From assembly GCA_017554365.1 (NCBI GenBank), contig JAFZIM010000052.1, forward strand, positions 1 to 41,526: a DNA stretch of 41,526 nucleotides, in the 5' to 3' direction. Shown here piece by piece: positions 1 to 41,526 of this stretch (positions are counted from its first letter, which is position 1; every line of letters begins with the position of its first letter). A model generated the notes under the pieces. That model had not been told where the DNA came from and did no database searches. It was given only the letters and a program-made list of their open reading frames with translations. The DNA comes from Alphaproteobacteria bacterium (GTDB lineage: Bacteria > Pseudomonadota > Alphaproteobacteria > Rs-D84). Both the position numbers and the translations under genes were made by a program.

Positions 1-92
1 ACACTGGTGATGTTGTTAACAAAGAAAAGCTGGCGTCCGAAATGACGCGTCCGACTGAATATGCCGGCAGCAGCGAAAAGAAAAGCAAATAA
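1..92 (+). CDS. rpsC: 30S ribosomal protein S3, C-terminal fragment (gene runs off the 5' edge)
   Basis: Frame 3 is open from the window edge (…TGDVVNKEKLASEMTRPTEYAGSSEKKSK) to TAA at 90-92, directly upstream of rplP, where rpsC normally lies. The fragment is too short for a sequence-based call, so the call rests mainly on synteny. Confidence 0.55.
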   Translation, partial: TGDVVNKEKLASEMTRPTEYAGSSEKKSK

Positions 93-114
93 TTAAAATT
101 TAAAGGTTTTAATC

Positions 115-528
115 ATGTTGATGCCAAATAAAACAAAATTTCGCAAACAGCACAAAGGTCGTATTCACGGGGTCGCCAAAGGTGGCAGTGAATTGGCGTT
201 TGGTTCGTTTGGATTGAAAGCAATGTCTCCTGAACGTGTGACAGCACGTCAGATAGAAGCAGCACGTCGTGCTATTACTCGTCACATGAGACGTCAGGGT
301 AAATTATGGATTCGTATTTTCCCAGATGTTCCAGTGACTGCGAAACCAGGTGGTGTTCGTATGGGTAAAGGTAAAGGTGCTGTGGAATACTGGATTTGCC
401 GTGTAAAGCCAGGCCGCATTATGTTCGAAGTTGATGGTGTTAAACCAGAAATCGCACGTGAAGCATTCGCATTGGCTGCTGCTAAATTGCCAGTAAGGAC
501 AAAAATCGTAGAACGCAAGATGAACTAA
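115..528 (+). CDS. rplP: 50S ribosomal protein L16
   Basis: 137 aa. N-terminus [16 protein letters not shown] matches the conserved L16 start. Position in the S10 operon is as expected. Confidence 0.97.
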
Positions 529-555
529 TAATACAAGTGCAAAAGGTTAGAAGAT

Positions 556-759
556 ATGGCGGAAAAGAAAGTAAATAAAACAGCCGAAAAAGATGCTTTG
601 ACAAAGGATTCTTTGCAAAGCAAATTGGTTGATTTGAAAAAAGAACAAATGAATCAACGCTTTCAACTGGCTGCGGGTCAATTACCAAAAACACATGTTT
701 TGCGTAAAACTCGTCGTGAAATTGCACGTGTAAAGACCAAGTTGAATGCGGTAAAATAA
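556..759 (+). CDS. rpmC: 50S ribosomal protein L29
   Basis: 67 aa, K/E-rich helical protein in the canonical position between rplP and rpsQ. Contains the L29-like [17 protein letters not shown] motif. Confidence 0.93.
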
Positions 760-829
760 CTAAAACTTTGACTTTTGGTTTTTTTAGGTTAAAATTAAGG
801 GTCAAAAACAAGAAAATAAGGACTAAGTT

Positions 830-1096
830 ATGCCAAAACGTATACTGCAAGGAACCGTAAAAAGTACAGCAAATGACAAAACTGTCGTTGTAGAAGTAGA
901 ACGTCGTTTTCGTCATCCTTTGTATGGAAAGTTCGTGAAGCAGAATAAAAAATACAAGGCACACGATGAAAACAACGAATATAAAGTTGGTGAAATCGTT
1001 GCGATTGAAGAACATCGTCCTATTTCCAAGACAAAAACTTGGATTGTAAAAGGTCGTGTTGGGGTCAGCAAAGACACATCTGTCAATGTTGATTAA
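830..1096 (+). CDS. rpsQ: 30S ribosomal protein S17
   Basis: 88 aa. [12 protein letters not shown]…[19 protein letters not shown] is typical of S17. Synteny agrees. Confidence 0.96.
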
Positions 1097-1208
1097 GAAT
1101 AGGTGGGTTTTTTGAGGTCTTGAATTTAATTTAATAATTCAAGGCAGTCGAAACCCGTTAACAAAGCAGCAGGGGATTGCCTTGCTTGCAGGATTAAGGA
1201 AAAAAGTT

Positions 1209-1583
1209 ATGATACAAAATGAAACAGTTATGACAGTTGCAGATAACTCTGGTGCACGTAAAGCAATGTGTATCAAAGTTTTGGGCGGTTCTCATCGTCG
1301 TTATGCAACAGTTGGCGACAAAATCGTGGTCGCTATTAAAGATGCCATTCCACGTGGCAAAGTGCAAAAAGGAACTGTTCAACGCGCTATTATCGTAAGA
1401 ACAAAGTTCCCAGTTAAACGTCCAGATGGTTCTATCATTCGTTTTGATGATAATGCTGTTGTTTTGATTAACAAAAACAATTTCGAACCAATTGGAACAC
1501 GTATTTTTGGACCAATCGCACGTGAAGTTCGTCGTAAATATGACGTTCAAAAAATTGTGTCTTTGGCACCAGAAGTAATATAA
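1209..1583 (+). CDS. rplN: 50S ribosomal protein L14
   Basis: [33 protein letters not shown]… is near-identical in pattern to E. coli L14. I trimmed the start from the TTG at 1182 to the ATG at 1209, which is preceded by AGGATTAAGGA. Confidence 0.97.
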
Positions 1584-1612
1584 TACTTTTGACTAAAATA
1601 AAAGGTTAAGAC

Positions 1613-1915
1613 ATGAAAATTAAGAAAGGCGACGAAGTCGTAGTTATTTCGGGAAAATACAAAGGCGTCAAAGGTAAAGTATTACAAGCACGTCCAAGTG
1701 AATCCCGTGTAGTGGTTGAAGGTGTAAATCGTCATAAATGGCACATCAAACCAACACAAGAACAACCAGGTCATATTGTAGACCGCGAAGCACCTATACA
1801 TGTATCCAATGTTGCTTTGATTGATCCAAAAACAAAGAAAGCAACACGTGCTGGATTTAAAATGGAAGGTGATAAAAAGATTCGCGTTTCTAAAAAATCT
1901 GGAACAGAAATCTAA
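1613..1915 (+). CDS. rplX: 50S ribosomal protein L24
   Basis: 100 aa. [24 protein letters not shown] is the KOW motif typical of L24. Synteny agrees. Confidence 0.96.
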
Positions 1916-1923
1916 ACCAAATG

Positions 1924-1941
1924 ATTCCGCTGTTACGGAAT
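1924..1941 (+). repeat. Intergenic stem-loop (rplX-rplE spacer) with core TTCCGCTGTTACGG
   Basis: ATTCCG / CGGAAT 6-bp stem with loop CTGTTA. Same 14-nt core and same loop as the hairpin at 3882-3903. Confidence 0.6.
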
Positions 1942-1963
1942 TGATAACGAAAAGGTAAATAAA

Positions 1964-2509
1964 ATGCAAAGCAGATTGCGTGAAATATACGAAAAAAATG
2001 TTGTACCTGAATTAGTAAAAGAATTCGGATACACAAATATGTTTGCAGTTCCAAAATTGTCCAAAATCGTTTTGAATATGGGCGTTGGCGAAGCTGTATC
2101 AGATAAAAAGAAATTAGATTCTGCTGCTGCTGATTTGACAGCAATTGCAGCACAAAAATCAATTATCACACATGCAAAGAAATCTATTGCTACATATCGT
2201 TTACGCGAAGGTCAAGCAATTGGTACAAAAGTAACTTTGCGTGGTAAAAGAATGTATGATTTCTTGGATAAATTAATCACAGTGGCTTTGCCACGTGTAA
2301 AGGACTTCCGTGGATTGTCAAAATCTAAATTTGATGGTCGTGGAAATTATGCATTCGGTATCAAAGAACATTTGATATTCCCAGAAATTTCTGTTGATAA
2401 GATTGATGCTATCCGTGGTATGGATATCGTTATTGTTACAACAGCAAAAACAGATGATGAAGCTCGTGCATTGCTGACAAAAATCGGCTTGCCATTGGTT
2501 TTGAAATAA
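1964..2509 (+). CDS. rplE: 50S ribosomal protein L5
   Basis: 181 aa. [40 protein letters not shown] is characteristic of L5. Confidence 0.97.
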
Positions 2510-2524
2510 TATAAGGAAATAAAG

Positions 2525-2827
2525 ATGGCTAAATTAGCGTTGATAAACAAACAAAAGAAACGTGAAAAATTGGTCGCACAATATGCAAAAAAGCGCGAAT
2601 CAATTAAAGCAAAGATGTCCGTAAATGCAACACCAGAAGAACGTATGGAAGCCATGAAAAAATTGGCTAAGTTGCCTCGCAACGCAAATCCAACACGTTT
2701 GCATAATCGTTGCTCTATCACAGGTCGTGCACGTGGTTATTCCCGCATGTTCGGTTTGTGCCGTCAACAAGTTCGCACTATGGCGTCAGAAGGAAAATTA
2801 CCAGGTGTACGTAAATCCAGCTGGTAA
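2525..2827 (+). CDS. rpsN: 30S ribosomal protein S14 (long, non-zinc form)
   Basis: 100 aa, ending RCSITGRARGYSRMFGLCRQQVRTMASEGKLPGVRKSSW. Confidence 0.96.
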   Translation: MAKLALINKQKKREKLVAQYAKKRESIKAKMSVNATPEERMEAMKKLAKLPRNANPTRLHNRCSITGRARGYSRMFGLCRQQVRTMASEGKLPGVRKSSW

Positions 2828-2904
2828 GATTAAGTTAAACAAGCAAGCTGTGGACAATGCAGCCCAAGCGCAGAAGTAAAATTCTGCAAAACAAGGAGTA
2901 AAAT

Positions 2905-3303
2905 ATGTCACTTTCACATCCAATCGGAGATATGGTTACCCGCATTCGCAATGGTCAAAATGCAGGTAAAGAATTCGTCGCCGTTCCAAACAGCAAATTA
3001 CGTGCTGCAGTATTGGCGGTTTTGAAAGACGAAGGTTTCATAACAGATTTTCGCAAAGAACAAATTGATGAAACACGCGCAAATTTGGTTATTGAATTAA
3101 AATACGTTAATGGTAATGGTGCAATCCAAGAAATTACAGCCGTTTCTAAACCAGGACGTCGTGTATATTCTGGCAGTGCAAAAATGCCACGCGTTTTGAA
3201 CGGGTTGGGTATCGCTATCGTATCCACACCAAATGGTGTTATGACTGATCACAAAGCACGCTTGATGAATGTCGGCGGTGAAATATTGTGCAAAGTTATC
3301 TAA
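2905..3303 (+). CDS. rpsH: 30S ribosomal protein S8
   Basis: 132 aa. Contains the PIGDMVTRIRNGQNA motif typical of S8. Confidence 0.96.
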   Translation: MSLSHPIGDMVTRIRNGQNAGKEFVAVPNSKLRAAVLAVLKDEGFITDFRKEQIDETRANLVIELKYVNGNGAIQEITAVSKPGRRVYSGSAKMPRVLNGLGIAIVSTPNGVMTDHKARLMNVGGEILCKVI

Positions 3304-3318
3304 TAAAAGGAAATCGTT

Positions 3319-3870
3319 ATGTCTCGTGCAGGAAAATATCCAGTAGAAATTAAAAATGGCGTATCGGTTGAATTAACAGATAAAGCCGTAGTTGTAAAAG
3401 GACCAAAAGGCGAAATGCATGTTTCTTTGGAAACTAAAAATGCTAATTTGGTTAATATCAAAGTTGAAGATGGTCATGTTGTTGTCACACCTAAAGATGC
3501 AGAAGAAAAAGCATCTCGTGCTATGTGGGGAACAATGACTCGTAATATTAAATCAGCTGTTAAAGGTGTTTCAGAAGGTTTTTCAAAACCTATGTATATG
3601 AAAGGTGTTGGTTATAAAGCATCTGTCAAAGGTAACATCTTTACATTGGTTGTTGGATTTTCTCATGATGTAGTTATGGAAATCCCAGCTGGTTTGACAG
3701 TTACAATGGGTGAAACACCAACAGAATTTACAATTTCAGGTATTGATAAAAATTTGTTGGGACAATTTGCTGACAAGATTCATAAAATCCGTAAAGCAGA
3801 CCCATATAAAGGTAAAGGTATCTTCTATAAAGACGAATATGTCCGTCGTAAAGAAGGCAAGAAGAAATAA
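3319..3870 (+). CDS. rplF: 50S ribosomal protein L6
   Basis: 183 aa. MSRAGKYPVEIKNGVSVEL…VVVKGPKGEM and a C-terminal PYKGKGI…RRKEGKK are typical of L6. Confidence 0.96.
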   Translation: MSRAGKYPVEIKNGVSVELTDKAVVVKGPKGEMHVSLETKNANLVNIKVEDGHVVVTPKDAEEKASRAMWGTMTRNIKSAVKGVSEGFSKPMYMKGVGYKASVKGNIFTLVVGFSHDVVMEIPAGLTVTMGETPTEFTISGIDKNLLGQFADKIHKIRKADPYKGKGIFYKDEYVRRKEGKKK

Positions 3871-3881
3871 TAAAACAATAT

Positions 3882-3903
3882 AGTTTCCGCTGTTACGGGA
3901 ACT
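3882..3903 (+). repeat. Intergenic stem-loop (rplF-rplR spacer) with core TTCCGCTGTTACGG
   Basis: AGTTTCCG / CGGGAACT 8-bp stem (one G-U pair) with loop CTGTTA. Same core as the hairpin at 1924-1941. Confidence 0.6.
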
Positions 3904-3922
3904 GAAAAAAAGGAAAAACAAA

Positions 3923-4279
3923 ATGTTAAGACATTTATCTTCTGAAGAAAGACGTACATTGGCAAATCGCGGTGCGTTGAAAAGAAAGAATCCTGGCAAA
4001 ATTCGTTTGTCAGTATTCAGATCTGCTCGTCATATTGAAATTCAAGCTATTGATGATGTAAAAGGTCACACATTGTGTGCAGCATCTTCAAAAGAAAAAG
4101 ATTTCAAGGGCAAAGGTTGGAATATCGCTGGTGCTGAAATGGTTGGCAAATTATTTGCTGAACGTGCAGTTAAAGCAGGTATCAAAGACAATTGTTATTT
4201 TGATCGTGGTCGTTATTTATACCATGGTCGTGTAAAGGCCTTGGGCGATGCAGTTCGCGCAAACGGAATCAATATTTAA
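3923..4279 (+). CDS. rplR: 50S ribosomal protein L18
   Basis: 118 aa. RLSVFRSARHIEIQAIDD… and C-terminal FDRGRYLYHGRVKALGDAVRANG are typical of L18. Confidence 0.95.
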   Translation: MLRHLSSEERRTLANRGALKRKNPGKIRLSVFRSARHIEIQAIDDVKGHTLCAASSKEKDFKGKGWNIAGAEMVGKLFAERAVKAGIKDNCYFDRGRYLYHGRVKALGDAVRANGINI

Positions 4280-4296
4280 TCTAGGAGCAAAATACA

Positions 4297-4851
4297 ATGG
4301 CACGTTATGATGATAAAAAATTACAATCAGATAATTTGGTAGATAAATTAGTTTCTATCAACCGCGTTTCAAAAACAGTGAAGGGTGGACGTAATATGTC
4401 TTTCTCTGCATTGGTTGTTGTCGGGGATAAATCTGGTATGGTTGGTTTTGGTAAAGGTAAAGCATTGGAAGTCCAAGCCGCCGTTCAAAAAGCAACAAAA
4501 GCTGCAAAAGCAAAAATGATTCGCGTTCCTTTGAAAGAAGGTCGTACATTACACCACGATAGTTCTGCTAAATATGGCGCAAGTAAATTGGTTGTTCGCA
4601 GTGCTGTTCCAGGTACTGGAATCATCGCTGGTGGTGCTTTGCGTGCAGTATTTGAATGTTTGGGCGTTCAAGACGTTGTTGTTAAATCACAAGGTTCAAA
4701 TAATCCAAACAATATGATTCGTGCTGCTTTCTTGGCTTTTTCTAAAATGAATTCTCCAAAAAGTGTTGCTGCACGTCGTGGCAAATCAGTTGGTGAAATC
4801 ATTGCTGGCCGTGATGGTAAAAAAGTAGAAGTTCAAGAAGAAGCAAAATAA
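4297..4851 (+). CDS. rpsE: 30S ribosomal protein S5
   Basis: 184 aa. [38 protein letters not shown] is the S5 core. Confidence 0.97.
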
Positions 4852-4931
4852 AAAAGTAAAACCGAGTACATAATCTTGAATTATGTGCGACAAGGACTAT
4901 ATCATAGTCATAGGACAAAAAGGAAAAAGAA

Positions 4932-5390
4932 ATGAAATTAAATGCTTTGATGGATAATTTTGGTGCACGTAAAGATGTTAAACGCGTTGGTCGCGGTATG
5001 GCATCTGGATATGGTAAAACATCTGGTCGTGGTAACAAGGGTCAGAAATCTCGTTCTGGTTCTCGTAAACAAGCCACATTCCAAGGTGGACAAATGCCAA
5101 TTTTGCGTCGTTTCCCAAAATTTGGATTTAATAATCCTTTTGCAAAAACTTATGCAACTATCAATTTAGGCGATATTGAAAAATTCATCGCTTCTGGCAA
5201 AATTGATGCTAAGAAAGAAATCACATTAGATTCTTTGTTCGAAGCAAAAATTTTGAACCGCAAATTAGATGGTTTGAAAGTTTTAGCCAAAGGCGAAATC
5301 AAATCTGCTGTTAATATCGTTGCAGACAAATGGTCAAAAGCCGCAGAAGCTGCAATCGTAAAAGCAGGTGGAAAAATTCAATCTAAATAA
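4932..5390 (+). CDS. rplO: 50S ribosomal protein L15
   Basis: 152 aa. KRVGRGMASGYGKTSGRGNKGQKSRSG is the L15 glycine-rich N-terminus. Confidence 0.96.
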   Translation: MKLNALMDNFGARKDVKRVGRGMASGYGKTSGRGNKGQKSRSGSRKQATFQGGQMPILRRFPKFGFNNPFAKTYATINLGDIEKFIASGKIDAKKEITLDSLFEAKILNRKLDGLKVLAKGEIKSAVNIVADKWSKAAEAAIVKAGGKIQSK

Positions 5391-5452
5391 TCAATAAACA
5401 ATACACCCATGGTTTTTTAATCTTGGGTGTATAAATCAAAAGATTAAATCGC

Positions 5453-6769
5453 ATGAAATTCTTGAAAAATATTTTTAGCAATTTAACTGATTTACAAAAA
5501 CGTATCTTGTTCACATTGGGTGCTTTGATTGTATATCGTATTGGTTCATTTATTCCATTACCAGGTGTTAATGCAAGTGCAGTTTTGCATTTATTTAATG
5601 GTGATAATGGCATTATGGGTATGTTCGATATGTTTTCAGGCGGTTCTTTGTCTCGTATGTCAGTATTGGCTTTGAATATTTTCCCATACATTTCAGCATC
5701 AATCGTTATACAATTATTGACAGCGACCAGTAAATCTTTGACAGATTTAAGAAAAGAAGGTGAATCTGGACGTATTAAAATCAACCAATATACACGTTAT
5801 TTGGCTGTGTTGTTGGCTGTGGTTCAAGGTTGGGCGGTTGTTCGTGGTTTGGAATCTATGGCACCAGTTAATGGTATTTCTGCGGTTGCTAATCCTGGAT
5901 TTGCATTTGAATTATCAGCGATAGTTGCGTTGGTTGGTGGAACTGTGTTTATCATGTGGTTGGCTGAACAGGTCACAGCACGTGGTGTAGGGCAGGGTGC
6001 ATCATTATTGATTTTTGCAGGTATCGTTGCAGAAGTTCCTGGTGGAATTGCTAAATTATTTTCTTTGATACGTGTTGGTCAAATGTCCCCAGCAATGATA
6101 GCTTTGGTATTGGGCTTTGTTGTTGGCATAGTTGCATTGATAGCATTTATGGAACAGGCACAACGTCGTATTCAAATCTTGTATCCACGTCAGGCGATGG
6201 CGAATGGTGCAATGAACACAAACGTTTCATATTTACCAATTAAAATCAATATGTCAGGTGTTATGGGACCTGTGTTTGCATCAAGTATTATGATGTTGCC
6301 AGCATTCGTTCAAAGGTTTGTGCAAAGTGATAATTTAATGGTTCAAAATATATTGGGCTTCTTTACATACGGAACTTGGTCATATATGGTATTATTTACA
6401 TTATTGATAGGGTTCTTTGCATATTTCCAGACAGCAGTTGTATTTAATTCAGAAGAAACAAGTACAAATTTAAAGAATGCTGGGGGATATATACCTGGGG
6501 TTCGTCCTGGTGAAGCAACCATGCATTATCTTGATGATATTGTTTCAAGAACAACTGCGATTGGCGTTGTTTATTTGATAGTAGTTTGTGTTTTACCAAT
6601 TTTATTAAATACACATGGCAAAATGCCATTGATGATTGGTGGAACAAGTGTTTTAATCGTGGCAGGTGTTGTATTGGATACAATGAACCAAATAAAATCA
6701 TATTTGGTTGAAAAACAATACACAGGTGTCGTGACTAATACACAAAAGAAAGGTCGTTTCCGTAATTAA
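5453..6769 (+). CDS. secY: Preprotein translocase subunit SecY
   Basis: 438 aa multi-pass membrane protein. LQKRILFTLGALIVYRIGSFIPLPGVN is the canonical SecY start. Position after rplO is as expected. Confidence 0.97.
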   Translation: MKFLKNIFSNLTDLQKRILFTLGALIVYRIGSFIPLPGVNASAVLHLFNGDNGIMGMFDMFSGGSLSRMSVLALNIFPYISASIVIQLLTATSKSLTDLRKEGESGRIKINQYTRYLAVLLAVVQGWAVVRGLESMAPVNGISAVANPGFAFELSAIVALVGGTVFIMWLAEQVTARGVGQGASLLIFAGIVAEVPGGIAKLFSLIRVGQMSPAMIALVLGFVVGIVALIAFMEQAQRRIQILYPRQAMANGAMNTNVSYLPIKINMSGVMGPVFASSIMMLPAFVQRFVQSDNLMVQNILGFFTYGTWSYMVLFTLLIGFFAYFQTAVVFNSEETSTNLKNAGGYIPGVRPGEATMHYLDDIVSRTTAIGVVYLIVVCVLPILLNTHGKMPLMIGGTSVLIVAGVVLDTMNQIKSYLVEKQYTGVVTNTQKKGRFRN

Positions 6770-6919
6770 TCGGGAATATAAAGAATTTGATTTTTTGGAT
6801 ATAGTATTATAAAATAATTATCGCAAAAAATCAGAAACATTCAAAAAACGTGTGGATTTTGGATGTTGAAATGGTGGGTGGCAACACCCGAAGAAAATAA
6901 CAAAAAAGGAAAATAAAAG

Positions 6920-7297
6920 ATGGCACGTATAGCAGGTGTTAACATTCCAAGTGAAAAACGCATTGAAATTGCGTTGCAATACATTCATGGTATTGGGCCG
7001 GCTAAATCAGCACAAATTTGTTCTGCATTGAAATTGAAAGACGGATTGCGTGCAAAAGATTTAACTGACGAGGATGTTATCAAAATTTCAAATTACATTG
7101 AACAAAATTTCAAAGTAGAAGGTGATGTTCGTCGTGAAGTTGCAATGAATATTAAACGTTTGCAAGATTTAAAAACATATCGCGGCATACGTCATCGTAA
7201 TCGTTTACCAGTTCGCGGTCAACGCACACAAACAAACGCAAGAACCCGTAAAGGAAAACGCGTTGTTGTTGCAGGTTCAGCGACCAAGGGTAAATAA
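6920..7297 (+). CDS. rpsM: 30S ribosomal protein S13
   Basis: 125 aa. [26 protein letters not shown] is typical of S13. Confidence 0.97.
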
Positions 7298-7360
7298 AGT
7301 TTAATTGGGTAGAGATTAACACGATAGTTAATTGAAGACATCTAATAAAAGGAAATTATA

Positions 7361-7744
7361 ATGGCAGTTACAAAATCAAAGAAGAAAGTTGTAAAGAAAG
7401 TATCACATGGTATTGCACATGTGGTTGCAACAAATAATAATACACGTATCACAATCACAGACCAAAGCGGTGCAGTTTTGACATGGGCAACCGCTGGGGC
7501 TAATAATTTCAAAGGTGCAAAAAAATCAACACCATACGCAGCAACAGTAGTAGCAGATGCAGTTGGTAAAAAAGTTGCTGAAATGGGTATGAAAACAATC
7601 GATGTTTTAATGCGCGGTATTGGTCAGGGTCGTGAATCTGCGGTTCGTGGTTTAGCAAATGCAGGATTGATTGTTCAATCTATTACAGACACGACACGTA
7701 TTCCACACAACGGGTGCCGTCCAAAGAAAGTTCGTCGTGTTTAA
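7361..7744 (+). CDS. rpsK: 30S ribosomal protein S11
   Basis: 127 aa. GIAHVVATNNNTRITITDQSG…FKGAKKSTPYAA and C-terminal IPHNGCRPKKVRRV are typical of S11. Confidence 0.97.
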   Translation: MAVTKSKKKVVKKVSHGIAHVVATNNNTRITITDQSGAVLTWATAGANNFKGAKKSTPYAATVVADAVGKKVAEMGMKTIDVLMRGIGQGRESAVRGLANAGLIVQSITDTTRIPHNGCRPKKVRRV

Positions 7745-7752
7745 TAAATACA

Positions 7753-7780
7753 ATACCGCCGTTTTGGCGGTATTTTTTTA
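7753..7780 (+). terminator. Rho-independent terminator directly after rpsK
   Basis: Perfect 8-bp stem ATACCGCC (7753-7760) / GGCGGTAT (7766-7773), loop GTTTT, followed by a T-run at 7774-7779. Confidence 0.75.
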
Positions 7781-7800
7781 TAAAATTTTATAAAAATATC

Positions 7801-7829
7801 TTGATATAAAAAAATATTTTTTTTACACT
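7801..7829 (+). promoter_or_regulatory. Sigma70-like promoter candidate for the CxxC-repeat gene P0
   Basis: TTGATA (7801-7806), 17-nt spacer, TACACT (7824-7829). It lies about 27 nt upstream of the GGAAGGA Shine-Dalgarno and the TTG start at 7856. Confidence 0.4.
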
Positions 7830-7855
7830 ATTACACAAGTTAATGGAAGGAATCT

Positions 7856-10780
7856 TTGAAAATCAAAAGTTTAGTTAGATTTTTGATGCTTGTTATTGCT
7901 TGCAATGTGTCAGTGCAAGCCGTTTTTGCTGATGATTTTGATGCTGAGGTTTTTTTAAATAGCTTAGAATTAAATCCACGACGTTGTTTTGGGGGTGGGC
8001 AGATATACGGCGAAGGTGGTGTTGGTTGTGCACAATGTCCAGGAGGCCAATCGGCTTCAAATGGTATCGATGAATGTTTTGCAAATTGTAAGAATGCGGA
8101 ATTTATTTCGCTTGGTGACGTATGTAGCGGGGATCCTAGTTGTGCTGCATCTATTACCGTTTTTATTATTTCTAAAAATTTATGTCAAAAATGTAAAGCG
8201 GGTGACAATAAATATTATTTAGAAAACAGATGTGTTTCAGCAACTGATTGTAATAATAATAACATGGTTGCTAATACGGTACTCGAAGACGATATTAATG
8301 TTGGTGTTTGTGAACCATGTGCCTCGGATCAATGTCGCAGTGGTAATGAATGTAAAGCCACCGATACAAATATACACAAACACAGTACTGATGGTATTTG
8401 TGTTGAATGTAGTGATAATCAATGTTTTAATGTCGATACTAATGTATGTATGGATTTGGACTCAACAGATATTATAAACAATAGAATGTATCGTGATACA
8501 AACGGAAATTGTGCTGCATGCGAAGGTTATACTGTTCCTCAAATTCCTAGACGTGCAAACGGTCCGGCATGTGTGACGCAGGAGCAGTGTAAAGACGGAT
8601 ATGGTATGCTTGAAGTTTCAGGTATAGACAACGCAAGATGTGGAAAATGTGAGAAACTTAGTGCAGTTCCTGAATTTCCTGATGTTGACCCTGGTGAATA
8701 TACATTAACAATTTATAAAAAAGAAACAGGAAGTGATAGGTATGTTTTTGCGAATCATCAATGTTGGGCTACAAATCCAAAAAAAGGAGGTTTCGCATAT
8801 AAGTATATGAAACCCGACGGACTTGGCAATTGGATTGCAGAGGATGATGTAAGCAAAATTGGTGAAACCAAAACAGGTTGTGTCGACCCGGAAAGACCTG
8901 TATGGGTGGTTGATGGATTATATTATGATATATATTATTGGCCAGAACATTTTGAATGTGGAACATGTGTAAATGGAATTTGGGAGGAGGATAGCGCACA
9001 TGCTGGTGGATGGAAATGCACATTATGTGAATCAGGTAAGATTCCTTTTGGTGCATGTAAAACATGTGCAGATTTAAATATGAATGCTGGTTGTAGTGTT
9101 GATTCTACCACAGGTCGATTAATAGGTGTACCACTTGGCGGATATTATTTTGAAAATGATGGAAGCAGGTCTTCCGCCCCATTATTTTGTGCGAAAACCG
9201 CTGGTGACGGTACGGACATGTGTTGGACGGGGGATAACAATAATAATACTTGTACCCCATGTGATTTAAATAATACAGTAGTAAGCCCAAGAACTGCAAC
9301 TGATGGTCGTCCGTATAATGAAAAGACAAATGCCACTTGTTCTGAAGGTTATTATATTAACAATGGTACATGTACTGTATGTCTTGGTGCAGGTAAGGGT
9401 TGGTATAAAAATGTAGATGGTAGTGGTGAACATCTGTTTTGTGATGATGCTTTTGAAAATGGTTTTTTAGCATATAAATGTGTTAATGATTTAATCAACA
9501 ACTATTATCGCGGTAATTGTGATAATGCCGGGGGAATTTCGTATAATAAATGGATAGCCCTGAATGAAGAAAACTTGAAACAAGTCATTAATGCGACAAA
9601 TGTGAATGTTAATAGTTTTATGCAGCAAGGAAAAGATCTTGGATATTTAGATGCAAATGATAAAACAATTAAAATGTGTACTTTACAAAATTTGGGGGTA
9701 GATAATAATGGCTTGGGTGCGGATGTGTGGGATGGTATAGGTATTGGATTACAAGAGATAGATGGAAATTCTGGGACCTTGCTTTATATAGATAGAGGGT
9801 GTTTCAAATGTAAGGAAGGATATGGATCTACAACTGACTCAGATTTACCAAATCTTTGTAAGAAATGTCCTAGCAATCAAGGCCCTATATTTATAGGAAA
9901 TGGGGATAATAAATACAAACGTCCAACAGCCGCCGAAGAAAATAAAGGATATTATGGTTGTAGTCCTTCATGTAAATTTGAAGGTTGGGGAAAATATAAT
10001 AATGAATGTGTATTGTGTTCAGATAAAGGAATGCAATCCATAGCAGGTTCAGAATATAATATTTGTCAAGCATGTCCAAAAGGAACAGGTTGGAATGAAG
10101 GATCTAAGACGTGTGGGGATTGTCCTAGTGATTCACCTTCGTATAATGGGAAATGTTTGGATTTTACAGGTTTGAAAAAAGAAATTTGTGATCCTAATGG
10201 TGCAAATTGTTCATCTAATAACCCTTTTTATATTGAAGCTGGTCAAATTAAATTTAGAAACGATTACCAAATAGATGAAAATGGTAATATTCAATATAAA
10301 GGTACGGGTAAAGATAACCCGCACAGATACGAAGCGGCTAAGAGTACAGACGGAAAGTATTATTGGGTGCCTTGTCGCGGGGGTAGTGATAATAATCTTA
10401 GTTATTCATGTTGTTATGAAGGTAAAAGAGTAAGACAAACAGATAATACGAGATTTGTATTACCTGGAATGGCATGTACAAAAGATAGTAGAAATAATAC
10501 TAAATCGACTTTACTTTGTGATGATGTTAACCCTGGTTTTGTGAGAGGCGAATCCGAATATCCAGATATTGATAGTTCATATAATATGGAAAATCTGACC
10601 AGTTTTATAGTAAATAGAGTTTGTAATAAACGTGTTGGTATTTCTAATTTATGCGATAATAATAATTGTATTGTTATACCAGAATGGTTGAAAGTGGAAA
10701 GTTTATCAACAAAATATTTGGATTATACCGGTAAAAGCGGTATGTCAAATTCTAGCCCTACTAGACCTGGAAAAACATAA
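7856..10780 (+). CDS. P0: secreted 974-aa cysteine-rich protein with 16 CxxC motifs (furin/ephrin-receptor-like/VSP-like repeats); function unknown
   Basis: Uninterrupted 2.9-kb ORF. TTG start is 5 nt after GGAAGGA. N-terminus MKIKSLVRFLMLVIACNVSVQA/VFA looks like a Sec signal peptide. I hand-counted about 69 Cys, including CAQCPGG, CQKCKAG, CEPC, CVEC, CAAC, CGKC, CGTC, CTLCESG, CKTC, CTPC, CTVC, CFKCKEGYG, CKKCPSNQG, CVLCSDKG, CQACPKGTGW and CGDCPSD. No C-terminal TM segment or beta-barrel is evident. Confidence 0.9.
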   Translation: MKIKSLVRFLMLVIACNVSVQAVFADDFDAEVFLNSLELNPRRCFGGGQIYGEGGVGCAQCPGGQSASNGIDECFANCKNAEFISLGDVCSGDPSCAASITVFIISKNLCQKCKAGDNKYYLENRCVSATDCNNNNMVANTVLEDDINVGVCEPCASDQCRSGNECKATDTNIHKHSTDGICVECSDNQCFNVDTNVCMDLDSTDIINNRMYRDTNGNCAACEGYTVPQIPRRANGPACVTQEQCKDGYGMLEVSGIDNARCGKCEKLSAVPEFPDVDPGEYTLTIYKKETGSDRYVFANHQCWATNPKKGGFAYKYMKPDGLGNWIAEDDVSKIGETKTGCVDPERPVWVVDGLYYDIYYWPEHFECGTCVNGIWEEDSAHAGGWKCTLCESGKIPFGACKTCADLNMNAGCSVDSTTGRLIGVPLGGYYFENDGSRSSAPLFCAKTAGDGTDMCWTGDNNNNTCTPCDLNNTVVSPRTATDGRPYNEKTNATCSEGYYINNGTCTVCLGAGKGWYKNVDGSGEHLFCDDAFENGFLAYKCVNDLINNYYRGNCDNAGGISYNKWIALNEENLKQVINATNVNVNSFMQQGKDLGYLDANDKTIKMCTLQNLGVDNNGLGADVWDGIGIGLQEIDGNSGTLLYIDRGCFKCKEGYGSTTDSDLPNLCKKCPSNQGPIFIGNGDNKYKRPTAAEENKGYYGCSPSCKFEGWGKYNNECVLCSDKGMQSIAGSEYNICQACPKGTGWNEGSKTCGDCPSDSPSYNGKCLDFTGLKKEICDPNGANCSSNNPFYIEAGQIKFRNDYQIDENGNIQYKGTGKDNPHRYEAAKSTDGKYYWVPCRGGSDNNLSYSCCYEGKRVRQTDNTRFVLPGMACTKDSRNNTKSTLLCDDVNPGFVRGESEYPDIDSSYNMENLTSFIVNRVCNKRVGISNLCDNNNCIVIPEWLKVESLSTKYLDYTGKSGMSNSSPTRPGKT

Positions 10781-10795
10781 AATATTATAAATATA

Positions 10796-10824
10796 TTGAC
10801 TTGTCATATTTTTTGATTTAAAAT
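10796..10824 (+). promoter_or_regulatory. Near-consensus sigma70-like promoter candidate upstream of rpoA
   Basis: TTGACT (10796-10801), exact 17-nt spacer, TAAAAT (10819-10824). It is 70 nt upstream of the rpoA ATG. Confidence 0.5.
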
Positions 10825-10894
10825 ATCCCAGCACATTGTGAAAGATGTGTGCCGTGTGGCGAAAATAATAAACTAAGCCCTATGGAGTGTTTAA

Positions 10895-11938
10895 ATGATA
10901 GAAAAAAACTGGATGACTTTAATAAAGCCAAAAAAATTGAATATTAAAGTCGATGAACATAATCCTAATATTGCAACATTAATCGCAGAACCTTTGGAAA
11001 AAGGTTTCGGTTTGACATTGGGAACAGCATTACGTCGTGTATTGTTGTCTTCTTTACAGGGTTGTGCCCCTATCTATGTCAAAATTGATGGTGTTCAACA
11101 CGAATTCAGCAGTTTGTCTGGTGTTCGTGAAGATATTACGGATATTATTTTAAATTTAAAAGGGGTTTATTTCAAAGCCCTTACCGAAGGTCAACACAAA
11201 GCAACATTGAAAGTTAAAAATACAAATGCTGGTGGCGATATGGTTGTCACAGCAGGTATGATTGAAACTTCTGGTGCTGTCGAAGTAATGAACAAAGATG
11301 CTGAAATTTGCACTTTGGACGTTGGTGCTGAATTTAATATGGAAATCACATTGGGTTCAGGCCGTGGTTATGTCCCTGCAAGTGCTAATGCAACAGATTT
11401 GCCTTTGGGAACTATACCGGTTGATTCAATTTATTCTCCTATTTTAAATGTGGCTTCTTCCGTTACTCAGACCCGTGTCGGTCAAAGTACAGATTATGAT
11501 AAATTGGAATTGTCAGTTAAAACAAATGGTTCTGTATCTCCAGAAGATGCGATTGCTTTTGCAGCCCGTATTTTGACAGACCAATTAACTGTATTCATCA
11601 ATTTTGAAGATCCTGCACAAATCGGTGCTGGTGAAGAAGACGAAAATGCAAAAGATGTTTTGCCTTTCGATCCACAATTGTTAAAACGTGTAGAGGAACT
11701 TGAATTGTCTGTTCGTGCAAATAATTGCTTGAAAAACGATAAAATTAGTTGGTTGGGCGAATTAGTTCAAAAGACAGAAGCTGATATGTTGAAAACACCT
11801 AATTTCGGCCGTAAATCTTTGAACGAAATCAAAGCTCAATTGGAAGCAATGGGATTGTCATTAGGTATGGAAGTACCAGGATGGCCACCTGAAAATGTTG
11901 CAGAATTGGCAAAAAAATATGAAGACCCTTATAAATAA
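10895..11938 (+). CDS. rpoA: DNA-directed RNA polymerase subunit alpha
   Basis: 347 aa. [25 protein letters not shown] is the N-terminal domain. The C-terminal domain shows [13 protein letters not shown]…GRKSLNEIK. Confidence 0.97.
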
Positions 11939-12043
11939 GGAAAATCAAAAACCATAATACTGAAAGATTTTTTCTTTCAGGTTATGGGGTCTCAGTTGAA
12001 TCCCTGACGTGTCAGGGCAGAAACAAACATAAAGGAGTAATCA

Positions 12044-12598
12044 ATGAGACATATGAAAGCAGGTCGTACATTCAATCGCGACACTAATGCCCGTAAAGCC
12101 ATGTTTATTGGTTTGGCAAAAAATTTGATTGAAAAAGAACAAATTAAAACAACTTTACCAAAAGCAAAAGATTTACGCAGCGTCGTGGAAAAATTGATTA
12201 CCCGCGCAAAAGTTGATTCTGTTGCTAATCGTCGTAATACTGCATCTGAATTGGGAAACAATTCTGCCAAAGCAGTTAAAAAATTATTCGATGTATTGGG
12301 CCCAAGATATGCAAAACGCCCTGGTGGTTATACACGCGTTTTGAAAGCAGGTTTCCGTTATGGCGATGCTGCTCCAATGGCTATTATCGAATTGGTTGAC
12401 CGCGACGAAAATGCAAAAAAAGTTGCACCAAAAGTAGTTGCTGCTGAAACAATTGAAGAAGTTGCAAAAGATGAAGTTAAAAAAACAACTGCACCAAAAG
12501 CAACAAAAGCAAAAGTTGAAAAGAAAGCAGCTGCACCAAAAGCAGCAAAAGCAGGAACAAAATCCGTTGCTGTAAAACGTCGTGCTACTGGTAAATAA
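12044..12598 (+). CDS. rplQ: 50S ribosomal protein L17 with a Lys/Ala/Pro-rich C-terminal extension
   Basis: [21 protein letters not shown]…[28 protein letters not shown] is the L17 core, about 120 aa. A tail of about 64 aa rich in K/A/P follows (12404-12595). Confidence 0.96.
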
Positions 12599-12618
12599 TC
12601 AATTTGCCAAAAATTAAA

Positions 12619-12641
12619 CCGCCCAATTGGGCGGTTTTTTT
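12619..12641. terminator. Rho-independent terminator between convergent rplQ and the 133-aa gene
   Basis: CCGCCC (12619-12624) / GGGCGG (12629-12634), loop AATT, then a T-run at 12635-12641. A-rich on the other side, so it may act in both directions. Confidence 0.7.
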
Positions 12642-12655
12642 ATTTAATATATTTT

Positions 12656-13057
12656 TTATTTTTCGTTTCCAAGCAAAGATTTTCTGATTTTTATTTGAAT
12701 TCTTATATCACGAAGAATTCTTTTATTTATTGGTTGTATTCCTGTTTTGTATATTGAACCATCTGGGAATAAATACGCAACCGGCTGTTTTTCTTTGTTA
12801 TAATATTCAATAATTGTTGTTGATAATGTATAATCTGCCTTTTTTGGTACGTAAAAATATTCAAATAACATAGTGTAAGCATTTGGATTTGGAAATTGCT
12901 GTGTTGGAATTGCACCATCTTCGCTGATACTTAATACTTTGCCATTTATAGAATATATTGGTAATGCTGTCTGTTTAGCATGTGCAAAAGAATCACAAAA
13001 ATGTGAATTTAAATGTGCTAAATCTGCTTTATAAACATTTTTTCTTAATCTTGTCAT
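12656..13057 (-). CDS. Hypothetical protein, 133 aa, no recognisable family
   Basis: ORF with the ATG at 13057-13055 preceded by AGAGG (reverse complement of cctct at 13068-13072). I trimmed it from the longer ORF that begins at 13093. No signal peptide or motif that I recognise. Confidence 0.6.
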   Translation of the reverse strand: MTRLRKNVYKADLAHLNSHFCDSFAHAKQTALPIYSINGKVLSISEDGAIPTQQFPNPNAYTMLFEYFYVPKKADYTLSTTIIEYYNKEKQPVAYLFPDGSIYKTGIQPINKRILRDIRIQIKIRKSLLGNEK

Positions 13058-13174
13058 ATTATTTATACCTCTTTTTTTAGGGCAAGCCGACATAAACTAG
13101 CACTAAAAAAATGCTATGTCAAATAAGTTAGTTAATTTTTTTTTGTTTTTTTTGTATTTTTTTTATAAAAGCAC

Positions 13175-13203
13175 TTGTCAAAAAATGTATGTTATGATAA
13201 AAT
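13175..13203 (+). promoter_or_regulatory. Promoter candidate with extended -10 for P1
   Basis: TTGTCA (13175-13180), 17-nt spacer, TAAAAT (13198-13203), with TG at 13195-13196 (the string TGATAAAAT). Confidence 0.45.
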
Positions 13204-13228
13204 TATTCCAAAGGTTAAGGAGTATTTT

Positions 13229-16042
13229 ATGAAAAAATTGTTAATTTTACCTGTGTTAATCGCTATGTGTATGGCGGATTTCGGCGCTTTTGCTGCTGCA
13301 CCACGTGGTGGAAGAACTGGCGGAACACCTGCTGCATCAAATGCTGGTGGTAATGTCAAAGCTGCTCGTGCTGCTAAACAAAACACCCAGGTCAAACCAG
13401 GAACAGCATCTGGTAAAGCAACTAGTGGTACAACAGGCAACAAAACATCAGGTTCTAATACTGGTAGTCAAAAGAATAGTGCGCCTGCTGCATCAAATGC
13501 TGGTGGTAATGTCAAAGCTGCTCGTGCTGCTGCTACACAGAAAGTGTTGAATACTGGAACAAAAATTGCACAGAAAACAGAAAATACTGTGGTACCTAAA
13601 GAATGTCAGGACGCATATTATGGCTGTATGGATACATTCTGTATGTTGGATAATACATCAGGTGGTCGTTGCCAATGTAGTGACAGAAGTAAAGATTTAA
13701 ACCCATTATTGGACGAAATTACAAAAATCGACCAAATTGCTTATACAATGGCTACCGAAGGTGTAGAAAGATTGCAAATGGGTGAAAATGCAGAACAGGT
13801 TATTGCGATGGCAAAAGCAGCAGGTGCAAAGGTTTCATCTACAGATAACAGTTTGGGAATTCAAAGTGCAGACGATTATGCTGCTAATGCTGGTAAAAAC
13901 AAAAAATCAACAAGAAAAGAATTGGATTTAAATGCATTCAAAGTGGGTGTATTTGATGACGATGATGATGTTTTTGGTGAAGATGAAAAATCAGAAGCCG
14001 AAAAGAAAGCAGAAGTTTTGGAAGACAGCATGGCAAATAAACTTGGTGATGATTTACGTTCTGCTGCAAATAAACTTTGTGTTGAACAAATGCCAAAACA
14101 ATGTGTAGATTCAACATCTATGTTGCAATTGGCTTATACACAAAAAATTAAATCAGATTGTAATGCATACGAAAATTCTTTGAAACAACAAAAGATTGCA
14201 AGTAATCAAAAATTGGCTGCTGCTGAAAAAGCATTACGTGAAGCCGCTCTTGAATCTTTTGAAAAAGAAAATAAATATGAATTGGGACCATGTATAACTG
14301 AATTTACAAAATGTATCCAAAAAGATGCAGGTTGTGGTGAAGATTATACAGGTTGTACAACTTTGTCTGCAAAAGACAATGTAAGAAACAAAACAGGTCA
14401 ACAAACAGTTATTCCAGGAACAACTGTTAAAATATCTGTTTCTACATTGGAAGCAATCACAGCAAAGAAATCAATGTGTGAACACATTACAAAACAATGT
14501 GTAAAGGCAAACCAAAATGATGCAGTATGGACAGCGTTCTTGAAAAATGTTGCACCTGCATTGAAATCAGCTGAAGAACTTGCAGAAGAAAAGTTACGTT
14601 TAGAATGTATACCAAACATTTCTGAATGTTTCCAAAAAGCTTGTGCACAGAAATTTGATCCAAAAGCAAAAGAAGCAAACTATGATTCATGTTTGTCTGA
14701 TCCTTCTATCGTAAAAGATTTATGTAAGGTAAAATTGGAACCATGTTTGGAAGCAACTGGTGGTTCTTATGCAAATGCTGAATCTTCTTCTTTGTGGAAT
14801 GGTGTTTTAGCGGCTTTGGGTGCTATGCGTGTTGATGCATGTACAAGTGAAGTAAAAGCATGTTTGGAATCTGATGATGTTTGTGGTAAAGATTACGGTA
14901 GATGTGTCGGTTTGGATACAGAATCTATCGGTGAAATGTGCCCAACAGATAAGTTGACTGCTTGTATGGCAAAGAATGAGAATAATGAATCTACTGTACG
15001 TGCATATGTTGCAAGAGTTGCACAAGGTATCGCATTAGGTATTGATAGCAATATGCTTACCGTTTGTCAAAAAGCTGCTGATGATGCTATGACAAAGGTT
15101 TGTGGTGCAACTGATTCTTGTGAATCTTTGACATTTGATGGCAGAATATTTGCTGATAATTTAAATGTCCAAGTATGTAGAAAAGGTGCTGAGGGTGTGT
15201 ATGAATGTGCTAATACAGCTGATGGTTTCGATGCCAAATATGTTTTGAATGGTGAAGTAGTTCCAAATATTACAGGCATGTTTGATTTGGCAACTATAAC
15301 ATTCGATACAGAAAATGGTTTTGGTGTTGATACTGGATTGGCCTCTTATACAGAAAAGACCAGTAACGGACGTTATTATACAGGTGATAAATGGGCTGAC
15401 AGTGTTGCAAAACAATTAAACGCAGCAATAAATGCTAAATGGAATACAATTAAATCTGACCCAACAGTCACATATTGTATGGAAGGTCGTCAAGTCCAAG
15501 GTTTTGATAGCAAGAAATTTGGTAAAAAGAATGATAAAGAATCTATACGTTTTCCAAACTTGTTAGACAACAAGAGAGATGTTATGATTTATGCTTTATA
15601 TAAATCAATGTCTTCTGCATATTCTGATGCATTGGATGGATTACAAGAAAAACGTGAAGCTGCTCAAAAGACCATTGATGATCGTTTAGCAAGAATTGAT
15701 GGTGCTGGTGAATCAGCTCAGGATAGATTAAATGAAAGTGCATGTCAGAGTGGTTATGCTAGACCTGACCCTAACTGGAATGGTGATAGAAATAAGAGAC
15801 GTGCTAGAGCATATATAAGACAGCTTGTTGATGTTAATGCATCTTATAATGCGGACACAAATGTATGTACTGCTGAAACAATGCAATATACATGTACTAA
15901 ATATTTATCACCAAGTTGTAGAATCTTTGACAATGGAACAAAGACAAAGACAAAGACAATACAAATGCATAAATATAACAGAGAGGATGCATTGGGTAGT
16001 AATGGTTATACAGCGAAACCAAAAAATCCTGATGAATTCTAA
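13229..16042 (+). CDS. P1: secreted cysteine-rich protein, unrecognised paralogous family (937 aa)
   Basis: ATG at 13229 is 6 nt after AAGGAG. Signal peptide MKKLLILPVLIAMCMADFGAFA. Family signature CQDAYYGCMDTFCMLDNTSGGRCQC at 13604-13678. Long blocks are shared with P2, P3 and P6. Confidence 0.92.
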   Translation: MKKLLILPVLIAMCMADFGAFAAAPRGGRTGGTPAASNAGGNVKAARAAKQNTQVKPGTASGKATSGTTGNKTSGSNTGSQKNSAPAASNAGGNVKAARAAATQKVLNTGTKIAQKTENTVVPKECQDAYYGCMDTFCMLDNTSGGRCQCSDRSKDLNPLLDEITKIDQIAYTMATEGVERLQMGENAEQVIAMAKAAGAKVSSTDNSLGIQSADDYAANAGKNKKSTRKELDLNAFKVGVFDDDDDVFGEDEKSEAEKKAEVLEDSMANKLGDDLRSAANKLCVEQMPKQCVDSTSMLQLAYTQKIKSDCNAYENSLKQQKIASNQKLAAAEKALREAALESFEKENKYELGPCITEFTKCIQKDAGCGEDYTGCTTLSAKDNVRNKTGQQTVIPGTTVKISVSTLEAITAKKSMCEHITKQCVKANQNDAVWTAFLKNVAPALKSAEELAEEKLRLECIPNISECFQKACAQKFDPKAKEANYDSCLSDPSIVKDLCKVKLEPCLEATGGSYANAESSSLWNGVLAALGAMRVDACTSEVKACLESDDVCGKDYGRCVGLDTESIGEMCPTDKLTACMAKNENNESTVRAYVARVAQGIALGIDSNMLTVCQKAADDAMTKVCGATDSCESLTFDGRIFADNLNVQVCRKGAEGVYECANTADGFDAKYVLNGEVVPNITGMFDLATITFDTENGFGVDTGLASYTEKTSNGRYYTGDKWADSVAKQLNAAINAKWNTIKSDPTVTYCMEGRQVQGFDSKKFGKKNDKESIRFPNLLDNKRDVMIYALYKSMSSAYSDALDGLQEKREAAQKTIDDRLARIDGAGESAQDRLNESACQSGYARPDPNWNGDRNKRRARAYIRQLVDVNASYNADTNVCTAETMQYTCTKYLSPSCRIFDNGTKTKTKTIQMHKYNREDALGSNGYTAKPKNPDEF
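13328..13375 (+). repeat. Perfect 48-bp direct repeat, copy 1 (inside P1)
   Basis: cctgctgcatcaaatgctggtggtaatgtcaaagctgctcgtgctgct, encoding PAASNAGGNVKAARAA. Confidence 0.95.
13484..13531 (+). repeat. Perfect 48-bp direct repeat, copy 2 (inside P1)
   Basis: Identical 48-mer located 156 nt (52 codons, in frame) downstream of copy 1. Confidence 0.95.
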
Positions 16043-16046
16043 AAAA

Positions 16047-16068
16047 ATGCCCTTCGGGGCATTTTTTA
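16047..16068 (+). terminator. Rho-independent terminator after P1
   Basis: ATGCCC (16047-16052) / GGGCAT (16057-16062), loop TTCG, then a T-run. Confidence 0.75.
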
Positions 16069-16192
16069 TTGGTTGTGAATATTTGTATAAAATATTTTTT
16101 ATATCCAAATTTTTGATTTATATTTTTTGAAAAATTTTTTATCAAATTTCTTTCTTTTTCACTATAAAAGTGTTTTTTTTAATGCCTTTTTA

Positions 16193-16201
16193 TGTTATAA
16201 T
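16193..16201 (+). promoter_or_regulatory. Extended -10 promoter candidate for the P2-P3 operon
   Basis: TGtTATAAT at 16193-16201, about 30 nt upstream of the P2 ATG. No convincing -35 element. Confidence 0.35.
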
Positions 16202-16231
16202 TTACAAAGATTATAGTAGAGAGATTTTTTC

Positions 16232-18817
16232 ATGCCAAAAATATTTTATGCTTTGTTAATGTTGGTGGTTGTTATGCCTGAAAATGTCAGTGCGGCTGTG
16301 AATCGTGCGCGTGCTGGGGCTTCACAAAAAGTTGTTAATGCTGGAACCAAGGTTGCTGCTGCAACTAAATCAAATTTATTAGACAAAGATTGCGAAGAAT
16401 CTTTCTTTGGTTGTTTAGATGCTTTCTGTGTTGTTGAAAATGTTTCTGGGGGGCGTTGTGTTTGCAGTAATAAACATGCAGATTTGTCAGCACAACTTGA
16501 TGAAATTTTAAAAATGGACGAAGATGCCTATGCTATATCTACATACGGCGTTGAACATATAAATTTAGGTAAAGCAGCGGATAGCGTTATATCTGCTTCT
16601 GAAAAGGCATTTGATAAAGCAAAAAAAGATGCAGAAGACGAAGATTTAACAGAAAAGAAATCTGCTGAACCAGTTAAGAAAAAAACTCTCAGTTTTGATG
16701 AATGGAATAAATCTTTTGGTGGTGATGATGACGATGAAGATGAAGAAGAAACTGCATCACTTGATGAAGATGATATTTCAAATAAAAAGGGCGATGAATT
16801 ATATATTGCCGCTGCAAAAATGTGTTGGACTCAGGTGCCAGATAAATGTAAACCAAAAGAAGAAATGGCAAAAATGCTTTATACACAAAAAATCAAATCT
16901 GATTGTGCTGCATTTGAAAATAGTGTAAAGCAGAAAAGAACAGAAAGCACAAATAAACTTGAAACTGCAAAGAAAAATGTTCGTGATGCTGCGTTTGAAA
17001 GTTTACAAGCGTCTAATAAATTTGATATGGGACAATGTGCGATTGAATATGTTTCTTGTTTGCGTAAAGATGATATTTGTGGCAAAGATTTAACAAAATG
17101 TGTGACGTTGGCTGCAAATGAAAATGTGACAAAAGGCGAATCGGAACAAGTCGAAATCAAAGGCGAATTTTCAAGTATTTCTATTGCTGCTTCTACGATG
17201 GATTCTTTGAATGCAAAACGTGCAATGTGTGCCAGTGTGACAGACCAATGTTCTTCGGTTGATAAAGATGAATTGTGGACTTTGGTTTTGAAAAATATCG
17301 CACCTGAATTAAAGAATGCAGAATTAATTGCTGAATCTGATTTACGTGGTAATTGTTTAACAAATATTTCTGAATGTTATTTGAAAGCATGTAAAGATAA
17401 TATGGACCCAAAAGATCCTGATGGTTCATACGATATGTGTTTGGCAAGACCAGACAATTATAAATCTTTCTGTAAAGTTCAATTAGAACCATGTTTGGCT
17501 GCAACAGGTGGTTCGTATGATGATCCTGATTCATCAACTTTGTGGCGTGGGGTTTTAGCAAAATTAGCTGCAATGCGTGTTGATGCATGTACTGATGAAT
17601 TTAAATCTTGTTTACAAAGTGAAGACAGATGTGGCGAAGATTATTCACAATGTATTGGTCTTGACAATGATGATGTTGCGAAATTATGTCCAGAAGATAA
17701 ATTGCCTGCATGTTATAAAGAATACAATGGGAAAGTTGAAAGTGTTAATGAAACACTTGAAAGAATTGCCCAAGGTGTCATGTTAAATGTTGATAATGGT
17801 TTGTTGGCTGCATGTGAAAATGCTATCAATGAAGCAATGGTCAAGGTTTGTGGTGATGCTGAAAATTGTAATAAATTGGCAGTTGATAGTGGTATTGGTT
17901 CAAGAACTTTGAAATTAGAATATTGTGAAACAACTGACGAAGGTTATGTAAATTGTAAACAAGATGTTGGTTTAATTACAGATATTGAATTGGGTAAAAC
18001 AACACGTGATTCTAATTTAAAAACTACCAAGCATGATATTCATTTCTTTTCAGGTGTATATCGTGGTGTGATAGATTGGAGTGCTATATCAGTCAATGAT
18101 GATGTTAGTGGTATTACAGATTATGATGAATATGCTGAAAAAGCGGCTGATAGTTTAAAGAATATGAATGAAGATGAAAAAACAAGAATTAAATCTGAAA
18201 TTGGTTCATTAGCCAGTGCTATTAAGAATGCAATATCTGCTGTAGAATCTGATCCAAAAATTCAATTCTGCACCACAGGTCGTCAGGTTGAAGGTTTGGC
18301 GAATGATGAAGGATTTACACAAAAAATAGGCAAGGGTAATAATCCTTCTTTCCCAAATATTACACAAACTATGCGTAATATGATTGTGAATTCTGCATTA
18401 CAGCAAGCACGTGAAAATTACAATAAAAAATTGTCTGAATTGGAAAAGCAGGAAGCCGAAGAATCACAAGGTTTGGCAAGCCGTATTGCACAAATCAGTG
18501 GTGAAAATGAAAAAGTTGTGAAGCAAGATATGGCAAGAAAAGCATGTATTGCTTTGGCTGAAAAAGATAAACTTGGTGAATCTGTTGGTAGTTCCGTGAA
18601 GAAAGCGATTGAACGTGTTTCTGGTAGCGATGGTAAATTAACAGGACATAGTGCTGAATCTTCTTATAATTACAAAAGAAGTATTACTACTACATTTAAT
18701 TTGGAAGATATGATTTGTCATAAATGTATCAGAACACAACATTGTGAAAAGACAAAAACAAGTTATTGTAAACAATGGGGTGAAGAAGTAGAAACCTGTG
18801 AAGACATACATTATTAA
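16232..18817 (+). CDS. P2: secreted cysteine-rich protein, same paralogous family (861 aa)
   Basis: Signal peptide MPKIFYALLMLVVVMPENVSA. Signature CEESFFGCLDAFCVVENVSGGRCVC at 16391-16465. 38 Cys by hand count. C-terminal tail CHKCIRTQHCEKTKTSYCKQWGEEVETCEDIHY. Confidence 0.92.
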   Translation: MPKIFYALLMLVVVMPENVSAAVNRARAGASQKVVNAGTKVAAATKSNLLDKDCEESFFGCLDAFCVVENVSGGRCVCSNKHADLSAQLDEILKMDEDAYAISTYGVEHINLGKAADSVISASEKAFDKAKKDAEDEDLTEKKSAEPVKKKTLSFDEWNKSFGGDDDDEDEEETASLDEDDISNKKGDELYIAAAKMCWTQVPDKCKPKEEMAKMLYTQKIKSDCAAFENSVKQKRTESTNKLETAKKNVRDAAFESLQASNKFDMGQCAIEYVSCLRKDDICGKDLTKCVTLAANENVTKGESEQVEIKGEFSSISIAASTMDSLNAKRAMCASVTDQCSSVDKDELWTLVLKNIAPELKNAELIAESDLRGNCLTNISECYLKACKDNMDPKDPDGSYDMCLARPDNYKSFCKVQLEPCLAATGGSYDDPDSSTLWRGVLAKLAAMRVDACTDEFKSCLQSEDRCGEDYSQCIGLDNDDVAKLCPEDKLPACYKEYNGKVESVNETLERIAQGVMLNVDNGLLAACENAINEAMVKVCGDAENCNKLAVDSGIGSRTLKLEYCETTDEGYVNCKQDVGLITDIELGKTTRDSNLKTTKHDIHFFSGVYRGVIDWSAISVNDDVSGITDYDEYAEKAADSLKNMNEDEKTRIKSEIGSLASAIKNAISAVESDPKIQFCTTGRQVEGLANDEGFTQKIGKGNNPSFPNITQTMRNMIVNSALQQARENYNKKLSELEKQEAEESQGLASRIAQISGENEKVVKQDMARKACIALAEKDKLGESVGSSVKKAIERVSGSDGKLTGHSAESSYNYKRSITTTFNLEDMICHKCIRTQHCEKTKTSYCKQWGEEVETCEDIHY

Positions 18818-18819
18818 AG

Positions 18820-21552
18820 ATGAAAAATATTTTGAAATTCTTATTGTTAGCAATTGTATGTTGCATGTTTAATGCAGATGGTTTCGCTGCACGTGCACCT
18901 GTGAAATCAAGCAATCAAAATAAACCTGTACAAAAAGCACGTGCTGCTTCGGGTCAAAAGGCAATAAATTTAGGAACAAAAATTCAGGTTGCAACAACCA
19001 CATCTTCGCCATGTCAGGAAAAATACGATGCGTGTATGGATACTGGGTGTGTGATGGATAATGATTCCGGTGGTCGTTGTTTGTGTTCTGATCAATACAA
19101 AGATTTAAGTGATAAATTAGAAGAATTAAAAAAGAAAGATGCTGATACTTACAAAATCGCAAATATTGCCAAAGCAAGCATAGAAGATGGCGAAGATGTT
19201 GATGAAGCCATGGATTCCATCTTTGGTGATGAAGAAAGTGATTTCGATGTTAGCCCGGCTTCATCAGGTGCAACTGGGGATAAATTGCGTGCAGAAATGC
19301 ATAATATTTGTATTGAAAAAATACCTGAATGTAAATTGCAATTTGTTTTGGTTAAAAATATGTATATTCAGAAAATCAAATCAGATTGTGCCGCTTTTGA
19401 TAATGCTTTGCGGGAACAAAGTATCGCAAGCAAAGAAAAAAGGGCAGAAGCAAAAAAAATGGTGCGTGAAGCAGCCCTTGAAAAATATGAAGAAAATAAC
19501 AAATATGATTTGGGTCAATGTACAATTGAATTCACAAAATGTATAAAAACAACTGCTGAATGTGGCAATGATTTTACTGGCTGTGTTGATAGTGTTGGTA
19601 AAGATAAAATTTATGGCAAAGACATAGATGTATTTACTATCAAAGGTGAAAATTCTTCTGTGGTAATTGCTAAATCAACATACGAAATGTTGGAAAGTAA
19701 AAAATTAATTTGCGAAAGTGTTTTGAAAAATTGTGTTGATGTCAAAGACGAAGTTTGGAACGCGTTTTTGGCAAATTCTGCACCTGAAATAAAATTGGCA
19801 GAAAATAAATCAGAATCAAATATTCGTTCGTCTTGTTTGGAAAATATTTCAAATTGTTTTATTAATGCGTGCAAAGATAGTATCGAAGGTGATGACAAAG
19901 AATCTTATGATATGTGTTTGACACGTCCTGAAACGATGAAATCTTTGTGTCGTGTTCAAATGGAACCATGTTTGGCTGCAACTGGTGGTTCGTATGATGA
20001 ACCTGAAAAATCAACTTTATGGCCAAGCGTTTTAGCAAAATTATCTGCTATGCGTGCTGATTCTTGCACTGAAGAAATGAAAGAATGTATGCAAAGTGAA
20101 GACAGATGTGGCCCAGATTATGCAAATTGTATTGGGTTGGATACAAATATAATTATGCGTATGTGCCCGTATGATAAATTGCCTGGCTGTCAAAAAGTTT
20201 ATGGTGAAGATAAAATCCAAGGCGATGAAATTTATGACGAAGTTGCCAGAATTATCGAAGGCGTAATATTAAATATTGATAATGATTTATTAAAGGTTTG
20301 TGAAAATGCTGCTGAAACAGCAATGACAAAAGTTTGTGGTTCTGCTGAAAGTTGTGAGGTTTATGCAGCAGGTGGAAAAATTGGCGCACAATCTTTGAAA
20401 TATCAGGTTTGCCAATATTCAACAGATTCCCCAGATTCAACCGAAGGTTTCAAATGGTTCGATTGTCGCGAAAGTTTAGATCAAATATCTGATGCTGAAT
20501 TGGGACGTGTACAAGACGCCAAAAATGAAGAATTGGGTAATGTAAAACCATTTGCTGGTGTTATATCTGGTGTTATTAAATGGGAATCAGTAGAAATAAC
20601 AGACGATGGTTTAATTGATATAGATAAATATATGGAAGCATTAGAAAAAGAAAAAATCACAGAAGAAGAACGTGTTCGTGTCAAAGCAGAAATAGAGCAG
20701 GTGCAATCAGATATTAATCGTGTTATTTCATCTGTGGAACAAGACCAATGGTTGCAATTTTGTATTTCGGGTCGTCATATAACGGGCGTGACGGACAGAT
20801 TTGCGGATAATAAAGTACGTTTTCCAAAATTGGCAAATAATGTCCGTAAACAAATTGCTACCGCTGCATTACATCAGGCAAAAGAAAATTATTATGCCGA
20901 ATATGATAAATTATCCGCACAAATGCAACAAGATTTGGTGACAATAAGCGAAAGATTGGCAAATAACTTAAAAGAAAATGGCAAAGATGCTAAAAAAGCA
21001 GCGGCACGTGAGGCATGTGTTAATTTAGCTGCTGTGTCAGCATTTGCCAAAGCACCAGTCGGTCAATCTTTGTGGGCAAAGATTATTGTTGGTATAATTG
21101 TTGTTGCTGCGATTATTGTTGCAACAGTGTTTACATGTGGTGTTGCTGGTGGTGCTTCACTTGGATTTTTAGCAGGTGTTGCTACTGGTTCAATGATAAC
21201 TTCGGTGGTAGGGACTATTTCGGCAACGGGGGCTTTGATTGCGGCGTCAACTGCGACTGCCGTTGCTGGTGCCGCGGGAATTTCAGCAGCAGTTGATGCT
21301 GGTATAAATGCAACAACTGATAATAGTAAAATAGCAGCAGGAGAACAAACACAAAATCATGGTGAATATGCGGCGAATGAATGGAATTATCAAGAAAAAA
21401 TAACAACAGATTTTGATAATGATACAATGATTTGTAAGAAATGTGTTGTGAATCGTAAGTGTCGTTCTACAAAATGGTCTATATTCCGTGATAGATATTG
21501 TTCTAGTTGGGATCCTTATAGTGAACCAAGATGTACTGAAATTCAATTCTAA
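18820..21552 (+). CDS. P3: cysteine-rich protein of the same family with a C-proximal Gly/Ala-rich hydrophobic (glycine-zipper-like) region (910 aa)
   Basis: ATG lies 2 nt after the P2 stop, which suggests translational coupling. Signal peptide MKNILKFLLLAIVCCMFNADGFA. Signature CQEKYDACMDTGCVMDNDSGGRCLC at 19012-19086. Hydrophobic region at about 21073-21300. Tail CKKCVVNRKC…CSSWDPYSEPRCTEIQF. Confidence 0.92.
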   Translation: MKNILKFLLLAIVCCMFNADGFAARAPVKSSNQNKPVQKARAASGQKAINLGTKIQVATTTSSPCQEKYDACMDTGCVMDNDSGGRCLCSDQYKDLSDKLEELKKKDADTYKIANIAKASIEDGEDVDEAMDSIFGDEESDFDVSPASSGATGDKLRAEMHNICIEKIPECKLQFVLVKNMYIQKIKSDCAAFDNALREQSIASKEKRAEAKKMVREAALEKYEENNKYDLGQCTIEFTKCIKTTAECGNDFTGCVDSVGKDKIYGKDIDVFTIKGENSSVVIAKSTYEMLESKKLICESVLKNCVDVKDEVWNAFLANSAPEIKLAENKSESNIRSSCLENISNCFINACKDSIEGDDKESYDMCLTRPETMKSLCRVQMEPCLAATGGSYDEPEKSTLWPSVLAKLSAMRADSCTEEMKECMQSEDRCGPDYANCIGLDTNIIMRMCPYDKLPGCQKVYGEDKIQGDEIYDEVARIIEGVILNIDNDLLKVCENAAETAMTKVCGSAESCEVYAAGGKIGAQSLKYQVCQYSTDSPDSTEGFKWFDCRESLDQISDAELGRVQDAKNEELGNVKPFAGVISGVIKWESVEITDDGLIDIDKYMEALEKEKITEEERVRVKAEIEQVQSDINRVISSVEQDQWLQFCISGRHITGVTDRFADNKVRFPKLANNVRKQIATAALHQAKENYYAEYDKLSAQMQQDLVTISERLANNLKENGKDAKKAAAREACVNLAAVSAFAKAPVGQSLWAKIIVGIIVVAAIIVATVFTCGVAGGASLGFLAGVATGSMITSVVGTISATGALIAASTATAVAGAAGISAAVDAGINATTDNSKIAAGEQTQNHGEYAANEWNYQEKITTDFDNDTMICKKCVVNRKCRSTKWSIFRDRYCSSWDPYSEPRCTEIQF

Positions 21553-21555
21553 ATT

Positions 21556-21579
21556 AAAAACACCCGATTGGGTGTTTTT
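21556..21579. terminator. Bidirectional rho-independent terminator between P3 and the convergent 330-aa gene
   Basis: AAAAACACCC (21556-21565) / GGGTGTTTTT (21570-21579), loop GATT. A/T runs on both sides. Confidence 0.75.
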
Positions 21580-22572
21580 TTATTCTAATTCTTCCAAATT
21601 CTTTACAACACGTATTCCCATTGATTCAAATTTTTTTATTGTTTCGTCTATGTCCATTATATTTTGTGAACGTAAATATATTGTTGGAATAAATGGCGTG
21701 TCTTTTGATAATGTTAATAATTTTTGTATTGGTGATTCTTTCTGTTTGCCTGCTGCAAACCATGTGTCATCGTCCATTATCCAAAAATCTTCATCACTAT
21801 GTTCGTAAATTAAATTTTTATCAGAGCAAACAAATTCATCAATGATTTCATAATTGATATGTTTTGCATCAAAATATTTTGTTGTGAAATTTTCTAATTT
21901 GTTTTCTTCTTTGGATGTTAATTCGTCATCAAAATTTATATCTTTGAATTGTGGAATTGATAAATCTTCATTCATATTTAATGAAAAATCATTTGCTGAA
22001 TTTTGGTCGTCATTATCAAAAGGTAAATCAAAATCAGTTGGTATTGGGAAATCTTCCGGTGTTGGTTCGTTATTTGTTGGTTTTGGTTTTGTGTCGTTGT
22101 CTGTTTTGTTATATACAGATACGGCCCCCATCAAAGATTGATGATGTTTTGCACGCATATATGGAACTTTTAATTCAGGTGGCATATCAGATGGAAATAT
22201 ATTTTCTTCCGATTCGGTTTCTTCTGTTTCTTTCTTTTCTTCTTCATCAGCCACCGGGGCAGGTTTAGAAAATTTTGTTTTTATAAATTCAAATATTTTA
22301 TCTATAAATGGAATTTTTATTAATGATGCTTTATTTTTATATACGTTTATTGATGTTGCAATATAAATTGGAATTGCTGTGTACATCAATGTCGCAAATA
22401 CAAAACCTGCAAAACCATGAAAAGATGCGTGAAAAAATTTCCACCAATGATTTGCTGAAAAAGCATCAAAATTGAATATATATTGCAAAATCAACCAAAG
22501 AATAAAAAAGTATTCTATGGTCCATTTTACCAATTCAATATTTGTTTTAAAAAATTCTTTTATCTTTTGCAT
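21580..22572 (-). CDS. Hypothetical membrane protein (330 aa): N-terminal TM helices, acidic disordered linker, C-terminal globular domain
   Basis: Hydrophobic stretches WTIEYFFILWLILQYIF and FAGFVFATLMYTAIPIYIATSI. These are followed by a D/E/P/T-rich stretch, then an ordered C-terminal domain of about 100 aa. No family recognised. Confidence 0.7.
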   Translation of the reverse strand: MQKIKEFFKTNIELVKWTIEYFFILWLILQYIFNFDAFSANHWWKFFHASFHGFAGFVFATLMYTAIPIYIATSINVYKNKASLIKIPFIDKIFEFIKTKFSKPAPVADEEEKKETEETESEENIFPSDMPPELKVPYMRAKHHQSLMGAVSVYNKTDNDTKPKPTNNEPTPEDFPIPTDFDLPFDNDDQNSANDFSLNMNEDLSIPQFKDINFDDELTSKEENKLENFTTKYFDAKHINYEIIDEFVCSDKNLIYEHSDEDFWIMDDDTWFAAGKQKESPIQKLLTLSKDTPFIPTIYLRSQNIMDIDETIKKFESMGIRVVKNLEELE

Positions 22573-22672
22573 ACTTAAATTATAGACAATATAAATAATT
22601 TGTCAATAGTATATTAGATAAAAAATAATAAATACAAATTATTAAAAAACTCTTTTTTTCAAGTCGTTTGTA

Positions 22673-22681
22673 TGATATAAT
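22673..22681 (+). promoter_or_regulatory. Extended -10 promoter candidate for P7
   Basis: TGaTATAAT at 22673-22681, about 30 nt upstream of the ATG at 22711. Confidence 0.35.
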
Positions 22682-22710
22682 AATTTCATAAGAATTTGGG
22701 GGAAAGTAGT

Positions 22711-24885
22711 ATGAAAATATCAAATACATTTGGTTTTATGATGACGAGTTTGGCTGTCATGGCGACTTGTAGCGGTTTTGCTGCAAATAATGGACGCAGT
22801 ATGATGCAACAGGCAACTAATGTTGCTCGTATGCCGACAATGCCTGTCGTATCAATAAATTCTGTGGGAAATCCTGCTGTGCAAAATATAAATTTGCCTG
22901 TCAATAACAATACAGGTAGTATTATTCCTACACCTGTACCAAATCCAGATACCCCAACTCCAAATCCTTCTAAGTGCGAAGATGGTGGTGTAGAAAATTC
23001 TACTTATACTGCATCTATGTGTATGAATGATATTTTACAATGTATCAATACAGGCGCTTTGCAGGGCGGTTTGAATGATATGTTTAACGAAGATGTCCGT
23101 AATGCTATTATGGGCGGAATGCGTATCTGTCAAATGCATGTTGATAAATGTATTACCGAAGTTCGTGTAAATTGTAAAAATGTTTATCATGAAGCAACTG
23201 ATGTATGGCTTGATTTCAATTCAAGAATTGTTCAACCAGAATATTATAATTTCGTATTGCGTAAAACTGGGTTGACACCACATCAGGCAGAAAATACATG
23301 TTTGTTGTTGGATAGAAATGCTTATGGTTCTTCTTTCGCAGCGGTTTCTGATACAAATGTTGTAAATACAGAATACAATAATTTGGTCGGTGCATATAAT
23401 TCTGCAAATGGTGGAACTTTGTCCAAAGATAATCCACAAGGTGTTGCAGTAAATACCGTTGGTTATGATGGAAACCGCGGTCATTATGCACGTTGGGACG
23501 CATCTAATGCTGAATGTTTAATCCGTGTTGGTGCTTATAACAAAGATAAATCTATTACAAACAGCTGGTTGTTTGGTGCTGTGGGTAATGATAATGTTGC
23601 AGAAGTTTGGCAGAAAGCCGGTTCTACATTTACTTGCAACAAAGATTTGTTCGGATTTTCTTTGATGAATGATACAAAGACAGCCGCAGTTATCGGTGTT
23701 GGTGGTGGTACTTTGGTTGGTGCTGCTATCGGTGCTGGTGCAGGTGCTGCTGTGTATAACAAGAAAGCCAAAGAAGCCCAAGCAGAAAGCGATAGATTAG
23801 CAGAACAGGGTGCTAACCCATGTAATGACGAAGAATATCGTAAAAAATTGTCTGCAAAAATTATGCAAACACCTGATCGTAAAGATGAAGTGTTGAAAAC
23901 TTATTTGTATGAATCTGTTAACTTAAAGACAGATAATCAGGGTAAAAAGCAAGCTGAAATTGATACTGCTTCTTCAAACAAATTGTTTGGCCCAGATACA
24001 GATTGGTACAATTTAAACAAAGAACAATGCGATGCAATTTTGGGATTGTATTCAAAAGCTGCTGTGTATAAAGACGCTATTGAAAAATGTAGAAATGTCG
24101 ATACTAACAGGGTTATTTTGAATCAAATGCCATCAAATCAAACTGCATTTGAAAAATTGGAAATTGTTGATGCTTATGGCAATAAATTGTTGATGTCTGG
24201 TTCTGTTCAATGTGGTATGGCAAACAATATCACAGATAATCAGGTCAGAACATTTAATGAAACTTGCTTGTTCGTTCCATTACAGGTCGGTTTCGCAGTA
24301 GAACATAATGATTCACCTTTCTGTAATCACAATGGTAAATGCTTAACAGTTAACCAAATTGAAAACGAATTAAGCAGAATGAAATCATTGTTGACAAAGA
24401 TTGAACCTGTTGTTCCTGCTGGTATTGCAAGTGGTGAAACAAAATTAAGCAAGGGCAAAGAAATCGGTAAAGGTCTTGCTATCGGTGCTGTCACAGGTGC
24501 TGCTGCTGGTGGTTTAGCAACTGCAATTACAGCATTCGTAGAACGTAGCAACATTACATGTAAAGTCGGTGATGGTTTGAATTCTGTTGCATTGGGTAAA
24601 TCTCATACCATAGATTCTTTGAAAGATTTCTATGTAAAATGGAATTTACATTTACCTGATACAGTATCCCCAACATCTGCTGTTGTTGACAGAACATCTT
24701 GGGATGCTGCATGTGCACAATTCAATGGCAAATTACATGATTGTCCACGTGTTCAAATCAATTTGAAAAATGCACATGGTAAATATACTTTGGTTCAAGG
24801 CGCATGTGTTGTTTCAGGTTCAATTTGTATAACAAATGATTCTGTTGCAGCATCACATGGTGCAGCATCACATGATGCAGAATAA
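22711..24885 (+). CDS. P7: cysteine-rich envelope protein with two glycine-zipper-like hydrophobic segments (724 aa); unknown function
   Basis: ATG at 22711 follows GGGGGAAAG. Signal peptide MKISNTFGFMMTSLAVMATCSGFA. A Pro-rich linker (PTPVPNPDTPTPNPS) follows. Cys occur throughout. Gly/Ala segments are TAAVIGVGGGTLVGAAIGAGAGAAVY (23680-23757) and GLAIGAVTGAAAGGLATAITAFV (24472-24540). Confidence 0.88.
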   Translation: MKISNTFGFMMTSLAVMATCSGFAANNGRSMMQQATNVARMPTMPVVSINSVGNPAVQNINLPVNNNTGSIIPTPVPNPDTPTPNPSKCEDGGVENSTYTASMCMNDILQCINTGALQGGLNDMFNEDVRNAIMGGMRICQMHVDKCITEVRVNCKNVYHEATDVWLDFNSRIVQPEYYNFVLRKTGLTPHQAENTCLLLDRNAYGSSFAAVSDTNVVNTEYNNLVGAYNSANGGTLSKDNPQGVAVNTVGYDGNRGHYARWDASNAECLIRVGAYNKDKSITNSWLFGAVGNDNVAEVWQKAGSTFTCNKDLFGFSLMNDTKTAAVIGVGGGTLVGAAIGAGAGAAVYNKKAKEAQAESDRLAEQGANPCNDEEYRKKLSAKIMQTPDRKDEVLKTYLYESVNLKTDNQGKKQAEIDTASSNKLFGPDTDWYNLNKEQCDAILGLYSKAAVYKDAIEKCRNVDTNRVILNQMPSNQTAFEKLEIVDAYGNKLLMSGSVQCGMANNITDNQVRTFNETCLFVPLQVGFAVEHNDSPFCNHNGKCLTVNQIENELSRMKSLLTKIEPVVPAGIASGETKLSKGKEIGKGLAIGAVTGAAAGGLATAITAFVERSNITCKVGDGLNSVALGKSHTIDSLKDFYVKWNLHLPDTVSPTSAVVDRTSWDAACAQFNGKLHDCPRVQINLKNAHGKYTLVQGACVVSGSICITNDSVAASHGAASHDAE

Positions 24886-24907
24886 ACCAAATAAAGATAA
24901 ATAAAAA

Positions 24908-24933
24908 CACCGCTATGTCAGCGGTGTTTTTTT
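24908..24933 (+). terminator. Rho-independent terminator after P7
   Basis: CACCGCT (24908-24914) / AGCGGTG (24920-24926), loop ATGTC, T-run at 24927-24933. Confidence 0.75.
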
Positions 24934-24972
24934 ATGAAAGAAAAAATATATATAAAATAAAAGCCGTTTTCT

Positions 24973-26073
24973 TTACGCGGCTTTTTTCATGTTCTTTTTG
25001 ATTTCACGGATATATTGTCTTAATTCATCGATGGCAACCAATGAACCATCTTTCTTTTGTGCAGACCAATAATCCCAACCATTAAAACTGACACTATGTT
25101 GTATTCGGGCAGCCATTACATGAATTGATGCTTTGCCATACAAAGTATGTGTTAATTGTCCATCATGTGTTATCATAACGCGATCACCACGTGGGCCAAC
25201 TAATGTTTGTCCGACATATAATAAACCAGCGTCAATTAATTCGCTAAATGCAACCTTTATCAATTCACGTTTTGGTGTGCTGACTTCTATGCCAGATAAA
25301 TCAATTGGTTTTGCATTATTTACACGTTCACGTGCTGCTTTGACATAAGTTTCTTCGCGGTCTATGCCAATAAATTGACGACCTAATTCTTTTGCTGCAA
25401 CAGCAGTTGTGCCTGAACCAACAAATGGGTCAAGTATAATATCCCCAGGTTTTGTTGATGACAATATTACACGATGCAACAATTCCAAAGGTTTTTGTGT
25501 GTTATGTAAACTTTTTCCGTTTTCATCTTTGACGCGTTCTTCACCCAAACAAATATTCATTTCCCAATCAGAACGCATTTGTTTTCCACCATTTAATTTT
25601 TTCATGGTTTCATAATTAAATGTATATTTTCCCGTCTTTTGTGGAACAGCCCAAATCAAAGTTTCATGTGCGTTTGTAAATCTTGTTCCACGAAAATTAG
25701 GCATAGGATTTGTTTTTACCCAAACAATATCATTTAAAATCCAAAAACCCATATTTTGTAATATTGCACCAATTCTGAAAATATTATGATAAGAACCAAT
25801 AACCCACATTGCACCATTTGGTTTTAAAATTCTTTTACATTCTGCCATCCATTGACGCGTAAATTCATCGTATTGTTCTGGTGATTCAAAAGCGTCCCAA
25901 CTATCACGGACAGCACGTGCGGCTGTTTGGTCTTCTGGTCTGAAAAGAGTTTTTTCACCCAATTGTAAATTGTATGGGGAATCAGCGAAAATCGCATCAA
26001 CTGATGCGTCTGGGATACCGCGCATCACTTCTATGCAATCACCACATAAAATTTGGTTCAAATATTTTTGCAT
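24973..26073 (-). CDS. ccrM: CcrM-type N6-adenine DNA methyltransferase (beta class; expected GANTC specificity)
   Basis: 366 aa, collinear with Caulobacter CcrM as I recall it: ILCGDCIEVM, FADSPYNLQLG (motif IV appears as DSPY), WVIGSYHNIFR, GFWILNDIVW, NPMPNF.GTRF.NAHETLIWA, MRSDWE, HNTQKP, ILDPF.GSGTT. It also has the C-terminal extension of about 80 aa. Confidence 0.93.
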   Translation of the reverse strand: MQKYLNQILCGDCIEVMRGIPDASVDAIFADSPYNLQLGEKTLFRPEDQTAARAVRDSWDAFESPEQYDEFTRQWMAECKRILKPNGAMWVIGSYHNIFRIGAILQNMGFWILNDIVWVKTNPMPNFRGTRFTNAHETLIWAVPQKTGKYTFNYETMKKLNGGKQMRSDWEMNICLGEERVKDENGKSLHNTQKPLELLHRVILSSTKPGDIILDPFVGSGTTAVAAKELGRQFIGIDREETYVKAARERVNNAKPIDLSGIEVSTPKRELIKVAFSELIDAGLLYVGQTLVGPRGDRVMITHDGQLTHTLYGKASIHVMAARIQHSVSFNGWDYWSAQKKDGSLVAIDELRQYIREIKKNMKKAA

Positions 26074-26258
26074 TATTTAAAATCTCTCTCTATGATTCCC
26101 GACTATGTCTTTAATGTATTTTATCATATTTTAAGGGTATAAAAAAGCGTTCAACGAATCGGTTTGAAAAAAAAACACTTGATTTTTTTAAAAAAGCAAT
26201 TTTTTTATAGTAATTTATTGCTTTACTTATCTATGTTTTTTTTCTATCTTTATAGATT

Positions 26259-26759
26259 ATGAGATGTCCATATTGTAATTCTACAGACAGCAGGGTGGCA
26301 GATTCCCGCCCAGATAGTGGCGATGCGGTTATAAGACGCAGACGTGTCTGTAATCAATGCGGTGCTAAATTTACAACGGTTGAACGTATTCAAATGCGTG
26401 ATTTGGTTGTTATAAAAAATTCTGGAAAAACAGAACCTTTTGATAGGGATAAATTATTTCGTTCTATCAAATTAGCATGTCGTAATCGTGATGTTCAAGA
26501 TGATCAGATAGACCGCTTGGTTGCTTCTATACAAAGACGTCTTGAAACAGAAAGTGCTGATGATACAGTGACAAGTGCTCAGGTCGGACAAATGGTTTCT
26601 GATTCTTTGTTGAATTTGGACCCAATCGCATTTATAAGATTTGTTTCTGTGTATAGAAAGTTTTCTAAGGTATCTGATTTCAAAAAAATTATTAACCAAA
26701 TTCCAGAAGCAGATGATGATGCTGCAGTTTGCAAATTACCAAAAACAACATTGTTCTGA
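26259..26759 (+). CDS. nrdR: Transcriptional repressor NrdR (zinc ribbon plus ATP-cone)
   Basis: MRCPYCNSTDSRVADSR…RRRRVCNQCGAKFTTVERI is the canonical NrdR zinc ribbon. An ATP-cone follows. Confidence 0.93.
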   Translation: MRCPYCNSTDSRVADSRPDSGDAVIRRRRVCNQCGAKFTTVERIQMRDLVVIKNSGKTEPFDRDKLFRSIKLACRNRDVQDDQIDRLVASIQRRLETESADDTVTSAQVGQMVSDSLLNLDPIAFIRFVSVYRKFSKVSDFKKIINQIPEADDDAAVCKLPKTTLF

Positions 26760-26764
26760 AAAAT

Positions 26765-28489
26765 ATGAAAAAAATTATCGCATTTTTTGTGGCTTGTTTT
26801 TTACCACTTGTTTCTGTGGCAAATGAATCTTTGGATATTTTATCAGAAGAAGATGCTGCTGTTTATCAACAGATTTTTTTATTGCAGGACAAAGAAAAAA
26901 TTGATTCAGCAAAAAAATTAGAAAGTAAATTATTGGATAAATCTTTGATGAACGAAGTTTTATATCAAAGATATGTTTCTAAAACTTATCATACACGCGG
27001 TGTTGAATTGCAGGCATGGATGCAAAAATATTATGATATGCCGGGTGCTGACAGATTGGCAAAAATTGCAAAAATGAAAGGTGCTTCTGTAAGACAACCT
27101 AATACATCAAAAATTATAACAGGCAAAGAATATATTGAAACAGCACAATCTGAAAATTGGACTGCAAAAACATATAAAGAAAGCACAACGAAAATCATAG
27201 ATAAATTTAAAAAAGCGATTCGTAGTGGTTCTTCAAAAAATGCACGACTTATATTGGAAGATAAATCTTTTAGAAAAAGTATCACAGAAGCAGATTATGG
27301 ACGTTTAGCAGGAAGATTATCTTTTCTTTATTACACAAATGGTGAATTTGAATTAGCAAAAAAATGGGGATTTATTGCTTCTGATGCAAATTCTGAATAT
27401 GGATTGTGGTCTATGGGGTTGCTTTATTTCAAAGAACAAAAATACAAAGAAAGTAAAATTTATTTCAGCCGAATTTTAACGCTTAATCAAATCAATAATG
27501 CACGTAAAACAGAAGCGGCTTTTTGGGCTGGTCGTGCAGCAGATATAAATGGTGATGATGACGATGCAGAAAAATATTGGAAAATTGCTGCTGCATATCC
27601 GATGACTTTTTATGGTGCGTTGGCGACAACTATGTTGGGTGATGTACCTGATTATGTTTTTTATGACCAAGAATGTTCTGACGAAGATATAATTGAATTG
27701 CGTCAACATAAATATGGAAAAATGGCGTTGGCTTTGATTCAGGTTGGTCGTAAAGACAGGGCAGAACAATATTTAAAACATTTAATAACATCAAAATCAT
27801 CTGATAAAACTTTGCATGCTGTGAATGCAGTGTCTTCAATGTATGGTTTGCCACGTGTTTCTATATTGGTTTCTAATGTTATGCGTGATAGGGGAATTTT
27901 AGAAATCAATGATGATATTATTTATTCTGCGCAATATCCATTACCTAATTGGGAACCTTTGGGTGGTTGGTCTATTGATAGGGCTTTGTTATTAGCAATA
28001 ACAAAACAAGAAAGTGGTTTTAAAACAAATGCTAAATCTGGTGCTGGTGCAAATGGGGTGATGCAGATTATGCCAAATACTGCAAAACGTGTTGCACGTA
28101 AAAATGATGTTAAAATGTCTGAAATAGATATGTCTAAACCTGAACATAATATGTTTTTAGGACAACAATATATTGTCGATTTATTACAACATCAATTGAT
28201 TCAAAATAATATTATAAAAATGTTGGTTGCTTATAATGCAGGTATGGGAAATTTAGTTAAATTTGAAAAAACTTTTTCTACATCTGATCCATTGTTATTC
28301 ATAGAAAGTTTTACTGCGTATGAAACAAGAAATTATATAAAACGTGTTATGTCTAATTTATGGTTGTATCGTGCAAGATTAAATCAACCATTAAATTCTT
28401 TGAAAGAATTGGCAGATGGACAATGGCCACTTTATAACAGCGAAGACGAATATGTGCAAAGTCAAATCGCTGATAGATTATCTTTGTAA
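26765..28489 (+). CDS. slt: Soluble lytic murein transglycosylase (Slt70-like)
   Basis: Start trimmed to the ATG at 26765 (signal peptide MKKIIAFFVACFLPLVSVA). N-terminal helical-repeat region. C-terminal SLT domain with the motifs TKQESGF, GANGVMQIMPNTA and AYNAG. Confidence 0.85.
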   Translation: MKKIIAFFVACFLPLVSVANESLDILSEEDAAVYQQIFLLQDKEKIDSAKKLESKLLDKSLMNEVLYQRYVSKTYHTRGVELQAWMQKYYDMPGADRLAKIAKMKGASVRQPNTSKIITGKEYIETAQSENWTAKTYKESTTKIIDKFKKAIRSGSSKNARLILEDKSFRKSITEADYGRLAGRLSFLYYTNGEFELAKKWGFIASDANSEYGLWSMGLLYFKEQKYKESKIYFSRILTLNQINNARKTEAAFWAGRAADINGDDDDAEKYWKIAAAYPMTFYGALATTMLGDVPDYVFYDQECSDEDIIELRQHKYGKMALALIQVGRKDRAEQYLKHLITSKSSDKTLHAVNAVSSMYGLPRVSILVSNVMRDRGILEINDDIIYSAQYPLPNWEPLGGWSIDRALLLAITKQESGFKTNAKSGAGANGVMQIMPNTAKRVARKNDVKMSEIDMSKPEHNMFLGQQYIVDLLQHQLIQNNIIKMLVAYNAGMGNLVKFEKTFSTSDPLLFIESFTAYETRNYIKRVMSNLWLYRARLNQPLNSLKELADGQWPLYNSEDEYVQSQIADRLSL

Positions 28490-28508
28490 AAATTAAAAGG
28501 TGCCACTT

Positions 28509-29135
28509 ATGAGAAAAAATCCTGATTTTGAAATAGAAAAAAATTGTGGCAAAAAAATCATAGCAGGTGTTGATGAAGCAGGGCGTGGGCCATTATGTGG
28601 GCCTGTGGTCGCAGGTGCGGTTATTTTTCTTAAATATGAATTTGATAATATGCCTCTTATTACCGATTCGAAAAAGATGTCAGAACATCAAAGGGAAATC
28701 GCATACGATTGGATAACAAATAATCCTGATATTATATGGGGTGTCGGTCAATGCAGTGCCAAAGAAATTGATGAAATAAATATTTTACAGGCATCTTTAT
28801 TAGCGATGACACGTGCAGTAAATGAATTAAAAATAAAACCTGAATATTGTTTAATTGATGGAAATAAAATGCCAAAAGATTTAATCGGGCAATCTGTGGT
28901 CAAAGGTGATGCAACATCTTTATCTATTGCGGCGGCTTCTATCATAGCAAAACAGACAAGGGATAAAATCATGCGTGATTTATCAAAACAATATCCACAA
29001 TATTGTTGGGATAAAAATGCTGGGTATCCAACACAACAACATTTGCAAGCCATAGATAAATATGGTATAAATGAACATTATAGAAAAACTTATCGTCCTG
29101 TAAAAGAAAGGATATTAAAAAATGGAAATGCGTAA
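28509..29135 (+). CDS. rnhB: Ribonuclease HII
   Basis: IAGVDEAGRGPLCGPVVAGAV is the catalytic motif, together with the DSKK motif. The ATG at 28509 has better spacing from AAAGG than the GTG at 28500. Confidence 0.93.
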   Translation: MRKNPDFEIEKNCGKKIIAGVDEAGRGPLCGPVVAGAVIFLKYEFDNMPLITDSKKMSEHQREIAYDWITNNPDIIWGVGQCSAKEIDEINILQASLLAMTRAVNELKIKPEYCLIDGNKMPKDLIGQSVVKGDATSLSIAAASIIAKQTRDKIMRDLSKQYPQYCWDKNAGYPTQQHLQAIDKYGINEHYRKTYRPVKERILKNGNA

Positions 29136-30318
29136 ATTATCTGATTTAACTTTCAATGAATTAAACGGCAAATATGTTTTATTGCGTGAAGATTTTAATG
29201 TGCAAATTGTTGGTAGAAAAATTACTGACGCTTTTCGTATAGACGCTGCAAAACCAACATTGAAATTTTTGGTTGATAATGGTGCAAAGGTTGTTATTTG
29301 TGCACACCTTGGGCGACCAAGTGGTGAATATGTCAAAGATTTATCTTTGGATATAATTGCAGATTATATGAAGATTCCTTTTGTAAAAGATTGCTTGGAA
29401 AAAGATTTTTTAACTGATATGAAAAATGGCGATGTTGTGTTAATGGAAAATTTGCGTTTTTATATTGGTGAAGAAAAAAATGAAGATGAATTCGCAAAAA
29501 AATTAGCAGAAGGTTTTGATTTATATGTAAATGATGCTTTTGCTGTATCTCATCGTTCTGCTGCGAGTATAGTTGGTATTACAAAATATTTGCCATCGTA
29601 TGCTGGAATTTTATTAGATAAAGAAATAACAAATCTTGATGCTGTGTTGCATAATCCGGAACGTCCTTTGGTTGCGTATGTCGGTGGTGGCAAAGTTTCA
29701 ACAAAGATAGATGTATTAAAAAAGATTTCTTCTATTGCTGATAAAATGGTTATTGGTGGTGCGATGGGAACAACATTTAATTATGCATTGAAATTACCAG
29801 TAGGAGATTCTTTGTGTGAAAAAACTATGGCTAGGACCGCTATAATGATAATGTTGGAAGCCACAGAAAATGAATGTGATTTATATTTGCCTTTGGATAA
29901 AGGTGTCGGCAAAGAATTTAATAAAGATGCAGAACGTGAAAATCGTGATGTCAAAGATATTCGTGATGATGATATTATTATGGACGATGGTACTAAAACC
30001 ATAGAAAGAAACATAGAATTATTAAAAACTGCAAAAACTATTATTTGGAATGGGCCTTTTGGTGTTACTGAATTTGGTGAAAAATGGGGCAAATCATCTT
30101 ATGAATTTGCAAGGGCATTGGCAGAATACACTAAATCAGGCAAAGTTAACAGCATTGTTGGCGGTGGTGATACGGTTGCAGTATTAAATGCATGCGGTGT
30201 TTTAGATGATATCAGTTATGTTTCTACTGGGGGTGGGGCATTTCTTGAATTCATAGAAGGCAAAAAATTGCCTGGAATTATCGCTTTGGAAGACAATTTT
30301 AAAAATTTTTCTATATAA
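29122..30318 (+). CDS. pgk: Phosphoglycerate kinase
   Basis: 398 aa. LREDFNVQ…ITDAFRIDAAKPTLKFLVDNGAKVVICAHLGRP and C-terminal STGGGAFLEF. Overlaps the rnhB 3' end by 14 nt. The start could instead be the ATG at 29128. Confidence 0.94.
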   Translation: MEMRKLSDLTFNELNGKYVLLREDFNVQIVGRKITDAFRIDAAKPTLKFLVDNGAKVVICAHLGRPSGEYVKDLSLDIIADYMKIPFVKDCLEKDFLTDMKNGDVVLMENLRFYIGEEKNEDEFAKKLAEGFDLYVNDAFAVSHRSAASIVGITKYLPSYAGILLDKEITNLDAVLHNPERPLVAYVGGGKVSTKIDVLKKISSIADKMVIGGAMGTTFNYALKLPVGDSLCEKTMARTAIMIMLEATENECDLYLPLDKGVGKEFNKDAERENRDVKDIRDDDIIMDDGTKTIERNIELLKTAKTIIWNGPFGVTEFGEKWGKSSYEFARALAEYTKSGKVNSIVGGGDTVAVLNACGVLDDISYVSTGGGAFLEFIEGKKLPGIIALEDNFKNFSI

Positions 30319-30362
30319 TCCTTGTAAAAAGGTAAATTTTTCCTATTTATATTCTATAAAAA

Positions 30363-30392
30363 TTGGCGAATCGGTCATTTTTATGGTATAAT
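30363..30392 (+). promoter_or_regulatory. Promoter candidate for clpP-clpX
   Basis: TTGGCG (30363-30368), 18-nt spacer, TATAAT (30387-30392), with TG at 30384-30385. Confidence 0.35.
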
Positions 30393-30418
30393 TCACAAGT
30401 AAAAAAAGGATATTTAAT

Positions 30419-30997
30419 ATGTTAGTCCCAGTTGTAATTGAAGAATCTAATAAAGGCGAACGTTCTTTTGACATATATTCTAGATTATTACGCGATAGAA
30501 TTATTATGTTGTCTGGAATGGTAGAACCTGCGATGGCAAATACTATCGTTGCACAATTATTATTCTTGGAATCTGAAAATCCAAATGCTGATATTTCTTT
30601 GTATATCAATACCCCTGGTGGTGATGTTAATGCAGGTTGGGCAATTATGGATACAATGCAATATATTAAACCAAATGTGTCAACTATTGGTATGGGGTTG
30701 GTTGCTTCTATGGGGGCTGTGTTGTTGGCAGCTGGTGCAAAAGGTAAAAGATTTGTTTTACCAAATACAGAAATAATGATTCATCAACCATCTGCTGGTA
30801 CTCAGGGTAAAGTGACAGATATGGAAATTTATATGAACGAAACCCAAAGAGTCAAAAAAGTTTTAACAAAACAAATGGCAGAATTTACTGGTAAAAAAGA
30901 AAAAGAAGTATTTGATGCCATGGAACGTGATAATTGGATGAGTGCTGAAGAAGCAAAAAAATTCGGCTTAATCGACGGAATTTTAACACGTAAATAA
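30419..30997 (+). CDS. clpP: ATP-dependent Clp protease proteolytic subunit
   Basis: 192 aa. [24 protein letters not shown], the active-site context [11 protein letters not shown], and IMIHQP. Confidence 0.97.
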
Positions 30998-31023
30998 AAT
31001 CTTATAAATTCAGGGTTTATAAA

Positions 31024-32286
31024 ATGAGTGATGATAAAAAACAGAATACGCCAGAAAATCCACAACAATTTTGTAGTTTTTGTGGCAAATCTGTATATGA
31101 AGTAAAAAAATTAGTCAGCAGTCGTAATGTTTGCATTTGTGATGAATGTATAAATTTATGTAATGATATTATGGCTGATGAAAAAAAATCGCGTATAAAT
31201 CGTGATGCGGCTAAATTGCCAACACCATCAGAAATTTATAAATATCTGAATGATTATGTCATTGGTCAAGATGATGCAAAACGCACATTGTCAGTGGCGG
31301 TATATAACCATTATAAAAGAAATAGTGCAGCGATTGCTTCTAATGTAGAAATTCAGAAATCAAATATTTTGATGATTGGTTCTACTGGAACTGGTAAAAC
31401 ATTATTTGCACAAACTTTGGCTCGTGTTTTAGATGTTCCTTTTGCTATTGCTGATGCGACTACTTTGACAGAAGCAGGTTATGTCGGTGATGATGTGGAA
31501 TCTGTGTTAACACGTTTATTACAAAATGCTAATTTTGATGTTGAACGCGCACAAAAGGGTATAATCTATATCGATGAAATTGATAAGATTTCAAGAAAAT
31601 CTGAAAACCCATCTTTGACACGCGATGTTTCAGGTGAAGGCGTTCAGCAAGCATTGTTAAAATTAATTGAAGGTACAATTGCAAATGTTCCTGCGGGTGG
31701 TGGCGGACGTAAACATCCTGGGGAAACAATGGTTCAATTAGACACAAGTAAAATATTATTTATTTGTGGTGGTGCTTTTGATGGGTTGAATAAAATAATT
31801 GCAAACAGAACTTCTACACGTGCCGGTATTGGTTTCGGTGCAGAAATTTCAGATAAGAAAGAACGCGAAGACAAAAATAGATTAAGCGATGTTCAATCTG
31901 CTGATTTGGTAAAGTTTGGAATTATACCTGAATTGATTGGTCGTTTGCCAATTGTCACAACTTTGGAACCATTAGATGAAAAAGCATTGGTTAAAATTTT
32001 GACAGAACCAAAGAATGCTATTGTTAAACAATATGCTGCAATGCTTGAAATGGATGGAATAAAATTAAATGTCACAAAAGACGGATTGAATGCAATTGCA
32101 AAAATGGCTACGGAAAGAAAAACTGGGGCACGTGGTTTGCGTTCAATTTTGGAAAAGATTTTATTGCAACCTATGTTTGAAGCACCTGATAAAAAAGGTT
32201 TGCAAGAAATAGTCATAGATGCAGAAGTTGTTAATGGTAAAAAAGCACCAATGGAAATATTTACTGAATCTAAGAAAGCTGCGTAA
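31024..32286 (+). CDS. clpX: ATP-dependent Clp protease ATP-binding subunit ClpX
   Basis: 420 aa. N-terminal zinc-binding CSFCGK…[10 protein letters not shown], Walker [18 protein letters not shown], and the GARGLRS sensor motif. Confidence 0.97.
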
Positions 32287-32310
32287 ATATTAAAGATTAA
32301 AATAAAAATA

Positions 32311-32343
32311 AAAATTCGATGTTAAATCGAATTTTTATTTTTT
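32311..32343. terminator. Bidirectional terminator between convergent clpX and P4
   Basis: AAAATTCGAT (32311-32320) / ATCGAATTTT (32326-32335), loop GTTAA. T-rich downstream and A-rich upstream. Confidence 0.65.
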
Positions 32344-32360
32344 CTTAGATAATTGTATTT

Positions 32361-34691
32361 TTATTTACAATAACCCCACAATTTATTTGTACCGGTGTTT
32401 TTATAGAATGTTTCGTTCAAAGTATCACCAGTCGTATCGTGTTTACCATCTGCTTGGGAATCAATCCATGGAGTATCAACCCATGTTCCTGATTGTTCTT
32501 TACATTCAGCAGCAATTTCATTAACTAAACTTTGTTTAAGTGTTCTGAATACTTTATCTACATCAGCCAACAAAGATTCTGACAATACCCCAGATGTGCT
32601 CGAAGGACGAGTGCAATTTTGTAAAGCATATCTTACCAGTTGTTGATATAAACTGCCGATATAATATTCGCCACATTGTTGATAAAGAACAGAATAATCG
32701 CCACCTGATAAAGGCGCTTCTGTTCCACCTGCACAGACATCGCCTGTTCTGCATGGACAGCAAGAAGTTGCAGTTCCACTTGATGCGTAATCTTTTTCTT
32801 GGGAATTAATGTCGCATAGATAGTAATTATATCTGCAACTGGTATATCTTTTGTTTGCTTCTTCTTTTTTGCAAATTAATGAATATTTTGATGAAGAATT
32901 ATAATCTTCTTTCTTGGTAATCAACAAATTAGATTTATCAAAAGGATTGATAATTGTTAAATTACATCTTGCATTATTTGCATATCTTTTATCCCCAGGT
33001 GAATATGTTCGGCAAGCATAAGGATAAGAGTGAACCGAATCGTTTTTTGATACAGCACATGTTTTTTGCACGAATTTTTCAAGTAGAGCAGGGCAACTTT
33101 GTTCAATAGTTGCATCTGTGATACCAGCCATCGTAGATACCAATAATTTTAATCCGTTCGGGCCACCACCATAAAGATTACTACATGCTTTTAATTTTTC
33201 TTGGCACATTTCTTCGGATGTTTCCAATTGTTGTCCTAAAGAAACCTCTGCAGAATTATCAGAAAAGTTTTTTAATTGTTCTGCTTTTTTCAAATAACAT
33301 GTATTCACTACACTTAAACATTCTGATTTAACCTGTTGAACACGTTGTTTTTGACCTTGATAAATTTCTACAATTGCTTGACGAAGAAATTCATCCCAAA
33401 CTTTATCTGCATTATCTGTGCATAAACTTAAACTTTTTTTCGCATAACTGCGTTTAGATTGTAATATTTTTACGAAGTCAGTATTTTGACGATTTGTTAA
33501 TACATCACCTTCTAAAGATATTTGATTCACAAATTGATAAAATTCAGCGGTGTATAATGGTTCGCCAGTTCTTTGGTTTAAATATTTTCCAGTTATGTCC
33601 AGACAATGAATATAATTTTTACCGCATGCAGTATCTTGGGTTAAATCTTCACGAACCTTTGAAATACAATCATTTAATGACAAATAATTATGTGCATTAT
33701 AATTTTCTAATCTTGCATCTTGCATTTGATGTCTTGTTGAACGAATAGCGGCGTTTGCTTCTGTTTTTTTACCAGCCAAAGTATTGGCCAACACTTCGCA
33801 ATCATTTTCAATATACATACCATACGCAGAAGCAACCATTTTTAAATCTGATTCTTTGCAATCTTCTTTTATAATTTCAGAACATTGTGCGTGAACTGCG
33901 TTATATAATGCTTCGCCTGAAAGATTCGCAATATCTGCACCACCAATTAAATCCGTAGTTGACCATATTTCTTTTAATTTTTTATCTGCTGAATCAGAAG
34001 AAGATGTAGATGATTTTTTTGTGTCTTTTAATACATTTGATATGTTGCTTAAAGTTTTTGCACTTTCTGATTTATCTTTTTTCATGGCCGCTTCACCTTC
34101 GGAAGCAGAACCCATTGCATGAACTTCATCTGCTGTTTTTGAAATAGCATCAATATTTATATCTTGGAAATCTTTTAAACTATCATTTGTTTGCGATAAT
34201 TTTTTTTCTGTGCCTTGGATTTCTTTTAAACGTGAAGAACAAACGCATCTGCGGTAAGTTTCATTTTGTATGGCACAAAATTGATCCATACAAGAAAAAT
34301 ATGAATCCCTGCAATTTGTATATTCTGCGCCAAAAGTTTTGGTTGTTTTTGTTGCGACAGATGCACGAGAAATTTGTTTTCTTGTTGCCGAACGTGAAGT
34401 TGTTGCCTTTCTTGTATTTATAGAATTTGTTGCAGCACGACTTTTAACAACTTTTTTTGATGATGTTGTTGTTCTTGTTGTTTTTTTATTTCGTGTCGTT
34501 GCAGAAATTTTTTTATTTTCGTTGTTTGAACGAGATGATGCCCTGTGTACAACATTTGTTGAATTTGTTGTTCTTGAATAAACCGCATTTTGTCCCGAAG
34601 AACGAGAAATATTATTGGATTGACGACCAGCCGCATTAGCAACGCTAATACACACAGAAACCCCCAGTAAAAAAAGAAATATTTTTCTCAT
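32361..34691 (-). CDS. P4: secreted cysteine-rich protein, divergent member of the same family (776 aa)
   Basis: Signal peptide MRKIFLFLLGVSVCISVANA. A basic S/T/R/K/N-rich region of about 110 aa follows. Signature CRDSYFSCMDQFCAIQNETYRRCVC lies at 34313-34239 with spacing identical to the other members. Later blocks align loosely with them (LYNAVHAQCSEIIKEDC…, ACGKNYIHCLD). The start is ambiguous: ATG at 34691 or TTG at 34718. Confidence 0.88.
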   Translation of the reverse strand: MRKIFLFLLGVSVCISVANAAGRQSNNISRSSGQNAVYSRTTNSTNVVHRASSRSNNENKKISATTRNKKTTRTTTSSKKVVKSRAATNSINTRKATTSRSATRKQISRASVATKTTKTFGAEYTNCRDSYFSCMDQFCAIQNETYRRCVCSSRLKEIQGTEKKLSQTNDSLKDFQDINIDAISKTADEVHAMGSASEGEAAMKKDKSESAKTLSNISNVLKDTKKSSTSSSDSADKKLKEIWSTTDLIGGADIANLSGEALYNAVHAQCSEIIKEDCKESDLKMVASAYGMYIENDCEVLANTLAGKKTEANAAIRSTRHQMQDARLENYNAHNYLSLNDCISKVREDLTQDTACGKNYIHCLDITGKYLNQRTGEPLYTAEFYQFVNQISLEGDVLTNRQNTDFVKILQSKRSYAKKSLSLCTDNADKVWDEFLRQAIVEIYQGQKQRVQQVKSECLSVVNTCYLKKAEQLKNFSDNSAEVSLGQQLETSEEMCQEKLKACSNLYGGGPNGLKLLVSTMAGITDATIEQSCPALLEKFVQKTCAVSKNDSVHSYPYACRTYSPGDKRYANNARCNLTIINPFDKSNLLITKKEDYNSSSKYSLICKKEEANKRYTSCRYNYYLCDINSQEKDYASSGTATSCCPCRTGDVCAGGTEAPLSGGDYSVLYQQCGEYYIGSLYQQLVRYALQNCTRPSSTSGVLSESLLADVDKVFRTLKQSLVNEIAAECKEQSGTWVDTPWIDSQADGKHDTTGDTLNETFYKNTGTNKLWGYCK

Positions 34692-34761
34692 TCCTATACT
34701 TTTAAATAATAATAACAAAAATAAGATATTTTAAGCAAGAATATTTTAAATAAATTTCGCA

Positions 34762-34787
34762 ATAAAAAAATCCACATATTGTGGATT
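34762..34787 (-). terminator. Rho-independent terminator after infA
   Basis: On the minus strand: AATCCAC / GTGGATT stem (34787-34781 and 34775-34769), 5-nt loop, then a T-run (complement of the A-run at 34762-34770). Confidence 0.7.
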
Positions 34788-34791
34788 CTTT

Positions 34792-35043
34792 TTAATGATT
34801 TGGTGCAGATTCATTTGCTGCACGTGTTCTTTCTACAAAAGTTATTCGACCTTTGTCTAAATCATAAGGTGTCATTTCTACATGGACTTTTTCCCCAATG
34901 TTAACCCAGATACGTGCTTTACGCATTTTTCCACATACGGTTGCCAAAATAACATGTCCGTTATCCAATTTAACACGGAACATTGTGTTTGGTAAACTTT
35001 CTTCAACAACACCAGAAAAAACGATTACATCATCTTTTGCCAT
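34792..35043 (-). CDS. infA: Translation initiation factor IF-1
   Basis: [69 protein letters not shown] is the canonical S1-like IF-1. I trimmed the start to the ATG at 35043, which is preceded by AAAGG. It has a C-terminal extension of about 11 aa. Confidence 0.95.
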
Positions 35044-35115
35044 TATTAACCTTTTGTTTTTTACAACACAAATGATATTAGTCATAAAAATAAATTGCAA
35101 GAAGTTTTTATATAC

Positions 35116-35144
35116 TTGCAAGATTTAATATTTTTTGATAAAAT
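35116..35144 (+). promoter_or_regulatory. Promoter candidate with extended -10 for the P5-P6 operon
   Basis: TTGCAA (35116-35121), 17-nt spacer, TAAAAT (35139-35144), TG at 35136-35137. The string TGATAAAAT is the same as upstream of P1. Confidence 0.45.
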
Positions 35145-35170
35145 ACATATACAATGTAGGAATGTATCAG

Positions 35171-37372
35171 ATGAAAAAAATGAAATTTTTGTTGGTTTTA
35201 TTGATGTTTCCGGCTGTTGCGTTTGCTGCGGGTCGTGGTGATGGTGCTGCTCGTGTTGGAATGAGTAGTAGGGGTTCACAGGCAGGGGCAAGAATGTCTA
35301 TCACATCTTTAGATGTTAAAGAAGCCGCATCAAAAGCTCCAATTTCTACAAAAGTTGAAGAACCAGAAGAAGTCGAAGAAATCGTCGAAGTCGTTGAAAA
35401 ACCGGCAAAAAAGACGACTAAGGTTGTTGTAAAAGAAGTTGAAGAATCAGAAGAAATAGAAGAAACAAAATCTTCTAAGGGTTCAGATGATTGTCGTGAA
35501 TCATATCGTGATTGTATGGATCAATTCTGTTTATTAGACGAAAGTCAGGGTGAACGTTGTGCTTGTTCTGATAATATAGAATTAGCAAAAAGTAAAATTA
35601 AGGCCGTTTTAGATATTCAAGCAGAAGCAGATAAATTGTTTACAGAAGGTGTGGAACGTGAACAATTAGGTGCTAAGGCAAGATTGGTATTCACAGAAAA
35701 TTCCGGAAACAAAGGCGTTTCAGGAACTAATTTCTTGGCGTGGCTTGGTGGTGAAAGCGACGACGAAGATGATGATGTTGGTGAAGATGTCACAATGGGT
35801 GATGATTTATACCAAATGGCTGTGAAATATTGTTCTGCTGAATTAGAATCTTGTGGTTCAAAGGGCGAAATGGAAGCGATGTTATATACTCGTATGATTA
35901 CCCAAGATTGTAAAAATTATGATGCTTATTTAAAAGATCAAAAAGCAAATGCAGAATCTAATAAACGTATTGCAGAATCTGCTGTGCGTAAGGCACGTCT
36001 TGAAATGCTTGATACAACCAATAAATACAATCGTGGTGAATGTTTGTTGGCTTATCGTGCATGTATAGCAGATAAGGGTGGTTGTGGAACTAATTTTGAA
36101 AACTGCCTTGATAAAAAATTATTAGAACGTCGTTCAAATGCTTGTGAAAACATATTGGATCAATGTATGGCTGTTCGTGATTATGTTAAACAAGATTGGG
36201 CCCAAGAATCAAAAAGTGTTTTGGAAGAAGCAGCAAAATATGCTGATAAAAATAGACGTGGAACATGTTTGGCTCAGGCACAATTCTGTTTGGAAGAAAG
36301 TTGTTCTACATCAACAAATGCAGAATGTTTAACAAATGTAAATGTTGCTGCTGGAATTTGTCCTATTATTACAGAATGTGAAGAAATTATCCCAGGATTC
36401 CAAGGTGTTATAAATGATAAATTGGGATTTTTGAGAACAAAATTCTGTGAAAATGATATTGATAAATGTTTGCGTGATAAATGTGGTCAAGATTTCACAA
36501 AGCCAGAATGTGTTGGTAAAAAACCTTATGAAATCGCTGCTTTGTGTCCACAAGATATGTTCCCATCATGTAATGGTGCTGCACAATATGACATAATCGT
36601 TCAATCTGCGATTTTACAGATGGATTATCAGATGTTGCAGGGCTGTGTGAATTATTTCGGTGAACAATTATCAAAAGTTTGTGGAACAGATATGGCTTGC
36701 TTGCCAATTGACGCAACAATTGAAGCATTGACAGATTTACCAGACACCGAAGAAGGTTTGGCAAAATTACGTAAACAGGTTGTTGCAAATTCTGATGCCG
36801 CAGTTGAAGAATTCTTTGCACAATTTGAACGTGATAAAACCGTTTCTGCTTGTGCTGACTCTCAATCTGTTGAAACCAAGAAAGTCAAAGGTAAAAATTC
36901 TTTGGGTGTAAGCGTATTTAATTCTGCTAAATTATTGGCAAAAATGTCTGCTGAAAATCGTAATATACGTGAATTAGATTCCAAGATTGCTGAATTGGCA
37001 CGTAAAAAAGATTTGGCAGAAGCAAAAGAAATTTGCTTGAAGACATATAAACCTGAAAAACCAGATAATTCAAAGTCAAATTATAGTTATATACACACAG
37101 TATCATTTGAACCTAATTTACGTAATTGTCACGTATGTCGTATGCAACAAGTATGTGAAGAAGGTGGCGAATCCAAGGCAACATCTGCGTTGAAAGCGGC
37201 GGCTGGTGGTTTGTCTGCTGGTGCATCTGCTGGAACAATGATAAGTGCTGGTTGGGGAACTGCTATCGGTGGTGTCGTCGGTGCTGTTGGTGCCGGTGTA
37301 ATGGGTGCTATGTCCGGTGGTAAAAAAGAATTCTGTCAGGAAATTGAATCCTGCGAAGATATTAATATGTAG
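35171..37372 (+). CDS. P5: cysteine-rich protein of the same family with a glycine-zipper-like segment inserted in the C-terminal Cys tail (733 aa)
   Basis: ATG at 35171 is 8 nt after AGGAA. Signal peptide MKKMKFLLVLLMFPAVAFA. Signature CRESYRDCMDQFCLLDESQGERCAC at 35492-35566. Gly/Ala segment AAAGGLSAGASAGTMISAGWGTAIGGVVGAVGAGVMGAMSGG at about 37187-37320. Ends CQEIESCEDINM. Confidence 0.9.
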   Translation: MKKMKFLLVLLMFPAVAFAAGRGDGAARVGMSSRGSQAGARMSITSLDVKEAASKAPISTKVEEPEEVEEIVEVVEKPAKKTTKVVVKEVEESEEIEETKSSKGSDDCRESYRDCMDQFCLLDESQGERCACSDNIELAKSKIKAVLDIQAEADKLFTEGVEREQLGAKARLVFTENSGNKGVSGTNFLAWLGGESDDEDDDVGEDVTMGDDLYQMAVKYCSAELESCGSKGEMEAMLYTRMITQDCKNYDAYLKDQKANAESNKRIAESAVRKARLEMLDTTNKYNRGECLLAYRACIADKGGCGTNFENCLDKKLLERRSNACENILDQCMAVRDYVKQDWAQESKSVLEEAAKYADKNRRGTCLAQAQFCLEESCSTSTNAECLTNVNVAAGICPIITECEEIIPGFQGVINDKLGFLRTKFCENDIDKCLRDKCGQDFTKPECVGKKPYEIAALCPQDMFPSCNGAAQYDIIVQSAILQMDYQMLQGCVNYFGEQLSKVCGTDMACLPIDATIEALTDLPDTEEGLAKLRKQVVANSDAAVEEFFAQFERDKTVSACADSQSVETKKVKGKNSLGVSVFNSAKLLAKMSAENRNIRELDSKIAELARKKDLAEAKEICLKTYKPEKPDNSKSNYSYIHTVSFEPNLRNCHVCRMQQVCEEGGESKATSALKAAAGGLSAGASAGTMISAGWGTAIGGVVGAVGAGVMGAMSGGKKEFCQEIESCEDINM

Positions 37373-37393
37373 AAATAATTGGGAGAGAAAACC

Positions 37394-39871
37394 ATGAAAA
37401 AAATATTTAATCTTGGTTTAATAGTTGGGTTAATAGGTATCACTTTGACACCTTGTGATGGATTTGCTGCGGCTGCTAAATCAGCCAAAAAGCAATCTGC
37501 TTTGCAAGGCGGAACAAAGGTACGTGCAAAAACGGAAGCCAAGGGTATTTATAAACAGGAATGTTATGATAAATATTATGGTTGTATGGACCAATTCTGC
37601 ATAGCTGATAATGAAAACGGCGGTTCTTGTATGTGTAGTGATGATGCTGCAAAATACGATGAACAACTTGAATCTATCAAGAAAACTTTGACAGAAGCAG
37701 AACGTATCAGATTAGAAGAAGTTGAAAAGGTTAAAGCCGGTGCTAATGCTGACATTATCTTTGGTACAGGTGAAAGAGTTTACAATGATGATGGTAGTGT
37801 TGTAAAAGTTGGCGAAAAGAAAAAAGAATCTGCCACTTCTTTCAATATGCCTTCTTTGTATGATGAAGAAGATGAAGAATTCGATGATGAATGGGAAGAT
37901 ATAGATTTATCAGACAAAGTTGGTAAAGAATTATATAATGCTGCAAATGAATTGTGTAAAAATCAAATGCCTGATTCTTGTTCCAGCGATATGACAATGT
38001 TAGTTCAAATGTATTCACGTCAGATAATTTCTGATTGTAAAGGTTTAGCAAATAGTATCGCTGTAAAGAAAGCAGAAGCGGATGCTGCATTGAATGCTGC
38101 AAAAGCAGAAGTACGTGGCGCTTTGAAAGAAAGTTTAGAAGAATCTAATAAATATGACCGCGGAACATGTATGGTTGAATATAAAAAATGTATGAAGAGT
38201 ACAGATGCATGTGGTCCAGATTGGGAAAATTGCGTATTTACAATCGCATCTGAAAATATGCAAAATAATTCTTCTGAAAGTGTTATAGGAACACAAGTTG
38301 ACACAATTAGTAAATATAAAATCACAGCGTCAACTTTGGAAATATTGCAATCTAAACGTTTTATTTGTGAAAAGGTTTTAGATAGTTGTATTGCTGTTCG
38401 TGATTACATCTGGGACGATTTCTTAAGAGAAGCCGCACCAACAATCAGATTGGCAGAACAAAATATTGAATCTAAGAAAAGACAATCTTGCCTTGGTGAT
38501 ATTTCTAAGTGTATCCAAAAAGCATGTAAAGATGATATCGAAGGCAAGGGTGTAGATACAATGGATGCGTGCTTGGCACGTCCTGATATGGCTCGTTCTT
38601 TCTGTAAAGTTCAATTGGACCCATGCGAAAGAATGGAACCACAAATTTGGGATTATGTAAAAAGTAAATTGGCTGCTATGCGTGTAGATTCTTGCACAAA
38701 AGAAGTCAAAGATTGCTTTACAGCAGAAGATCGTTGTGGACCTGATTTCATGAATTGTATAGGTATGGATTTCAATTACATTCATGATATGTGCCCATTG
38801 GATAAATTGGTGACATGTAAACAATCTAATCCTGATTTCAAAATGTCAGATTTGGATTCTATGTTGATGGGATTGTATTTGAATATTGATAACAAGGCAT
38901 TGGATAACTGCCAGAAATTAGCAGAAGATAAAATGGTAGAATTATGTGGTTCTACAACAGATTGTAATTCATTTGCTTCTGATGAATACCTTGGTACAGG
39001 TTCTATAAAATCTCAGAAAGATGAAACTGTATATCGTGTGACAGGTATGATTTCATTTGGATCTATCAAAATGGGTGATGCAAGTGGTTCTGTAAAAGAT
39101 GGCGGACAAGTTTTGAAACCAGGTGAAATTGGTGTTAAAGATTATATCGCAGAAGTAAAGAAGAAAAACAAAGATGTCCCTGGGGCAGATGGTATTATAT
39201 CTTCTATTGAAGAAGAATTGAATAATATTGCTGGCACAATTAACAGAGCAATTTCTTTGATTGAATCAGACACAAGAATACAATATTGTATAACTGGTCG
39301 TGATTTAAGCCAAATCAATGGTAAAGAAAACAAGAGAGGCGAAAATCAAACAGAAGCTCGTTTCCCAACATTGTTAAATCAGTATCGTGTTATGATTGGT
39401 ATGGCTGCATTAAGAAAAGCACAAGACAATTATAACAAGAAAGTGACAGCTGCTATTGAAGAAGCCGCAAAAAGTTCTTCAGATGACGTTGCTGAATTTA
39501 TGTGCCATAAGATTGGGGATATGGGAAATACTTCTTATGATTTAAGTAAATTGTCAGAACAAAAACCTTTAACCAGCCCATTTGCAATATCTTATGATGT
39601 TGGTGTTGGATTAAAGACAGAAACATTGATGACAGGTGGTGTTGGTAAAATCCAAGAAGGTGGCGATACATTCACATATCGTGGCAGAACATCTAAGAAT
39701 TCAGGTGTTTTGAAAGAACGTGAAGCAACATTTAATCGTCAAACACGTACATGTCATGTTTGCACGACCACAACCACAACTTCATGTAAGAATATGACAA
39801 AATATTTCAAATCTGAAAGTGATTGTAAGGTTGAAGCAGGCGAACCTATATGTGAAGATATACAAATGTAA
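37394..39871 (+). CDS. P6: secreted cysteine-rich protein of the same family (825 aa)
   Basis: ATG at 37394 is 6 nt after GGGAGAG and 21 nt after the P5 stop. Signal peptide MKKIFNLGLIVGLIGITLTPCDGFA. Signature CYDKYYGCMDQFCIADNENGGSCMC at 37562-37636. Tail CHVCTTTTTTSCKNMTKYFKSESDCKVEAGEPICEDIQM. Confidence 0.92.
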   Translation: MKKIFNLGLIVGLIGITLTPCDGFAAAAKSAKKQSALQGGTKVRAKTEAKGIYKQECYDKYYGCMDQFCIADNENGGSCMCSDDAAKYDEQLESIKKTLTEAERIRLEEVEKVKAGANADIIFGTGERVYNDDGSVVKVGEKKKESATSFNMPSLYDEEDEEFDDEWEDIDLSDKVGKELYNAANELCKNQMPDSCSSDMTMLVQMYSRQIISDCKGLANSIAVKKAEADAALNAAKAEVRGALKESLEESNKYDRGTCMVEYKKCMKSTDACGPDWENCVFTIASENMQNNSSESVIGTQVDTISKYKITASTLEILQSKRFICEKVLDSCIAVRDYIWDDFLREAAPTIRLAEQNIESKKRQSCLGDISKCIQKACKDDIEGKGVDTMDACLARPDMARSFCKVQLDPCERMEPQIWDYVKSKLAAMRVDSCTKEVKDCFTAEDRCGPDFMNCIGMDFNYIHDMCPLDKLVTCKQSNPDFKMSDLDSMLMGLYLNIDNKALDNCQKLAEDKMVELCGSTTDCNSFASDEYLGTGSIKSQKDETVYRVTGMISFGSIKMGDASGSVKDGGQVLKPGEIGVKDYIAEVKKKNKDVPGADGIISSIEEELNNIAGTINRAISLIESDTRIQYCITGRDLSQINGKENKRGENQTEARFPTLLNQYRVMIGMAALRKAQDNYNKKVTAAIEEAAKSSSDDVAEFMCHKIGDMGNTSYDLSKLSEQKPLTSPFAISYDVGVGLKTETLMTGGVGKIQEGGDTFTYRGRTSKNSGVLKEREATFNRQTRTCHVCTTTTTTSCKNMTKYFKSESDCKVEAGEPICEDIQM

Positions 39872-39901
39872 TTCACAAAAGATATATTCCTAGATAATAA
39901 T

Positions 39902-39927
39902 AAACCGCCGTTATGGCGGTTTATTTA
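39902..39927 (+). terminator. Rho-independent terminator after P6
   Basis: AAACCGCC (39902-39909) / GGCGGTTT (39915-39922), loop GTTAT, with a T-rich trailing sequence. Confidence 0.65.
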
Positions 39928-40011
39928 TATTGTCAAATCGTTCCTAGATATTTTTAAGGTGGTCTTTGGTATAATACAGATGTGTACAAACAAAACCAAG
40001 GGAGAAATATA

Positions 40012-40356
40012 ATGAAAAAAATATCTTTGTTTGCAATGATGGCGATAGTCCCAATGTGTGGTGCTATGGCCGGACAAAATAAAAACATGAATTATAAACA
40101 ACCTACATATTGGTCTGTGACAGAAGTTATGACTTTGCCAGATAATTCACCTGTTGTAATGCGTGGTCGTATTACAAAAAATATGGGTGAACAAATGTAT
40201 TTGTTTGAAGATTCTTCAGGTAATATTGTTATGGAAATAGATGAAGAAGATTGGAATGGAAATACAGTTCGTGTAAATGATGTTGTGACCATTTATGGAA
40301 AAGTTGATAAAGGTTCTGATAGTGTAGAAATAGATGTGGAATCTATTGAAAAATAA
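40012..40356 (+). CDS. YgiW/YdeI-family periplasmic bacterial OB-fold (BOF) protein
   Basis: Signal peptide MKKISLFAMMAIVPMCGAMA. The core LRGRITKNMGEQMYLFEDSSGNIVMEIDEEDWNGNTVRVNDVVTIYGKVDKGSDSVEIDVESIEK parallels E. coli YgiW (…YVFKDASGTINVDIDHKRWNG…VEIDV…) as I recall it. Confidence 0.8.
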   Translation: MKKISLFAMMAIVPMCGAMAGQNKNMNYKQPTYWSVTEVMTLPDNSPVVMRGRITKNMGEQMYLFEDSSGNIVMEIDEEDWNGNTVRVNDVVTIYGKVDKGSDSVEIDVESIEK

Positions 40357-40358
40357 AA

Positions 40359-40381
40359 ATGCCCGCAAGGGCATTTTTTTA
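40359..40381 (+). terminator. Rho-independent terminator after the ygiW-like gene
   Basis: ATGCCC (40359-40364) / GGGCAT (40369-40374), loop GCAA, T-run at 40375-40381. Confidence 0.75.
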
Positions 40382-40427
40382 TTTGTTCTTTTTTTATGTT
40401 GTTTTTTGTGATATAATTATATTTGAT

Positions 40428-41399
40428 ATGAGAATCTTGAAATATATACCTTTTATGATTATGTGTATGTTTGCAAATACTGCTATGGCGGGTTGGCAAT
40501 ATAATGGTTATTACATAAAAGATGGTTATTATTCTGATGATGGTTCAAGATTTATAATTGGTTTTAATGGCGGGCTGTCTTGGGGTAATGCATCTATTAC
40601 AAATGAAGTTGGCAGTTTACAGGCATCGTATTATATGAATTCTACTACTGGTGTTGTTATATCTGGTACAGCGTATGCTTTGCTTGATTCAACACAACAG
40701 GCAGAATATGTTGATATTGGTATTGGTGATGTATCTGAATTAAAAGCAAAAAAAGATTTTTCTAAAACTGCTTTTGCTGCGGGTGCTTATATTGGATTTA
40801 CAATACCTAATCATCCACAATGGCGTTTACAGGCGGGATATGACCATATTGCAGAAACTGATTATGACAGAATACCTTTGTTCGAAGGTGATATATCTTT
40901 GACAAGTGGATATAGCGCACATGTGTATAGCAGTGGTGTTAAATCTACGATTACGACAGACATTATATCAATAATGGCGGTATATGATTTCTTTGAAGGA
41001 AATACAAAACCTATGAATACTATAATCCCTTATGTTGGCATAGGGGCAGGATATTCAATGTCAAAAACAACATTAAAATTAACAGATATATTTGGTGATT
41101 TATCTCAAGATGCAGATTTAATAAATTATGGAACTTTGGAAAATGGTATTTTGGTTTTTGATAATCCAAATGGTTCTGATAAATATCCAACATCTAATAA
41201 TATTGCGTTGTTGGGGACACTTGGTATTTCTTATGGGATAAATGAATATACATATCTTGATTTAAATGCGCGTGTAATGTATGTTCCAAAAATCAGTTGG
41301 CAGATAGCCAATTCAGATGGAACACAACATCGTGATTGGTTCGGTGCTGAAAATATGATATACAGCAACGTTATGTTGGGTTTAAGATTTGAATTTTAA
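40428..41399 (+). CDS. Outer-membrane beta-barrel protein (porin/OMP_b-brl-like), 323 aa
   Basis: Signal peptide MRILKYIPFMIMCMFANTAMA. Alternating hydrophobic pattern rich in Gly, Tyr, Ser and Thr. C-terminal beta-signal …NVMLGLRFEF ends in Phe. Start trimmed from 40359, which lies inside the terminator hairpin. Confidence 0.65.
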   Translation: MRILKYIPFMIMCMFANTAMAGWQYNGYYIKDGYYSDDGSRFIIGFNGGLSWGNASITNEVGSLQASYYMNSTTGVVISGTAYALLDSTQQAEYVDIGIGDVSELKAKKDFSKTAFAAGAYIGFTIPNHPQWRLQAGYDHIAETDYDRIPLFEGDISLTSGYSAHVYSSGVKSTITTDIISIMAVYDFFEGNTKPMNTIIPYVGIGAGYSMSKTTLKLTDIFGDLSQDADLINYGTLENGILVFDNPNGSDKYPTSNNIALLGTLGISYGINEYTYLDLNARVMYVPKISWQIANSDGTQHRDWFGAENMIYSNVMLGLRFEF

Positions 41400-41403
41400 T
41401 TTA

Positions 41404-41526
41404 TTAAAACCAAGAATTTGAAACGGGTTCTTTGAATATACTTGCTGGGTCAACAGCATTTTTTCCACGTCTGACTTCCAAATACATTTCATTACGATTA
41501 GGATTCATACGACCAATAGGTTCGCC
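41404..41526 (-). CDS. C-terminal fragment of a LytM/M23-domain protein (EnvC/NlpD-like, apparently degenerate active site); gene runs off the 3' edge
   Basis: Reverse-strand translation is GEPIGRMNPNRNEMYLEVRRGKNAVDPASIFKEPVSNSWF*. It resembles the …LYFEIRRQGQAVNP… ends of EnvC/NlpD. Only 40 aa are visible. Confidence 0.5.
   Translation of the reverse strand, partial: GEPIGRMNPNRNEMYLEVRRGKNAVDPASIFKEPVSNSWF

Follow-up and report, generated by a model that had tools for sequence, protein, structure and literature searches.

A hypervariable gene slot at a split rpsK–rpoA junction in Candidatus Enterousia

Introduction

What has become of the alpha operon when several kilobases of other coding DNA lie between rpsK and rpoA? 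The canonical order of this operon is rpsM-rpsK-rpsD-rpoA-rplQ in E. coli and rpsM-rpsK-rpoA-rplQ in Alphaproteobacteria. In the 41,526-nt stretch of DNA analysed here (the window), rpsK and rpoA are not adjacent: the gap between them measures 3150 nt and contains a 974-aa ORF, P0. The host belongs to Candidatus Enterousia, a genus of gut bacteria in the alphaproteobacterial order Rs-D84 whose genomes measure ~0.9 Mb, and the source genome is a fragmented MAG (85 contigs, 73% complete). A preliminary description of the window had read the gap as an insertion, with its own terminator and promoters, that uncouples rpoA-rplQ from the upstream ribosomal genes. We ask whether this reading holds among the relatives of the host, how rpoA is likely to be transcribed, and how P0 came to occupy its place.

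The interval in Candidatus Enterousia and its relatives

The genes of the locus and the terminator that follows them are:

7361-7744, + strand: rpsK, ribosomal protein S11 (Pfam PF00411 Ribosomal_S11, E 4.4e-38)
7845-7858, + strand: Shine-Dalgarno GGAAGGA and TTG start of P0 (sequence; conservation)
7856-10780, + strand: P0 ORF, 974 aa, TTG start, no terminator of its own
10895-11938, + strand: rpoA, RNA polymerase alpha subunit (Pfam PF01000, PF03118, PF01193)
12044-12598, + strand: rplQ, ribosomal protein L17 (Pfam PF01196)
12616-12645, + strand: intrinsic terminator of rpoA-rplQ (scan; -16.2 kcal/mol, z = -3.6)

The first of these genes, rpsK, is the final gene of the upstream ribosomal transcription unit. 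Its identity is 97-100% throughout the genus. As in the canonical alpha operon, gene set, order and orientation are kept, rplQ still follows rpoA, and the cluster comes after spc and secY. Unlike in the canonical operon, 3.15 kb of accessory coding DNA intervene, a predicted terminator cuts the unit after rpsK, and rpoA has its own predicted promoter and a lineage-specific leader. The scan and the ORF list recovered the terminator, the promoter-like element before P0, P0 itself and the promoter-like element before rpoA, all where the preliminary description had placed them.

For comparison, the gap spans 35-100 nt in 13 genomes from other families of the order and 73-193 nt in 13 other Alphaproteobacteria. 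These outgroup gaps (35-193 nt) contain no terminator, promoter or leader, whereas all three are present in almost every Ca. Enterousia species, and the gap ranges from 109 nt to 26 kb across the genus. This supports the view that the interval is derived relative to both the other families of the order and the other Alphaproteobacteria, and to this extent the insertion reading stands. It does not stand as a single event in one genome, since the split is what the genus commonly shows and probably dates back to its ancestor. The preliminary description had itself proposed to compare the interval in relatives, and had named a common state in the clade as the outcome that would speak against an insertion; for the split, this is the outcome that we obtained.

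An error of assembly or binning, in which a chimeric contig places unrelated DNA between rpsK and rpoA, would be favoured by the fragmented and incomplete state of the MAG. However, 2 contigs, of up to 42.6 kb, are on record with exactly this P0 protein, ENA and Logan assemblies of other samples contain orthologous arrangements, and the interval is filled in dozens of species genomes. The probability of such an artefact is negligible.

Probable termination after rpsK and a predicted promoter for rpoA

Three transcription signals were identified between rpsK and rpoA:

7752-7781, + strand: intrinsic terminator (scan; GC-rich stem of 9-10 bp, loop of 3-5 nt, T-run)
7801-7829, + strand: promoter-like element of P0, TTGATA-17-TACACT (scan, 9/12 matches)
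10796-10824, + strand: predicted promoter of rpoA, TTGACT-17-TAAAAT (scan, 10/12 matches; 70 nt before rpoA)

The terminator stem (7752-7774) reads AATACCGCC-GTTTT-GGCGGTATT and is followed by TTTTTAT. Its folding energy is -13.8 kcal/mol (z = -4.05; 0/200 shuffles fold equally well), and its strength is comparable to that of the terminator ending rplQ. The hairpin is also competent to form on the minus strand. With a strict script, 34 of the 40 Enterousia-like loci gave a hairpin with a T-run at the same position, compared with 1 of the 13 other Alphaproteobacteria, and 3 of the 6 Enterousia-like loci that fail the script show a hairpin with a larger loop and then a T-run. The stem sequence varies between species, and the design of hairpin and T-run is retained. 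In other words, sequence comparison reveals a GC-rich stem-loop with a U-tract at a conserved position, as expected of an intrinsic terminator.

The promoter-like element of P0 is identical in L050 and L051, two loci of other lineages that carry P0 alleles, and genome G001 keeps both of its hexamers (TTGACC / TACACT) with a diverged spacer. Promoter-like matches are frequent in the AT-rich DNA of the window (39 found vs 28 expected). Since such hexamers are common by chance, support for a promoter comes from conservation and not from the match itself. Before rpoA, the -35, the 17-nt spacer and the -10 are the same in 26/26 of the distinct sequences first examined, and 63 of the 67 Enterousia-like loci show the pattern, as opposed to none of the 13 other Alphaproteobacteria. 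By this comparison rpoA is preceded by a -35 and a -10 with a 17-nt spacer, conserved among relatives, in the manner of sigma-70-type promoters. The preliminary description had reported no terminator after P0, and scan and folding indeed found no terminator-like site on the + strand in 10780-10895. With no terminator of its own, the P0 transcript probably extends into rpoA-rplQ. The terminator at 12616-12645 would close the rpoA-rplQ unit, or a P0-rpoA-rplQ unit if P0 reads through.

A structured leader RNA before rpoA

The DNA between the rpoA promoter and its start codon has the following features:

10830-10891, + strand: structured rpoA leader (model R1 and covariation)
10831-10850, + strand: leader hairpin HP1
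10851-10860, + strand: leader hairpin HP2, GCC-N4-GGC
10858-10879, + strand: invariant leader box GGCGAAAATAATAAACTAAGCC, A-rich, 22 nt
10884-10887, + strand: Shine-Dalgarno of rpoA, GGAG

The 5' hairpin of the leader begins 6-8 nt past the -10 and covaries. Model R1 matches 68 of the 70 Enterousia loci, each of them once and always directly upstream of rpoA, and none of the 13 outgroup loci. The leader is found in 106 of 108 genomes of the genus, in 7 of 16 genomes of sister genera, and in none from other families of the order. The box, which occurs once in its own genome, is present in 62 of 67 Enterousia-like loci (0/13 in the outgroup). The covariation score is 0.612 vs 0.31 in shuffles (0/500 reach 0.612), and slid controls give at most 0.11. 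Paired cells amount to 92.8% vs 76% in shuffles and double-change cells to 125 vs 40, counts that are biased towards structure because the underlying alignment had been fitted to the model. A search of 7700-11000 at E <= 5 gave no Rfam match. On comparative evidence, 10830-10891 is a structured, covarying, single-copy RNA, and a conserved covarying 5' UTR structure that adjoins the Shine-Dalgarno is what characterizes cis-regulatory leaders.

The S4-binding alpha-operon leader (Rfam Alpha_RBS) is an autoregulatory leader RNA of a ribosomal-protein operon. Like leaders of this type, the one described here has a conserved structure that covaries, its Shine-Dalgarno is immediately preceded by an invariant single-stranded box, and it heads the first gene of an operon of the translation and transcription machinery. 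Unlike them, it precedes rpoA and not rpsM, lacks an Rfam match, and is confined to one Rs-D84 family.

The box is also found in gaps of only 59-72 nt in some sister-genus genomes (G115, G146, G123, and G101). Such gaps are too short for a separate promoter to fit outside rpsK, which means that the box can act as an intercistronic element. This observation fits a model in which the genes still form one operon: the hairpin after rpsK would be a leaky attenuator or an RNA-stability element, most rpoA expression would come from transcripts that start at the ribosomal promoter and read through P0, and the promoter-like hexamers would be due to chance or of minor effect. The frequency of consensus-like hexamers in AT-rich sequence and the lack of a terminator between P0 and rpoA are compatible with it too. 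However, the -35, the spacer and the -10 of rpoA are kept in nearly all loci while their surroundings are free to vary, the covarying hairpin lies at a fixed spacing from the -10, and the terminator after rpsK is as strong as the one ending rplQ. Furthermore, in many species more than 6 kb separate rpoA from rpsK, the two genes are on different contigs, or the cargo is on the opposite strand, and there read-through is unable to supply rpoA. We therefore regard a single operon as unlikely. The genus-wide terminator and promoter and the covarying 5' hairpin argue, in line with the preliminary description, that transcription of rpoA-rplQ is very probably independent of the upstream ribosomal genes.

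A slot with rapid turnover of gene content

Comparison across the genus indicates that the DNA from terminator to promoter is an insulated hypervariable slot, whose content changes fast. The slot is 109 nt to >6 kb long. It may be empty, in which case terminator and -35 are fused (in G023 the T-run continues directly into the -35), hold 1-5 genes, exceed 6 kb, or have its two sides fully separated. We counted 41 loci with a gap of 109 nt to 4.3 kb and 12 loci with no rpsK within 6 kb; the gap is 14.5 kb in G024 and 26 kb in G006. There are 23 slot architectures in 55 species, and at least 30 changes are needed on the rpoA tree, where separation by >6 kb takes 9 independent changes and CxxC cargo a single one. 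Cargo is present in 37 of 41 loci, belongs to at least 27 families, mostly signal-peptide proteins, and lies on the opposite strand in some species. In a well-supported clade of 11 rows in this tree, genes for CxxC-rich secreted proteins have occupied the slot from the common ancestor onwards.

Capsule and O-antigen loci sit between conserved flanks. Chromosomal hotspots of gene turnover are bracketed by core genes (Oliveira et al. 2017, PMC5635113). The slot resembles such hotspots in that relatives have the same two core genes around very different accessory content, in its rapid turnover, in having no integrase or tRNA, and in the abrupt shift of identity at the cassette borders. It differs from them in that its flanks rank with the most strongly conserved of all known genes and belong to the ribosomal supercluster of a ~0.9 Mb genome, and in that its cargo consists mostly of the lineage's own orphan secreted proteins and not of recognisable transferred functions. 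Recombination in the flanks would be the route of exchange suggested here by the sequences.

Brandis 2021 describes the disconnection of two operons in Gammaproteobacteria and Bacilli: within the ribosomal operon cluster, a few inserted genes first interrupt the concatenation, after which a second event separates the two sides completely. This one genus contains small and large inserts as well as complete separation, a series that agrees with insertion followed by separation. Unlike in those cases, the break studied here lies inside the ancestral alpha operon of a reduced-genome alphaproteobacterium and not at an operon boundary. It has become fixed throughout the genus, where dedicated signals accompany it, and the site behaves as a variable slot used over and over, not as the mark of one rearrangement. 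The rpsK/rpoA break is a boundary only because the lineage evolved a terminator and a promoter there.

P0 and its origin

The P0 Shine-Dalgarno and start region is base-for-base the same in L050, and L051 retains GGAAGGA and the TTG. Translation from this TTG yields a canonical signal peptide, MKIKSLVRFLMLVIAC, with a lipobox-like LVIAC (Cys16). The protein has 69 Cys and 16 CxxC motifs, the latter often followed by P or G. From these features P0 is predicted to be an exported protein or a lipoprotein; the signal peptide or lipobox and the cysteine content are what suggests the label "surface protein", and our best guess for its role would be envelope or partner contact. P0 has no Pfam match, even at E <= 10, and no PDB sequence match. 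Its AF2 model is unusable (pLDDT 34.8), and the weak Foldseek matches of this model, mostly to TNFR- and EGFR-type cysteine-rich domains, are not significant (best E 0.088). With its 16 CxxC motifs P0 resembles CxxC repeat proteins (Ephrin_rec_like, TNFR- or furin-like repeats, Giardia VSP-type), whereas it matches no family profile. The slot protein of its clade-mate G007 matches Ephrin_rec_like (PF07699, E 5.9e-15).

Among 1.84e9 representative proteins only 2 homologues of P0 were detected. Both have rpsK on one side and rpoA on the other, and they come from independent metagenome contigs on which the neighbouring genes are the same. P0 also aligns with the slot CxxC family fam1 (hhalign probability 93.7%, E 1.9e-7), a distant link that consists of a single match in cysteine-rich sequence, signal peptide included.

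The preliminary description had seen no integrase, transposase, tRNA or flanking direct repeats, and this holds. The interval 7745-10894 has no integrase or transposase ORF, P0 being its sole substantial ORF, and the window has no tRNA. There are no flanking direct repeats, target-site duplication or terminal inverted repeats, only 12-16 nt repeats at chance level, and base composition is not foreign (GC 0.32-0.38 over P0 vs 0.31-0.40 in the whole window). Insertion of a mobile element (IS, transposon or integrative island) was rejected, as neither the enzymes, nor repeats or a tRNA, nor a deviant composition were found.

P0 could still have been acquired horizontally in a recent, one-off insertion into an otherwise intact junction. 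No homologue was detected in 40 related species genomes, tblastn found no paralogue and no second or partial copy in its own genome, and the junction is contiguous in the other families of the order, all of which would fit such an event. Yet the split, the terminator, the rpoA promoter and the leader are genus-wide, P0 has orthologues in the same slot of two other lineages, a single clade of 11 rows has CxxC proteins there, the P0 promoter and signal-peptide region are common to the gene of G001, and the composition is native, with no signs of a mobile element. This scenario is very improbable and largely refuted by the comparison, which also contradicts the view of the insert as a peculiarity of this genome. 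The distribution of slot genes indicates that P0 was not recently imported by a mobile element and that it descends from a CxxC-rich slot gene at the base of the 11-row clade.

Mosaic divergence of P0

The part of the slot that differs most among the P0 alleles is:

7960-10788, + strand: hyperdivergent mosaic cassette body (DNA identity profile; left edge approximate)

DNA identity to L050 falls from ~95% to ~61% near 7950-8000, within ~100 nt, and returns to 98% at ~10797; the right border is at 10789 in 3/3 comparisons. An internal island at 8928-9419 has 86% DNA identity to L050 and a pS of ~0.1. L050 and L051 are not the same strain as the window, since flank DNA differs by 5-17%. The flanking housekeeping genes have dS of 0.01-0.25 and amino-acid identities of 94-100% to L050, against a dS of 0.66, a dN of 0.44 and an identity of ~47% for P0, in which 63 of 69 cysteines are kept (P0003). 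Hence, dN/dS is ~0.66 in P0 vs 0.02-0.2 in the flanks. Most P0 segments have a pS of 0.3-0.8, compared with roughly 0.01-0.2 in the flanking housekeeping genes.

The divergence of P0 suggests allele replacement by homologous recombination, on the basis of the abrupt borders and the dS contrast among three P0 alleles. The three-way identity profile of these alleles gives weak signs of conflicting relationships and identifies no donor allele. Alternatively, the resident P0 may have diverged in place, by local hypermutation or very strong positive selection and with no foreign alleles. The dN/dS far above that of the flanks is in favour of this, as are the conserved cysteine scaffold, expected for one gene under structural constraint, and the order of pairwise identities (window-L050 > window-L051 >= L050-L051), which mostly tracks the flanks. 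However, synonymous divergence is raised several-fold too, for which selection on the protein does not account, and abrupt borders with an internal island of low pS amount to a mosaic. Against it we also count that the genome holds no other P0 copy, whole or partial, as template or donor. We consider divergence in place rather unlikely, with replacement by recombination as our preferred reading.

Conclusions

Taken as a whole, a split operon with an insulated slot and replacement of P0 in blocks is the likely explanation of this locus. The ancestral rpsM-rpsK-rpoA-rplQ unit would have been cut between rpsK and rpoA in the genus, as conservation suggests. An intrinsic terminator would stop the long ribosomal transcript directly after rpsK, and rpoA-rplQ would be driven by its own sigma-70-type promoter with a family-specific structured leader. 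P0 would be expressed from its own promoter, Shine-Dalgarno and TTG start. In the evolution of P0, the promoter, the signal peptide and the cysteine scaffold would have been retained and the body swapped in sharp-edged blocks. Homologous recombination anchored in the conserved flanks may replace P0 alleles, and diversifying selection may act on P0 as an exposed protein. What is unusual in these bacteria is not the presence of an insert, but a hypervariable slot that is genus-wide and the extreme mosaic divergence of its occupant.

Gene order and signals at the rpsK-rpoA junction

The window is contig C39 of a metagenome-assembled genome (MAG) of 0.88 Mb that is 73% complete. It belongs to Candidatus Enterousia, a genus of uncultured animal-gut bacteria in the alphaproteobacterial order Rs-D84, whose genomes are smaller than 1 Mb and lack the TCA cycle and respiratory chains (PMC12306168). 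The genes of the spc and alpha clusters are all on the + strand, and rpsK and rpoA are separated by 3150 nt in which P0, coding for a cysteine-rich exported protein, is the sole long ORF. Base composition is even throughout this region. The features are as follows:

5453-6769 (+), secY, spc/alpha clusters
6920-7297 (+), rpsM, spc/alpha clusters
7361-7744 (+), rpsK, spc/alpha clusters
7752-7774 (+), GC-rich stem (9-10 bp) of the terminator after rpsK, followed by a T-run
7801-7829 (+), promoter-like site of P0, from the scan
7856-10780 (+), P0, TTG start, 974 aa
10796-10824 (+), promoter-like site of rpoA, from the scan
10895-11938 (+), rpoA, spc/alpha clusters
12044-12598 (+), rplQ, spc/alpha clusters
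24973-26073 (-), N6/N4 DNA methyltransferase with a RAMA domain, CcrM-like (a side observation that fits an alphaproteobacterium)

Scanning and folding recovered the terminator and the two promoter-like sites of the preliminary description, and found no terminator-like structure between the P0 stop and rpoA, as it had also stated. The rpsK terminator has an energy of -13.8 kcal/mol, which none of 200 shuffles equalled, and is comparable to the one closing rplQ at 12616-12637. The AT-rich DNA of the window contains 39 promoter-like matches for 28 expected, and the matches at the two sites prove little on their own. The P0 promoter region has kept its hexamers and changed its spacer in G001, a more distant species of the genus, which is the pattern of conservation expected of a real promoter. 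Searches for mobile elements bore out their reported absence: there is no tRNA in the window, and neither an integrase or transposase nor a meaningful flanking repeat was found at the rpsK-rpoA interval. Rfam gave no family above noise for the terminator, promoter, or leader regions.

The split junction across the genus

The preliminary description read the interval as an insertion into a normally contiguous junction. Comparison of the junction in relatives reveals instead the normal condition of the genus. The positions of rpsK and rpoA were determined in 40 related genomes. The gap is 35-100 nt in all 13 genomes from other families of the order and 73-193 nt in other Alphaproteobacteria (n=13). 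Within the genus, it is 137 nt in one species and mostly 0.6-3.3 kb in the others, with two species at 14.5 kb and 26 kb and several where the two genes are on separate contigs. In a second survey, of 67 Enterousia-like species loci, the retrieved sequence included both genes in 41, with gaps of 109-4279 nt, and only four of these 41 had an empty slot (at most 204 nt), the slot being the variable DNA between the rpsK terminator and the rpoA promoter. In 12 loci rpsK was absent within 6 kb of rpoA.

The signals bordering the slot are also widespread. With a strict script, a hairpin and T-run directly follow rpsK in 34 of 40 Enterousia-like loci versus 1 of 13 outgroup loci; in three of the other six, the T-run comes after a hairpin whose loop is larger. 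The stem sequences vary between species. Upstream of rpoA, TTGAC(T/A), a 17-nt spacer, and TAnAAT were present in all 26 distinct sequences first examined, and a regular expression for this pattern matched 63 of 67 loci versus none of the 13 outgroup loci. In the species whose gap is shortest, the T-run of the terminator leads straight into the rpoA -35. The split junction thus appears to be a lineage-wide design, and the earlier claim that rpoA-rplQ is uncoupled from the upstream ribosomal genes is well supported by the conservation of both terminator and promoter in the genus.

A candidate leader RNA upstream of rpoA

In every species, the rpoA -10 is followed by a hairpin of 7-12 bp (HP1) whose sequence is almost never the same. 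A second, small hairpin (HP2, RCC-N4-GGY) is usually present, followed by an invariant box, GGYGAAAATRATAAACTAAGCY, and the SD. A covariance model hand-seeded from six sequences matched 68 of 70 Enterousia loci, each exactly once and always immediately before rpoA, and none of the 13 outgroup loci. Since the HP1 sequences cannot be aligned, this hairpin escaped RNAalifold run on a plain MAFFT alignment; the hand-seeded model recovered it.

In an alignment fitted to the model, and hence biased towards structure, 92.8% of the cells are paired versus 76% in shuffles, 125 cells have double-sided changes versus 40, and the covariation score is 0.612 versus 0.31, a value that none of 500 shuffles reached. 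Controls where partners were slid by 1-3 columns scored at most 0.11. A whole-genome search across the order found the motif in single copy in 106 of 108 genomes of the genus, in 7 of 16 sister-genus genomes, and in none from other families of the order. The box occurs once in the window's own genome. These results make 10830-10891 (+) a candidate new cis-regulatory RNA. As a side observation, RNAfold on the window leader gives an alternative pairing, CCGUG.GGC ... GCC.UAUGG, in which the box is enclosed and the SD partly covered.

Origin of the split

The sister genera, which belong to the same family, show a range of intermediate arrangements. Two distant ones have a plain junction of 40-71 nt without the box. 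Several have a junction of 59-72 nt with hairpin and box and no room for a separate promoter (L133, L134, L135, and L137, from genomes G115, G146, G101, and G123, respectively). One has terminator, promoter, and leader with nothing between them (109 nt), and further ones have cargo. The presence of the box in the gaps of 59-72 nt suggests that the RNA element predates the split and can function in an intercistronic setting. Given the contiguous outgroups, the likeliest order of events would start from a contiguous junction, where an intercistronic leader element was gained, a terminator and a promoter were added, cargo accumulated, and rpsK and rpoA were finally fully separated in some lines. 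The insertion-then-separation pattern outlined for this operon cluster in other phyla (PMC8046335) matches the last steps here; there, two operons were disconnected, whereas the Enterousia break is inside the alpha operon.

Cargo of the slot and its turnover

The ORFs carried in the slot fall into at least 27 sequence families, the majority with signal peptides. The commonest occupants are small secreted proteins (100-170 aa) that share the conserved motif PVRVKTHTEVIDHYQVYQPV..Y.P.G and are found on either strand in 23 loci (e.g., L066, L079, L109). Cysteine-rich proteins with CxxC motifs (102-778 aa, 7-10% Cys) occupy six loci, and one of them matches Pfam Ephrin_rec_like (5.9e-15). On the rpoA DNA tree, the 55 labelled species show 23 slot architectures with at least 30 changes, and separation beyond 6 kb has at least nine independent origins. 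The CxxC cargo requires a single change: every CxxC locus, window included, is in one 11-row clade with 100% SH-aLRT support, from which the small secreted family is absent.

Some observations concern related genes. After the rpsK terminator in L033 and L038 (genomes G002 and G007), the CxxC genes have a conserved promoter-like element of their own, TTGCGC-17-TATCAT, which differs from the TTGATA-17-TACACT of P0. The 145-aa orphan ORF at 12656-13093 (-), convergent to rplQ, is conserved in L050 (the closest lineage; 83% identity) and, at the same position, in L051 (a P0-bearing relative), and has no Pfam match; the idea that it belongs to the small secreted family and has been relocated was rejected (hhalign probability 0.1%). 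The window also encodes six large paralogous exported proteins (13175-21552 and 32361-39871; 745-955 aa, about 4% Cys), none with a Pfam match. In genomes G006 and G024, members of this family are within the rpsK-rpoA interval and not after rplQ as in the window. P0 is unrelated to the large downstream protein P1.

P0, a divergent resident of the slot

P0 starts with MKIKSLVRFLMLVIAC, a signal peptide with a lipobox-like LVIAC (LLAC in the L051 orthologue), and has 69 cysteines and 16 CxxC motifs. It matched no Pfam family, with only noise at E <= 10, and a profile search of the PDB gave no matches. The AlphaFold (AF2) model, built from a three-sequence alignment, has a pLDDT of 34.8 and is unusable for fold assignment; Foldseek on it gave no significant match, and its weak matches were mostly TNFR- and EGFR-type cysteine-rich domains. 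By tblastn, we found no P0 paralogue or silent cassette in its own genome, which encodes many other exported cysteine-rich proteins. A search of that genome for DsbA (PF01323) gave no match, which is uninformative at 73% completeness.

When 1.84 billion representative proteins were scanned in full with HMMER, only two relatives emerged: P0003 (978 aa) and P0004 (1250 aa), the latter similar in the C-terminal half. The genes for both lie in the rpsK-rpoA interval of metagenome contigs and are flanked on each side by the same neighbours. Among the slot proteins of 17 other genus members, BLASTP found no significant match to P0. Profile comparison matched the first ~250 residues of the P0 family to the CxxC slot family (probability 93.7%, E 1.9e-7), which, in agreement with the tree, indicates that P0 is a fast-evolving descendant of a long-resident occupant and not a newcomer.

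The divergence of P0 is in sharp relief to that of its neighbours. Between the window and L050, the flanking housekeeping genes have dS of 0.01-0.25, dN of at most 0.02, and amino-acid identities of 94-100%. For P0, dS is 0.66, dN 0.44, and amino-acid identity about 47%, with 63 of the 69 cysteines conserved. Selection on the protein does not account for a synonymous divergence several-fold above that of the flanks. DNA identity is ~95-98% up to ~7950, falls to ~61% within 100 nt, and is back to 98% at ~10797; an internal island at 8928-9419 is 86% identical (pS ~0.1). The right border of the divergent block is at 10789 in all three comparisons, nine bases past the P0 stop and seven ahead of the rpoA -35. 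In G001, homology extends from rpsK through the terminator and P0 promoter into roughly the first dozen codons, then resumes at the rpoA promoter, and the intervening body of 2.9 kb is unalignable. Such abrupt borders point to recombination that replaced blocks, with conserved sequence as the anchor, or to old alleles maintained by selection. The evidence is confined to three P0 alleles, whose three-way profile shows only weak signs of conflict. What seemed to be one P0 allele in two backgrounds, L051 and L052, was dropped as direct proof of exchange: the two loci are the same strain, being 100% identical over 17.3 kb.

Divergence from L050 is uneven elsewhere too. P1 (13175-16042) is unusually diverged (dS 0.57, dN 0.28, 66% identity), and its last ~1 kb (15050-16042) cannot be aligned as DNA, while identity is 92% in the next gene, P2; it looks like a second mosaic locus. 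Within 6920-7744, dS is 0.012 for rpsM and 0.056 for rpsK, versus 0.25 for secY just upstream. These low values could reflect recent recombination over a tract that ends within the 5' part of P0, or simply strong codon constraint.

Functioning of the locus and implications

Judging from the conserved signals, the ribosomal transcript would stop at 7781 and P0 would be transcribed from ~7835. Because P0 lacks a terminator, its transcript would run on into rpoA-rplQ, ending at 12637. These two genes would also be transcribed from the promoter at 10796-10824, with a start at ~10830 and a 5' hairpin that is probably stabilising, and the box adjoining the SD may act as a translational operator.

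One could go further, and we regard the following set of proposals, taken jointly, as possible but rather unlikely. The break between rpsK and rpoA would be an insulated landing pad dedicated to contingency envelope proteins and their exchange. The ultra-conserved housekeeping blocks on its two sides would provide homology arms with which strains and species could swap whole alleles of exposed cysteine-rich proteins, by analogy with capsule and O-antigen loci. Since the cargo has no terminator, surface-protein expression would be tied to the synthesis of RNA polymerase alpha and L17. Finally, the HP1-HP2-box leader would be a new autoregulatory RNA for rpoA-rplQ that predates the split, since sister genera carry it in intercistronic position.

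Hotspots and operon invasion are known phenomena (PMC5635113, PMC8046335), of which the slot is a variant. What stands out is its position in the most conserved gene cluster, its dedicated signals, and the extreme mosaic divergence of its occupant. The ribosomal supercluster is a textbook case of frozen gene order. Here, it has been opened at a single fixed site throughout a host-associated genus whose genomes are reduced; the site has acquired a terminator, a promoter, and a leader RNA, and the gap has become the most variable locus for secreted proteins in the genus. This provides a natural system to study how an essential operon can be split harmlessly and how hotspots arise without mobile elements, together with a candidate rpoA leader RNA that is directly testable. 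For annotation, large "inserts" at rpsK-rpoA in Rs-D84 genomes should be regarded as normal and not put down to misassembly. The content of the slot also hints at which orphan proteins are likely to mediate the contact of these uncultured bacteria with their host or partner.

Follow-up and report, generated by a model that had tools for sequence, protein, structure and literature searches.

A fast-diverging, cysteine-rich gene between rpsK and rpoA in a Candidatus Enterousia-like gut bacterium, probably related to ephrin-receptor-like repeats

Why does a gut bacterium carry the gene of a large, cysteine-rich and apparently exported protein between a ribosomal gene and an RNA-polymerase gene, and where does this protein belong? 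Bacteria of the Rs-D84 / Enterousia lineage are common in human and livestock guts, and standard transporters are absent from them. Enterousia / Rs-D84-type genomes are under 1 Mb and have neither a TCA cycle nor a respiratory chain, and a partner-dependent lifestyle has been proposed for the lineage (PMC12306168). The window, i.e. the whole 41.5-kb stretch of DNA analysed here, comes from a Candidatus Enterousia-like gut alphaproteobacterium of the order Rs-D84, as its rpoA is 80-88% identical to that of 67 Enterousia / Rs-D84-type MAGs.

The gene and the gap that it fills

The open reading frame at 7856-10780 of the forward strand begins with TTG and encodes 974 residues. A public-collection gene call (P0001) begins at the ATG at codon 11 and has 964 residues. 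We prefer the TTG at 7856 because a Shine-Dalgarno sequence, GGAAGGA (7845-7851), lies 5 nt upstream on the same strand, and because the N-terminus MKIKS(L/F)(V/I)RFL is kept in two other alleles. The protein has 69 cysteines, i.e. 7.1% of its residues, whereas 17 housekeeping proteins encoded in the window have 0.71%. It has 16 CxxC motifs versus 4.8 +/- 2.0 expected from 5,000 composition-preserving shuffles, none of which reaches 16. The pattern CxxC-x(1-2)-G occurs 8 times versus 0.97 in such shuffles (0/5,000), and versus 3.4 +/- 1.6 when the cysteine positions are held fixed (54/5,000 reach 8); CxxCP occurs 4 times versus 0.69 under the latter scheme (15/5,000). Our recount agrees with the frame, signal peptide, cysteine and CxxC counts given in the earlier note, and all eight motif strings quoted there are found in the protein. 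Its base composition is also like that of the neighbors, as had been stated, with GC 0.360 and GC3 0.205 versus 0.370 and 0.236 in the housekeeping genes. The protein does not resemble the other Cys-rich paralogues encoded in the window, the best blastp match having E 1.4. The mature protein is acidic, has a mass of 103 kDa and retains 68 cysteines, an even number.

The flanks of the gene are well conserved. Upstream lies rpsK (7361-7744, forward strand; ribosomal protein S11, PF00411), whose product is 100% identical to that of L001 and 99.2% to that of L084, the loci of the two other alleles, and downstream lies rpoA (10895-11938, forward strand), with 95.4-95.7% protein identity to both. 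Directly 3' of rpsK, a hairpin with a T-run (7752-7774, forward strand; 10-bp stem with 5 GC pairs) is the predicted intrinsic terminator that ends the S10-spc-rpsM-rpsK transcription unit, and an equivalent is found 3' of rpsK in most of the 46 Enterousia-type sequences listed, empty gaps included. The gene has its own promoter-like site at 7801-7829 of the forward strand (TTGATA, a 17-nt A/T-tract spacer, TACACT), and an alignment shows the block AAAAATA(T)TCTTGA ... T-run ... A(C/A)ACT to be kept in six loci, of the window-protein type and of the Ephrin_rec_like type. The promoter of rpoA (10796-10824, forward strand; TTGACT, 17 nt, TAAAAT) begins 16 nt past the stop codon and is kept in nearly all of the 47 Enterousia-type sequences listed. 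The stretch from the gene to rpoA has no predicted terminator, and read-through into rpoA is possible. The terminator after rpsK and the separate promoters of the gene and rpoA make it less likely that the gene lies in the ribosomal operon so as to be co-expressed with it.

In 40 Enterousia loci, the distance from rpsK to rpoA ranges over 109-4,279 bp (median about 1.6 kb), versus 73-193 bp in 13 outgroup loci. The earlier note had missed both this hypervariable slot and the extreme divergence rate of the gene. A CxxC-rich ORF with predicted export (forward strand, 7-10% Cys) occupies the slot of nine Enterousia species. Eight of these nine ORFs are linked in one blastp network, and five, i.e. 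L004, L010, L011, L015 and L052, pass the PF07699 (Ephrin_rec_like) gathering cut-off of 23.1 bits with 27-57 bits. Three of the nine species have the promoter and Shine-Dalgarno sequence of the window gene in common, and at least two its TTG start. In other species the slot holds unrelated cargo, alpha/beta hydrolases and small secreted ORFs among them, and in four it is empty. The window protein itself is rare: a search of 5.8 billion clusters and 1.84 billion representatives gave only two other alleles, with 43% and 30% identity, and every allele found is flanked by rpsK and rpoA. Searching the 5.8-billion-cluster collection with a profile gave no further member, a scan of the GTDB species representatives gave no relative, and the JGI metagenomes yielded one additional, partial copy of allele B.

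The first 25 residues (7856-7930, forward strand) are predicted to be a Sec signal peptide, MKIKSLVRFLMLVIACNVSVQAVFA, cleaved by signal peptidase I after VFA and in front of DD. Its layout (MKIKSLVR, FLMLVIACNVSV, then QAVFA before DD) has the n-, h- and c-regions and the AxA-type site of a Sec export signal. It has the highest hydropathy in the protein and is the sole hydrophobic segment in a 19-mer scan, with no transmembrane segment detected by hydropathy elsewhere in the 974 residues. The signal peptide is kept in the alleles and counterparts, and the c-region xVFA is common to L004, L007, L010, L015 and P0003. A lipobox-like VIAC (pattern [LVI][ASTVI][GAS]C) ends at Cys16, and P0003 has LLAC; the lipobox is absent from the counterparts L016 and L053, and the signal peptidase I site xVF(A/G) is kept in all counterparts including these two. 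A Sec signal predicted in a Gram-negative cell proves export to the periplasm only, and the protein shows no recognisable outer-membrane anchor, autotransporter or secretion signal.

Cysteine modules and the search for a family

The mature protein is a composite. Its N-terminal cysteine-module region, aa 44-265 (7985-8650, forward strand here and below), has CxxC pairs in alternation with C-x(3-7)-C pairs; CAQCPGGQSASNGIDEC, its first unit, agrees with the 17-residue canonical unit, and an HMM of such units matches at aa 58-74. A Cys-poor linker or domain with no fold assigned follows at aa 266-403 (8651-9064) and is very divergent, with an allele identity of 0.32-0.56. The core segment, aa 404-506 (9065-9373), carries the motifs CADLNM.GCSV, GYYFEN, CTPCDLNN and CSEGYYI, which are kept in P0003. 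The C-terminal CxxC cluster, aa 649-767 (9800-10156), includes CQACPKGTGWNEGSKTC and is the best Ephrin_rec_like / TNFR-like remnant. The tail module, aa 768-974 (10157-10777), has the motifs DNPHRY, LPGMAC, CDD.NPGF and P.W.K in common with the two other alleles, and neither Pfam nor three-sequence profile searches found a homologue of it beyond the three. CxxC repeats are thus absent from over half of the protein (aa ~270-640 and 770-974), a point missed in the earlier note, and Ephrin_rec_like-type units make up only about one third of it.

The whole protein has no match above threshold in Pfam, NCBIfam or PDB sequences, either as a single sequence or as a three-sequence profile, and against Pfam the families Ephrin_rec_like, VSP and Furin-like (PF00757) give no match to it even at E <= 10; the last gives none on segments either. 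Profile checks proposed in the earlier note therefore came out below the cut-off for PF07699 and empty for the Giardia VSP family PF03302. The top segment match to Ephrin_rec_like, at aa 732-759, has 13.7 bits (E 0.055) and leads the family matches of that segment, and NCD3G is the top match in a segment scan of the C-terminal CxxC cluster with 14.4 bits, also below cut-off. The homologue P0003 reaches 17.7 bits for Ephrin_rec_like over its whole length and 23.0 bits on one segment. We built a unit HMM from 43 units of the sister proteins and summed the positive bits. The window protein scores 9.5 versus 1.0 +/- 1.7 in Cys-fixed shuffles (0/200 reach 9.5), P0003 scores 45.5 (0/200) and P0002 6.5 (7/200). 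An hhalign comparison of aa 716-768 with canonical units gave E 2.9e-4 with a probability of only 40%. Rfam, at the gathering score and at E <= 1, gave nothing relevant.

The AF2 model of the whole protein, made from two sequences, is unusable (pLDDT 27), and that of aa 640-775 reaches pLDDT 70-83 for aa 704-772 only. With this sub-model, the top 50 Foldseek matches in the PDB are all furin-like, Eph-CRD, TNFR or NCD3G structures, none of them significant (E 0.39-2.7, TM 0.2-0.3). The structural comparison proposed earlier hence returned the expected kinds of fold, at no significant level. The links to Ephrin_rec_like are individually weak, be it the segment score, the hhalign probability or the Foldseek E values. 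Our analysis suggests a probable, though degenerate, kinship of the protein with ephrin-receptor-like cysteine repeats, which are known chiefly from animals and protists. The resemblance to ephrin-receptor-like, furin and VSP modules claimed at the outset thus lacks a Pfam-threshold match, and it is borne out in part by the counterparts that pass PF07699 and by a unit-HMM score above all 200 shuffles.

Among known systems, the closest likeness is to the Ephrin_rec_like (formerly GCC2_GCC3) / TNFR-like modules, which are tandem small cysteine modules on C-x2-C-P-x-G-x-Y...G...C. The two units quoted above fit this pattern position by position, the five counterparts above the cut-off at the same site in sister species are genuine family members, and the protein is likewise predicted to be extracytoplasmic. 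It differs from them in its score far below 23.1 bits, in its orphan core of ~100 aa and orphan tail of ~200 aa, and in being encoded by a bacterial gene in a fixed hypervariable chromosomal slot. The top structural neighbors of aa 704-772 are the furin-like repeats (R-spondin Fu1-Fu2, the CR domains of the insulin and EGF receptors) and the Eph receptor CRD; the model suggests a similar beta-hairpin and disulfide-ladder architecture, but the matches are not significant and a Furin-like profile match is missing. With the Giardia VSPs and the ciliate immobilisation antigens it has in common many CxxC motifs, a predicted extracytoplasmic location, a gut-lumen organism and a quick turnover with the cysteines kept, and by this analogy a protease-resistant variable coat is plausible. 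The VSP likeness drawn in the earlier note goes no further than that, and VSP membership is rejected, for the protein has no PF03302 match, C-terminal transmembrane helix, CRGKA tail or GPI signal; it is moreover a single gene at one locus with no sign of switching, versus a large switched family.

Divergence among the alleles

The gene is the fastest-evolving one of its neighborhood. The flanking proteins are 92-100% identical to those of the allele genomes versus 43% and 30% for the window protein. Against L001 the gene has dS 0.66, dN 0.435 and dN/dS 0.66, versus dS 0.01-0.25, dN <= 0.02 and dN/dS 0.02-0.20 for the flanking genes; against L084 it has dS 1.4 and dN 0.72, with dS 0.02-0.36 in the flanks. 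In the comparison with L001, dN is at least dS over aa 26-131 and about equal to dS over the N-terminal cysteine-module region. The divergence is confined to the mature coding part: DNA homology to L001 ends at 8194, and homology to both L001 and L084 restarts at 10789, just past the stop codon. The only internal DNA match to L001, 8928-9419 with 86% identity, covers the core, which is the only part diverged as little as the flanking genes (identity 0.84-0.88, dS 0-0.10). Strong purifying selection is ruled out as the cause of this near-invariance since dS is also about 0-0.1; the core therefore shows mere background genome divergence, and the rest of the gene is hyper-diverged. The cysteine columns are nevertheless conserved at 62 of 66 (94%) versus 46% identity elsewhere, and the 2.9-kb frame is uninterrupted in each of the three alleles.

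Allele similarity tracks flank similarity, which also fits a purely vertical, very fast divergence. Because misalignment or saturation may account for part of the high dS, recombination is no more than suggested. Two independent assemblies of the same strain from different samples have an identical gene and promoter, and there is therefore no sign of within-strain switching. Neither silent cassettes nor internal DNA repeats of the gene were found in the window or in related loci. Hypervariable surface-antigen loci are known between housekeeping genes of bacteria, e.g. outer-surface protein alleles exchanged by flanking homologous recombination. The present locus resembles them in its divergence limited to the mature part, its sharp homology breaks at the gene borders, its dS and dN far above the flanks and its raised dN/dS. 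It differs in that its flanks are ribosomal and RNA-polymerase genes and its cargo a eukaryote-type cysteine repeat protein, and in that recombination, known in those loci, is only suggested here.

Possible origins and roles

We favor, with moderate confidence, an exported or surface protein specific to this lineage, stabilised by cysteines and diversifying rapidly, which derives from Ephrin_rec_like repeat proteins and is fused to an orphan C-terminal module. The gene would be this lineage's allele of a hypervariable gene that some Candidatus Enterousia-like bacteria carry between rpsK and rpoA. With transcription of the ribosomal operon ending behind rpsK and rpoA being driven by a separate promoter, this space would form a neutral slot. 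The gene would bring along a conserved expression and export head, from the promoter and Shine-Dalgarno sequence to the TTG start and the Sec signal peptide ending in VFA, with a mature part of extremely fast turnover behind it. The four-cysteine modules of aa 44-265 and 649-767 would be degenerate descendants of Ephrin_rec_like (GCC2_GCC3) / TNFR-type units, completed by the orphan core and tail. After Sec export the cysteines may form a disulfide scaffold, or possibly metal sites, that tolerates almost any surface substitution. DsbB-type oxidative folding is not assured because the lineage has no respiratory chain (PMC12306168). The protein might then be displayed or released, and might touch the host, mucus or a partner cell. 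Its turnover may be driven by diversifying selection from host immunity, phage or partner specificity, probably assisted by recombination via the conserved flanks.

An origin from an animal or protist by horizontal transfer, with CxxC modules that imitate a host receptor or ligand module, seems unlikely to us. PF07699 is, as we take it from general knowledge, mainly eukaryotic, beyond the clade L004 has a single named relative, a PCSK5-like protein of an oyster (33% identity, E 1.4e-10), two further distant L004 matches lie on eukaryote-looking contigs with TIG, WSC and fn3 neighbors, and the Foldseek matches are all eukaryotic receptors. However, cluster and profile searches detected no eukaryotic homologue of the window protein, identity to eukaryotic repeats is only 30-34%, i.e. 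at the level of a domain family, and an LpxB-bearing bacterial contig also encodes an Ephrin_rec_like protein. The gene has native GC and GC3 values, and its type occupies the same chromosomal position in many Enterousia species, where it comes with a bacterial promoter, Shine-Dalgarno sequence, TTG start and signal peptide. A recent transfer, which the earlier note had likewise argued against on composition, is not supported; the eukaryotic acquisition that it entertained finds no direct support in this bacterial clade with its fixed site, and nothing in the sequences would require an ancient one. Metal-binding or redox-active periplasmic dithiols of an anaerobe, in place of structural disulfides, look improbable. 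In favor of this reading, metal and redox sites classically use CxxC, tetrahedral coordination would be open to the four-Cys units (CxxC plus C-x(3-7)-C), and disulfide formation is uncertain in an anaerobe without a respiratory chain (PMC12306168). Yet none of the 16 CxxC motifs is followed by His and the 974 residues include only 7 His, so that the protein is neither a c-type cytochrome, a multihaem one being rejected, nor a His-containing zinc site. Thioredoxin-fold, ferredoxin and zinc-ribbon families have no match in Pfam, all of the best weak matches point to families of disulfide modules, and 43% identity beside neighbors at 95-100% is not normal for enzymes and cofactor carriers.

We consider it quite improbable that the gene is a switchable antigen, rewritten from silent cassettes or turned on and off by the A7 and T8 tracts in its 17-nt promoter spacer, as in other bacterial variable antigens. 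The mosaic divergence with its unreplaced core, its abrupt limits at either end of the mature coding region and the T-tract kept in the counterparts would suit such a system, but gene-like DNA is absent elsewhere in the window and related loci, the two assemblies are identical in gene and promoter, and no recombinase or reverse transcriptase was noticed among the window ORFs, part of which were scanned with Pfam. Least credible of all, and highly improbable in our judgment, is a cargo gene drifting under relaxed constraint without a selected function, in a slot that gathers assorted genes. The unrelated or missing cargo of other species and an overall dN/dS of 0.66 are compatible with it; against it, the frame has stayed open in three alleles at 30-43% identity in a 36% GC genome, 94% of the cysteine columns, the core and tail motifs, the promoter, the Shine-Dalgarno sequence and the signal peptide persist, and useless 3-kb genes are not expected to last in a genome under 1 Mb.

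Returning to the favored reading of a diversifying exported protein, we speculate tentatively on a bolder form of it, in which the gap is a dedicated display locus for a VSP-like coat protein with a cysteine scaffold. The alleles would be older than the species that carry them, shuffled between strains by homologous recombination with the near-invariant ribosomal and RNA-polymerase genes as homology arms, and kept diverse by negative frequency-dependent selection by host IgA, phage or a partner cell. If so, gut protists with their variable cysteine-rich coats would have a counterpart among bacteria, and there would be a first point of entry to the way in which Rs-D84 bacteria attach to their partner or evade it. 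Because the protein is predicted to be exported, is CxxC-rich and changes far faster than its neighbors, it is a good candidate for meeting the host or partner. The locus offers a concrete contact candidate, i.e. a large protein with predicted export and a conserved cysteine scaffold at a fixed, easily amplified site between two universal genes. The ephrin-receptor-like repeats, usually regarded as eukaryotic, appear as a recurrent building block of exported proteins in a bacterial lineage of reduced genomes, and they can decay below profile detection within a genus, which calls for caution with orphan-gene calls in metagenomes.

Location and composition of the cysteine-rich gene

The main interest of the focal gene, which falls outside the frame of the earlier note, is that it occupies the hypervariable rpsK-rpoA slot of a reduced-genome, partner-dependent gut lineage. 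The gene (7856-10780, + strand) is flanked by rpsK (7361-7744) on one side and rpoA (10895-11938) on the other, where the S10-spc-alpha ribosomal cluster ends. Our rpoA scan of the GTDB species representatives gave 67 loci with 80-88% identity, whose labels read Candidatus Enterousia or uncultured Alphaproteobacteria / Rickettsiales. Their sources are human gut, rumen and faeces, and the matches next in rank are Rhodospirillales at ~60%. Enterousia belongs to the order Rs-D84 and has genomes of <1 Mb, and its members are without TCA cycle, respiratory chain and standard transporters, partner dependence having been proposed for them (PMC12306168).

The ORF has a TTG start with the Shine-Dalgarno site GGAAGGA 5 nt upstream and encodes 974 aa, of which the N-terminus, MKIKSLVRFLMLVIACNVSVQAVFA/DD, is the sole hydrophobic segment; the mature protein has 103 kDa, pI 4.8 and 68 Cys. 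The full-length protein has 69 Cys (7.1%), against 0.71% in 17 housekeeping proteins of the same window. Its 16 CxxC motifs compare with 4.8 +/- 2.0 expected, a count that 0 of 5,000 shuffles reach, and CxxC-x(1-2)-G is found 8 times versus 0.97 expected (0/5,000 shuffles). With the Cys positions fixed the latter expectation is 3.4 and 54 of 5,000 shuffles reach 8, while CxxCP is found 4 times versus 0.69 expected (15/5,000 shuffles). CxxCH does not occur in the protein, whose His count is only 7. The enrichment in Cys and CxxC is real and highly non-random, and the earlier note was right on both counts (69 and 16), on all eight motif strings that it quoted, and on a window-like base composition, as GC (0.360) and GC3 (0.205) match those of the neighbours.

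No relative of the focal protein was found among the GTDB species representatives, and two exhaustive protein searches returned only two further alleles. P0002 (978 aa, on locus L001 and partly on L086) has 43% identity to the focal protein, and P0003 (1,250 aa, on L084 and L085) has ~30% over the C-terminal 500-690 residues. All alleles lie between rpsK and rpoA with an identical neighbour set, and all three share a signal peptide, scattered Cys modules, the core C[AS]DLNM.DGCSV ... GYYFEN and the tail motifs DNPHRY, LPGMAC, CDD.NPGF and P.W.K.

The rpsK-rpoA slot and probable ephrin-receptor-like modules

In Enterousia the rpsK-rpoA gap serves generally as a landing pad and hot spot for insertions. 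It spans 73-193 bp in 13 outgroup loci and 109-4,279 bp (median ~1.6 kb) in the 40 Enterousia loci with both flanks; 12 more loci have no rpsK within 6 kb upstream of rpoA. The cargo varies among loci, from alpha/beta hydrolases, small secreted ORFs or 650-aa secreted proteins to an empty gap. The hydrolases were observed in L012 and L053, the small ORF family (~105-140 aa, 'ETETYTN' motif) adjoins rpoA on either strand, and the ~650-aa proteins, which start NVATTAGSNLTAYNGTG, are carried by L050, L055, L057, L060, L067 and L068.

In nine species a Cys-rich + strand ORF (7-10% Cys, 102-778 aa) lies directly 3' of rpsK, and each starts with a signal peptide except the 5'-truncated one of L008. 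Five of these proteins pass the Pfam family PF07699 (Ephrin_rec_like), namely those of L004 (56.3 bits), L010 (57.0), L011 (26.9), L015 (55.2) and L052 (46.8), with secondary matches to TNFR_ELAPOR1, NCD3G and TNFR_c6. Blastp links 8 of the nine to one another and gives no link between them and the focal protein (best E 0.15). We aligned the regions from rpsK to the start codon of the focal type (window, L001, L084) and of this canonical type (L004, L016, L052). The two types have four elements in common: the terminator, the block AAAAATA(T)TCTTGA at -35, which does not vary, a T-run plus A(C/A)ACT at -10, and GGA(A)GG as Shine-Dalgarno site. TTG can be recognised as start codon in the window, L001, L084, L004 and L052, and the signal peptides of the slot Cys-rich proteins end xVF(A/G). 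Because the expression and export head is common to both types, we read the focal and canonical slot genes as putative positional orthologues, that is, one ancestral gene whose mature part would have diverged past pairwise recognition.

Direct family searches of the focal protein were negative. Pfam at E <= 10 gave noise alone for the whole protein (fn3_3, Frataxin, Phage_rep_org_N), NCBIfam gave no match, and neither the single sequence nor the profile matched the PDB. Scanned by segment, aa 732-759 have Ephrin_rec_like as top match (13.7 bits, E 0.055; cut-off 23.1) and aa 649-676 match NCD3G with 14.4 bits. AlphaFold2 modelled the whole protein with a pLDDT of 27 and, when given aa 640-775, reached 70-83 across aa 704-772. 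Foldseek of this sub-model against the PDB gave 163 matches at E <= 10 and 0 at E <= 0.001. The 50 best of these comprise only furin-like repeats (R-spondin Fu1-Fu2, insulin-receptor CR domain), Eph receptor and class-C GPCR cysteine-rich domains and TNFR family members. This is the furin-like/Eph/TNFR theme that the earlier note had proposed, at a level below significance (best E 0.39, TM scores 0.2-0.3).

A link to the canonical units was found by profile comparison. From the sister proteins we took 43 units to build a unit HMM with the consensus CKKCPAGKYSNSGGATEC, and used shuffles with every Cys kept in place as control. The focal protein scored 9.5 bits versus 1.0 +/- 1.7 in the shuffles (0/200), P0003 45.5 bits (0/200) and P0002 6.5 bits (7/200). 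The N-terminal units of P0003 look canonical, e.g. CEACPSGKYSYNNN and CEECPYGTYANRVGGANDC, and against Ephrin_rec_like this allele reaches 17.7 bits over its full length and 23.0 bits for one segment. In hhalign the three-allele profile aligned aa 716-768 with the canonical units of a six-sequence profile (E 2.9e-4, probability 40%). Since these comparisons, the family and fold tests and the slot comparison combine, aa 44-265 and 649-767 are best read as probable degenerate Ephrin_rec_like-type modules. The ephrin-receptor-like character claimed before thus holds in part: the modules are of that or the TNFR-like kind, by descent and by a weak residual signal. Formal membership fails, and the protein is not a Giardia VSP. 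About two thirds of it is something other than ephrin-receptor-like or TNFR-like modules; aa 266-648 and 768-974 stay orphan, and the link says nothing on them.

An acquisition from a eukaryote, not recent, had also been considered possible. The close metagenomic relatives of the L004 protein (61-82% identity) all have PF07699, and the matches next down, at 30-38%, include an oyster PCSK5-like protein, contigs with eukaryote-like neighbours and one clearly bacterial contig with LpxB. This likeness is a family-level resemblance and does not count as evidence of a transfer event. As in the earlier note, the native composition speaks against a recent one, and so does the fixed expression head of bacterial type. 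A 325-aa Ephrin_rec_like protein, present on 14 contigs, is also encoded at 4001-4978 of L089/L090, another bacterial contig of the same sample series, with LpxB, a resolvase and GH77 as neighbours; such repeats thus occur beyond the rpsK-rpoA slot in this gut community.

Transcription context

An intrinsic terminator (7752-7774, +) directly follows rpsK, and a promoter-like site of the focal gene lies at 7801-7829 (+). No terminator is predicted 3' of the gene up to the rpoA promoter (10796-10824, +; TTGACT, 17 nt, TATAAAAT), and the next one (12616-12637, +) comes after rplQ. From this arrangement we infer that the focal gene is transcribed on its own, with possible read-through into rpoA-rplQ. 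A strong hairpin with a T-run right after rpsK is present in most of 46 Enterousia loci, empty-gap ones included, and the rpoA promoter and leader are conserved in almost all of 47 Enterousia-type sequences compared. The classical alpha operon has the order rpsM-rpsK-(rpsD)-rpoA-rplQ; given the terminator after rpsK and the separate rpoA promoter, the operon is split here in the Enterousia clade. We also observed that rpsD, adk, infA and rpmJ are missing from their usual cluster places, infA being at 34792-35121 (-).

The rpoA promoter and leader region occupies 10796-10894 in the window and the same position in L001-L046. A hairpin in the leader varies in sequence, and 5 of its 8 predicted pairs show compensatory changes; the invariant element GGYGAAAATRATAAACTAAGCY comes next, and its two ends are able to pair. 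The Rfam search of the leader gave no match, and it may be an undescribed cis-regulatory leader of rpoA-rplQ.

Divergence of the focal gene and other cysteine-rich genes

The evolutionary rate of the focal gene is an order of magnitude above that of its surroundings. Between the window and L001 protein identity is 99% for SecY, 100% for S13 and S11, 95% for RpoA, 97% for L17, 63%, 92% and 89% for the neighbouring Cys-rich paralogues, and 43% for the focal protein. Nei-Gojobori estimates for the same pair are dS 0.01-0.25, dN 0-0.02 and dN/dS 0.02-0.20 in the flanking genes, 0.31, 0.046 and 0.15 in the paralogue P861, and 0.66, 0.435 and 0.66 in the focal gene, where dN >= dS over aa 26-131. 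The gene is a mosaic: aa 406-506 are at background divergence (dS 0-0.10, identity 0.84-0.88), and dS of 0.3-2.5 with identity of 0.30-0.58 is seen in most of the other 50-codon stretches. DNA homology to L001 covers 2459-8194 (94.7%), then only 8928-9419 (86%), and returns from 10789, 9 nt past the focal stop codon. Homology to L084 stops at 7936, the signal-peptide end, and is back at 10789; dS and dN for this pair are 1.4 and 0.72, with flanks at dS 0.02-0.36.

That dS lies far above the genomic background suggests that the alleles are old or were imported by recombination via the conserved flanks. Saturation or alignment error could inflate dS. Vertical hyper-divergence fits as well and is a possible reading, because allele similarity tracks flank similarity. 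There is no sign of rapid switching, since two assemblies of one strain from different samples have identical copies. Cys columns are retained in 62 of 66 cases versus 46% identity elsewhere, the signature of a scaffold whose cysteines are under purifying selection and whose other positions are under diversifying or relaxed selection. With slightly better than even confidence, we take the most likely role of the focal protein to be in interaction or as a coat: it would be a Cys-stabilised protein, exported or surface-exposed, on which diversifying selection acts.

Locus L002 and the window are nearly the same, with ~13 differences over 19.8 kb, once the first 1 kb is set aside (L002 1018-2017, window 1-1000; rpsC 3' end and rplP). 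That kilobase holds 88 mismatches, the mark of either a recombination tract across S3/L16 or a chimeric assembly.

A family of six large secreted proteins of 745-955 aa, with 32-41 Cys and homologous to one another by blastp (E 1e-6 to 1e-179), is encoded in the window at 13175-16042, 16232-18817, 18820-21552, 35135-37372 and 37379-39871 on the + strand and 32361-34718 on the - strand. They are unrelated to the 974-aa protein, with which the earlier note had seen no motif in common. Pfam gave no significant match for the six and one below threshold. A seventh Cys-rich ORF (22696-24885, +, 729 aa) has no blastp link to them. Orthologues of the paralogues lie 3' of rplQ in 8 of 8 related loci checked, and they evolve much slower than the focal gene, two having 82-92% identity between alleles. 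Four of the six carry the N-terminal motif C-x3-[YF]-x2-C-[LM]-D-x-[FG]-C-x3-[ND]-x2-GG-x-C-x-C.

Follow-up and report, generated by a model that had tools for sequence, protein, structure and literature searches.

Large exported cysteine-rich proteins encoded next to rpoA in the Candidatus Enterousia lineage: apparent intramolecular disulfides and a possible envelope assembly

Three consecutive reading frames for large, cysteine-rich proteins lie among core genes of an alphaproteobacterium, and raise the question of what family they belong to, whether their cysteines bond within or between molecules, and what such proteins would do for the cell. The window, i.e. the whole stretch of DNA analysed, comprises 41,526 nucleotides. 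A preliminary description made from the letters alone had reported same-strand frames of 937, 861 and 910 aa, and these were recovered as follows:

13229..16042, + strand: P1, 937 aa from ATG, with a Sec signal peptide, a basic low-complexity linker, a predicted Cys-stapled helical core and a divergent C-terminal third
16232..18817, + strand: P2, 861 aa, soluble-type member with 38 conserved Cys, a C-terminal Cys-rich beta module (predicted) and the final residues DIHY
18820..21552, + strand: P3, 910 aa, membrane-segment-type member

The three are paralogues far above chance, as had been proposed, with pairwise identities of 35-39% across about 770-815 residues (P1/P2 37%, 768 aa aligned, E 7e-170; P2/P3 39%, 815 aa, E 3e-179; P1/P3 35%, 765 aa, E 6e-136). 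P1 and P3 both have the RFP.L block of the preliminary description, in place of which P2 has SFPNI. The signals surrounding the frames are:

13175..13203, + strand: promoter-like site of P1 (TTGTCA, 17 nt, TG-n-TAAAAT), found by consensus scan
13328..13375 and 13484..13531, + strand: exact direct duplication of 48 nt in the P1 linker (family D7, 100% identity), encoding two copies of PAASNAGGNVKAARAA
16042..16067, + strand: terminator-like hairpin 3' of P1, a stem of 11 pairs and then a T run
21556..21579, + strand: terminator-like hairpin 3' of P3

The promoter-like element and terminator assigned to P1 are both present; however, the scan returned 48 sites where 45 were expected, so that the P1 site alone is at chance level. 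Its -35 box and extended -10 box, together with the AAGGAG (Shine-Dalgarno) sequence that precedes the P1 ATG, are kept upstream of the P1 orthologues of four relatives (L079, L006, L014 and L015). An alternative in-frame start, TTG at 13175, would give a P1 of 955 aa. The P2 stop is separated from the P3 start by 2 nt, and the corresponding gaps in relatives measure 2-47 nt, in agreement with the operon-like arrangement suggested previously.

All three proteins carry the sequence features of Sec-type signal peptides attributed to them, namely a basic n-region, a hydrophobic core of 10-18 residues and small residues at -3/-1 as recognized by signal peptidase I, with putative cleavage sites at MKKLLILPVLIAMCMADFGAFAA/A (P1), MPKIFYALLMLVVVMPENVSAA/V (P2) and MKNILKFLLLAIVCCMFNADGFA/A (P3). 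By a hydropathy heuristic, 81 of 84 diverse members of the family have the basic n-region, hydrophobic core and AxA-type end, and no twin-arginine motif was found in the family's signal peptides. P3 contains a further hydrophobic feature:

21052..21294, + strand: hydrophobic insert of P3, residues 745-825, a strongly hydrophobic helix (LWAKIIVGIIVVAAIIVATVF) followed by Gly/Ala-rich hydrophobic segments

This insert is located directly before the C-terminal Cys-rich module, about 100-150 residues from the C-terminus, and reaches a Kyte-Doolittle maximum of 2.99; the same feature is seen in 83 of 235 full-length members. A Sec signal combined with a membrane hairpin speaks for a protein that is anchored in the inner membrane and faces the periplasm, and these two features do not establish exposure at the surface of a diderm. 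As judged from sequence, a function in the envelope or in cell contact may be proposed. The C-terminal residue is F, Y or M in 154/235 members, mostly as D[IT]QF, a tail that P1 does not have. An outer-membrane beta-barrel or trimeric autotransporter anchor (YadA_anchor, PF03895) was considered and rejected, the last strand being polar or charged (e.g. ..EEVETCEDIHY); neither Pfam nor Foldseek matched an anchor or OMP domain in the family.

The family was defined by one alignment, with membership tested by a full-length profile match, an N-terminal Cx6Cx4Cx9CxC module and two four-Cys repeats. P1, P2, P3 and P7 match the profile at E ≤1e-229 (P1 8.5e-270, P3 3.8e-296), and two further proteins match at lower significance. 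The members outside the tandem array are:

32361..34718, - strand: P5, distant member, profile E 1.4e-46, likely start ATG at 34691, in a clade with L027, L038, L040 and L049
35135..37372, + strand: P6, member, profile E 1.6e-56, C-terminal module interrupted by a Gly-zipper-like segment, likely start ATG at 35171
37379..39871, + strand: P7, soluble-type member, profile E 9e-230, starting 6 nt past the P6 stop

The preliminary description had grouped P4-P6, P0 and P7 with P1-P3. For P5, P6 and P7 this grouping is borne out (profile E 1e-46 to 1e-229), but P0 and Px belong to separate families and were rejected as members (profile E 8 and 3.9, respectively; hhalign probability 2%). Likewise, the statement that such proteins fill about 49% of the window is arithmetically right (20,337/41,526 nt, eight ORFs) but mixes families, and the true members (P1, P2, P3, P5, P6, P7) occupy 36.7%, or 15.2 kb. 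P0, with 69 Cys and many CxxC motifs, was also tried as a Giardia-type CXXC VSP (PF03302), and this was rejected as Pfam, NCBIfam and PHROG gave no match.

The earlier reader recognized no domain in these proteins, and the profile and structure searches proposed at the time agree: the window members have no match in Pfam, NCBIfam or PHROG (Pfam was also searched with 51 homologues), and none among PDB sequences. The family profile matches 930 clusters at 50% identity, and all named matches come from Alphaproteobacteria or Enterousia gut MAGs; no members were found on viral contigs. The family is thus undescribed and large, and in this analysis was confined to the Rs-D84 / Candidatus Enterousia lineage. 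An AF2 model of P2 (pLDDT 71.8, pTM 0.44, i.e. moderate confidence) is helical at residues 52-540, including two very long helices of about 60 residues each (76-136 and 204-261), with beta strands at 794-860. Foldseek searches with this model against PDB and BFVD gave no match (best E 0.16). Because the confidence of the model is only moderate, domain packing and fold novelty are uncertain; novelty is claimed for the family and probably extends to the fold, which would then be a new class whose disulfide map can be read.

The cysteines themselves proved informative. The Cys content of the proteins is very high (about 4.4%), and the spacings are regular, e.g. Cx6Cx6Cx6C. The hand count of 38 Cys in P2 was correct, and their expected conservation in orthologues holds, all 38 being invariant or at least 90% conserved in an alignment of 51 sequences. 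P1 has 37 Cys, one of them in the signal peptide; of the 41 in P3, two are in the signal peptide and one is in the hydrophobic segment. P2 contains two copies of a four-Cys repeat:

17036..17110, + strand: four-Cys repeat CxxE[FY]xxCxxxxxxCGxDxxxC, 25 residues, copy 1, P2 residues 269-293
17588..17662, + strand: four-Cys repeat, copy 2, P2 residues 453-477

Alignment of the corresponding sub-alignments by hhalign relates the two copies with a probability of 95-97% (E 1e-11 to 2.6e-8). After removal of the signal peptide, 90% of 84 diverse members have an even number of Cys, and six pairs of Cys are gained or lost together (375-421, 387-403, 460-486, 565-575, 772-829 and 832-856; phi 0.86-1.0). 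The covarying pairs show a constant i+j, and in the AF2 model the two partners map to neighbouring helices or strands, in positions that fit ladders of antiparallel helices or strands; no spare Cys is evident. In combination, even counts and strictly paired gain and loss point to intramolecular disulfides that staple the fold, rather than to a cross-linked lattice like that of chlamydia. P1, P2 and P3 each apparently have about 18-19 intramolecular disulfide bonds, which we infer to form in vivo. A crude motif screen for dsbA, dsbB or VKOR genes, covering the window and 1.35 Mb of related loci, found none, but it was confined to the same genomic neighbourhood and is hence uninformative.

The six members of the window are old orthologous groups and not a shuffling contingency family. 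P1, P2, P3, P5, P6 and P7 each belong to an orthologous clade of their own, their gene order is conserved, recent gene conversion among the paralogues was not detected (best DNA identity 64-80% across about 230 nt), and silent cassettes, repeats and gene-conversion tracts are absent. P2 and P3 are clearly under purifying selection over their whole length, with dN/dS values of 0.15 and 0.16, compared with 0.36 for P1, 0.015-0.08 for RpsK, RpoA, CcrM, NrdR and Slt, and 0.18 for RplQ. Within P3, variability peaks in the Gly/Ala-rich segment (residues 766-825). P1 has the following variable region:

15023..16039, + strand: hypervariable C-terminal third of P1 (residues 599-937), with 22-38% identity to L079, the nearest relative, and pN/pS 0.64-0.94

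Residues 119-598 of P1 are 68-98% identical to L079, all 37 Cys of P1 are conserved, and the genomes compared have RpsK and RpoA 96-99% identical. For many P1-type homologues the alignment covers no more than 59-77% of the query. The suggestion of a diversifying family holds for the C-terminal third of P1 and for P0, which is unrelated to the family and hypervariable between close relatives, but not for the paralogues as a set.

Related loci share the order rpoA-rplQ-[family]-orf330-Px-ccrM, with one to four family copies per locus. Two neighbours recur downstream of the array:

21580..22572, - strand: orf330, with N-terminal membrane helices and an acidic linker, between the family genes and Px in 58/78 related loci
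22696..24885, + strand: Px, a separate orphan family with a signal peptide, 22 Cys and two Gly/Ala-rich hydrophobic segments, in 55/78 related loci

No match for orf330 was obtained in Pfam, NCBIfam or PHROG, and the AF2 model of Px (pLDDT 64) has no fold match; its scores against the glycine-zipper profiles PF13441 and PF05433 (13.1 and 12.4 bits) are below the cut-offs of 28.9 and 24.2. A soluble member followed by a membrane-segment member, as in P2-P3, occurs in about 26 related loci, and the opposite order was never observed at the locus. This conserved pairing suggests a hetero-oligomeric envelope assembly, gene order being the only evidence for association.

The preliminary description had surmised a host-associated alphaproteobacterium, and the homologues place the host in the Candidatus Enterousia group of order Rs-D84, with RpoA 86-89% identical to theirs. 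Members of Rs-D84 / Enterousia are widespread in the guts of human, ruminant, horse and bird; their genomes (<1 Mb) lack most biosynthesis, respiration and standard transporters, encode numerous hypothetical membrane proteins, and are predicted to belong to organisms that obtain metabolites from other cells (PMC12306168). The habitat is a reducing, anoxic gut, a circumstance that counts against the disulfide reading.

We give about an even chance to an envelope assembly that is specific to the lineage, hetero-oligomeric and helical, stapled by disulfides and anchored by P3-type subunits, both its function and its localisation being proposals. P1, P2 and P3 would be old, non-interchangeable paralogues, each synthesised with an N-terminal Sec signal and taken across the cell membrane. 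Each would fold into a mostly alpha-helical, multi-domain protein in which hairpins and a small C-terminal beta module are stapled by disulfides. P2 would represent the soluble type, and the hydrophobic hairpin of P3 would anchor it in the membrane with both large domains predicted outside the cytoplasm. P1 would be transcribed separately and combine a conserved core with a fast-changing C-terminal third. Soluble and anchored products may then build a hetero-oligomeric envelope structure on P3-type anchors, whose fastest-evolving parts would face the environment or a partner cell, on which the bacterium is thought to depend.

The same anchor could instead serve a periplasmic or trans-envelope scaffold or conduit, in which 8-9 nm helical hairpins bridge the periplasm, stiffen it or form a channel, and nothing reaches the surface. 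Periplasmic domains behind a Sec signal and an internal hairpin, the ~60-residue helices, the absence of autotransporter, lipobox and convincing beta-signal, and a lineage without standard transporters (PMC12306168) all suit this reading, which nonetheless appears unlikely: Foldseek did not relate the model to TolC, to periplasmic adaptor proteins or to any other fold that spans the envelope, the tail of P1 is hypervariable, and the rates of change are high for an internal scaffold (RpoA 87% identical across species vs 47-60% for P2). That very variability, seen between genomes with near-identical RpsK and RpoA, along with the truncated P1-type alignments and the varying copy number, would be expected of a variable adhesin or antigen family, whose paralogues act as alternative surface proteins against host immunity or phages or in partner switching. 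Such a repertoire is improbable given the stable orthologous groups in conserved order, the full-length purifying selection on P2 and P3, the absence of silent cassettes, repeats or conversion tracts, and soluble and anchored types that are structurally distinct and non-interchangeable. Still less probable is a membrane-active effector, in which the Gly/Ala-rich segments of P3- and P6-type proteins enter a partner membrane as a pore- or fusion-like device delivered by the stapled helices. P3 residues 766-825 and P6 residues 690-728 do resemble fusion peptides or class II bacteriocins in composition, this stretch of P3 varies more than the rest of the protein, and the lineage is predicted to draw metabolites from other cells; however, the Pfam matches to GP41 (E 0.06) and Bacteriocin_IIc (E 0.047) fall far short of the threshold and probably reflect composition, the P3 insert begins with an ordinary, strongly hydrophobic transmembrane helix most simply taken as an anchor in the cell's own membrane, and toxin, secretion-system and immunity genes are absent nearby.

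Two further explanations concern the cysteines. A rigid shell held by intermolecular disulfides, the chlamydia-like lattice hypothesized in the preliminary description, would account for the Cys content of exported proteins in a host-associated bacterium with a reduced genome. The parity and pairwise covariation indirectly point to intramolecular pairing of all Cys, homology to OmcA, OmcB and MOMP is absent, and the predicted fold is helical where that of OmcB is beta-rich. Furthermore, the lineage has peptidoglycan genes (Slt in the window; MreB, RodA, MrdA), so that a disulfide shell is not needed as a cell-wall substitute, and we regard the lattice as very improbable. Zn or Fe-S centres held by the conserved Cys in place of disulfides would suit an anoxic habitat, the regular spacings and the lack of a Dsb gene in the crude neighbourhood screen of the available sequence. 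Cofactor-loaded proteins are normally exported by Tat, whereas the signals here are of the Sec type; the Cys covary in twos rather than threes or fours, no conserved His accompanies them and no metal-binding family is matched, which makes metal or cluster binding hardly credible.

Known systems resemble the family in part. The chlamydial OmcB/OmcA/MOMP complex likewise consists of exported, very Cys-rich envelope proteins with a proposed disulfide-dependent structural role in a reduced genome, but there is no sequence or profile similarity (Pfam, NCBIfam; eight proteins and 51 homologues), and fold and staples differ as described above. Helicobacter Hcp proteins (Sel1-like, PF08238) are secreted, alpha-helical, multi-paralogue proteins of a host-associated proteobacterium with disulfide-bridged helix pairs, whereas the present proteins are 3-4x larger and lack Sel1 or TPR-like repeats (about 36 residues with one disulfide each in Hcp), their sole internal repeat being the two-copy, 25-residue four-Cys motif. 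At the level of one module, the putative ladder C375-C421, C382-C414, C387-C403 recalls the CHCH domain of the mitochondrial intermembrane space (PF06747), an antiparallel helical hairpin locked by a disulfide ladder. However, spacings are Cx6Cx4C / Cx10Cx6C as opposed to twin CX9C, with three staples rather than two, in bacterial, Sec-exported, multi-domain proteins without a Pfam match. Plasmodium PfEMP1 DBL domains and trypanosome VSG are also large, mainly helical, Cys-scaffolded extracytoplasmic proteins from multigene families of dependent organisms, with a conserved Cys skeleton under fast-changing surfaces as in the P1 tail. They show no homology to the family by Pfam or Foldseek, and its stable orthologous groups, which are under purifying selection, are unlike a switching repertoire. 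Glycine-zipper proteins (Rickettsia 17-kDa antigen, PF05433; YMGG, PF13441) share GxxxG-type Gly/Ala-rich segments with P3, P6 and Px, but matches are sub-threshold and for Px only (E 0.08-0.15), and here such segments form small insertions within unrelated proteins of much greater size.

The six members would account for about 1.7% of a genome estimated at about 0.9 Mb from genome sizes, and adjoin the ribosomal protein and rpoA operon. For a genome this streamlined, such an outlay suggests that the family is central to the lifestyle. A more speculative proposal, which we consider distinctly unlikely, is that the family, Px and orf330 form a cell-cell contact or envelope-spanning apparatus of a new kind, in which a stapled helical stalk in the bacterium's own membrane, fusion-peptide-like Gly/Ala-rich segments and a hypervariable tip formed by the P1 tail would let a bacterium with a <1 Mb genome and few transporters or biosynthetic pathways attach to and tap a partner cell. 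If true, this would be an alphaproteobacterial counterpart of the feeding interface of Patescibacteria. The family offers a handle on an uncultured lineage through localisation, pull-downs, cryo-ET and partner identification, and may serve as a test case for the oxidation of about 19 disulfides per protein in a minimal-genome anaerobe.

ORF listing and translation confirmed three consecutive large ORFs on the same strand, as claimed in the preliminary description:

13229-16042 (+), P1, 937 aa
16042-16067, terminator (hairpin and T run) after P1
16232-18817 (+), P2, 861 aa
18803-18814, D[IT]Q[FYM] tail of P2
18820-21552 (+), P3, 910 aa
21538-21549, D[IT]Q[FYM] tail of P3
21556-21579, terminator (hairpin and T run) after P3

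An AAGGAG Shine-Dalgarno sequence precedes the ATG of P1, and the P2 stop and the P3 start are separated by the 2 nt reported before. The proposal that P1 carries its own promoter-like element and terminator stood in part: the terminator hairpin is present, and a TTGTCA/-17-/TGnTAAAAT element is kept upstream of P1, together with the Shine-Dalgarno sequence, in four related genomes, but promoter-like hexamers occur in the window at chance level (48 found vs 45 expected from shuffled sequence). A 955-aa TTG start for P1 was rejected, as the orthologues begin at the MKK/MRK signal peptide; the apparent "peptide" conservation upstream of the ATG is due to the conserved -10 box and Shine-Dalgarno sequence. 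The window's own P1 is found in the public protein collection only as a truncated 764-aa product (P0390), and the full 937-aa form with its signal peptide is backed by orthologues. Other ORFs within the three genes, on the minus strand or in alternative frames (17193-17588, 18869-19177 and 19187-19546), were set aside in favour of the long frames, which show cross-species conservation. The low-complexity linker of P1 contains one 48-nt sequence twice, in direct orientation and without mismatch (13328-13375 and 13484-13531, 156 nt apart). Rfam and tRNA scans of the window gave no match.

The three proteins are paralogues far beyond chance, with BLASTP identities of 37% over 768 aa (P1/P2), 39% over 815 aa (P2/P3) and 35% over 765 aa (P1/P3) at E-values of 1e-136 to 1e-179. 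When a family profile built from 51 homologues was scored against the large ORFs of the window, P1, P2, P3 and P7 matched at E ≤ 1e-229, P6 at 1.6e-56 and P5 at 1.4e-46. No match was obtained for P0 (E 8) or for Px (E 3.9), and profile-profile comparison of the family with the Px alignment gave a probability of 2%. The earlier estimate that such proteins fill 49% of the window is consequently too high for the family, whose six true members take 36.7%; the higher figure included two unrelated families of secreted, Cys-containing proteins. One of these, Px (22696-24885, +), belongs to a separate orphan family of 746 homologues, all unnamed. It starts with a signal peptide and contains 22 Cys, and its residues 329-350 and 593-614 form hydrophobic segments rich in Gly/Ala; its AlphaFold2 model (pLDDT 64) returned no Foldseek match and no functional clue. 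The other, P0 (7856-10780, +; 974 aa), combines a Sec signal with 69 Cys and abundant CxxC motifs, and its gene sits between rpsK and rpoA. The ORF at the corresponding place in the nearest relative, L079 (802-4554; 1250 aa), shows only 36% identity to P0, against 99% for RpsK; Cys-rich ORFs of varying size (494-817 aa) occupy this position in L006, L013, L014 and L015.

P5(-), P6 and P7 form a second cluster at 32361-39871, in which P7 starts 6 nt after P6 and P6 has a Gly-zipper-like insert inside its C-terminal Cys module. The genes from ccrM to clpX separate it from the P1-P3 cluster; in L038, L040 and L049 the trio directly follows Px or a family gene. The two clusters may have arisen when a single ancestral island was split secondarily.

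The earlier statement that P1-P3 contain no Pfam-type domain was borne out by Pfam, NCBIfam and PHROG scans of the eight large ORFs and 51 homologues, which gave sub-threshold noise only. Likewise, single-protein phmmer and profile searches of PDB sequences reached at best E 0.032, to coiled-coil-like chains. An AlphaFold2 model of P2, calculated on the 51-sequence alignment, is of moderate confidence (pLDDT 71.8, pTM 0.44) and predicts the following regions:

P2 1-47, disordered N-terminal linker
P2 52-540, long helices, broken by a disordered acidic loop (136-180)
P2 560-700, mixed region
P2 712-777, two long helices
P2 794-860, five-stranded C-terminal beta module

Foldseek searches with this model returned nothing at E ≤ 0.001 (best E 0.16 in PDB and 0.26 in BFVD), and the local matches, to levivirus coats or LAMP domains, were of low probability. 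The family failed every membership test that could be run for the known systems compared. The asserted novelty thus withstood profile, PDB and Foldseek searches, none of which gives a confident match to a characterised family: the P1-P3 proteins belong to a new family, probably with a new architecture as far as a fold model of moderate confidence can tell. A conserved linear motif, ARAAxxQKVxxxGTKV, directly follows the signal peptide (16301-16366, P2 residues 24-45, with equivalents in the paralogues) in a region disordered in the model, and an acidic loop of D/E runs (P2 residues 136-185) recurs in all paralogues.

The hand count of 38 Cys in P2 was correct, and these positions are conserved in orthologues, 30 being invariant and the other 8 at least 90% conserved in the 51-sequence alignment. 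P1 has 37 Cys (36 outside the signal peptide) and P3 has 41 (38 outside signal peptide and membrane segment). In an alignment of 84 sequences, chosen for their diversity and used to score covariation, the Cys count past the signal peptide is even in 90% of members, and the few variable Cys vanish two at a time (P2 numbering):

Cys 375 with 421, phi 1.0
Cys 387 with 403, phi 1.0
Cys 460 with 486, phi 0.86
Cys 565 with 575, phi 0.93
Cys 772 with 829, phi 0.86
Cys 832 with 856, phi 0.97

The sum i + j is constant among pairs (796/796/790; 946/947; 1688/1684), and the covarying pairs sit on neighbouring antiparallel helices or strands of the predicted model. Further partners would be 382-414, 453-494, 467-474 and 838-846, and, by analogy, 269-340, 276-333 and 283-290. 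P2 contains two copies of a 25-residue four-Cys motif, CxxE[FY]xxCxxxxxxCGxDxxxC (residues 269-293 and 453-477; hhalign probability 95-97%, E 1e-11). A larger internal duplication of the N-terminal half and the middle was rejected, as only this motif repeats and the Cx6Cx4C modules do not align. Even counts, paired loss and the placement of the pairs in the model are the signature of intramolecular disulfide staples, which presumably form in vivo. A crude CxxC/thioredoxin motif screen of this genomic neighbourhood only (the window and 79 loci) gave no candidate Dsb-like ORF, a negative that with this scope is uninformative.

The Sec-type signal peptides claimed for P1-P3 extend to the family: an M-[KR][KR] start, a hydrophobic core and an AxA-like end are seen in 81 of 84 members, and none of the 84 has a twin-arginine n-region. 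Two architectures can be distinguished, a soluble type (P2-like) and a membrane-segment type (P3-like), the latter marked by a hydrophobic insert that lies 100-150 residues from the C-terminus (83 of 235 full-length members). In P3 this insert (residues 745-825) consists of a strongly hydrophobic helix and subsequent Gly/Ala-rich segments. If it forms a two-pass hairpin, the large N-terminal part would lie outside the cytoplasm, as would the C-terminal module with its many Cys, consistent with an extracytoplasmic location of all Cys. The C-terminal residue is F, Y or M in 154 of the 235, usually within D[IT]QF, and P6 and P7 share the tail found in P2 and P3. This tail resembles the end of a porin beta-signal; as the preceding strand is polar and no outer-membrane protein or autotransporter profile matches, it is not read as a barrel signal. 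Elsewhere in the window, a 346-aa ORF (40359-41399, +) without a Pfam or NCBIfam match has the C-terminus ...MLGLRFEF, as is typical of outer-membrane beta-barrels, and comes after a BOF (periplasmic OB-fold) gene (39982-40356), which backs a diderm envelope.

A word-indexed search found at least 625 homologues, all unnamed or "hypothetical protein"; those from named sources derive from Alphaproteobacteria or Candidatus Enterousia gut MAGs, the taxonomic range resting on this named fraction. Relatives are encoded on 514 stretches in species-representative genomes, and an exhaustive profile search gave 930 clusters at 50% identity among 1.84 billion representatives. The 78 related loci retrieved belong to MAGs from the rumen, faeces or caecum of sheep, goat, deer, yak, horse, chicken and human, and include one circular 958,618-bp chromosome. 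No relative was found on the viral contigs searched. Two family-carrying contigs come from bins named Bacteroides fragilis (L018) and Muribaculaceae (L069); the former appears mis-binned because its RpoA is 86% identical to the Enterousia-type RpoA of the window, and the latter, which has no core-gene match, is presumed to be so. Enterousia is placed in the order Rs-D84, whose genomes of <1 Mb are without amino-acid, nucleotide and lipid biosynthesis, respiration and standard transporters (PMC12306168). The family is not described in the literature found on Enterousia, or on Rs-D84 with "cysteine-rich".

Across the related loci the order rpoA-rplQ-[1-4 family genes]-orf330(-)-Px-ccrM(-)-nrdR-slt recurs, with Px in 55 of 78 and orf330 in 58, where it separates the family genes from Px and runs in the opposite direction. 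The product of orf330 in the window (21580-22572, -) has membrane helices at its N-terminus, then an acidic low-complexity linker, then a C-terminal domain; it matches no family, and dN/dS is 0.35. The P5(-)-P6-P7 trio is likewise syntenic. A neighbour-joining tree of 143 members groups each of P1, P2, P3, P5, P6 and P7 with its own orthologues from other genomes. Paralogues share at most 64-80% of their DNA sequence over ~230 nt, so there has been no recent gene conversion. The paralogues are hence old and fixed rather than a shuffling repertoire, and the suggestion of a diversifying family is not supported in general. Adjacent members follow the order soluble then membrane-segment type in ~26 loci, the reverse never being seen at this locus, and gaps between family genes are small in close relatives; this arrangement is the chief argument, though an indirect one, that such neighbours form a heteromeric pair.

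Selection was estimated against L079, a 174-kb contig.

Table. dN/dS and amino-acid identity between the window and L079
NrdR, 0.015, 98.8%
RpsK, 0.03, 99.2%
CcrM, 0.05, 95.6%
RpoA, 0.07, 96.0%
Slt, 0.08, 93.4%
RplQ, 0.18, 92.3%
P2, 0.15, 85%
P3, 0.16, 80%
Px, 0.19, 86%
P1, 0.36, 63%
P0, 0.50, 36% (974 vs 1250 aa)

In sliding windows P2 and P3 are constrained along their length, except for the hydrophobic insert of P3. P1 is a mosaic, with 68-98% identity over residues 119-598 and only 22-38% over residues 599-937, where pN/pS is 0.64-0.94 and pS is raised; none of its 37 Cys is lost. Across species P1-P3 drop to 37-64% identity, and RpoA stays at 86-89%. In combination, these data reveal genes that are real and constrained, but evolve much faster than core genes, a behaviour typical of extracytoplasmic proteins; the one variable, exposed-looking region is located in P1. 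A small ORF between rplQ and P1, orf145 (12656-13093, -), has no family match and 49% identity to its L079 counterpart (dN/dS 0.79); a rapidly evolving gene is one possibility, a spurious ORF the other.

An orphan family, seen here in this lineage only, with Sec-type signals, a mostly helical predicted structure, covarying Cys pairs, two architectures, fixed gene order and purifying selection with a variable P1 tail is read here as an envelope assembly. This reading has about an even chance of being right, the molecular description being much more secure than assembly and function. Its strongest rival is a purely periplasmic or trans-envelope scaffold or conduit, a real if distinctly smaller possibility, favoured by the fact that a Sec signal and a membrane hairpin alone put nothing on the surface of a diderm. 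The remaining readings are weaker than the scaffold. A varying adhesin repertoire could draw on the variable region of P1 and is improbable for paralogues that are old and fixed; a membrane-active effector, for which the hydrophobic inserts might be considered, is quite improbable. The cross-linked lattice suggested earlier, similar to the chlamydial cysteine-rich outer-membrane complex (COMC), is very improbable, as even Cys counts and pairwise loss argue against a lattice built on free Cys. The same covariation makes metal binding highly improbable: Cys of metal sites are expected to covary in threes or fours, and those of the family do so in pairs.

As an envelope assembly, the family proteins would fold oxidatively outside the cytoplasm, and P3-type subunits would anchor a hetero-oligomeric complex that takes in the soluble types. 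In how they may work they resemble the disulfide-laddered helical hairpins of CHCH domains and Helicobacter Hcp/Sel1 proteins and the Cys-scaffolded helical surface proteins of parasites (DBL domains, VSG); with chlamydial OmcB they have in common the theme of a Cys-rich envelope protein in a reduced-genome bacterium. The fast-evolving parts would then be turned towards the environment or a partner cell.

Follow-up and report, generated by a model that had tools for sequence, protein, structure and literature searches.

EGF-like domains contain six cysteines, the fifth of which pairs with a sixth lying ~8-12 residues after a C-x-C element (PROSITE EGF_1/EGF_2); in EGF and cbEGF domains the first five cysteines follow the spacing C-x7-C-x4-5-C-x10-13-C-x-C. 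CHCH proteins (twin Cx9C, PF06747), found in the mitochondrial intermembrane space, are built of a pair of antiparallel helices held by two disulfides that join evenly spaced cysteine pairs. The Hcp proteins of Helicobacter (Sel1-like, PF08238) are secreted alpha-helical repeat proteins in which cysteine pairs at regular spacing bridge the helices, and they form paralogous families in small-genome, host-associated bacteria. The chlamydial proteins OmcB and OmcA (PF03504) are cysteine-rich, exported and made by an obligately partner-dependent bacterium of reduced genome.

The window analyzed here, the whole 41.5-kb stretch of DNA, comes from a gut alphaproteobacterium of reduced genome (order Rs-D84, Ca. 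Enterousia) and encodes six Sec-exported paralogues (P1-P6) of 733-937 aa, which together occupy ~15 kb of it. Each carries near its N-terminus a block of five cysteines that is real and specific and is the hallmark of a previously undescribed exported protein family. The features are as follows:

13229..16042, + strand: P1 gene, 937 aa from the ATG at 13229 (a near-identical public contig has the same 937-aa gene call)
13229-13294, + strand: P1 Sec signal peptide
13520..13564, + strand: P1 pre-motif stretch ARAAATQKVLNTGTK, family consensus RAAxxQKVxNxGTKV
13604..13678, + strand: P1 five-Cys motif CQDAYYGCMDTFCMLDNTSGGRCQC, residues 126-150 from the ATG at 13229
14078..14161, + strand: P1 C284, C292 and C311, carried by the following helical hairpin; candidates for pairing in cis with the motif cysteines
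16232..18817, + strand: P2 gene, 861 aa (the public gene call begins 14 codons later)
16391..16465, + strand: P2 five-Cys motif
18820..21552, + strand: P3 gene, 910 aa
19012..19086, + strand: P3 five-Cys motif
32361..34691, − strand: P4 gene, 776 aa from the ATG at 34691
34239..34313, − strand: P4 five-Cys motif, in the most divergent paralogue
35171..37372, + strand: P5 gene, 733 aa from the ATG at 35171
35492..35566, + strand: P5 five-Cys motif
37394..39871, + strand: P6 gene, 825 aa from the ATG at 37394
37562..37636, + strand: P6 five-Cys motif

The six proteins are homologous along their whole length (21-36% identity to P1, ~24 invariant cysteines), and classical AxA signal peptides, Sec-type and devoid of a twin-arginine motif, are present in 6/6. 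The P1 open reading frame opens at a TTG at 13175, upstream of the ATG at 13229. In P3, residues ~752-772 form a strongly hydrophobic helix, and a stretch rich in Gly and Ala precedes the C-terminal cysteine domain; the C-terminal segment of P5 is glycine-zipper-like. Two other cysteine-rich proteins of the window, encoded at 7856-10780 and 22696-24885, were tested as family members and do not belong.

A preliminary description of this DNA had reported the block as six 75-nt segments with the pattern C-x6-C-[ML]-D-x-[FG]-C-x9-C-x-C-S, one per open reading frame and with identical spacing throughout. Translation of the segments at the coordinates and on the strands listed above reproduces the reported peptides letter for letter, and six-frame translation of the window yields exactly six matches, one per open reading frame, with the strict pattern and with the bare cysteine spacing alike; the most divergent paralogue, P4, is among them. 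The strict pattern has a calculated chance probability of ~1e-14 per position at ordinary amino-acid frequencies, and a chance origin of the motif is negligible. Pairwise DNA identity of the six segments is 53-72%, and codons for the same residue show 2-7 synonymous differences per pair, indicating that these are old paralogues under purifying selection rather than recent copies. A TGA at the fourth motif cysteine (window position 13672) in one public contig, sample ERZ28653989, raised the possibility of selenocysteine, which was set aside, as the window and a second public contig read TGC at this position. The region preceding the motif, described at first as variable, proved to be conserved in part: the stretch RAAxxQKVxNxGTKV lies directly upstream in P1, P2, P3 and P6, and also in almost all orthologues.

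The claim that the motif defines a family was borne out in a much larger set of sequences. The cysteine framework C-x6-C-x4-C-x9-C-x-C is present in 119/120 homologues, the sole exception being the window's own P1 when called from an internal Met, and none of the 269 motif-bearing database homologues examined departs from it. A profile search with the module through 1.84 billion proteins returned 634 representative clusters at E<=1e-3; among the matches listed, cysteine spacing is invariant in 150/150 representatives, the module lies within the first ~245 residues, and each of the 94 representatives of at least 600 aa among those 150 also matches a profile of the remaining protein. Across 1.5 Mb of related loci, 117/138 family open reading frames and 0/9,422 other open reading frame stretches match the strict pattern, and the cysteine framework is likewise absent from the latter. 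The motif is specific, though the pattern as originally written is slightly too narrow and misses 36/150 listed representatives, since the final S may be N or D and [FG] may be L, M or V. The features that define the family (a signal peptide, the N-terminal five-Cys block, ~38 conserved cysteine columns and a helical protein of 750-1,000 aa) are found in 6/6 proteins of the window.

No known domain signature accounts for the block: Pfam, NCBIfam and PDB-sequence searches with the full proteins and with the isolated module gave no significant match, and literature searches on Enterousia, Rs-D84 and cysteine-rich proteins found no description of the family. The nearest resemblance is to EGF-like and cbEGF domains (PF00008, PF07645, PF25016, PF14670), which are likewise extracytoplasmic and have their first five cysteines spaced almost alike. 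One reading would make the block a degenerate EGF-like module of five cysteines, a small binding domain, rich in beta structure and knotted by disulfides, that might mediate host or partner contact. Both its cysteine spacing, C-x6-C-x4-C-x9-C-x-C, and the segment N-x-x-G-[GS]-x-C-x-C do recall the first five EGF/cbEGF cysteines, and the only Pfam matches of the isolated module, all of them sub-threshold, were to EGF_Pikachurin in 8/15 members (best E 0.06) and to FXa_inhibition in one member (E 0.0035). The EGF_Pikachurin score, however, is 10.6 bits against a gathering threshold of 27; EGF-clan models found no match in a Pfam scan of the full-length proteins, and neither the PDB-sequence profile search nor Foldseek returned an EGF domain. 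The sixth cysteine is missing: the consensus after the C-x-C, SDRNAELD..., is devoid of cysteine, and the gap from the motif to the next cysteine is 74-133 residues in all six paralogues. Furthermore, whether the module is modelled within the full-length protein or alone, AF2 puts C1-C3 in a helix rather than in a small fold of two beta-hairpins. Unlike EGF-like domains, the block is bacterial and embedded in a large protein predicted to be helical. Membership in the EGF-like group thus fails on the sixth cysteine, the HMM threshold and the predicted fold, and we consider this reading very improbable.

Structure prediction points instead to a helical protein. The AF2 model of a full-length construct, of moderate confidence (mean pLDDT 72, pTM 0.44, from an alignment of 46 sequences), consists of long helices; in the motif region a helix for C1-C3 is followed by a loop and then a helix for C4-C5, and the isolated module is predicted to have the same secondary structure. 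Motif-region pLDDT is 85-89 in the full-length context and drops to ~52-59 when the region is modelled alone, consistent with a module that folds only as part of the larger domain. Foldseek of the full-length model against the PDB gave no significant match (best E 1.3), nor was there any match to the isolated-module model (pLDDT 58). The alpha-pore-forming toxins of the ClyA/MakA/SmhB group, elongated helical bundles that bear a beta-tongue head, were rejected, as the Foldseek matches to MakA, VCA0883 and SmhB (E 1.8-3.6, TM <=0.15) are noise. Antiparallel helices with two disulfides, the latter suggested for the family by paired loss and constant sums, recall the CHCH proteins, but the family's spacings are 6/4/9/1 in the block and x6 (or x6 with x7) elsewhere in place of x9, and many units lie within one exported bacterial protein of 800-1,000 aa; sequence similarity is absent, and PF06747 matched neither the full proteins nor the isolated module. 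Likewise, the Helicobacter Hcp proteins differ in cysteine pattern, size and architecture, and Sel1 (PF08238, ~36-aa repeats) had no match at E<=1 in the six proteins.

The motif is only the first of many cysteine blocks, with ~38 conserved cysteine columns in all, and it is not an autonomous five-cysteine domain. Across 332 full-length sequences the five motif cysteines are never substituted, and the same is true of C284, C292 and C311 (P1 numbering), which lie ~135-160 residues downstream of the motif cysteines. Other cysteines are lost in pairs: in co-loss counts that ignore phylogeny, C472-C488 were lost together in 19/19 cases, C362-C417 in 7/7, C460-C506 in 5/5 (in five divergent lineages) and C545-C571 in 9/11. 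The paired residue numbers add up to constant values (362+417 = 355+424; 460+506 = 467+499), which is what antiparallel helices should give. Locally, the pattern C-x6-C-[GM]-x-D-[FY] looks alike in the N-terminal block and in the later C-x6-C blocks; the possibility that the motif is an internal repeat of those blocks was not significant by hhalign (E ~0.4-0.5).

Five closely spaced, invariant cysteines could also be metal ligands, holding zinc or an Fe-S cluster, and metal binding has been reported for cysteine-rich surface proteins in anaerobic protists of the gut. Such a role would suit a permanently anoxic, reducing habitat, and the organisms concerned live in the anaerobic gut and have no respiratory chain (PMC12306168). 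Against it, the signal peptides are Sec-type, so that a pre-assembled cofactor would not be exportable; apart from a single invariant Asp, conserved His or additional Asp ligand patterns are absent; Pfam scans matched no known metal-binding family; and the strictly pairwise loss of cysteines elsewhere in the same proteins points to disulfides. We regard metal binding by the block as highly unlikely.

An odd number of cysteines in the block raised three options for the fifth: a distant partner in the same chain, an intermolecular disulfide, or metal. In the second, the fifth cysteine would find no partner within its chain, and intermolecular disulfides would cross-link the paralogues into an envelope or surface lattice, much as in the chlamydial cysteine-rich outer-membrane complex. 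Several paralogues do lie side by side in a genome of <1 Mb, the core copy adjoins a highly expressed operon, and the organisms are of reduced genome and host- or partner-dependent, making OmcB/OmcA a candidate functional analogy. From the motif to the C-terminus, however, the number of cysteines is even in 197/209 full-length members (94%; mode 38) and shifts in steps of two. Odd totals, which would favour cross-linking, occur in the other 12/209 and, within the window, in P4 (31 cysteines); P3 has 39 unless the cysteine inside its predicted membrane helix is discounted. Moreover, the same chain offers three further invariant cysteines, and the region that carries them covaries with the module. 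By MI-APC (Neff 219, phylogeny ignored), residues 120-190 couple preferentially to 250-350 (20/30 top pairs) and residues 280-345 couple back to 100-200 (24/30 top pairs), while the remaining regions pair with different partner regions. Unlike OmcB/OmcA, taken here as the model for cross-linking, the family appears to pair its cysteines within the chain; it shows no sequence similarity to them, PF03504 had no match in the six proteins, and the window encodes an SLT enzyme that remodels peptidoglycan. Cross-linking between chains therefore seems unlikely.

Even cysteine parity, paired cysteine loss and covariation with the three-Cys hairpin together favour the first of the three options over an intermolecular bond or metal: the most likely partner of the 'odd' cysteine lies in the same chain, which would make the module a disulfide staple on a helical scaffold. 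We propose that the 25-residue block is probably an invariant disulfide unit at the N-terminus of a family that is lineage-specific, Sec-exported and mostly alpha-helical, with ~750-1,000 aa and ~38 conserved cysteines. After export, the first three cysteines would lie on a short helix, with the C-x6-C (i, i+7) on one face and the third cysteine at the helix end, and the C-x-C pair would open the long helix that comes next. The five motif cysteines, together with C284, C292 and C311 of P1, could then form four intramolecular disulfides that fasten the N-terminal helix-loop-helix to the first of the long helical hairpins, bridging a linker that is acidic and disordered. Candidate pairings are C126-C292, C133-C284 and C138 with C148 or C150, leaving the remaining cysteine to C311. 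Antiparallel helices stapled by paired C-x6-C motifs would repeat the same device along the protein. The oxidizing Dsb-type machinery may be absent from these strict anaerobes, which counts against the disulfide model. Paired-loss analysis supplies a concrete, testable disulfide map, and raises the question of how a strict anaerobe devoid of quinone-linked respiration oxidizes ~19 disulfides per molecule.

A profile scan of public contigs found 502 relatives, and those listed carry titles of gut or rumen Alphaproteobacteria MAGs and of Ca. Enterousia. To judge from these contigs, the known range of the family appears limited to gut and rumen Alphaproteobacteria with reduced genomes, in the order Rs-D84 (Ca. 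Enterousia). Members of Rs-D84 are strict anaerobes lacking respiratory chains, have genomes of <1 Mb and are presumed to be obligate symbionts or parasites (PMC12306168). One copy of the family belongs to the conserved gene core and follows immediately on the rpoA-rplQ operon: ~61/79 loci share the order rpoA-L17-[family gene(s)]-X330-X729, and in the window P1 is this syntenic copy, directly downstream of rpoA-rplQ. Paralogues expand in tandem.

The position of the core copy directly after the rpoA-rplQ operon and the tandem expansion of paralogues suggest that these are structural proteins of the envelope or cell surface in a bacterium that depends on a partner. Rs-D84 is widespread in human, livestock and rodent guts, and with its genomes of <1 Mb is thought to depend on partners; given the ~15 kb devoted to it in the window, the core copy next to rpoA, the tandem expansion and the lack of a known fold or family, the family is an obvious candidate for a major envelope or interaction protein of these organisms. 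A further-reaching proposal, for which we see little likelihood at present, is that the proteins are building blocks of a hitherto unknown, disulfide-stabilized protein coat or attachment apparatus, in which the serial 'twin C-x6-C' hairpin would be a new fold and the five-Cys block a cross-linking or docking handle. If that were true, the family would play a central part in the attachment of these uncultured bacteria to a partner cell off which they live. The motif itself provides a clean, highly specific metagenome marker for these proteins and hence for these organisms.

P1-P6, the six paralogous exported proteins of the window (P4 on the minus strand), carry their 25-residue five-cysteine module in six long ORFs that can be aligned end to end, and translation of the 75-nt segments reproduced exactly the six peptides of the preliminary description. 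When all six reading frames of the window were searched with the strict pattern proposed there, C-x(6)-C-[ML]-D-x-[FG]-C-x(9)-C-x-C-S, only these six matches appeared, one module per protein as had been claimed, and the bare spacing C-x6-C-x4-C-x9-C-x-C yielded the same six and no others. The calculated chance probability of the strict pattern is ~1e-14 per position, with ~0.003 chance matches expected in a library of 2.4e11 residues. DNA identity among the six segments is only 53–72%, and where residues are conserved any two segments differ by 2–7 synonymous changes; the motifs are old paralogues under protein-level selection, not products of recent duplication.

Taking the likely ATG codons as starts, protein lengths are 733–937 aa; P2-P6 are 21–36% identical to P1 in the full-length alignment, with ~24 invariant cysteines. 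At every N-terminus there is a classical Sec signal peptide with a terminal AxA, separated from the motif by a low-complexity spacer of ~30–105 residues. The P1 spacer contains a perfect 48-bp direct repeat (13328–13375 and 13484–13531, plus strand) encoding the peptide PAASNAGGNVKAARAA twice, which suggests that this variable region was shaped by slippage or duplication. P3, P5 and many orthologues have a hydrophobic or glycine-zipper segment upstream of a small conserved C-terminal Cys domain, the final residue of which is usually F, Y or M; the segment is absent in P1, P2, P4 and P6.

Strongly hydrophobic helix or glycine-zipper stretches
21070–21300: P3, residues ~750–825
37240–37330: P5, residues ~690–720

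Since only some paralogues possess this segment, the family may comprise both membrane-anchored and soluble forms.

The framework C-x6-C-x-D-x2-C-x9-C-x-C was present in 119 of the 120 homologues among the matches listed, the sole exception being P1 of the window itself, whose gene call starts at an internal Met. A profile of the module (the 85-residue N-terminal region), run over 1.84 billion representative proteins, recovered 634 clusters at E<=1e-3; in all 150 clusters listed the Cys spacing was kept and the module lay within the first ~245 residues, and every listed cluster of at least 600 aa (94/94) also matched the profile of the remaining protein. Therefore, the motif defines the family, as first proposed. 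The strict pattern is discriminating rather than common in unrelated proteins: in 1.5 Mb of related loci it matched 117 of 138 family ORFs and none of the 9,422 other ORF stretches. As a query beyond the window it proved too narrow, missing 36 of the 150 listed clusters because N or D often takes the place of the trailing S, and L, M or V can occur at [FG]. C-x3-[YF]-x2-C-[MLV]-[DN]-x2-C-x(3)-[NS]-x2-G-G-R-C-x-C is the better signature.

None of the six proteins had a significant match in Pfam or NCBIfam, and profile searches of all PDB sequences, with either the full-length or the module profile, gave none. The AF2 model of P1 residues 110–955 (mean pLDDT 72, pTM 0.44), predicted to consist mostly of long helices and a small C-terminal beta domain, returned nothing below E=1 with Foldseek. 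Named database homologues are all “hypothetical protein”, and literature searches did not find a description of the family. By these searches the module is no known domain, consistent with the novelty assumed for it at first, and neither the family nor its signature has been described. That the module is a degenerate EGF-like unit is very unlikely: EGF and cbEGF domains have a similar Cys spacing and N-x-x-G-G-x-C-x-C segment, and in Pfam the isolated module matched EGF-like models alone (EGF_Pikachurin in 8/15 members, FXa_inhibition in 1), but these scored far below threshold, the sixth EGF cysteine is missing and helices are predicted as its secondary structure. EGF-like membership was rejected on these grounds.

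The five-Cys motif does not stand alone as a domain. The preliminary observation is confirmed and its interpretation upheld with refinements, among them the broader signature and the placement of the motif as the first block among ~38 conserved Cys columns. C-x6-C units recur along the protein, with x6-x6-x6 spacing twice and x6-x4 twice. Across 332 full-length sequences the five motif cysteines and C284, C292 and C311 (P1 numbering) are never substituted, and loss of other family cysteines is strictly pairwise.

Co-loss of cysteine pairs (P1 numbering)
C472-C488: 19/19
C362-C417: 7/7
C460-C506: 5/5, in five divergent lineages with differing replacement residues
C545-C571: 9/11

Paired positions add up to constant totals (362+417 = 355+424; 460+506 = 467+499), as antiparallel helices with two disulfide staples would give, and AF2 places these cysteines on predicted helices. 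From motif to C-terminus the Cys total is even in 197 of 209 full-length members, with a mode of 38 and the remainder mostly 34, 36, 40 or 44. The counts for P1-P6 are 36, 38, 39, 31, 36 and 36; one of P3's 39 falls inside a predicted membrane helix, and P4's 31 is genuinely odd. Paired loss and even parity point to intrachain disulfides, in which the “odd” fifth motif cysteine would be balanced elsewhere in the chain. Of the fates first offered for this residue, pairing with a distant cysteine of the same chain is favored, and the intermolecular and metal options are disfavored. Cross-linking between family proteins, as in the chlamydial envelope, could account for the odd counts in 6% of members; it is an unlikely general rule given the even parity and the cis partners on hand for the motif cysteines. 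Metal binding is highly improbable, being opposed by Sec-type export, the pairwise losses and the lack of extra ligand patterns.

Covariation (simple MI-APC, Neff 219) couples residues 120–190, the module and following helix, preferentially to 250–350 (20 of the 30 top long-range pairs), and residues 280–345, a helical hairpin holding C284, C292 and C311, back to 100–200 (24/30). Other couplings join 350–430 with 450–550 and 600–665 with 750–850. The structure prediction suggested earlier was run: the predicted helical motif region is confident in the full-length AF2 model (pLDDT 85–89) and drops to ~52–59 when modeled alone, in keeping with a module whose folding depends on the remainder of the domain. 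We propose a working model, patterned on the C538/C545-C571/C579 and C460/C467/C472-C488 blocks, whereby C126 pairs with C292, C133 with C284 and C138 with C148 (or C150), the remaining cysteine pairing with C311. Together the four bonds would clamp the N-terminal helix-loop-helix onto the first long hairpin across a disordered acidic linker. Disulfide-stapled helical hairpins in exported proteins have precedents in CHCH domains and in Hcp proteins of Helicobacter; the family would share this known principle.

The window is a bacterial chromosome segment of ~35% G+C.

Gene order in the window
1: ribosomal protein operon with secY, rpsM, rpsK
2: rpoA, rplQ
3: P1, P2, P3
4: two conserved unknown genes
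5: DNA methylase, nrdR, SLT transglycosylase, rnhB, pgk, clpP, clpX
6: P4 (minus strand), infA, P5, P6
7: BOF protein, then a probable outer-membrane barrel with terminal F

The MAGs that hold related loci are of gut and rumen origin and bear the labels Alphaproteobacteria or Candidatus Enterousia, the latter lineage being order Rs-D84. Rs-D84 genomes are <1 Mb, lack respiration and most biosynthesis, and are presumed to belong to obligate symbionts or parasites (PMC12306168). In ~61 of 79 related loci the genes run rpoA-rplQ-[one or more family genes]-X330-X729, the last two being 330-aa and 729-aa neighbor genes, indicating that one family copy is a core gene whose fixed position immediately follows a highly expressed operon; tandem expansion makes the copy number of a locus vary between 1 and 6. 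Read most economically, these would be major exported envelope or surface structural proteins, putatively disulfide-stabilized, of a partner-dependent bacterium. Two loci with family members, L034 and L047, are in bins labelled Bacteroides fragilis and Muribaculaceae, and are probably mis-binned or mislabelled Rs-D84 contigs rather than real occurrences outside the lineage.

ENA ERZ28653989 scaffold_1907 is near-identical to the window over ~35 kb compared, differing only at two bases, 11273 and 13672, and by a run of N. The fourth Cys codon of the P1 motif (13670–13672; L080:2923-2925 in the related locus) is TGC in the window and TGA in this scaffold, where the gene call consequently splits P1 in two (133 and 764 aa). 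Another contig nearly identical to the window, ERZ28019272 k141_661909, keeps TGC and an intact 937-aa gene. The TGA likely reflects either misassembly or a nonsense allele at strain level; a Sec codon, though formally possible, is unlikely.

Other genes of the window
7856–10780, plus strand: 974-aa secreted protein, 69 Cys (7.1%), rich in C-x2-C pairs
21580–22572, minus strand: 330-aa protein with hydrophobic N-terminal segments, in 61/79 loci
22696–24885, plus strand: 729-aa Cys-containing protein with glycine-zipper segments, in 38/79 loci
40359–41399, plus strand: 346-aa ORF ending ...RFEF

The 974-aa gene, between rpsK (S11) and rpoA, was found unrelated to the six-member family; it had no Pfam or NCBIfam match, and tblastn found a counterpart in none of the 79 related loci. 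The gene seems to be a strain-specific insertion within the ribosomal/RNAP operon. The 330-aa and 729-aa genes are conserved syntenic neighbors of the family, with no relationship to it by HMM and no significant Pfam match; the 330-aa product likely spans the membrane. The 346-aa ORF has no Pfam match and no homologue among the related loci fetched; its alternating pattern, like that of an outer-membrane beta-barrel, suggests that the organism is diderm.

Follow-up and report, generated by a model that had tools for sequence, protein, structure and literature searches.

Among the closest described counterparts of the sequences analyzed here are two-helix (2TM) glycine zippers, which in SlyB, YfgH, OsmB, and YiaD are found in the outer membrane; SlyB oligomerizes, and similar rings are predicted for YfgH (bioRxiv 10.64898/2025.12.22.696046). 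AlphaFold confidence is low in such 2TM glycine zippers (bioRxiv 10.64898/2026.06.08.730324). Here, we describe two GxxxG-containing inserts in a family of large Cys-rich proteins encoded by a Candidatus Enterousia-like gut alphaproteobacterium of the order Rs-D84. Bacteria of this lineage have genomes of less than 1 Mb, are without standard nutrient transporters, and are thought to live off other cells, to rely on partners, and to encode many membrane proteins that are unexplained (PMC12306168). Samples of rumen, hindgut, human gut, and termite gut frequently contain Rs-D84 and Candidatus Enterousia bacteria.

Eight large Cys-rich exported proteins take up 20.4 kb, about half, of the 41.5-kb stretch of DNA that was analyzed (the window). 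Six of these eight (P1, P2, P3, P5, P6, and Pm) belong to a lineage-restricted family of proteins of 750 to 950 aa, in which an N-terminal signal peptide is followed by a disulfide-rich, elongated all-alpha body and, except in P1 and Pm, by a small Cys-rich C-terminal beta module (Table 1). Searches of all paralogs against Pfam, NCBIfam, and PDB sequences gave nothing above threshold, and Foldseek searches of the AlphaFold2 models of P3 and P5 against the PDB gave best E values of 0.32 and 0.37, which were dismissed as long-helix matches without meaning. A rule demanding CxxC within the last 150 aa rejected 109 of the 147 family representatives as partial; it was too strict, and its counts were set aside. 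P1 forms its own transcription unit, with a terminator-like hairpin at 16042-16067, and Pm is transcribed divergently from P5-P6, the order Pm(-)-P5-P6 being kept across loci.

Table 1. Features of the window discussed in the text
Feature	Coordinates (nt)	Strand	Description
P1	13175..16042	+	Family paralog, 955 aa, 38 Cys, signal peptide, no hydrophobic insert
P2	16232..18817	+	Unanchored paralog, 861 aa, 38 Cys, first gene of P2-P3 operon
P3	18820..21552	+	Insert-bearing ("anchored") paralog, 910 aa, 41 Cys, second gene of P2-P3 operon
P3 TM1, IIVGIIVVAAIIVATVFTCGV	21082..21144	+	aa 755-775, classical transmembrane helix
P3 distal insert	21139..21303	+	GxxxG x4 zipper, aa 774-800; Ala/Ser/Thr-rich, aa 801-828
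P3 C-terminal Cys-rich beta module	21358..21552	+	aa 847-910; CKKC...C...C...C...F; common to P2, P5, and P6
Terminator-like hairpin	21556..21579	+	Closes P2-P3 operon
P4	22696..24885	+	Cys-rich exported protein, 729 aa, two glycine zippers, outside family
Pm	32361..34718	-	Divergent family paralog, 785 aa, 32 Cys, no insert, no Cys tail
P5	35135..37372	+	Zipper-bearing paralog, 745-aa ORF, 36 Cys, first gene of P5-P6 operon
P5 glycine-zipper insert	37196..37321	+	aa 688-729, between tail Cys674 and Cys734
P6	37379..39871	+	Unanchored paralog, 830-aa ORF, 37 Cys, second gene of P5-P6 operon
Terminator-like hairpin	39899..39925	+	Closes P5-P6 operon

A first-pass annotation of the window had reported hydrophobic Gly/Ala-rich segments in P3 and P5, each next to a paralog lacking one, and this description was borne out. 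In a six-paralog alignment, P3 carries a 77-aa uncharged Gly/Ala/Ile/Val insert (WAKIIVG...AAVDAG, aa 752-828, nt 21073-21303; originally about 75 aa, ending at 21300) upstream of the CxxC motif, at a site where P2 has, as reported, a hydrophilic stretch (aa 777-811, nt 18560-18664). The 42-aa Gly/Ala insert of P5 (AAAGGLSAG...GAMSGG, originally at about 37187-37320) lies elsewhere, inside the Cys tail between CHVCRMQQVC and FCQEIESC. The GxxxG repeats that had been noted were present in both inserts, at G774-G778-G782-G786-G790 in P3 and with starts at aa 692, 696, 708, 712, and 724 in P5. The longest run without D, E, K, R, H, N, Q, or P was 71 aa in P3 and 42 aa in P5, and 9 to 11 aa, which is chance level, in P1, P2, and P6; composition-preserving shuffles gave a median longest run of 11 to 12 aa and a maximum of 27 to 30 aa, and 0 of 5,000 reached the P3 or P5 values. 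On the Hessa summed scale, on which translocon-mediated insertion is favored below zero and positive values denote non-inserting segments, the lowest values were +9.9 in P2, +10.8 in P6, and +9.1 in P1 beyond the signal peptide, in line with the earlier description of P6 as insert-less. At the P3-type site, P6 has a Gly-containing remnant (VGVGL..GGVG, nt 39587-39673), and some distant P6 orthologs have uncharged Gly/Ala runs of 18 to 26 aa. The P2 orthologs recovered in related loci were all without an insert.

The P3 insert contains a segment of at least 19 aa with negative summed biological hydrophobicity, as is expected of an inner-membrane anchor; this segment, TM1 (IIVGIIVVAAIIVATVFTC), has a KD value of 2.99 and a summed Hessa dG of -3.49 kcal/mol. 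TM1 was kept as IVIGIIVVAAIVVA[CT]VFT[CG]G in orthologs of 53 to 81% identity, and its sequence was kept in all full-length P3 orthologs (P0002-P0038). The distal insert, which terminates at the acidic boundary AAVDAG, may provide the return helix or helices of a hairpin. Two of its segments in the P3 of the window, with Hessa sums of +3.1 each, are marginal return-helix candidates, so that an odd number of spans may occur. Among orthologs, the total uncharged length of the P3-type insert ranged from 44 to 139 aa, with one outlier of 20 aa, and the length of the Gly/Ala/Ser/Thr-rich loop from about 8 to over 90 aa. Three minimal orthologs (P0011, P0025, and P0028) have exactly two hydrophobic helices of 20 to 22 aa with a loop of about 8 aa between them and the acidic boundary last, and therefore point to an inner-membrane hairpin. 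Since the P3 tail past the insert is homologous to the tails of exported insert-less paralogs, with five Cys kept, both ends of the insert are predicted to lie on the same side of the membrane. In the AlphaFold2 model of P3 (pLDDT, 75.5), the body is all-alpha and the C-terminal tail is beta, with strands at E847-909 (pLDDT, about 90) and Cys aligned across paralogs; the insert itself showed no helices (pLDDT, <50). No Lys or Arg was present in the proposed cytoplasmic loop of P3 or of the inspected orthologs, which thus have no positive-inside bias. In the P3 insert, Tandem Repeats Finder detected no more than two arrays, both short and weak, and in the P5 insert it detected none; slippage may contribute to the variable length of the P3 insert and accounts for nothing beyond this variation.

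The P5 insert is of a different hydrophobicity class. It has the SlyB-class arrangement of two helices with (G/A/S)xxxG repeats and a short turn within about 42 to 46 aa, and the AlphaFold2 model places helices 681-699 and 712-727 between strands 664-677 and 731-744, giving a helix-loop-helix at the tip of a beta-hairpin, with a zipper pLDDT of only 36 to 47. The insert was without a single indel in 120 ortholog clusters (68 to 89% identity), and the Cys-to-Cys loop was 59 aa long in 119 of them. The GWGTAIG core was at least 98% conserved, its W, the next G, the I, and the last G being invariant even in distant orthologs, and the zipper was still present in orthologs of down to 44% identity. 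The Hessa sums of the insert, +6.3 and +4.1, with a KD value of at most 1.52, are on the same level as that of the E. coli SlyB zipper (+4.4, read from NC_000913.3). Because it is as weakly hydrophobic as the SlyB zipper, the P5 zipper is not predicted to act as a stop-transfer segment at the inner membrane. The two segments, earlier proposed to be membrane anchors alike, are therefore of different types: P3 opens with the classical TM1 helix, and the P5 zipper is SlyB-like. P5 is probably translated from the ATG at 35171, and its signal peptide, read by eye, is of the signal-peptidase-I type (ending ...FPAVAFA|AGRGD), with no Cys and no lipobox. The zipper proteins known from the outer membrane are lipoproteins, and for P5, which has no lipobox, we know of no route to that membrane. 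A lipoprotein reading of the signal-peptide Cys in P3, P4, and P6 was likewise rejected by eye, as positions -3 to -1 are not those of a lipobox. C-terminal sorting signals (LPXTG, PEP-CTERM, and GlyGly-CTERM) were also rejected: the hydrophobic segments are followed by 16 to 80 aa of conserved Cys-rich sequence and not by a short basic tail.

Membership in the Rickettsia 17-kDa or another Gly-zipper family, to which these segments had been likened, did not withstand comparison with the Pfam profiles PF13441 (YMGG), PF13488 (Omp), PF05433 (Rick_17kDa/2TM), and PF13436 (OmpA) at their curated gathering thresholds. The P5 segment scored 9.0 bits against PF13441 (cutoff, 28.9), and the best E values among 26 P5-orthologous segments were 3.5e-4 for PF13441, 4.9e-3 for PF13488, and 0.013 for PF05433, all below threshold; sub-threshold matches to Gly-zipper_YMGG and Gly-zipper_Omp were obtained for 19/26 and 12/26 of these segments, respectively. 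Segment A of P4 also fell below the cutoffs (17.6 bits versus 28.9 and 17.0 versus 25). An hhalign comparison of the P5 zipper alignment with E. coli SlyB gave a probability of 6.8% over 17 aligned columns, and homology to SlyB is not claimed. The helical-wheel "glycine moment" was nonsignificant for P3, P4, and P5 and likewise for the SlyB positive control, so this measure is uninformative.

The low AlphaFold2 confidence in both inserts, the widely varying length of the distal part of P3 (44 to 139 uncharged residues), and the short tandem DNA repeat in the P3 insert would also be expected of low-complexity, disordered Gly/Ala/Ser/Thr linkers with no role in the membrane. Against this, TM1 combines strong hydrophobicity with a conserved sequence, the P5 zipper is constant in length and in some of its residues across 120 clusters, with a conservation of 0.87 versus 0.84 for the protein body, and neither insert has a charged residue over 42 to 71 aa, a degree of exclusion that disordered linkers do not normally show. 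We therefore regard the linker explanation as highly improbable.

For both genes with an insert, the translationally coupled partner is a paralog without one. The P2 stop is separated from the P3 start by 2 nt, and the P5 stop from the likely P6 ATG (37394), which is preceded by the ribosome-binding site GGGAGAG, by 21 nt. Terminator-like hairpins occur 3' of P1, P3, P4, and P6, and none was found inside the P2-P3 or P5-P6 pair, in agreement with the two-gene operons originally proposed. The pairing is also kept in orthologous operons, a check that the first-pass annotation had proposed. An unanchored gene followed by one with a strong transmembrane segment was found in 23 other loci, with gaps of -43 to +14 nt and a summed Hessa dG of -0.5 to -4.5 for the anchored partner; L034, L041, and L059 were exceptions to this order. 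P5 was followed by P6 in 37 loci, and no locus with enough downstream sequence was without P6. The anchor is absent in some genomes, L034 having a P3-like protein without one and L054 and L070 a single unanchored copy. Gene order and translational coupling lend indirect support to a heteromeric anchor-plus-partner complex, which would be the most likely reading of these pairs.

Throughout the order, the P3-type site is filled in most members of the family, among them those of single-copy genomes and some P6 orthologs, and P3-type inserts are present in homologs of about 40% identity. Single-copy genomes have one weakly hydrophobic hairpin, and genomes in which the gene is duplicated have one strongly anchored copy and one copy without a hairpin. 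With the site filled order-wide, parsimony favors a loss from P1 and P2 over a gain by P3; the P3-type insert is thus probably ancestral and was lost in P1 and P2 after duplication. The first-pass annotation had considered the two anchors to be independently acquired. The different locations of the inserts indicate that they arose separately, in two events, but "acquired" is probably wrong for P3. Neither insert is recent, as the P5 zipper persists down to 44% identity and P3-type inserts occur at about 40%.

These observations bear on an alternative in which the two inserts serve alike as inner-membrane anchors, were gained recently and independently of each other, and tether their respective soluble neighbors in heteromers. 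Such equivalence would be consistent with two long, uncharged, GxxxG-containing inserts at different sites in co-transcribed pairs whose pairing is conserved. However, the Hessa sums of the P5 zipper lie well above zero and match outer-membrane SlyB, the occupancy of the P3-type site makes loss the simpler history, and the age of both inserts does not fit a recent gain. Equivalent anchors are in our view unlikely.

With moderate confidence, we instead favor an arrangement in which P3 has an inner-membrane hairpin, P5 has a SlyB-like zipper acting after export, and each is paired with its insert-less paralog in an envelope complex. TM1 of P3 would act as a stop-transfer helix, the Gly/Ala/Ser/Thr-rich loop of variable length would lie on the cytoplasmic side, and the second, weaker helix would return the chain, leaving the Cys tail in the periplasm as in the unanchored paralogs. 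The 42-aa GxxxG insert of P5 would form a glycine-zipper helix-turn-helix at the beta-hairpin tip, too weakly hydrophobic for inner-membrane retention during Sec export; like SlyB-class 2TM zippers, it may insert into a membrane after export, most likely the outer one, and/or zip subunits together laterally. P3 and P5 would thus have two membrane-interacting helical hairpins of different kinds, spliced into or beside the beta module, and in each complex one subunit would provide membrane attachment and hold the other.

P4, a further Cys-rich exported protein, carries zippers at aa 329-354 (nt 23680-23757) and aa 591-615 (nt 24466-24540), neither of which, nor P4 itself, figured in the earlier finding. 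An hhalign probability of 0.1% against the family led us to reject P4 as a family member and to treat it as a separate protein. It is kept beside the P3 locus in about 60 loci, and it matches Gly-zipper_YMGG (E, 0.003) and Gly-zipper_Omp (E, 0.006), both below threshold. More speculatively, and at a level of confidence that we consider quite low, the family and P4 might together form a disulfide-stabilized envelope apparatus found only in the obligately partner-dependent Rs-D84, such as a trans-envelope scaffold or a cell-contact structure. The hairpin of P3 would then fix this protein in the inner membrane, P5 and P4 would use SlyB-like glycine zippers to root themselves in the outer membrane or to organize it, and P2 and P6, perhaps with P1, would be soluble subunits held between the membranes. 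An apparatus of this kind might allow the bacterium to bind partner cells and extract their metabolites, and its fold and architecture would be without known counterpart.

The zippers of P5 and P4 might instead, perhaps together with the distal part of P3, insert into or permeabilize the membrane of a partner or host, in the manner of a glycine-zipper toxin or class IIc bacteriocin or as a conduit for metabolite uptake. Bacteriocin_IIc was matched below threshold (E, 0.047), with sub-threshold matches also in 17/26 P5-orthologous segments, membrane-damaging glycine-zipper effectors have been described (PMC12955049), and for Rs-D84, which is without standard transporters, metabolites have been proposed to come from other cells (PMC12306168). 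Yet the window has no double-glycine leader, immunity gene, or secretion-system gene, the zipper forms part of a 745-aa structural protein, with disulfide-forming Cys on either side of it, and the Bacteriocin_IIc likeness is compositional and weaker than that to the Gly-zipper families. An action on foreign membranes is accordingly very doubtful.

Under the favored arrangement of an inner-membrane hairpin in P3 and a zipper acting after export in P5, the conserved split into membrane-attached and free subunits, made via two physically different hairpin modules, gives a first structural indication of the arrangement of these proteins within the envelope. Glycine-zipper hairpins would extend beyond small lipoproteins to modules spliced into large proteins. 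The change from one weak hairpin in single-copy genomes to a strongly anchored copy and a copy without one after duplication constitutes an evolutionary pattern, and the P3 and P5 inserts offer direct experimental handles on the family.

In comparison with the 2TM zipper lipoproteins (SlyB/Pcp, YfgH, OsmB, YiaD, and the Rickettsia 17-kDa antigen), the P5 insert is of similar length (about 42 aa; profiles, 43 to 46), has two GxxxGxxxG helices with a turn between them and Lys on both flanks, and equals SlyB in hydrophobicity; the two segments of P4 match the same profiles at sub-threshold level. In contrast to these lipoproteins, P5 has no lipobox and is not small, its zipper being placed at a beta-hairpin tip near the C terminus of a 745-aa Cys-rich protein, and in P4 about 240 aa separate the two zippers, which are single segments and not one 2TM unit. 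P3 resembles helical-hairpin (re-entrant, N-out/C-out) inner-membrane anchors in its classical hydrophobic helix of about 21 aa, in the second helix of 20 to 22 aa past a short loop in minimal orthologs, and in the exported type of the domains on both flanks; unlike them, it has a Gly/Ala/Ser/Thr-rich loop of about 8 to more than 90 aa with no positive charges and, in the P3 of the window, a marginal return helix. We know of no established family with this P3-type hairpin-anchor architecture. GxxxG-rich helices of low hydrophobicity are also a feature of class IIc bacteriocins and glycine-zipper membrane toxins; the score against PF10439 was 14.1 bits (cutoff, 27.1), and the P5 segment differs in lying within a large structural protein and in having no double-glycine leader peptide and no immunity or export genes. 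Finally, an analogy can be drawn with the chlamydial cysteine-rich outer-membrane complex of OmcB and OmcA. No sequence, Pfam, or fold similarity to these proteins was detected, the family of the window is all-alpha, and peptidoglycan is present, as indicated by a lytic transglycosylase encoded in the window. Common to both systems are large envelope proteins with signal peptides and about 4% Cys, encoded by several clustered genes in a bacterium of reduced genome size that depends on a host or partner.

Eight large Cys-rich exported proteins are scattered among the housekeeping genes of the window (G+C, 35%), which include secY, rpsM, rpsK, rpoA, rplQ, rnhB, pgk, clpP, and clpX as well as genes for a CcrM-like methyltransferase and a Slt-type lytic transglycosylase. 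By alignment, six of the eight (P1, P2, P3, Pm, P5, and P6) form one paralogous family, with 32 to 41 Cys residues per paralog and approximately 20 invariant Cys columns. All homologs of the family are annotated as hypothetical proteins, under the names Candidatus Enterousia or "MAG Alphaproteobacteria." Enterousia, a member of the order Rs-D84, has genomes of <1 Mb and is predicted to depend on other cells as an obligate symbiont or parasite (PMC12306168); one related locus (L014) lies on a circular chromosome of 958 kb. Profile searches of the family against Pfam, NCBIfam, and PDB sequences gave no score above threshold; an exhaustive search with the family profile, covering 1.84 billion representative proteins, returned 1034 clusters at E <= 1e-3. 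The family is real but restricted in distribution. AlphaFold2 modelled P3 (pLDDT, 75.5) as an elongated all-alpha body with helices 45 to 58 residues long and a C-terminal beta module (aa 847 to 909; pLDDT, ~90), and P5 (pLDDT, 71.2) on the same plan; neither model found a match in the PDB using Foldseek (best E values, 0.32 and 0.37).

The low-complexity regions that follow the signal peptide differ greatly among P1, P5, and Pm. That of P1 is basic, Gly/Ala/Ser/Thr-rich, and ~110 aa long, with an internal repeat (APAASNAGGNVKAARAA, twice); that of P5 is acidic and Glu/Val/Lys-rich; and that of Pm is basic and Ser/Thr/Arg/Lys-rich. These regions are poorly conserved (0.43, versus 0.84 for the body, among P5 orthologs).

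Coordinates of features in the window
Feature	Position (nt)	Strand	Residues
rpsM	6920-7297		
rpsK	7361-7744		
974-aa exported protein	7856-10780	+	
P1	13175-16042	+	
P2	16232-18817	+	
P3	18820-21552	+	
P3 insert	21073-21303		aa 752-828
TM1, first helix of P3 insert	21082-21144		
330-aa protein	21580-22572	-	
P4	22696-24885	+	
P4 zipper segment	23680-23757		
P4 zipper segment	24466-24540		
Pm	32361-34718	-	
P5	35135-37372	+	
P5 insert	37196-37321		aa 688-729
P6	37379-39871	+	
BOF (OB-fold) protein	39982-40356	+	
346-aa ORF	40359-41399	+	

Both hydrophobic Gly/Ala-rich inserts described in the first-pass annotation are present. As it had proposed, P2 is hydrophilic at the position of the P3 insert in the six-paralog alignment, and the inserts occupy different places. 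That of P3 lies upstream of the tail CxxC and that of P5 past CxxC-x5-C, ahead of the last two Cys. Runs free of D, E, K, R, H, N, Q, and P reach 71 aa in P3, and the longest in P5 is 42 aa; none of 5000 shuffles matched these lengths (shuffle maxima, 30 and 27, respectively), and the runs of 9 to 11 aa in P1, P2, and P6 are at chance level. The two-gene operons were likewise upheld: P3 begins 2 nt from P2, the likely P6 start lies 21 nt past the P5 stop with a ribosome-binding site (GGGAGAG), and terminator-like hairpins were found after P1, P3, P4 (a separate Cys-rich exported protein), and P6, with none within either pair.

Conservation of the pairing was followed in loci recovered around P3 homologs (79, from genomes) and P5 homologs (41, from metagenomes), whose ORFs were classed by best hit and hydrophobicity. 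The gene order rpoA-(P1)-P2-P3-X330(-)-P4-ccrM(-)-slt is conserved, X330 being the 330-aa protein gene beside P4. In 23 P3 loci and the window, the upstream of two adjacent family genes has no insert (dG, +6.7 to +11) and the downstream one has a strong TM helix (dG, -0.5 to -4.5). One locus each showed no insert followed by a weak one (L059), two anchored copies (L041), or no anchored copy (L034). Intergenic gaps in the 23 pairs range from -43 to +14 nt, of which the negative values may be artefacts because ORF starts in related loci were taken mechanically. In 37 loci, P6 lies next downstream of P5; every P5 locus with sufficient downstream sequence has P6, and the full zipper is missing only from the P5 of L106, whose ORF terminates inside it. 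Orthologous operons thus keep the proposed anchored/unanchored pairing, and the insert/no-insert pairs are conserved and translationally coupled.

A lone family gene usually (28 loci) carries a two-helix insert at the same site, of moderate hydrophobicity (Hessa sum, +1 to +4) and with the pattern PKSPxPPK-FGKILSAVAIAGAAVAIPF-TGGLS-...AGIGLLG; a few lone genes (L054 and L070) have no insert. Across related loci L011 to L079, family copy number tracks anchor strength: the single rpoA-linked gene has this moderate insert, and in two-gene genomes one copy is insert-free and the other has a strongly hydrophobic helix (<0). This split looks like subfunctionalization after duplication.

A crude neighbor-joining tree, built without support values, resolves Pm, P5, and P6 from one another and from a large clade of P1, P2, P3, and distant rpoA-linked genes. 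Pre-CxxC inserts are found throughout this clade, and the post-CxxC insert occurs only in P5 and in every P5, which supports two separate insertion events. Weak Gly/Ala-rich versions occupy the P3-type site in several distant P6 orthologs, and the P6 of the window retains a VGVGL..GGVG remnant there. Of the suggestion that the anchors were acquired independently, the two events at different sites stand; the P3 insert, however, looks ancestral rather than gained, with apparent losses after duplication in P1, P2, and largely P6. In the divergent P6 orthologs of L096, L099, L110, L114, L115, and L119, uncharged Gly/Ala/Ser/Thr runs of 18 to 26 aa precede the CxxC at this P3-type site, so "unanchored" does not describe P6 universally.

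Elsewhere in the window, the ribosomal alpha operon contains, between rpsM/rpsK and rpoA/rplQ, the gene for an exported protein of 974 aa that has 69 Cys and 16 CxxC motifs. Neither Pfam nor NCBIfam gave a match, and because tblastn gave no hit in any of 120 related loci, the protein seems confined to this genome or a very close clade. P4 (729 aa; 22 Cys) is unrelated to the P1-P6 family, carries two separate glycine-zipper segments, and always lies head-to-head with the 330-aa protein gene, the two adjoining the P3 locus in ~60 loci. By eye, the 330-aa protein has hydrophobic segments near its N terminus, amounting to ~2 candidate helices, and its middle is acidic and of low complexity. A periplasmic BOF protein gene precedes the 346-aa ORF, which has no family match and ends in ...GLRFEF; by eye, its product resembles a beta-barrel protein of the outer membrane, a reading that, if true, would support a diderm envelope.

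In all full-length P3 orthologs (53 to 81% identity), TM1 is kept as IVIGIIVVAAIVVA[CT]VFT[CG]G; the motif SAFAKAPVGQSLWAK precedes this helix, and an uncharged Gly/Ala/Ser/Thr-rich stretch lies downstream. The ortholog inserts have a total uncharged length of 44 to 139 aa (single outlier, 20 aa) and end at an acidic boundary, and those of the shortest orthologs (P0011, P0025, and P0028) consist of two hydrophobic helices of 20 to 22 aa and a ~8-residue linker, with nothing else. TM1 of the window's P3 (summed Hessa value, -3.5 kcal/mol; KD, 2.99) is a classical stop-transfer helix, and two later segments of the insert are marginal (+3.1 each); the AlphaFold2 model of the insert (pLDDT, <50) is uninformative. 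Because the Cys-rich beta tail past the insert is homologous to that of paralogs exported whole, the most economical topology would be a hairpin with both ends periplasmic. Such a hairpin would hold P3 in the inner membrane, with body and tail in the periplasm. The putative hairpin loop has zero positive charges. Conserved Cys residues at the TM1 end or loop start (VFTCG; VFTGCGAGAGCAALG in some orthologs) would sit at the cytoplasmic face of the membrane under this topology.

The P5 insert has no indels across 120 ortholog clusters (68 to 89% identity), the loop between its flanking Cys is 59 aa in 119 of them, and its GWGTAIG core is >=98% conserved, the W, next G, I, and final G being invariant in distant orthologs as well. 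Conservation of the insert at least equals that of the body (0.87 versus 0.84), and orthologs from other gut metagenomes retain the zipper down to 44% identity. Against an unlikely rival reading, that both inserts are inert linkers, stands this constancy; the variable length of the P3 inserts speaks for it. In the AlphaFold2 model, helices 681 to 699 and 712 to 727 lie between adjacent beta strands 664 to 677 and 731 to 744; the insert exits and re-enters at a beta-hairpin tip and must therefore fold back on itself. AlphaFold confidence is reported to be low for such zippers (bioRxiv 10.64898/2026.06.08.730324). The family carries two hydrophobic hairpin modules, both conserved, that differ in class and in location.

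On the summed Hessa scale, the P5 insert (+6.3 and +4.1 kcal/mol; KD, 0.9 to 1.5) and a control, the Escherichia coli SlyB zipper (NC_000913.3; +4.4; KD, 1.51), lie far on the non-inserting side because insertion is favored only below zero. With TM1 strongly hydrophobic and the P5 zipper SlyB-like, the inserts are therefore of different physical classes. Both hydrophobic inserts are real, as the original anchor idea held, but the P5 zipper is not of the TM1 class, which counts against the rival reading of two equivalent inner-membrane anchors. P5 would instead pass through the Sec translocon, and its zipper would insert into a membrane (the outer membrane being the likeliest) and/or mediate lateral packing of subunits. 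The partners held via the anchored subunit would be P2 and P6.

In a less likely rival reading, the zipper modules would attack the membrane of a partner cell; in its favor are the symbiotic or parasitic life predicted for Enterousia and the weak Bacteriocin_IIc matches of the segment. The P5 segment and its orthologs matched Gly-zipper_YMGG (19/26), Bacteriocin_IIc (17/26), Gly-zipper_Omp (12/26), and Rick_17kDa (3/26), every score falling below the curated cutoff, and the suggested Rickettsia 17-kDa-type membership was not sustained. The segment seems zipper-like in behavior, yet unplaceable in the Gly-zipper, Rick_17kDa, or Bacteriocin_IIc families. P5 has no lipobox (signal-peptide type judged by eye). 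SlyB-class two-TM zippers reside in the outer membrane; SlyB oligomerizes, and similar rings are predicted for YfgH (bioRxiv 10.64898/2025.12.22.696046). Compared with SlyB, the P5 zipper differs in profile alignment (hhalign probability, 6.8%) but is alike in hydrophobicity.

Follow-up and report, generated by a model that had tools for sequence, protein, structure and literature searches.

Why a bacterium with a tiny genome keeps six or seven genes of 2.2–2.8 kb for large cysteine-rich proteins, in which every cysteine is frozen and purifying selection matches that on glycolytic enzymes, is the question raised by the locus described here. The window, the whole stretch of 41,526 nucleotides that was analysed, is a single contig from Candidatus Enterousia, which belongs to the order Rs-D84. 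This alphaproteobacterium lives in the gut and has a genome under 1 Mb; it is a fermentative anaerobe with neither a respiratory chain nor most of the biosynthetic pathways and standard transporters, and it has been proposed to live off partner cells (PMC12306168). Enterousia and Rs-D84 are widespread in the rumen and in horse, chicken, termite and human guts, and are unusually reduced (PMC12306168). The family occupies about 15 kb, which is 36% of the contig and corresponds to roughly 1.7% of the genome, whose size is about 0.9 Mb. Three of its members, P4, P5 and P6, lie at the present locus around infA, and P1, P2 and P3 are encoded 11 kb upstream on the same contig. Given such strong selection and such frozen cysteines in a reduced genome, it is very likely that the proteins have a central part in building the cell or in holding a partner, and they lend themselves to structural work, to metaproteomics and to the definition of a lineage marker.

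Organization of the P4–infA–P5–P6 interval

The features of the interval are collected in Table 1. In the preliminary description, the family genes were arranged divergently around infA. This is correct for infA and the P5–P6 pair, which point away from each other, and incorrect for P4, which lies downstream of infA on the same strand and is thus co-directional with it, not opposed. The co-orientation of P5 and P6 with only 21 nt between them, and the position of infA with its own terminator between P4 and P5, were both reproduced. A GGGAGAG Shine–Dalgarno sequence is located inside the 21-nt gap, and the hairpin of the terminator starts 5 nt past the infA stop codon. Across orthologous loci, the P5–P6 gap ranges from 2 to 63 nt (typically 14–21 nt), and P6 is probably co-transcribed with P5. 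A hairpin followed by a T-run is found 3' of infA in nearly all orthologous loci, with stems that differ by locus while the pairing is kept (ATCCAC/GTGGAT, CCCGC/GCGGG, CACCGCC/GGCGGTG and AACCGTT/AACGGTT). The infA orthologs of related loci are 78–88% identical, and composition is flat across the P4–P6 interval.

Behind the infA terminator, P4 forms a unit by itself. A putative P4 promoter can be read in the infA–P4 spacer, where the motif CTTGC-N18-TTTTTG(T/A)TAT(T/C)AT is kept in nearly all orthologous loci. In the spacer between infA and P5, candidate promoters stand back to back, and an alignment of 42 orthologous spacers displays both sets of promoter boxes and a GTAGGA ribosome-binding site as conserved columns, a pattern that suggests divergent transcription of infA and P5–P6. 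The interval therefore appears to comprise three transcription units, namely infA with its terminator, P4 with its promoter, and a P5–P6 operon divergent from infA. An Rfam scan of the window returned no RNA family.

Table 1. Genes and predicted transcription signals of the interval (positions in the window)
Feature	Position	Strand	Details and basis
P4 gene	32361-34691	minus	ATG start, 776 aa; ORF and translation
Putative P4 promoter	34706-34739	minus	-35 TTGCTT 34738-34733, 18-nt spacer, extended -10 TGtTATTAT 34717-34709; read from sequence
infA intrinsic terminator	34762-34790	minus	hairpin 34770-34786 (stem 34770-34776/34780-34786), then minus-strand T-run
infA (translation initiation factor IF-1)	34792-35043	minus	83 aa; Pfam eIF-1a, E 1.6e-23
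Predicted back-to-back divergent promoters, infA / P5-P6	35072-35144	both	consensus scan
Predicted infA promoter	35073-35100	minus	-35 TTGCAA 35100-35095; -10 TATCAT 35078-35073
Predicted P5-P6 promoter	35116-35144	plus	-35 TTGCAA 35116-35121; extended -10 TGATAAAAT 35136-35144
P5 gene	35171-37372	plus	733 aa, stop ends 37372; ORF and translation
P6 gene	37394-39871	plus	825 aa, ATG at 37394; ORF and translation
Terminator-like hairpin closing the P5-P6 unit	39899-39925	plus	strong; 12-bp stem, then T-rich tail

Relatedness and age of the paralogs

The membership of P4, P5 and P6 in one family is beyond doubt. P6 had been assigned to the family of P1–P3, with P5 as an intermediate and P4 as the most divergent member, and this ranking was recovered by blastp (P6 against P1–P3, E 1e-99 to 1e-112; P5 against P6, E 9e-43; P4 against P1, P2 and P6, E 1e-20 to 1e-23), by the six-way alignment and by a shuffle test. 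The peptide strings quoted for P6 are all present in its translation, and invariant columns in the alignment of P1–P6 correspond to the two shared elements reported earlier: the N-terminal signature of five cysteines (C-x6-C-x4-C-x9-C-x-C) and the block G..L(Y)...C...C...Y..I..DC. When local alignment scores were compared with those of 60 composition-preserving shuffles, z values of 16–38 for P4 and 44–56 for P5 were obtained, far above those of shuffled Cys-rich sequences, while X1 and X2, the other, unrelated Cys-rich proteins of the window, gave z values of about 0 against the family. The lists of cysteine spacings are nearly identical for P1–P3, P5 and P6; that of P4 matches in the first half and then diverges. 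Homology searches returned 884 homologs for P4, all unnamed, and 1485 for P6, and the family as a whole falls into 1046 representative clusters.

Of 55 species-level Rs-D84/Enterousia genomes, nearly all retain the order P4(-) infA(-) P5(+) P6(+) BOF, counted where the contig reaches far enough, with P6 identity among these genomes falling to about 55%. The clpP-clpX pair directly adjoins P4 in most of the 55; in one subclade the neighbour of P4 is not clpX, and termite-gut relatives possess the P5–P6 pair without an adjoining infA. In a neighbour-joining tree, the proteins form six ortholog clades, one for each paralog, with the same species order within each clade. Conservation extends to the first locus, rpoA-rplQ-P1..P3-X2-ccrM, as seen in a relative (L058) whose P3 ortholog is 55% identical; scanning metagenomes with P3 yielded no more than three loci, of which one sufficed for this comparison. 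The suggestion of old, vertically maintained paralogs is thus supported by the synteny, by the matching species order of the clades and by the conserved first locus.

Two readings would deprive the locus of this history: that P4 and P5 resemble the family only through their Cys-rich composition, or that the locus is recently inserted mobile DNA. Nothing was found in favour of either. Both are refuted by the shuffle scores, by the shared cysteine spacing fingerprints and by the synteny across 55 species, and the probability left to them is negligible. A tblastn search against plasmids and phages produced no match, a PHROGs scan gave no hit, and a PADLOC scan gave a single hit at chance level (E 0.0027).

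Selection on the three genes was estimated against the closest relative, and dN/dS was 0.059 for P6, 0.079 for P5 and 0.132 for P4, compared with 0.145 for pgk and 0.075 for rnhB in the same relative. Ortholog identities of 55–81% for P5 and 51–76% for P6 are similar to the 54–74% of Pgk, and copy number follows one-to-one orthology with no expansion. P4, P5 and P6 are core genes, vertically inherited and under strong purifying selection, and represent ancient paralogs of a lineage-restricted family without known relatives.

Protein architecture and searches for known relatives

All three proteins have a signal peptide, of the Sec type in P4, and the family core. In P4, a disordered linker of about 100 residues, basic and rich in Ser, Thr and Arg, precedes the helical Cys-rich core, and a P4-specific C-terminal domain ends in WGYCK. 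In P5, an acidic linker leads to the core and then to a C-terminal Cys-knot with a Gly/Ala-rich, zipper-like hydrophobic insert (residues 676–717). P6 consists of a core with 36 mature cysteines and long helices and of a beta-rich C-terminal Cys-knot. The knot of P5 and P6 closes with C-x-[DE]-[IV]-x-[MFY], as CEDINM in P5 and CEDIQM in P6, and is shared by their orthologs, with C-E-D-I-x-M conserved at the extreme C-terminus; in P4, this region and its ending are absent. Among 53 sequences (52 P5 orthologs and the P5 of the window), at least 43 carry the insert and 39 end exactly in CEDINM. A Gly/Ala/Ser/Val segment of 25–45 residues of the GxxxG-zipper type also occurs in P3 and in the neighbour X2, and the insert of P5 may, by its composition, be a glycine zipper. 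AlphaFold2 models of P6 and P4, of moderate confidence (mean pLDDT 66–67, pTM 0.38), predict long helices and a C-terminal beta region.

The cysteines of these proteins are highly constant. All 36 of P5 are 98–100% conserved among 52 orthologs, those of P6 98–100% among 49 and those of the P4 core 97–100% among 37. In P5 and P6, where conservation of the mature cysteines is about 100%, that of non-cysteine residues is about 0.65. Exactly 36 mature cysteines, an even number, are found in 48 of the 52 P5 orthologs and in 47 of the 49 P6 orthologs. C-x6-C pairs number 8–11 per protein in P5 and P6, where about 1.6 are expected, and 5 in P4, where 1.2 are expected. A search for a large internal module duplication found only a 23-residue four-Cys motif repeated (hhalign probability 93%), with C-x6-C-x6-CGxD-x3-C occurring twice per protein. 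The heptad spacing of the C-x6-C pairs and this twice-repeated helix-loop-helix motif suggest a helical body stapled by disulfides.

The same cysteines could instead bind metals or serve in redox or thiol buffering, through zinc, iron–sulfur clusters or the scavenging of oxygen or electrophiles. This would suit an anaerobe without a respiratory chain, in which oxidative folding is not obviously supported, and a four-Cys motif of the form C-x6-C-x6-C-x6-C that occurs twice. However, CxxCH, the haem-binding motif of c-type cytochromes, is absent from the family proteins, and CxxC, the active-site motif of thioredoxin-like redox proteins, occurs 0–1 times per protein. Pfam recognizes no metal-cluster or redox domain in them, paired disulfides better explain cysteines that are spaced i/i+7 on predicted helices and number an even 36, and the predicted export by Sec would place the proteins outside the cytoplasm, so that such a role is considered quite improbable.

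Database searches assigned the family to no described group. Scans with Pfam and NCBIfam of all eight large proteins of the window without known relatives gave sub-threshold noise only. At E < 0.01, Pfam had no match to P4, P5, P6 or any of 46 family members scanned singly, and no family recurred. Neither PF05433 nor PF13441 was significant on P5, whose best match, Bacteriocin_IIc at E 0.045, fell below the cut-off, and X2 gave weak, sub-threshold glycine-zipper hits only. Family proteins have no conserved lipobox and so are not lipoproteins. Foldseek against the PDB returned nothing at E < 0.1 (best E 0.73 for P6 and 0.83 for P4), Foldseek of P6 against BFVD had a best E of 0.14, and profile searches of PDB sequences with three alignments found nothing below E 0.19; a fold match may have been missed given the moderate confidence of the models. 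Levivirus coat proteins and CapZ recurred as weak Foldseek matches of the C-terminal part of P6 (E 0.2–3) and were treated as chance. Cluster look-ups for ten divergent representatives yielded only the labels "hypothetical protein" and "Alphaproteobacteria bacterium", and literature searches on Enterousia and Rs-D84 turned up genome descriptions but nothing on this family or on the host cell. The family is thus real and undescribed, with no Pfam or NCBIfam model, name or fold match.

Large exported proteins without known relatives or any other known function, in a dependent bacterium, might also be toxins or effectors that are secreted and act on competitors or hosts. This is judged very improbable, as the searches identified no domain of a toxin, an enzyme or a secretion system, no small gene resembling an immunity gene lies next to them, and the genes sit among housekeeping genes with conserved synteny under strong purifying selection.

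Possible roles at the cell envelope

The family proteins may be exported, disulfide-stapled, helical structural proteins of the envelope, with P5 as a tether that pairs with P6, a reading that is given about an even chance. Each protein would be exported by Sec, its mainly alpha-helical body would be stapled by about 18 disulfides, and the proteins would remain part of the envelope and contribute abundantly to its structure. P5 could be held at the membrane through a glycine-zipper hairpin and pair with the untethered P6, and P3 could be the tethered partner of P1/P2 in the other locus; the more variable Cys-rich module at the C-terminus of P4 could face outward. The surroundings of the locus favor an envelope role, as its neighbours include an OMP-like gene and the BOF gene, and in another clade a PMP-repeat autotransporter and two OmpA-domain genes lie nearby. 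Several observations weigh against such an envelope scaffold. The DsbA/DsbB–quinone route to disulfides is not obviously available to a fermentative gut anaerobe without a respiratory chain, and P4 orthologs mostly have an odd number of cysteines (29 or 31). The structure models are moderate, the zipper assignment is compositional, with no Pfam glycine-zipper model significant on P5, and codon-usage bias, taken as a proxy for expression, is intermediate between those of ribosomal proteins and enzymes. Disulfide formation in such an anaerobe is a specific puzzle.

Residues 561–710 of P4, the Cys-rich C-terminal module, evolve faster than the core (pN/pS 0.42–0.44 against 0.02–0.12), which favors a possible but unlikely alternative, that the family consists of surface proteins for attachment or nutrient acquisition that bind a partner cell (another microbe, a protist or host epithelium), in which the helical, disulfide-stapled body would form a stalk and binding would fall to the variable parts. 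The proposed dependence of an organism without most biosynthesis and standard transporters on partner cells, the large share of the contig and genome given to the family, and the conserved extreme C-terminal motif, which could be a sorting signal, point in the same direction. However, gene-wide dN/dS values of 0.06–0.13 and one-to-one orthology depart from what is typical of families of adhesins or antigens, and the final 90 residues are polar, with no membrane barrel. Furthermore, the family proteins have no autotransporter or surface-export domain, and the beta-barrel models PF03797, PF03895 and PF01856, which cover type V autotransporters and trimeric autotransporter adhesins among others, had no hit on them in the Pfam scan. 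This negative result is informative because a genuine PMP-repeat autotransporter was detected next door in a relative (locus L034), where PF03797 was found at 6.8e-30 in the neighbouring gene, and the method therefore works in this lineage.

Several known systems can be compared with the family. Chlamydia is an obligately dependent, small-genome Gram-negative bacterium, and its OmcB and OmcA are Sec-exported, Cys-rich proteins of the outer membrane complex, core rather than accessory, that are thought to stiffen the envelope via disulfides. The present family shares with them predicted Sec export, richness in cysteine, core genes and a dependent Gram-negative bacterium with a small genome. In contrast, there is no relationship in sequence or fold (no Pfam and no Foldseek hit), and the family is predicted to be mainly alpha-helical, with proteins of about 750–950 aa and 6–7 paralogs, in a lineage in which peptidoglycan genes are present, including Slt in the window (Pfam) and MreB/RodA (PMC12306168).

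The twin-Cx9C (CHCH) proteins of the mitochondrial intermembrane space are alike in the paired cysteines along the two helices of a hairpin, with two suggested stapling disulfides, but the spacing in the family is x6 instead of x9, the motif lies within Sec-exported proteins of about 800 aa, and homology is not detectable. In glycine-zipper outer-membrane lipoproteins of the Rickettsia 17-kDa antigen/SlyB/Pcp type (PF05433, PF13441), the likeness is to P5, P3 and X2, whose GxxxG-type segment could form a membrane-inserted hairpin, whereas P5 has no conserved lipobox, its segment is an insert inside the C-terminal Cys-knot, and no Pfam match is significant. Helicobacter Hop adhesins (BabA/SabA) and type V autotransporters resemble the family in being large and exported, in having a helical body clasped by disulfides and in ending with a hydrophobic or aromatic residue, yet no beta-barrel anchor was found in the family.

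A more far-reaching proposal, advanced tentatively and held to be rather unlikely, is that the six or seven paralogs assemble into a previously unseen disulfide-cross-linked structure of the envelope or of cell–cell attachment that is specific to Rs-D84, pairs tethered (P3, P5) with untethered (P1/P2, P6) members and is essential to the partner-dependent life of the lineage. If true, such a structure would imply that a gut anaerobe lacking a respiratory chain introduces about 18 disulfides into each protein by an unrecognised route.

Gene layout and transcription units

The second locus of the exported Cys-rich P family comprises P4, P5 and P6 around infA, and the first comprises P1-P3. infA and P4 share a strand, with infA upstream, and therefore the divergent pair is infA and P5-P6, while P4 forms its own unit past the infA terminator. 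The preliminary description was right that infA has its own terminator and sits between P4 and P5, and wrong on the divergence around infA, since infA is co-directional with P4. Its protein lengths and its 21-nt gap between the P5 stop and the P6 ATG, which encloses a GGGAGAG ribosome-binding site, were reproduced from the ORF coordinates.

Features of the contig, with dN/dS against the closest relative, contig L059 (dS 0.25-0.62)
Feature	Position	Strand	Description	dN/dS
X1	7856-10780	plus	974 aa, exported, 69 cysteines, 16 CxxC motifs	
330-aa protein gene	21580-22572	minus	convergent to P3	
X2	22696-24885	plus	729 aa, exported	
P4	32361-34691	minus	776 aa from ATG	0.132
Putative P4 promoter-like motif	34706-34739	minus	CTTGC-N18-TTTTTG(T/A)TAT(T/C)AT, conserved, 3' of infA terminator	
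infA terminator hairpin	34770-34786	minus	begins 5 nt past infA stop, T-run next	
infA	34792-35043	minus	83 aa; Pfam eIF-1a match, E 1.6e-23	
Putative infA promoter	35100-35073		TTGCAA...TATCAT, spacer alignment	
Putative P5 promoter	35116-35144		TTGCAA-N17-TGATAAAAT, spacer alignment	
P5	35171-37372	plus	733 aa	0.079
P6	37394-39871	plus	825 aa	0.059
Strong terminator-like hairpin	39899-39925		3' of P6	
BOF and next gene	39982-41399	plus	BOF, OB-fold periplasmic protein	
pgk				0.145
rnhB				0.075
clpP				0.038
clpX				0.011

A hairpin with a T-run follows infA in nearly every orthologous locus, its stem sequences varying by lineage with complementarity kept. The infA-P5 spacer is 113-147 nt long in most loci compared and 60-73 nt in four, for which the P5 start was taken as the first in-frame ATG. 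Alignment of 42 spacers points to two back-to-back promoters, and a GTAGGA ribosome-binding site is likewise conserved. Together with the short P5-P6 gaps in all orthologous loci compared, the conserved terminator and putative promoters support three predicted transcription units, namely infA, P4 and a P5-P6 operon.

Nearly all related genomes likewise have the BOF gene 3' of P6. In the Enterousia core group the next gene encodes a 346-aa protein without a Pfam match, which has a signal peptide and a C-terminus (GLRFEF) resembling that of outer-membrane proteins. The 330-aa protein, with hydrophobic N-terminal helices and a very acidic tail, also lacks a Pfam match, and its gene is conserved in the related contigs L056 and L058.

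Family membership and protein architecture

In all-against-all blastp among the P proteins, P6 matched P1-P3 with E values of 1e-99 to 1e-112, P5 matched P6 at 9e-43, and P4 matched P1, P2 and P6 at 1e-20 to 1e-23 and P5 at 2.5e-6. Against 60 composition-preserving shuffles, the control asked for in the preliminary description, P4 scored 16-38 sd and P5 44-56 sd above the shuffled sequences, and the Cys-rich X1 and X2 remained at chance level (z -1.3 to 0.6). These scores confirm the proposed membership of P4 and P5 in the family of P1-P3 and P6; similarity by chance composition is refuted. The six-way alignment of P1-P6 contains about 20 invariant cysteine columns, among them the five-Cys N-terminal signature (C-x6-C-x4-C-x9-C-x-C) and the G..L...C-x7-C...Y..I..DC block, both of which had been noticed earlier in P4, P5 and P6. 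Cysteine spacings are near-identical in P1-P3, P5 and P6; P4 matches in the first half only and continues into a C-terminal domain of its own.

P4, P5 and P6 carry Sec-type signal peptides, with no conserved lipobox, followed by a low-complexity linker; that of P5 is acidic and that of P4 basic, with many Ser/Thr/Arg residues. The P4 linker comprises about 100 residues of Ser, Thr, Arg, Lys and Asn, and in most members (13229-21552, 32361-39871) a conserved short basic motif, approximately ARAA..QK..N.GTKV, stands between the linker and the first cysteine block. The AlphaFold2 model of P6 (mean pLDDT 66.7) has long helices, the longest of about 58 residues, and a beta-rich C-terminal region, and that of P4 (mean pLDDT 66.0) shows a helical protein whose C-terminal domain is better defined. 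C-x6-C pairs number 8-11 per protein in P5 and P6 and 5 in P4 (expected about 1.6, and 1.2 for P4), and there are two copies of a 23-residue motif, C-x6-C-x6-CGxD-x3-C (hhalign probability 93%); the pairs and the repeated four-Cys motif would fit helix hairpins stapled by disulfides. The C-terminus reads CEDINM in P5 orthologs and CEDIxM in P6 orthologs. In P5 orthologs the C-terminal Cys-knot encloses a conserved hydrophobic insert that is rich in Gly/Ala and zipper-like. P3 likewise has a hydrophobic insert, which P1, P2 and P6 lack, and thus each locus joins one potentially membrane-tethered member with untethered ones.

No significant match to the P family was found in Pfam, NCBIfam or PDB sequence searches, or with Foldseek against PDB and BFVD. 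The nearest analogues are functional only: chlamydial cysteine-rich envelope proteins, twin-Cx9C helix hairpins, glycine-zipper outer-membrane proteins and helical disulfide-clasped Helicobacter adhesins; tests of the P family for the sequence features that define each of these groups were negative.

X1 gives no Pfam match and, with a shuffle z of about 0, no sign of kinship with the P family. Its cysteine spacing resembles protist variant-surface or furin-like repeats; its gene lies inside the ribosomal super-operon, between rpsM/rpsK-type ribosomal genes (6920-7744) and rpoA (10895). X2 has two Gly/Ala-rich zipper segments with sub-threshold glycine-zipper matches only, and is kept after P3 and the 330-aa protein gene in L058.

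Distribution, synteny and age

Homologs of P6 (1485) and P4 (884) are all from gut, rumen and termite metagenomes and none is named; the MAGs that give genome matches bear the labels Candidatus Enterousia, "uncultured Rickettsiales" or "Alphaproteobacteria bacterium". The window itself spans one complete metagenomic contig of 41,526 bp. A profile search run exhaustively over 1.84 billion representatives matched 1046 clusters, and every cluster looked up among them was unnamed. Enterousia belongs to GTDB order Rs-D84 and has genomes of about 0.75-1.0 Mb, with MreB, RodA and MrdA and without a respiratory chain, a TCA cycle, most biosynthetic pathways and standard transporters; a partner-dependent lifestyle has been proposed (PMC12306168). 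No description of the P family was found in the literature on Enterousia/Rs-D84.

The order P4(-) infA(-) P5(+) P6(+) followed by BOF is kept wherever the contig reaches in 55 species-level genomes, among which P6 identity falls to about 55%. In most genomes compared pgk-clpP-clpX adjoins P4, its place being taken by other neighbours in one subclade (L028-L031, L033-L037, L039, L042), and two termite-gut relatives (L047, L054) have P5-P6 without adjoining infA. In the neighbour-joining tree every sequence falls into one of six ortholog clades with equal species order within each, and identity is 43-81% between orthologs and 20-39% between paralogs; therefore the duplications are older than the radiation of the lineage. 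The suggestion of old, vertically maintained paralogs is thus borne out by the synteny and the matching species order. Conserved synteny in related genomes also speaks against a recent mobile insertion. Plasmid and phage collections contained no match to the family, and the interval showed no PHROGs or PADLOC signal and no compositional break; a mobile origin of the P4-P6 locus is refuted.

The first locus shows conservation as well: on the related 213-kb contig L058 it reads rpoA-rplQ-P1-P1'-P2-P3-o330-X2-ccrM-nrdR-slt, o330 being the 330-aa protein gene. The four family genes that follow rplQ there (2002-12913) include one additional P1-like copy; therefore first-locus copy number varies, with at least seven paralogs in that genome. 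Two MAGs (L053 3378-5890; L047 3724-6225) carry the P6 ortholog as two separate ORFs, which could be due to a frameshift, to pseudogene formation or to misassembly. In L034, of the subclade without clpX next to P4, the P4 end is separated by about 0.8 kb, containing one unannotated ORF of 233 aa, from a PMP-repeat autotransporter gene (PF03797, E 7e-30), and 3' of P6 come two OmpA-domain genes, making the neighbourhood envelope-rich (1604-3973, 14321-18616).

Constraint and a possible envelope role

Relaxed regions are of only two kinds, the disordered N-terminal linkers and P4 residues 561-710 (ratio about 0.4). By residue type, cysteine ranks first or second in conservation among orthologs: all 36 mature cysteines are kept in 98-100% of 52 P5 and 49 P6 orthologs, where non-cysteine positions have a mean conservation of about 0.65. 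Exactly 36 mature cysteines are present in 48/52 P5 and 47/49 P6 orthologs, and P4 orthologs mostly have 29 or 31.

Because of this housekeeping-like constraint, the stable one-to-one orthology, the frozen cysteines and the envelope-gene neighbours, the likeliest reading of the P proteins, to which we give about an even chance, is that of core envelope proteins. The proteins would be exported via Sec and fold as helical bodies stapled by about 18 predicted disulfides each, whose formation is puzzling in an anaerobic gut bacterium that lacks a respiratory chain; part of the set could be tethered to a membrane via P5 and P3, and the envelope-held proteins would serve as a structural scaffold. 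The main rival, a surface apparatus for attachment to a partner cell, would suit the partner-dependent lifestyle and the variable P4 module, but the strong constraint on the genes and the lack of a surface-export domain speak against it, and it is rated less likely. A metal or redox role is improbable, and a function as effectors still more so.

The dS of P6 (0.245; 37394-39871 against L059 9251-11728) is clearly below the 0.39-0.62 of clpX, clpP, pgk, rnhB, infA, P4, P5 and the gene after BOF, and only BOF is as low (0.251); selection on codons or mRNA, or recent exchange, is possible. The eight proteins X1, P1-P3, X2 and P4-P6, all large, exported and lacking known relatives, together occupy about 49% of the 41.5-kb contig, the rest of which consists of housekeeping genes, in an organism with a genome of <1 Mb.
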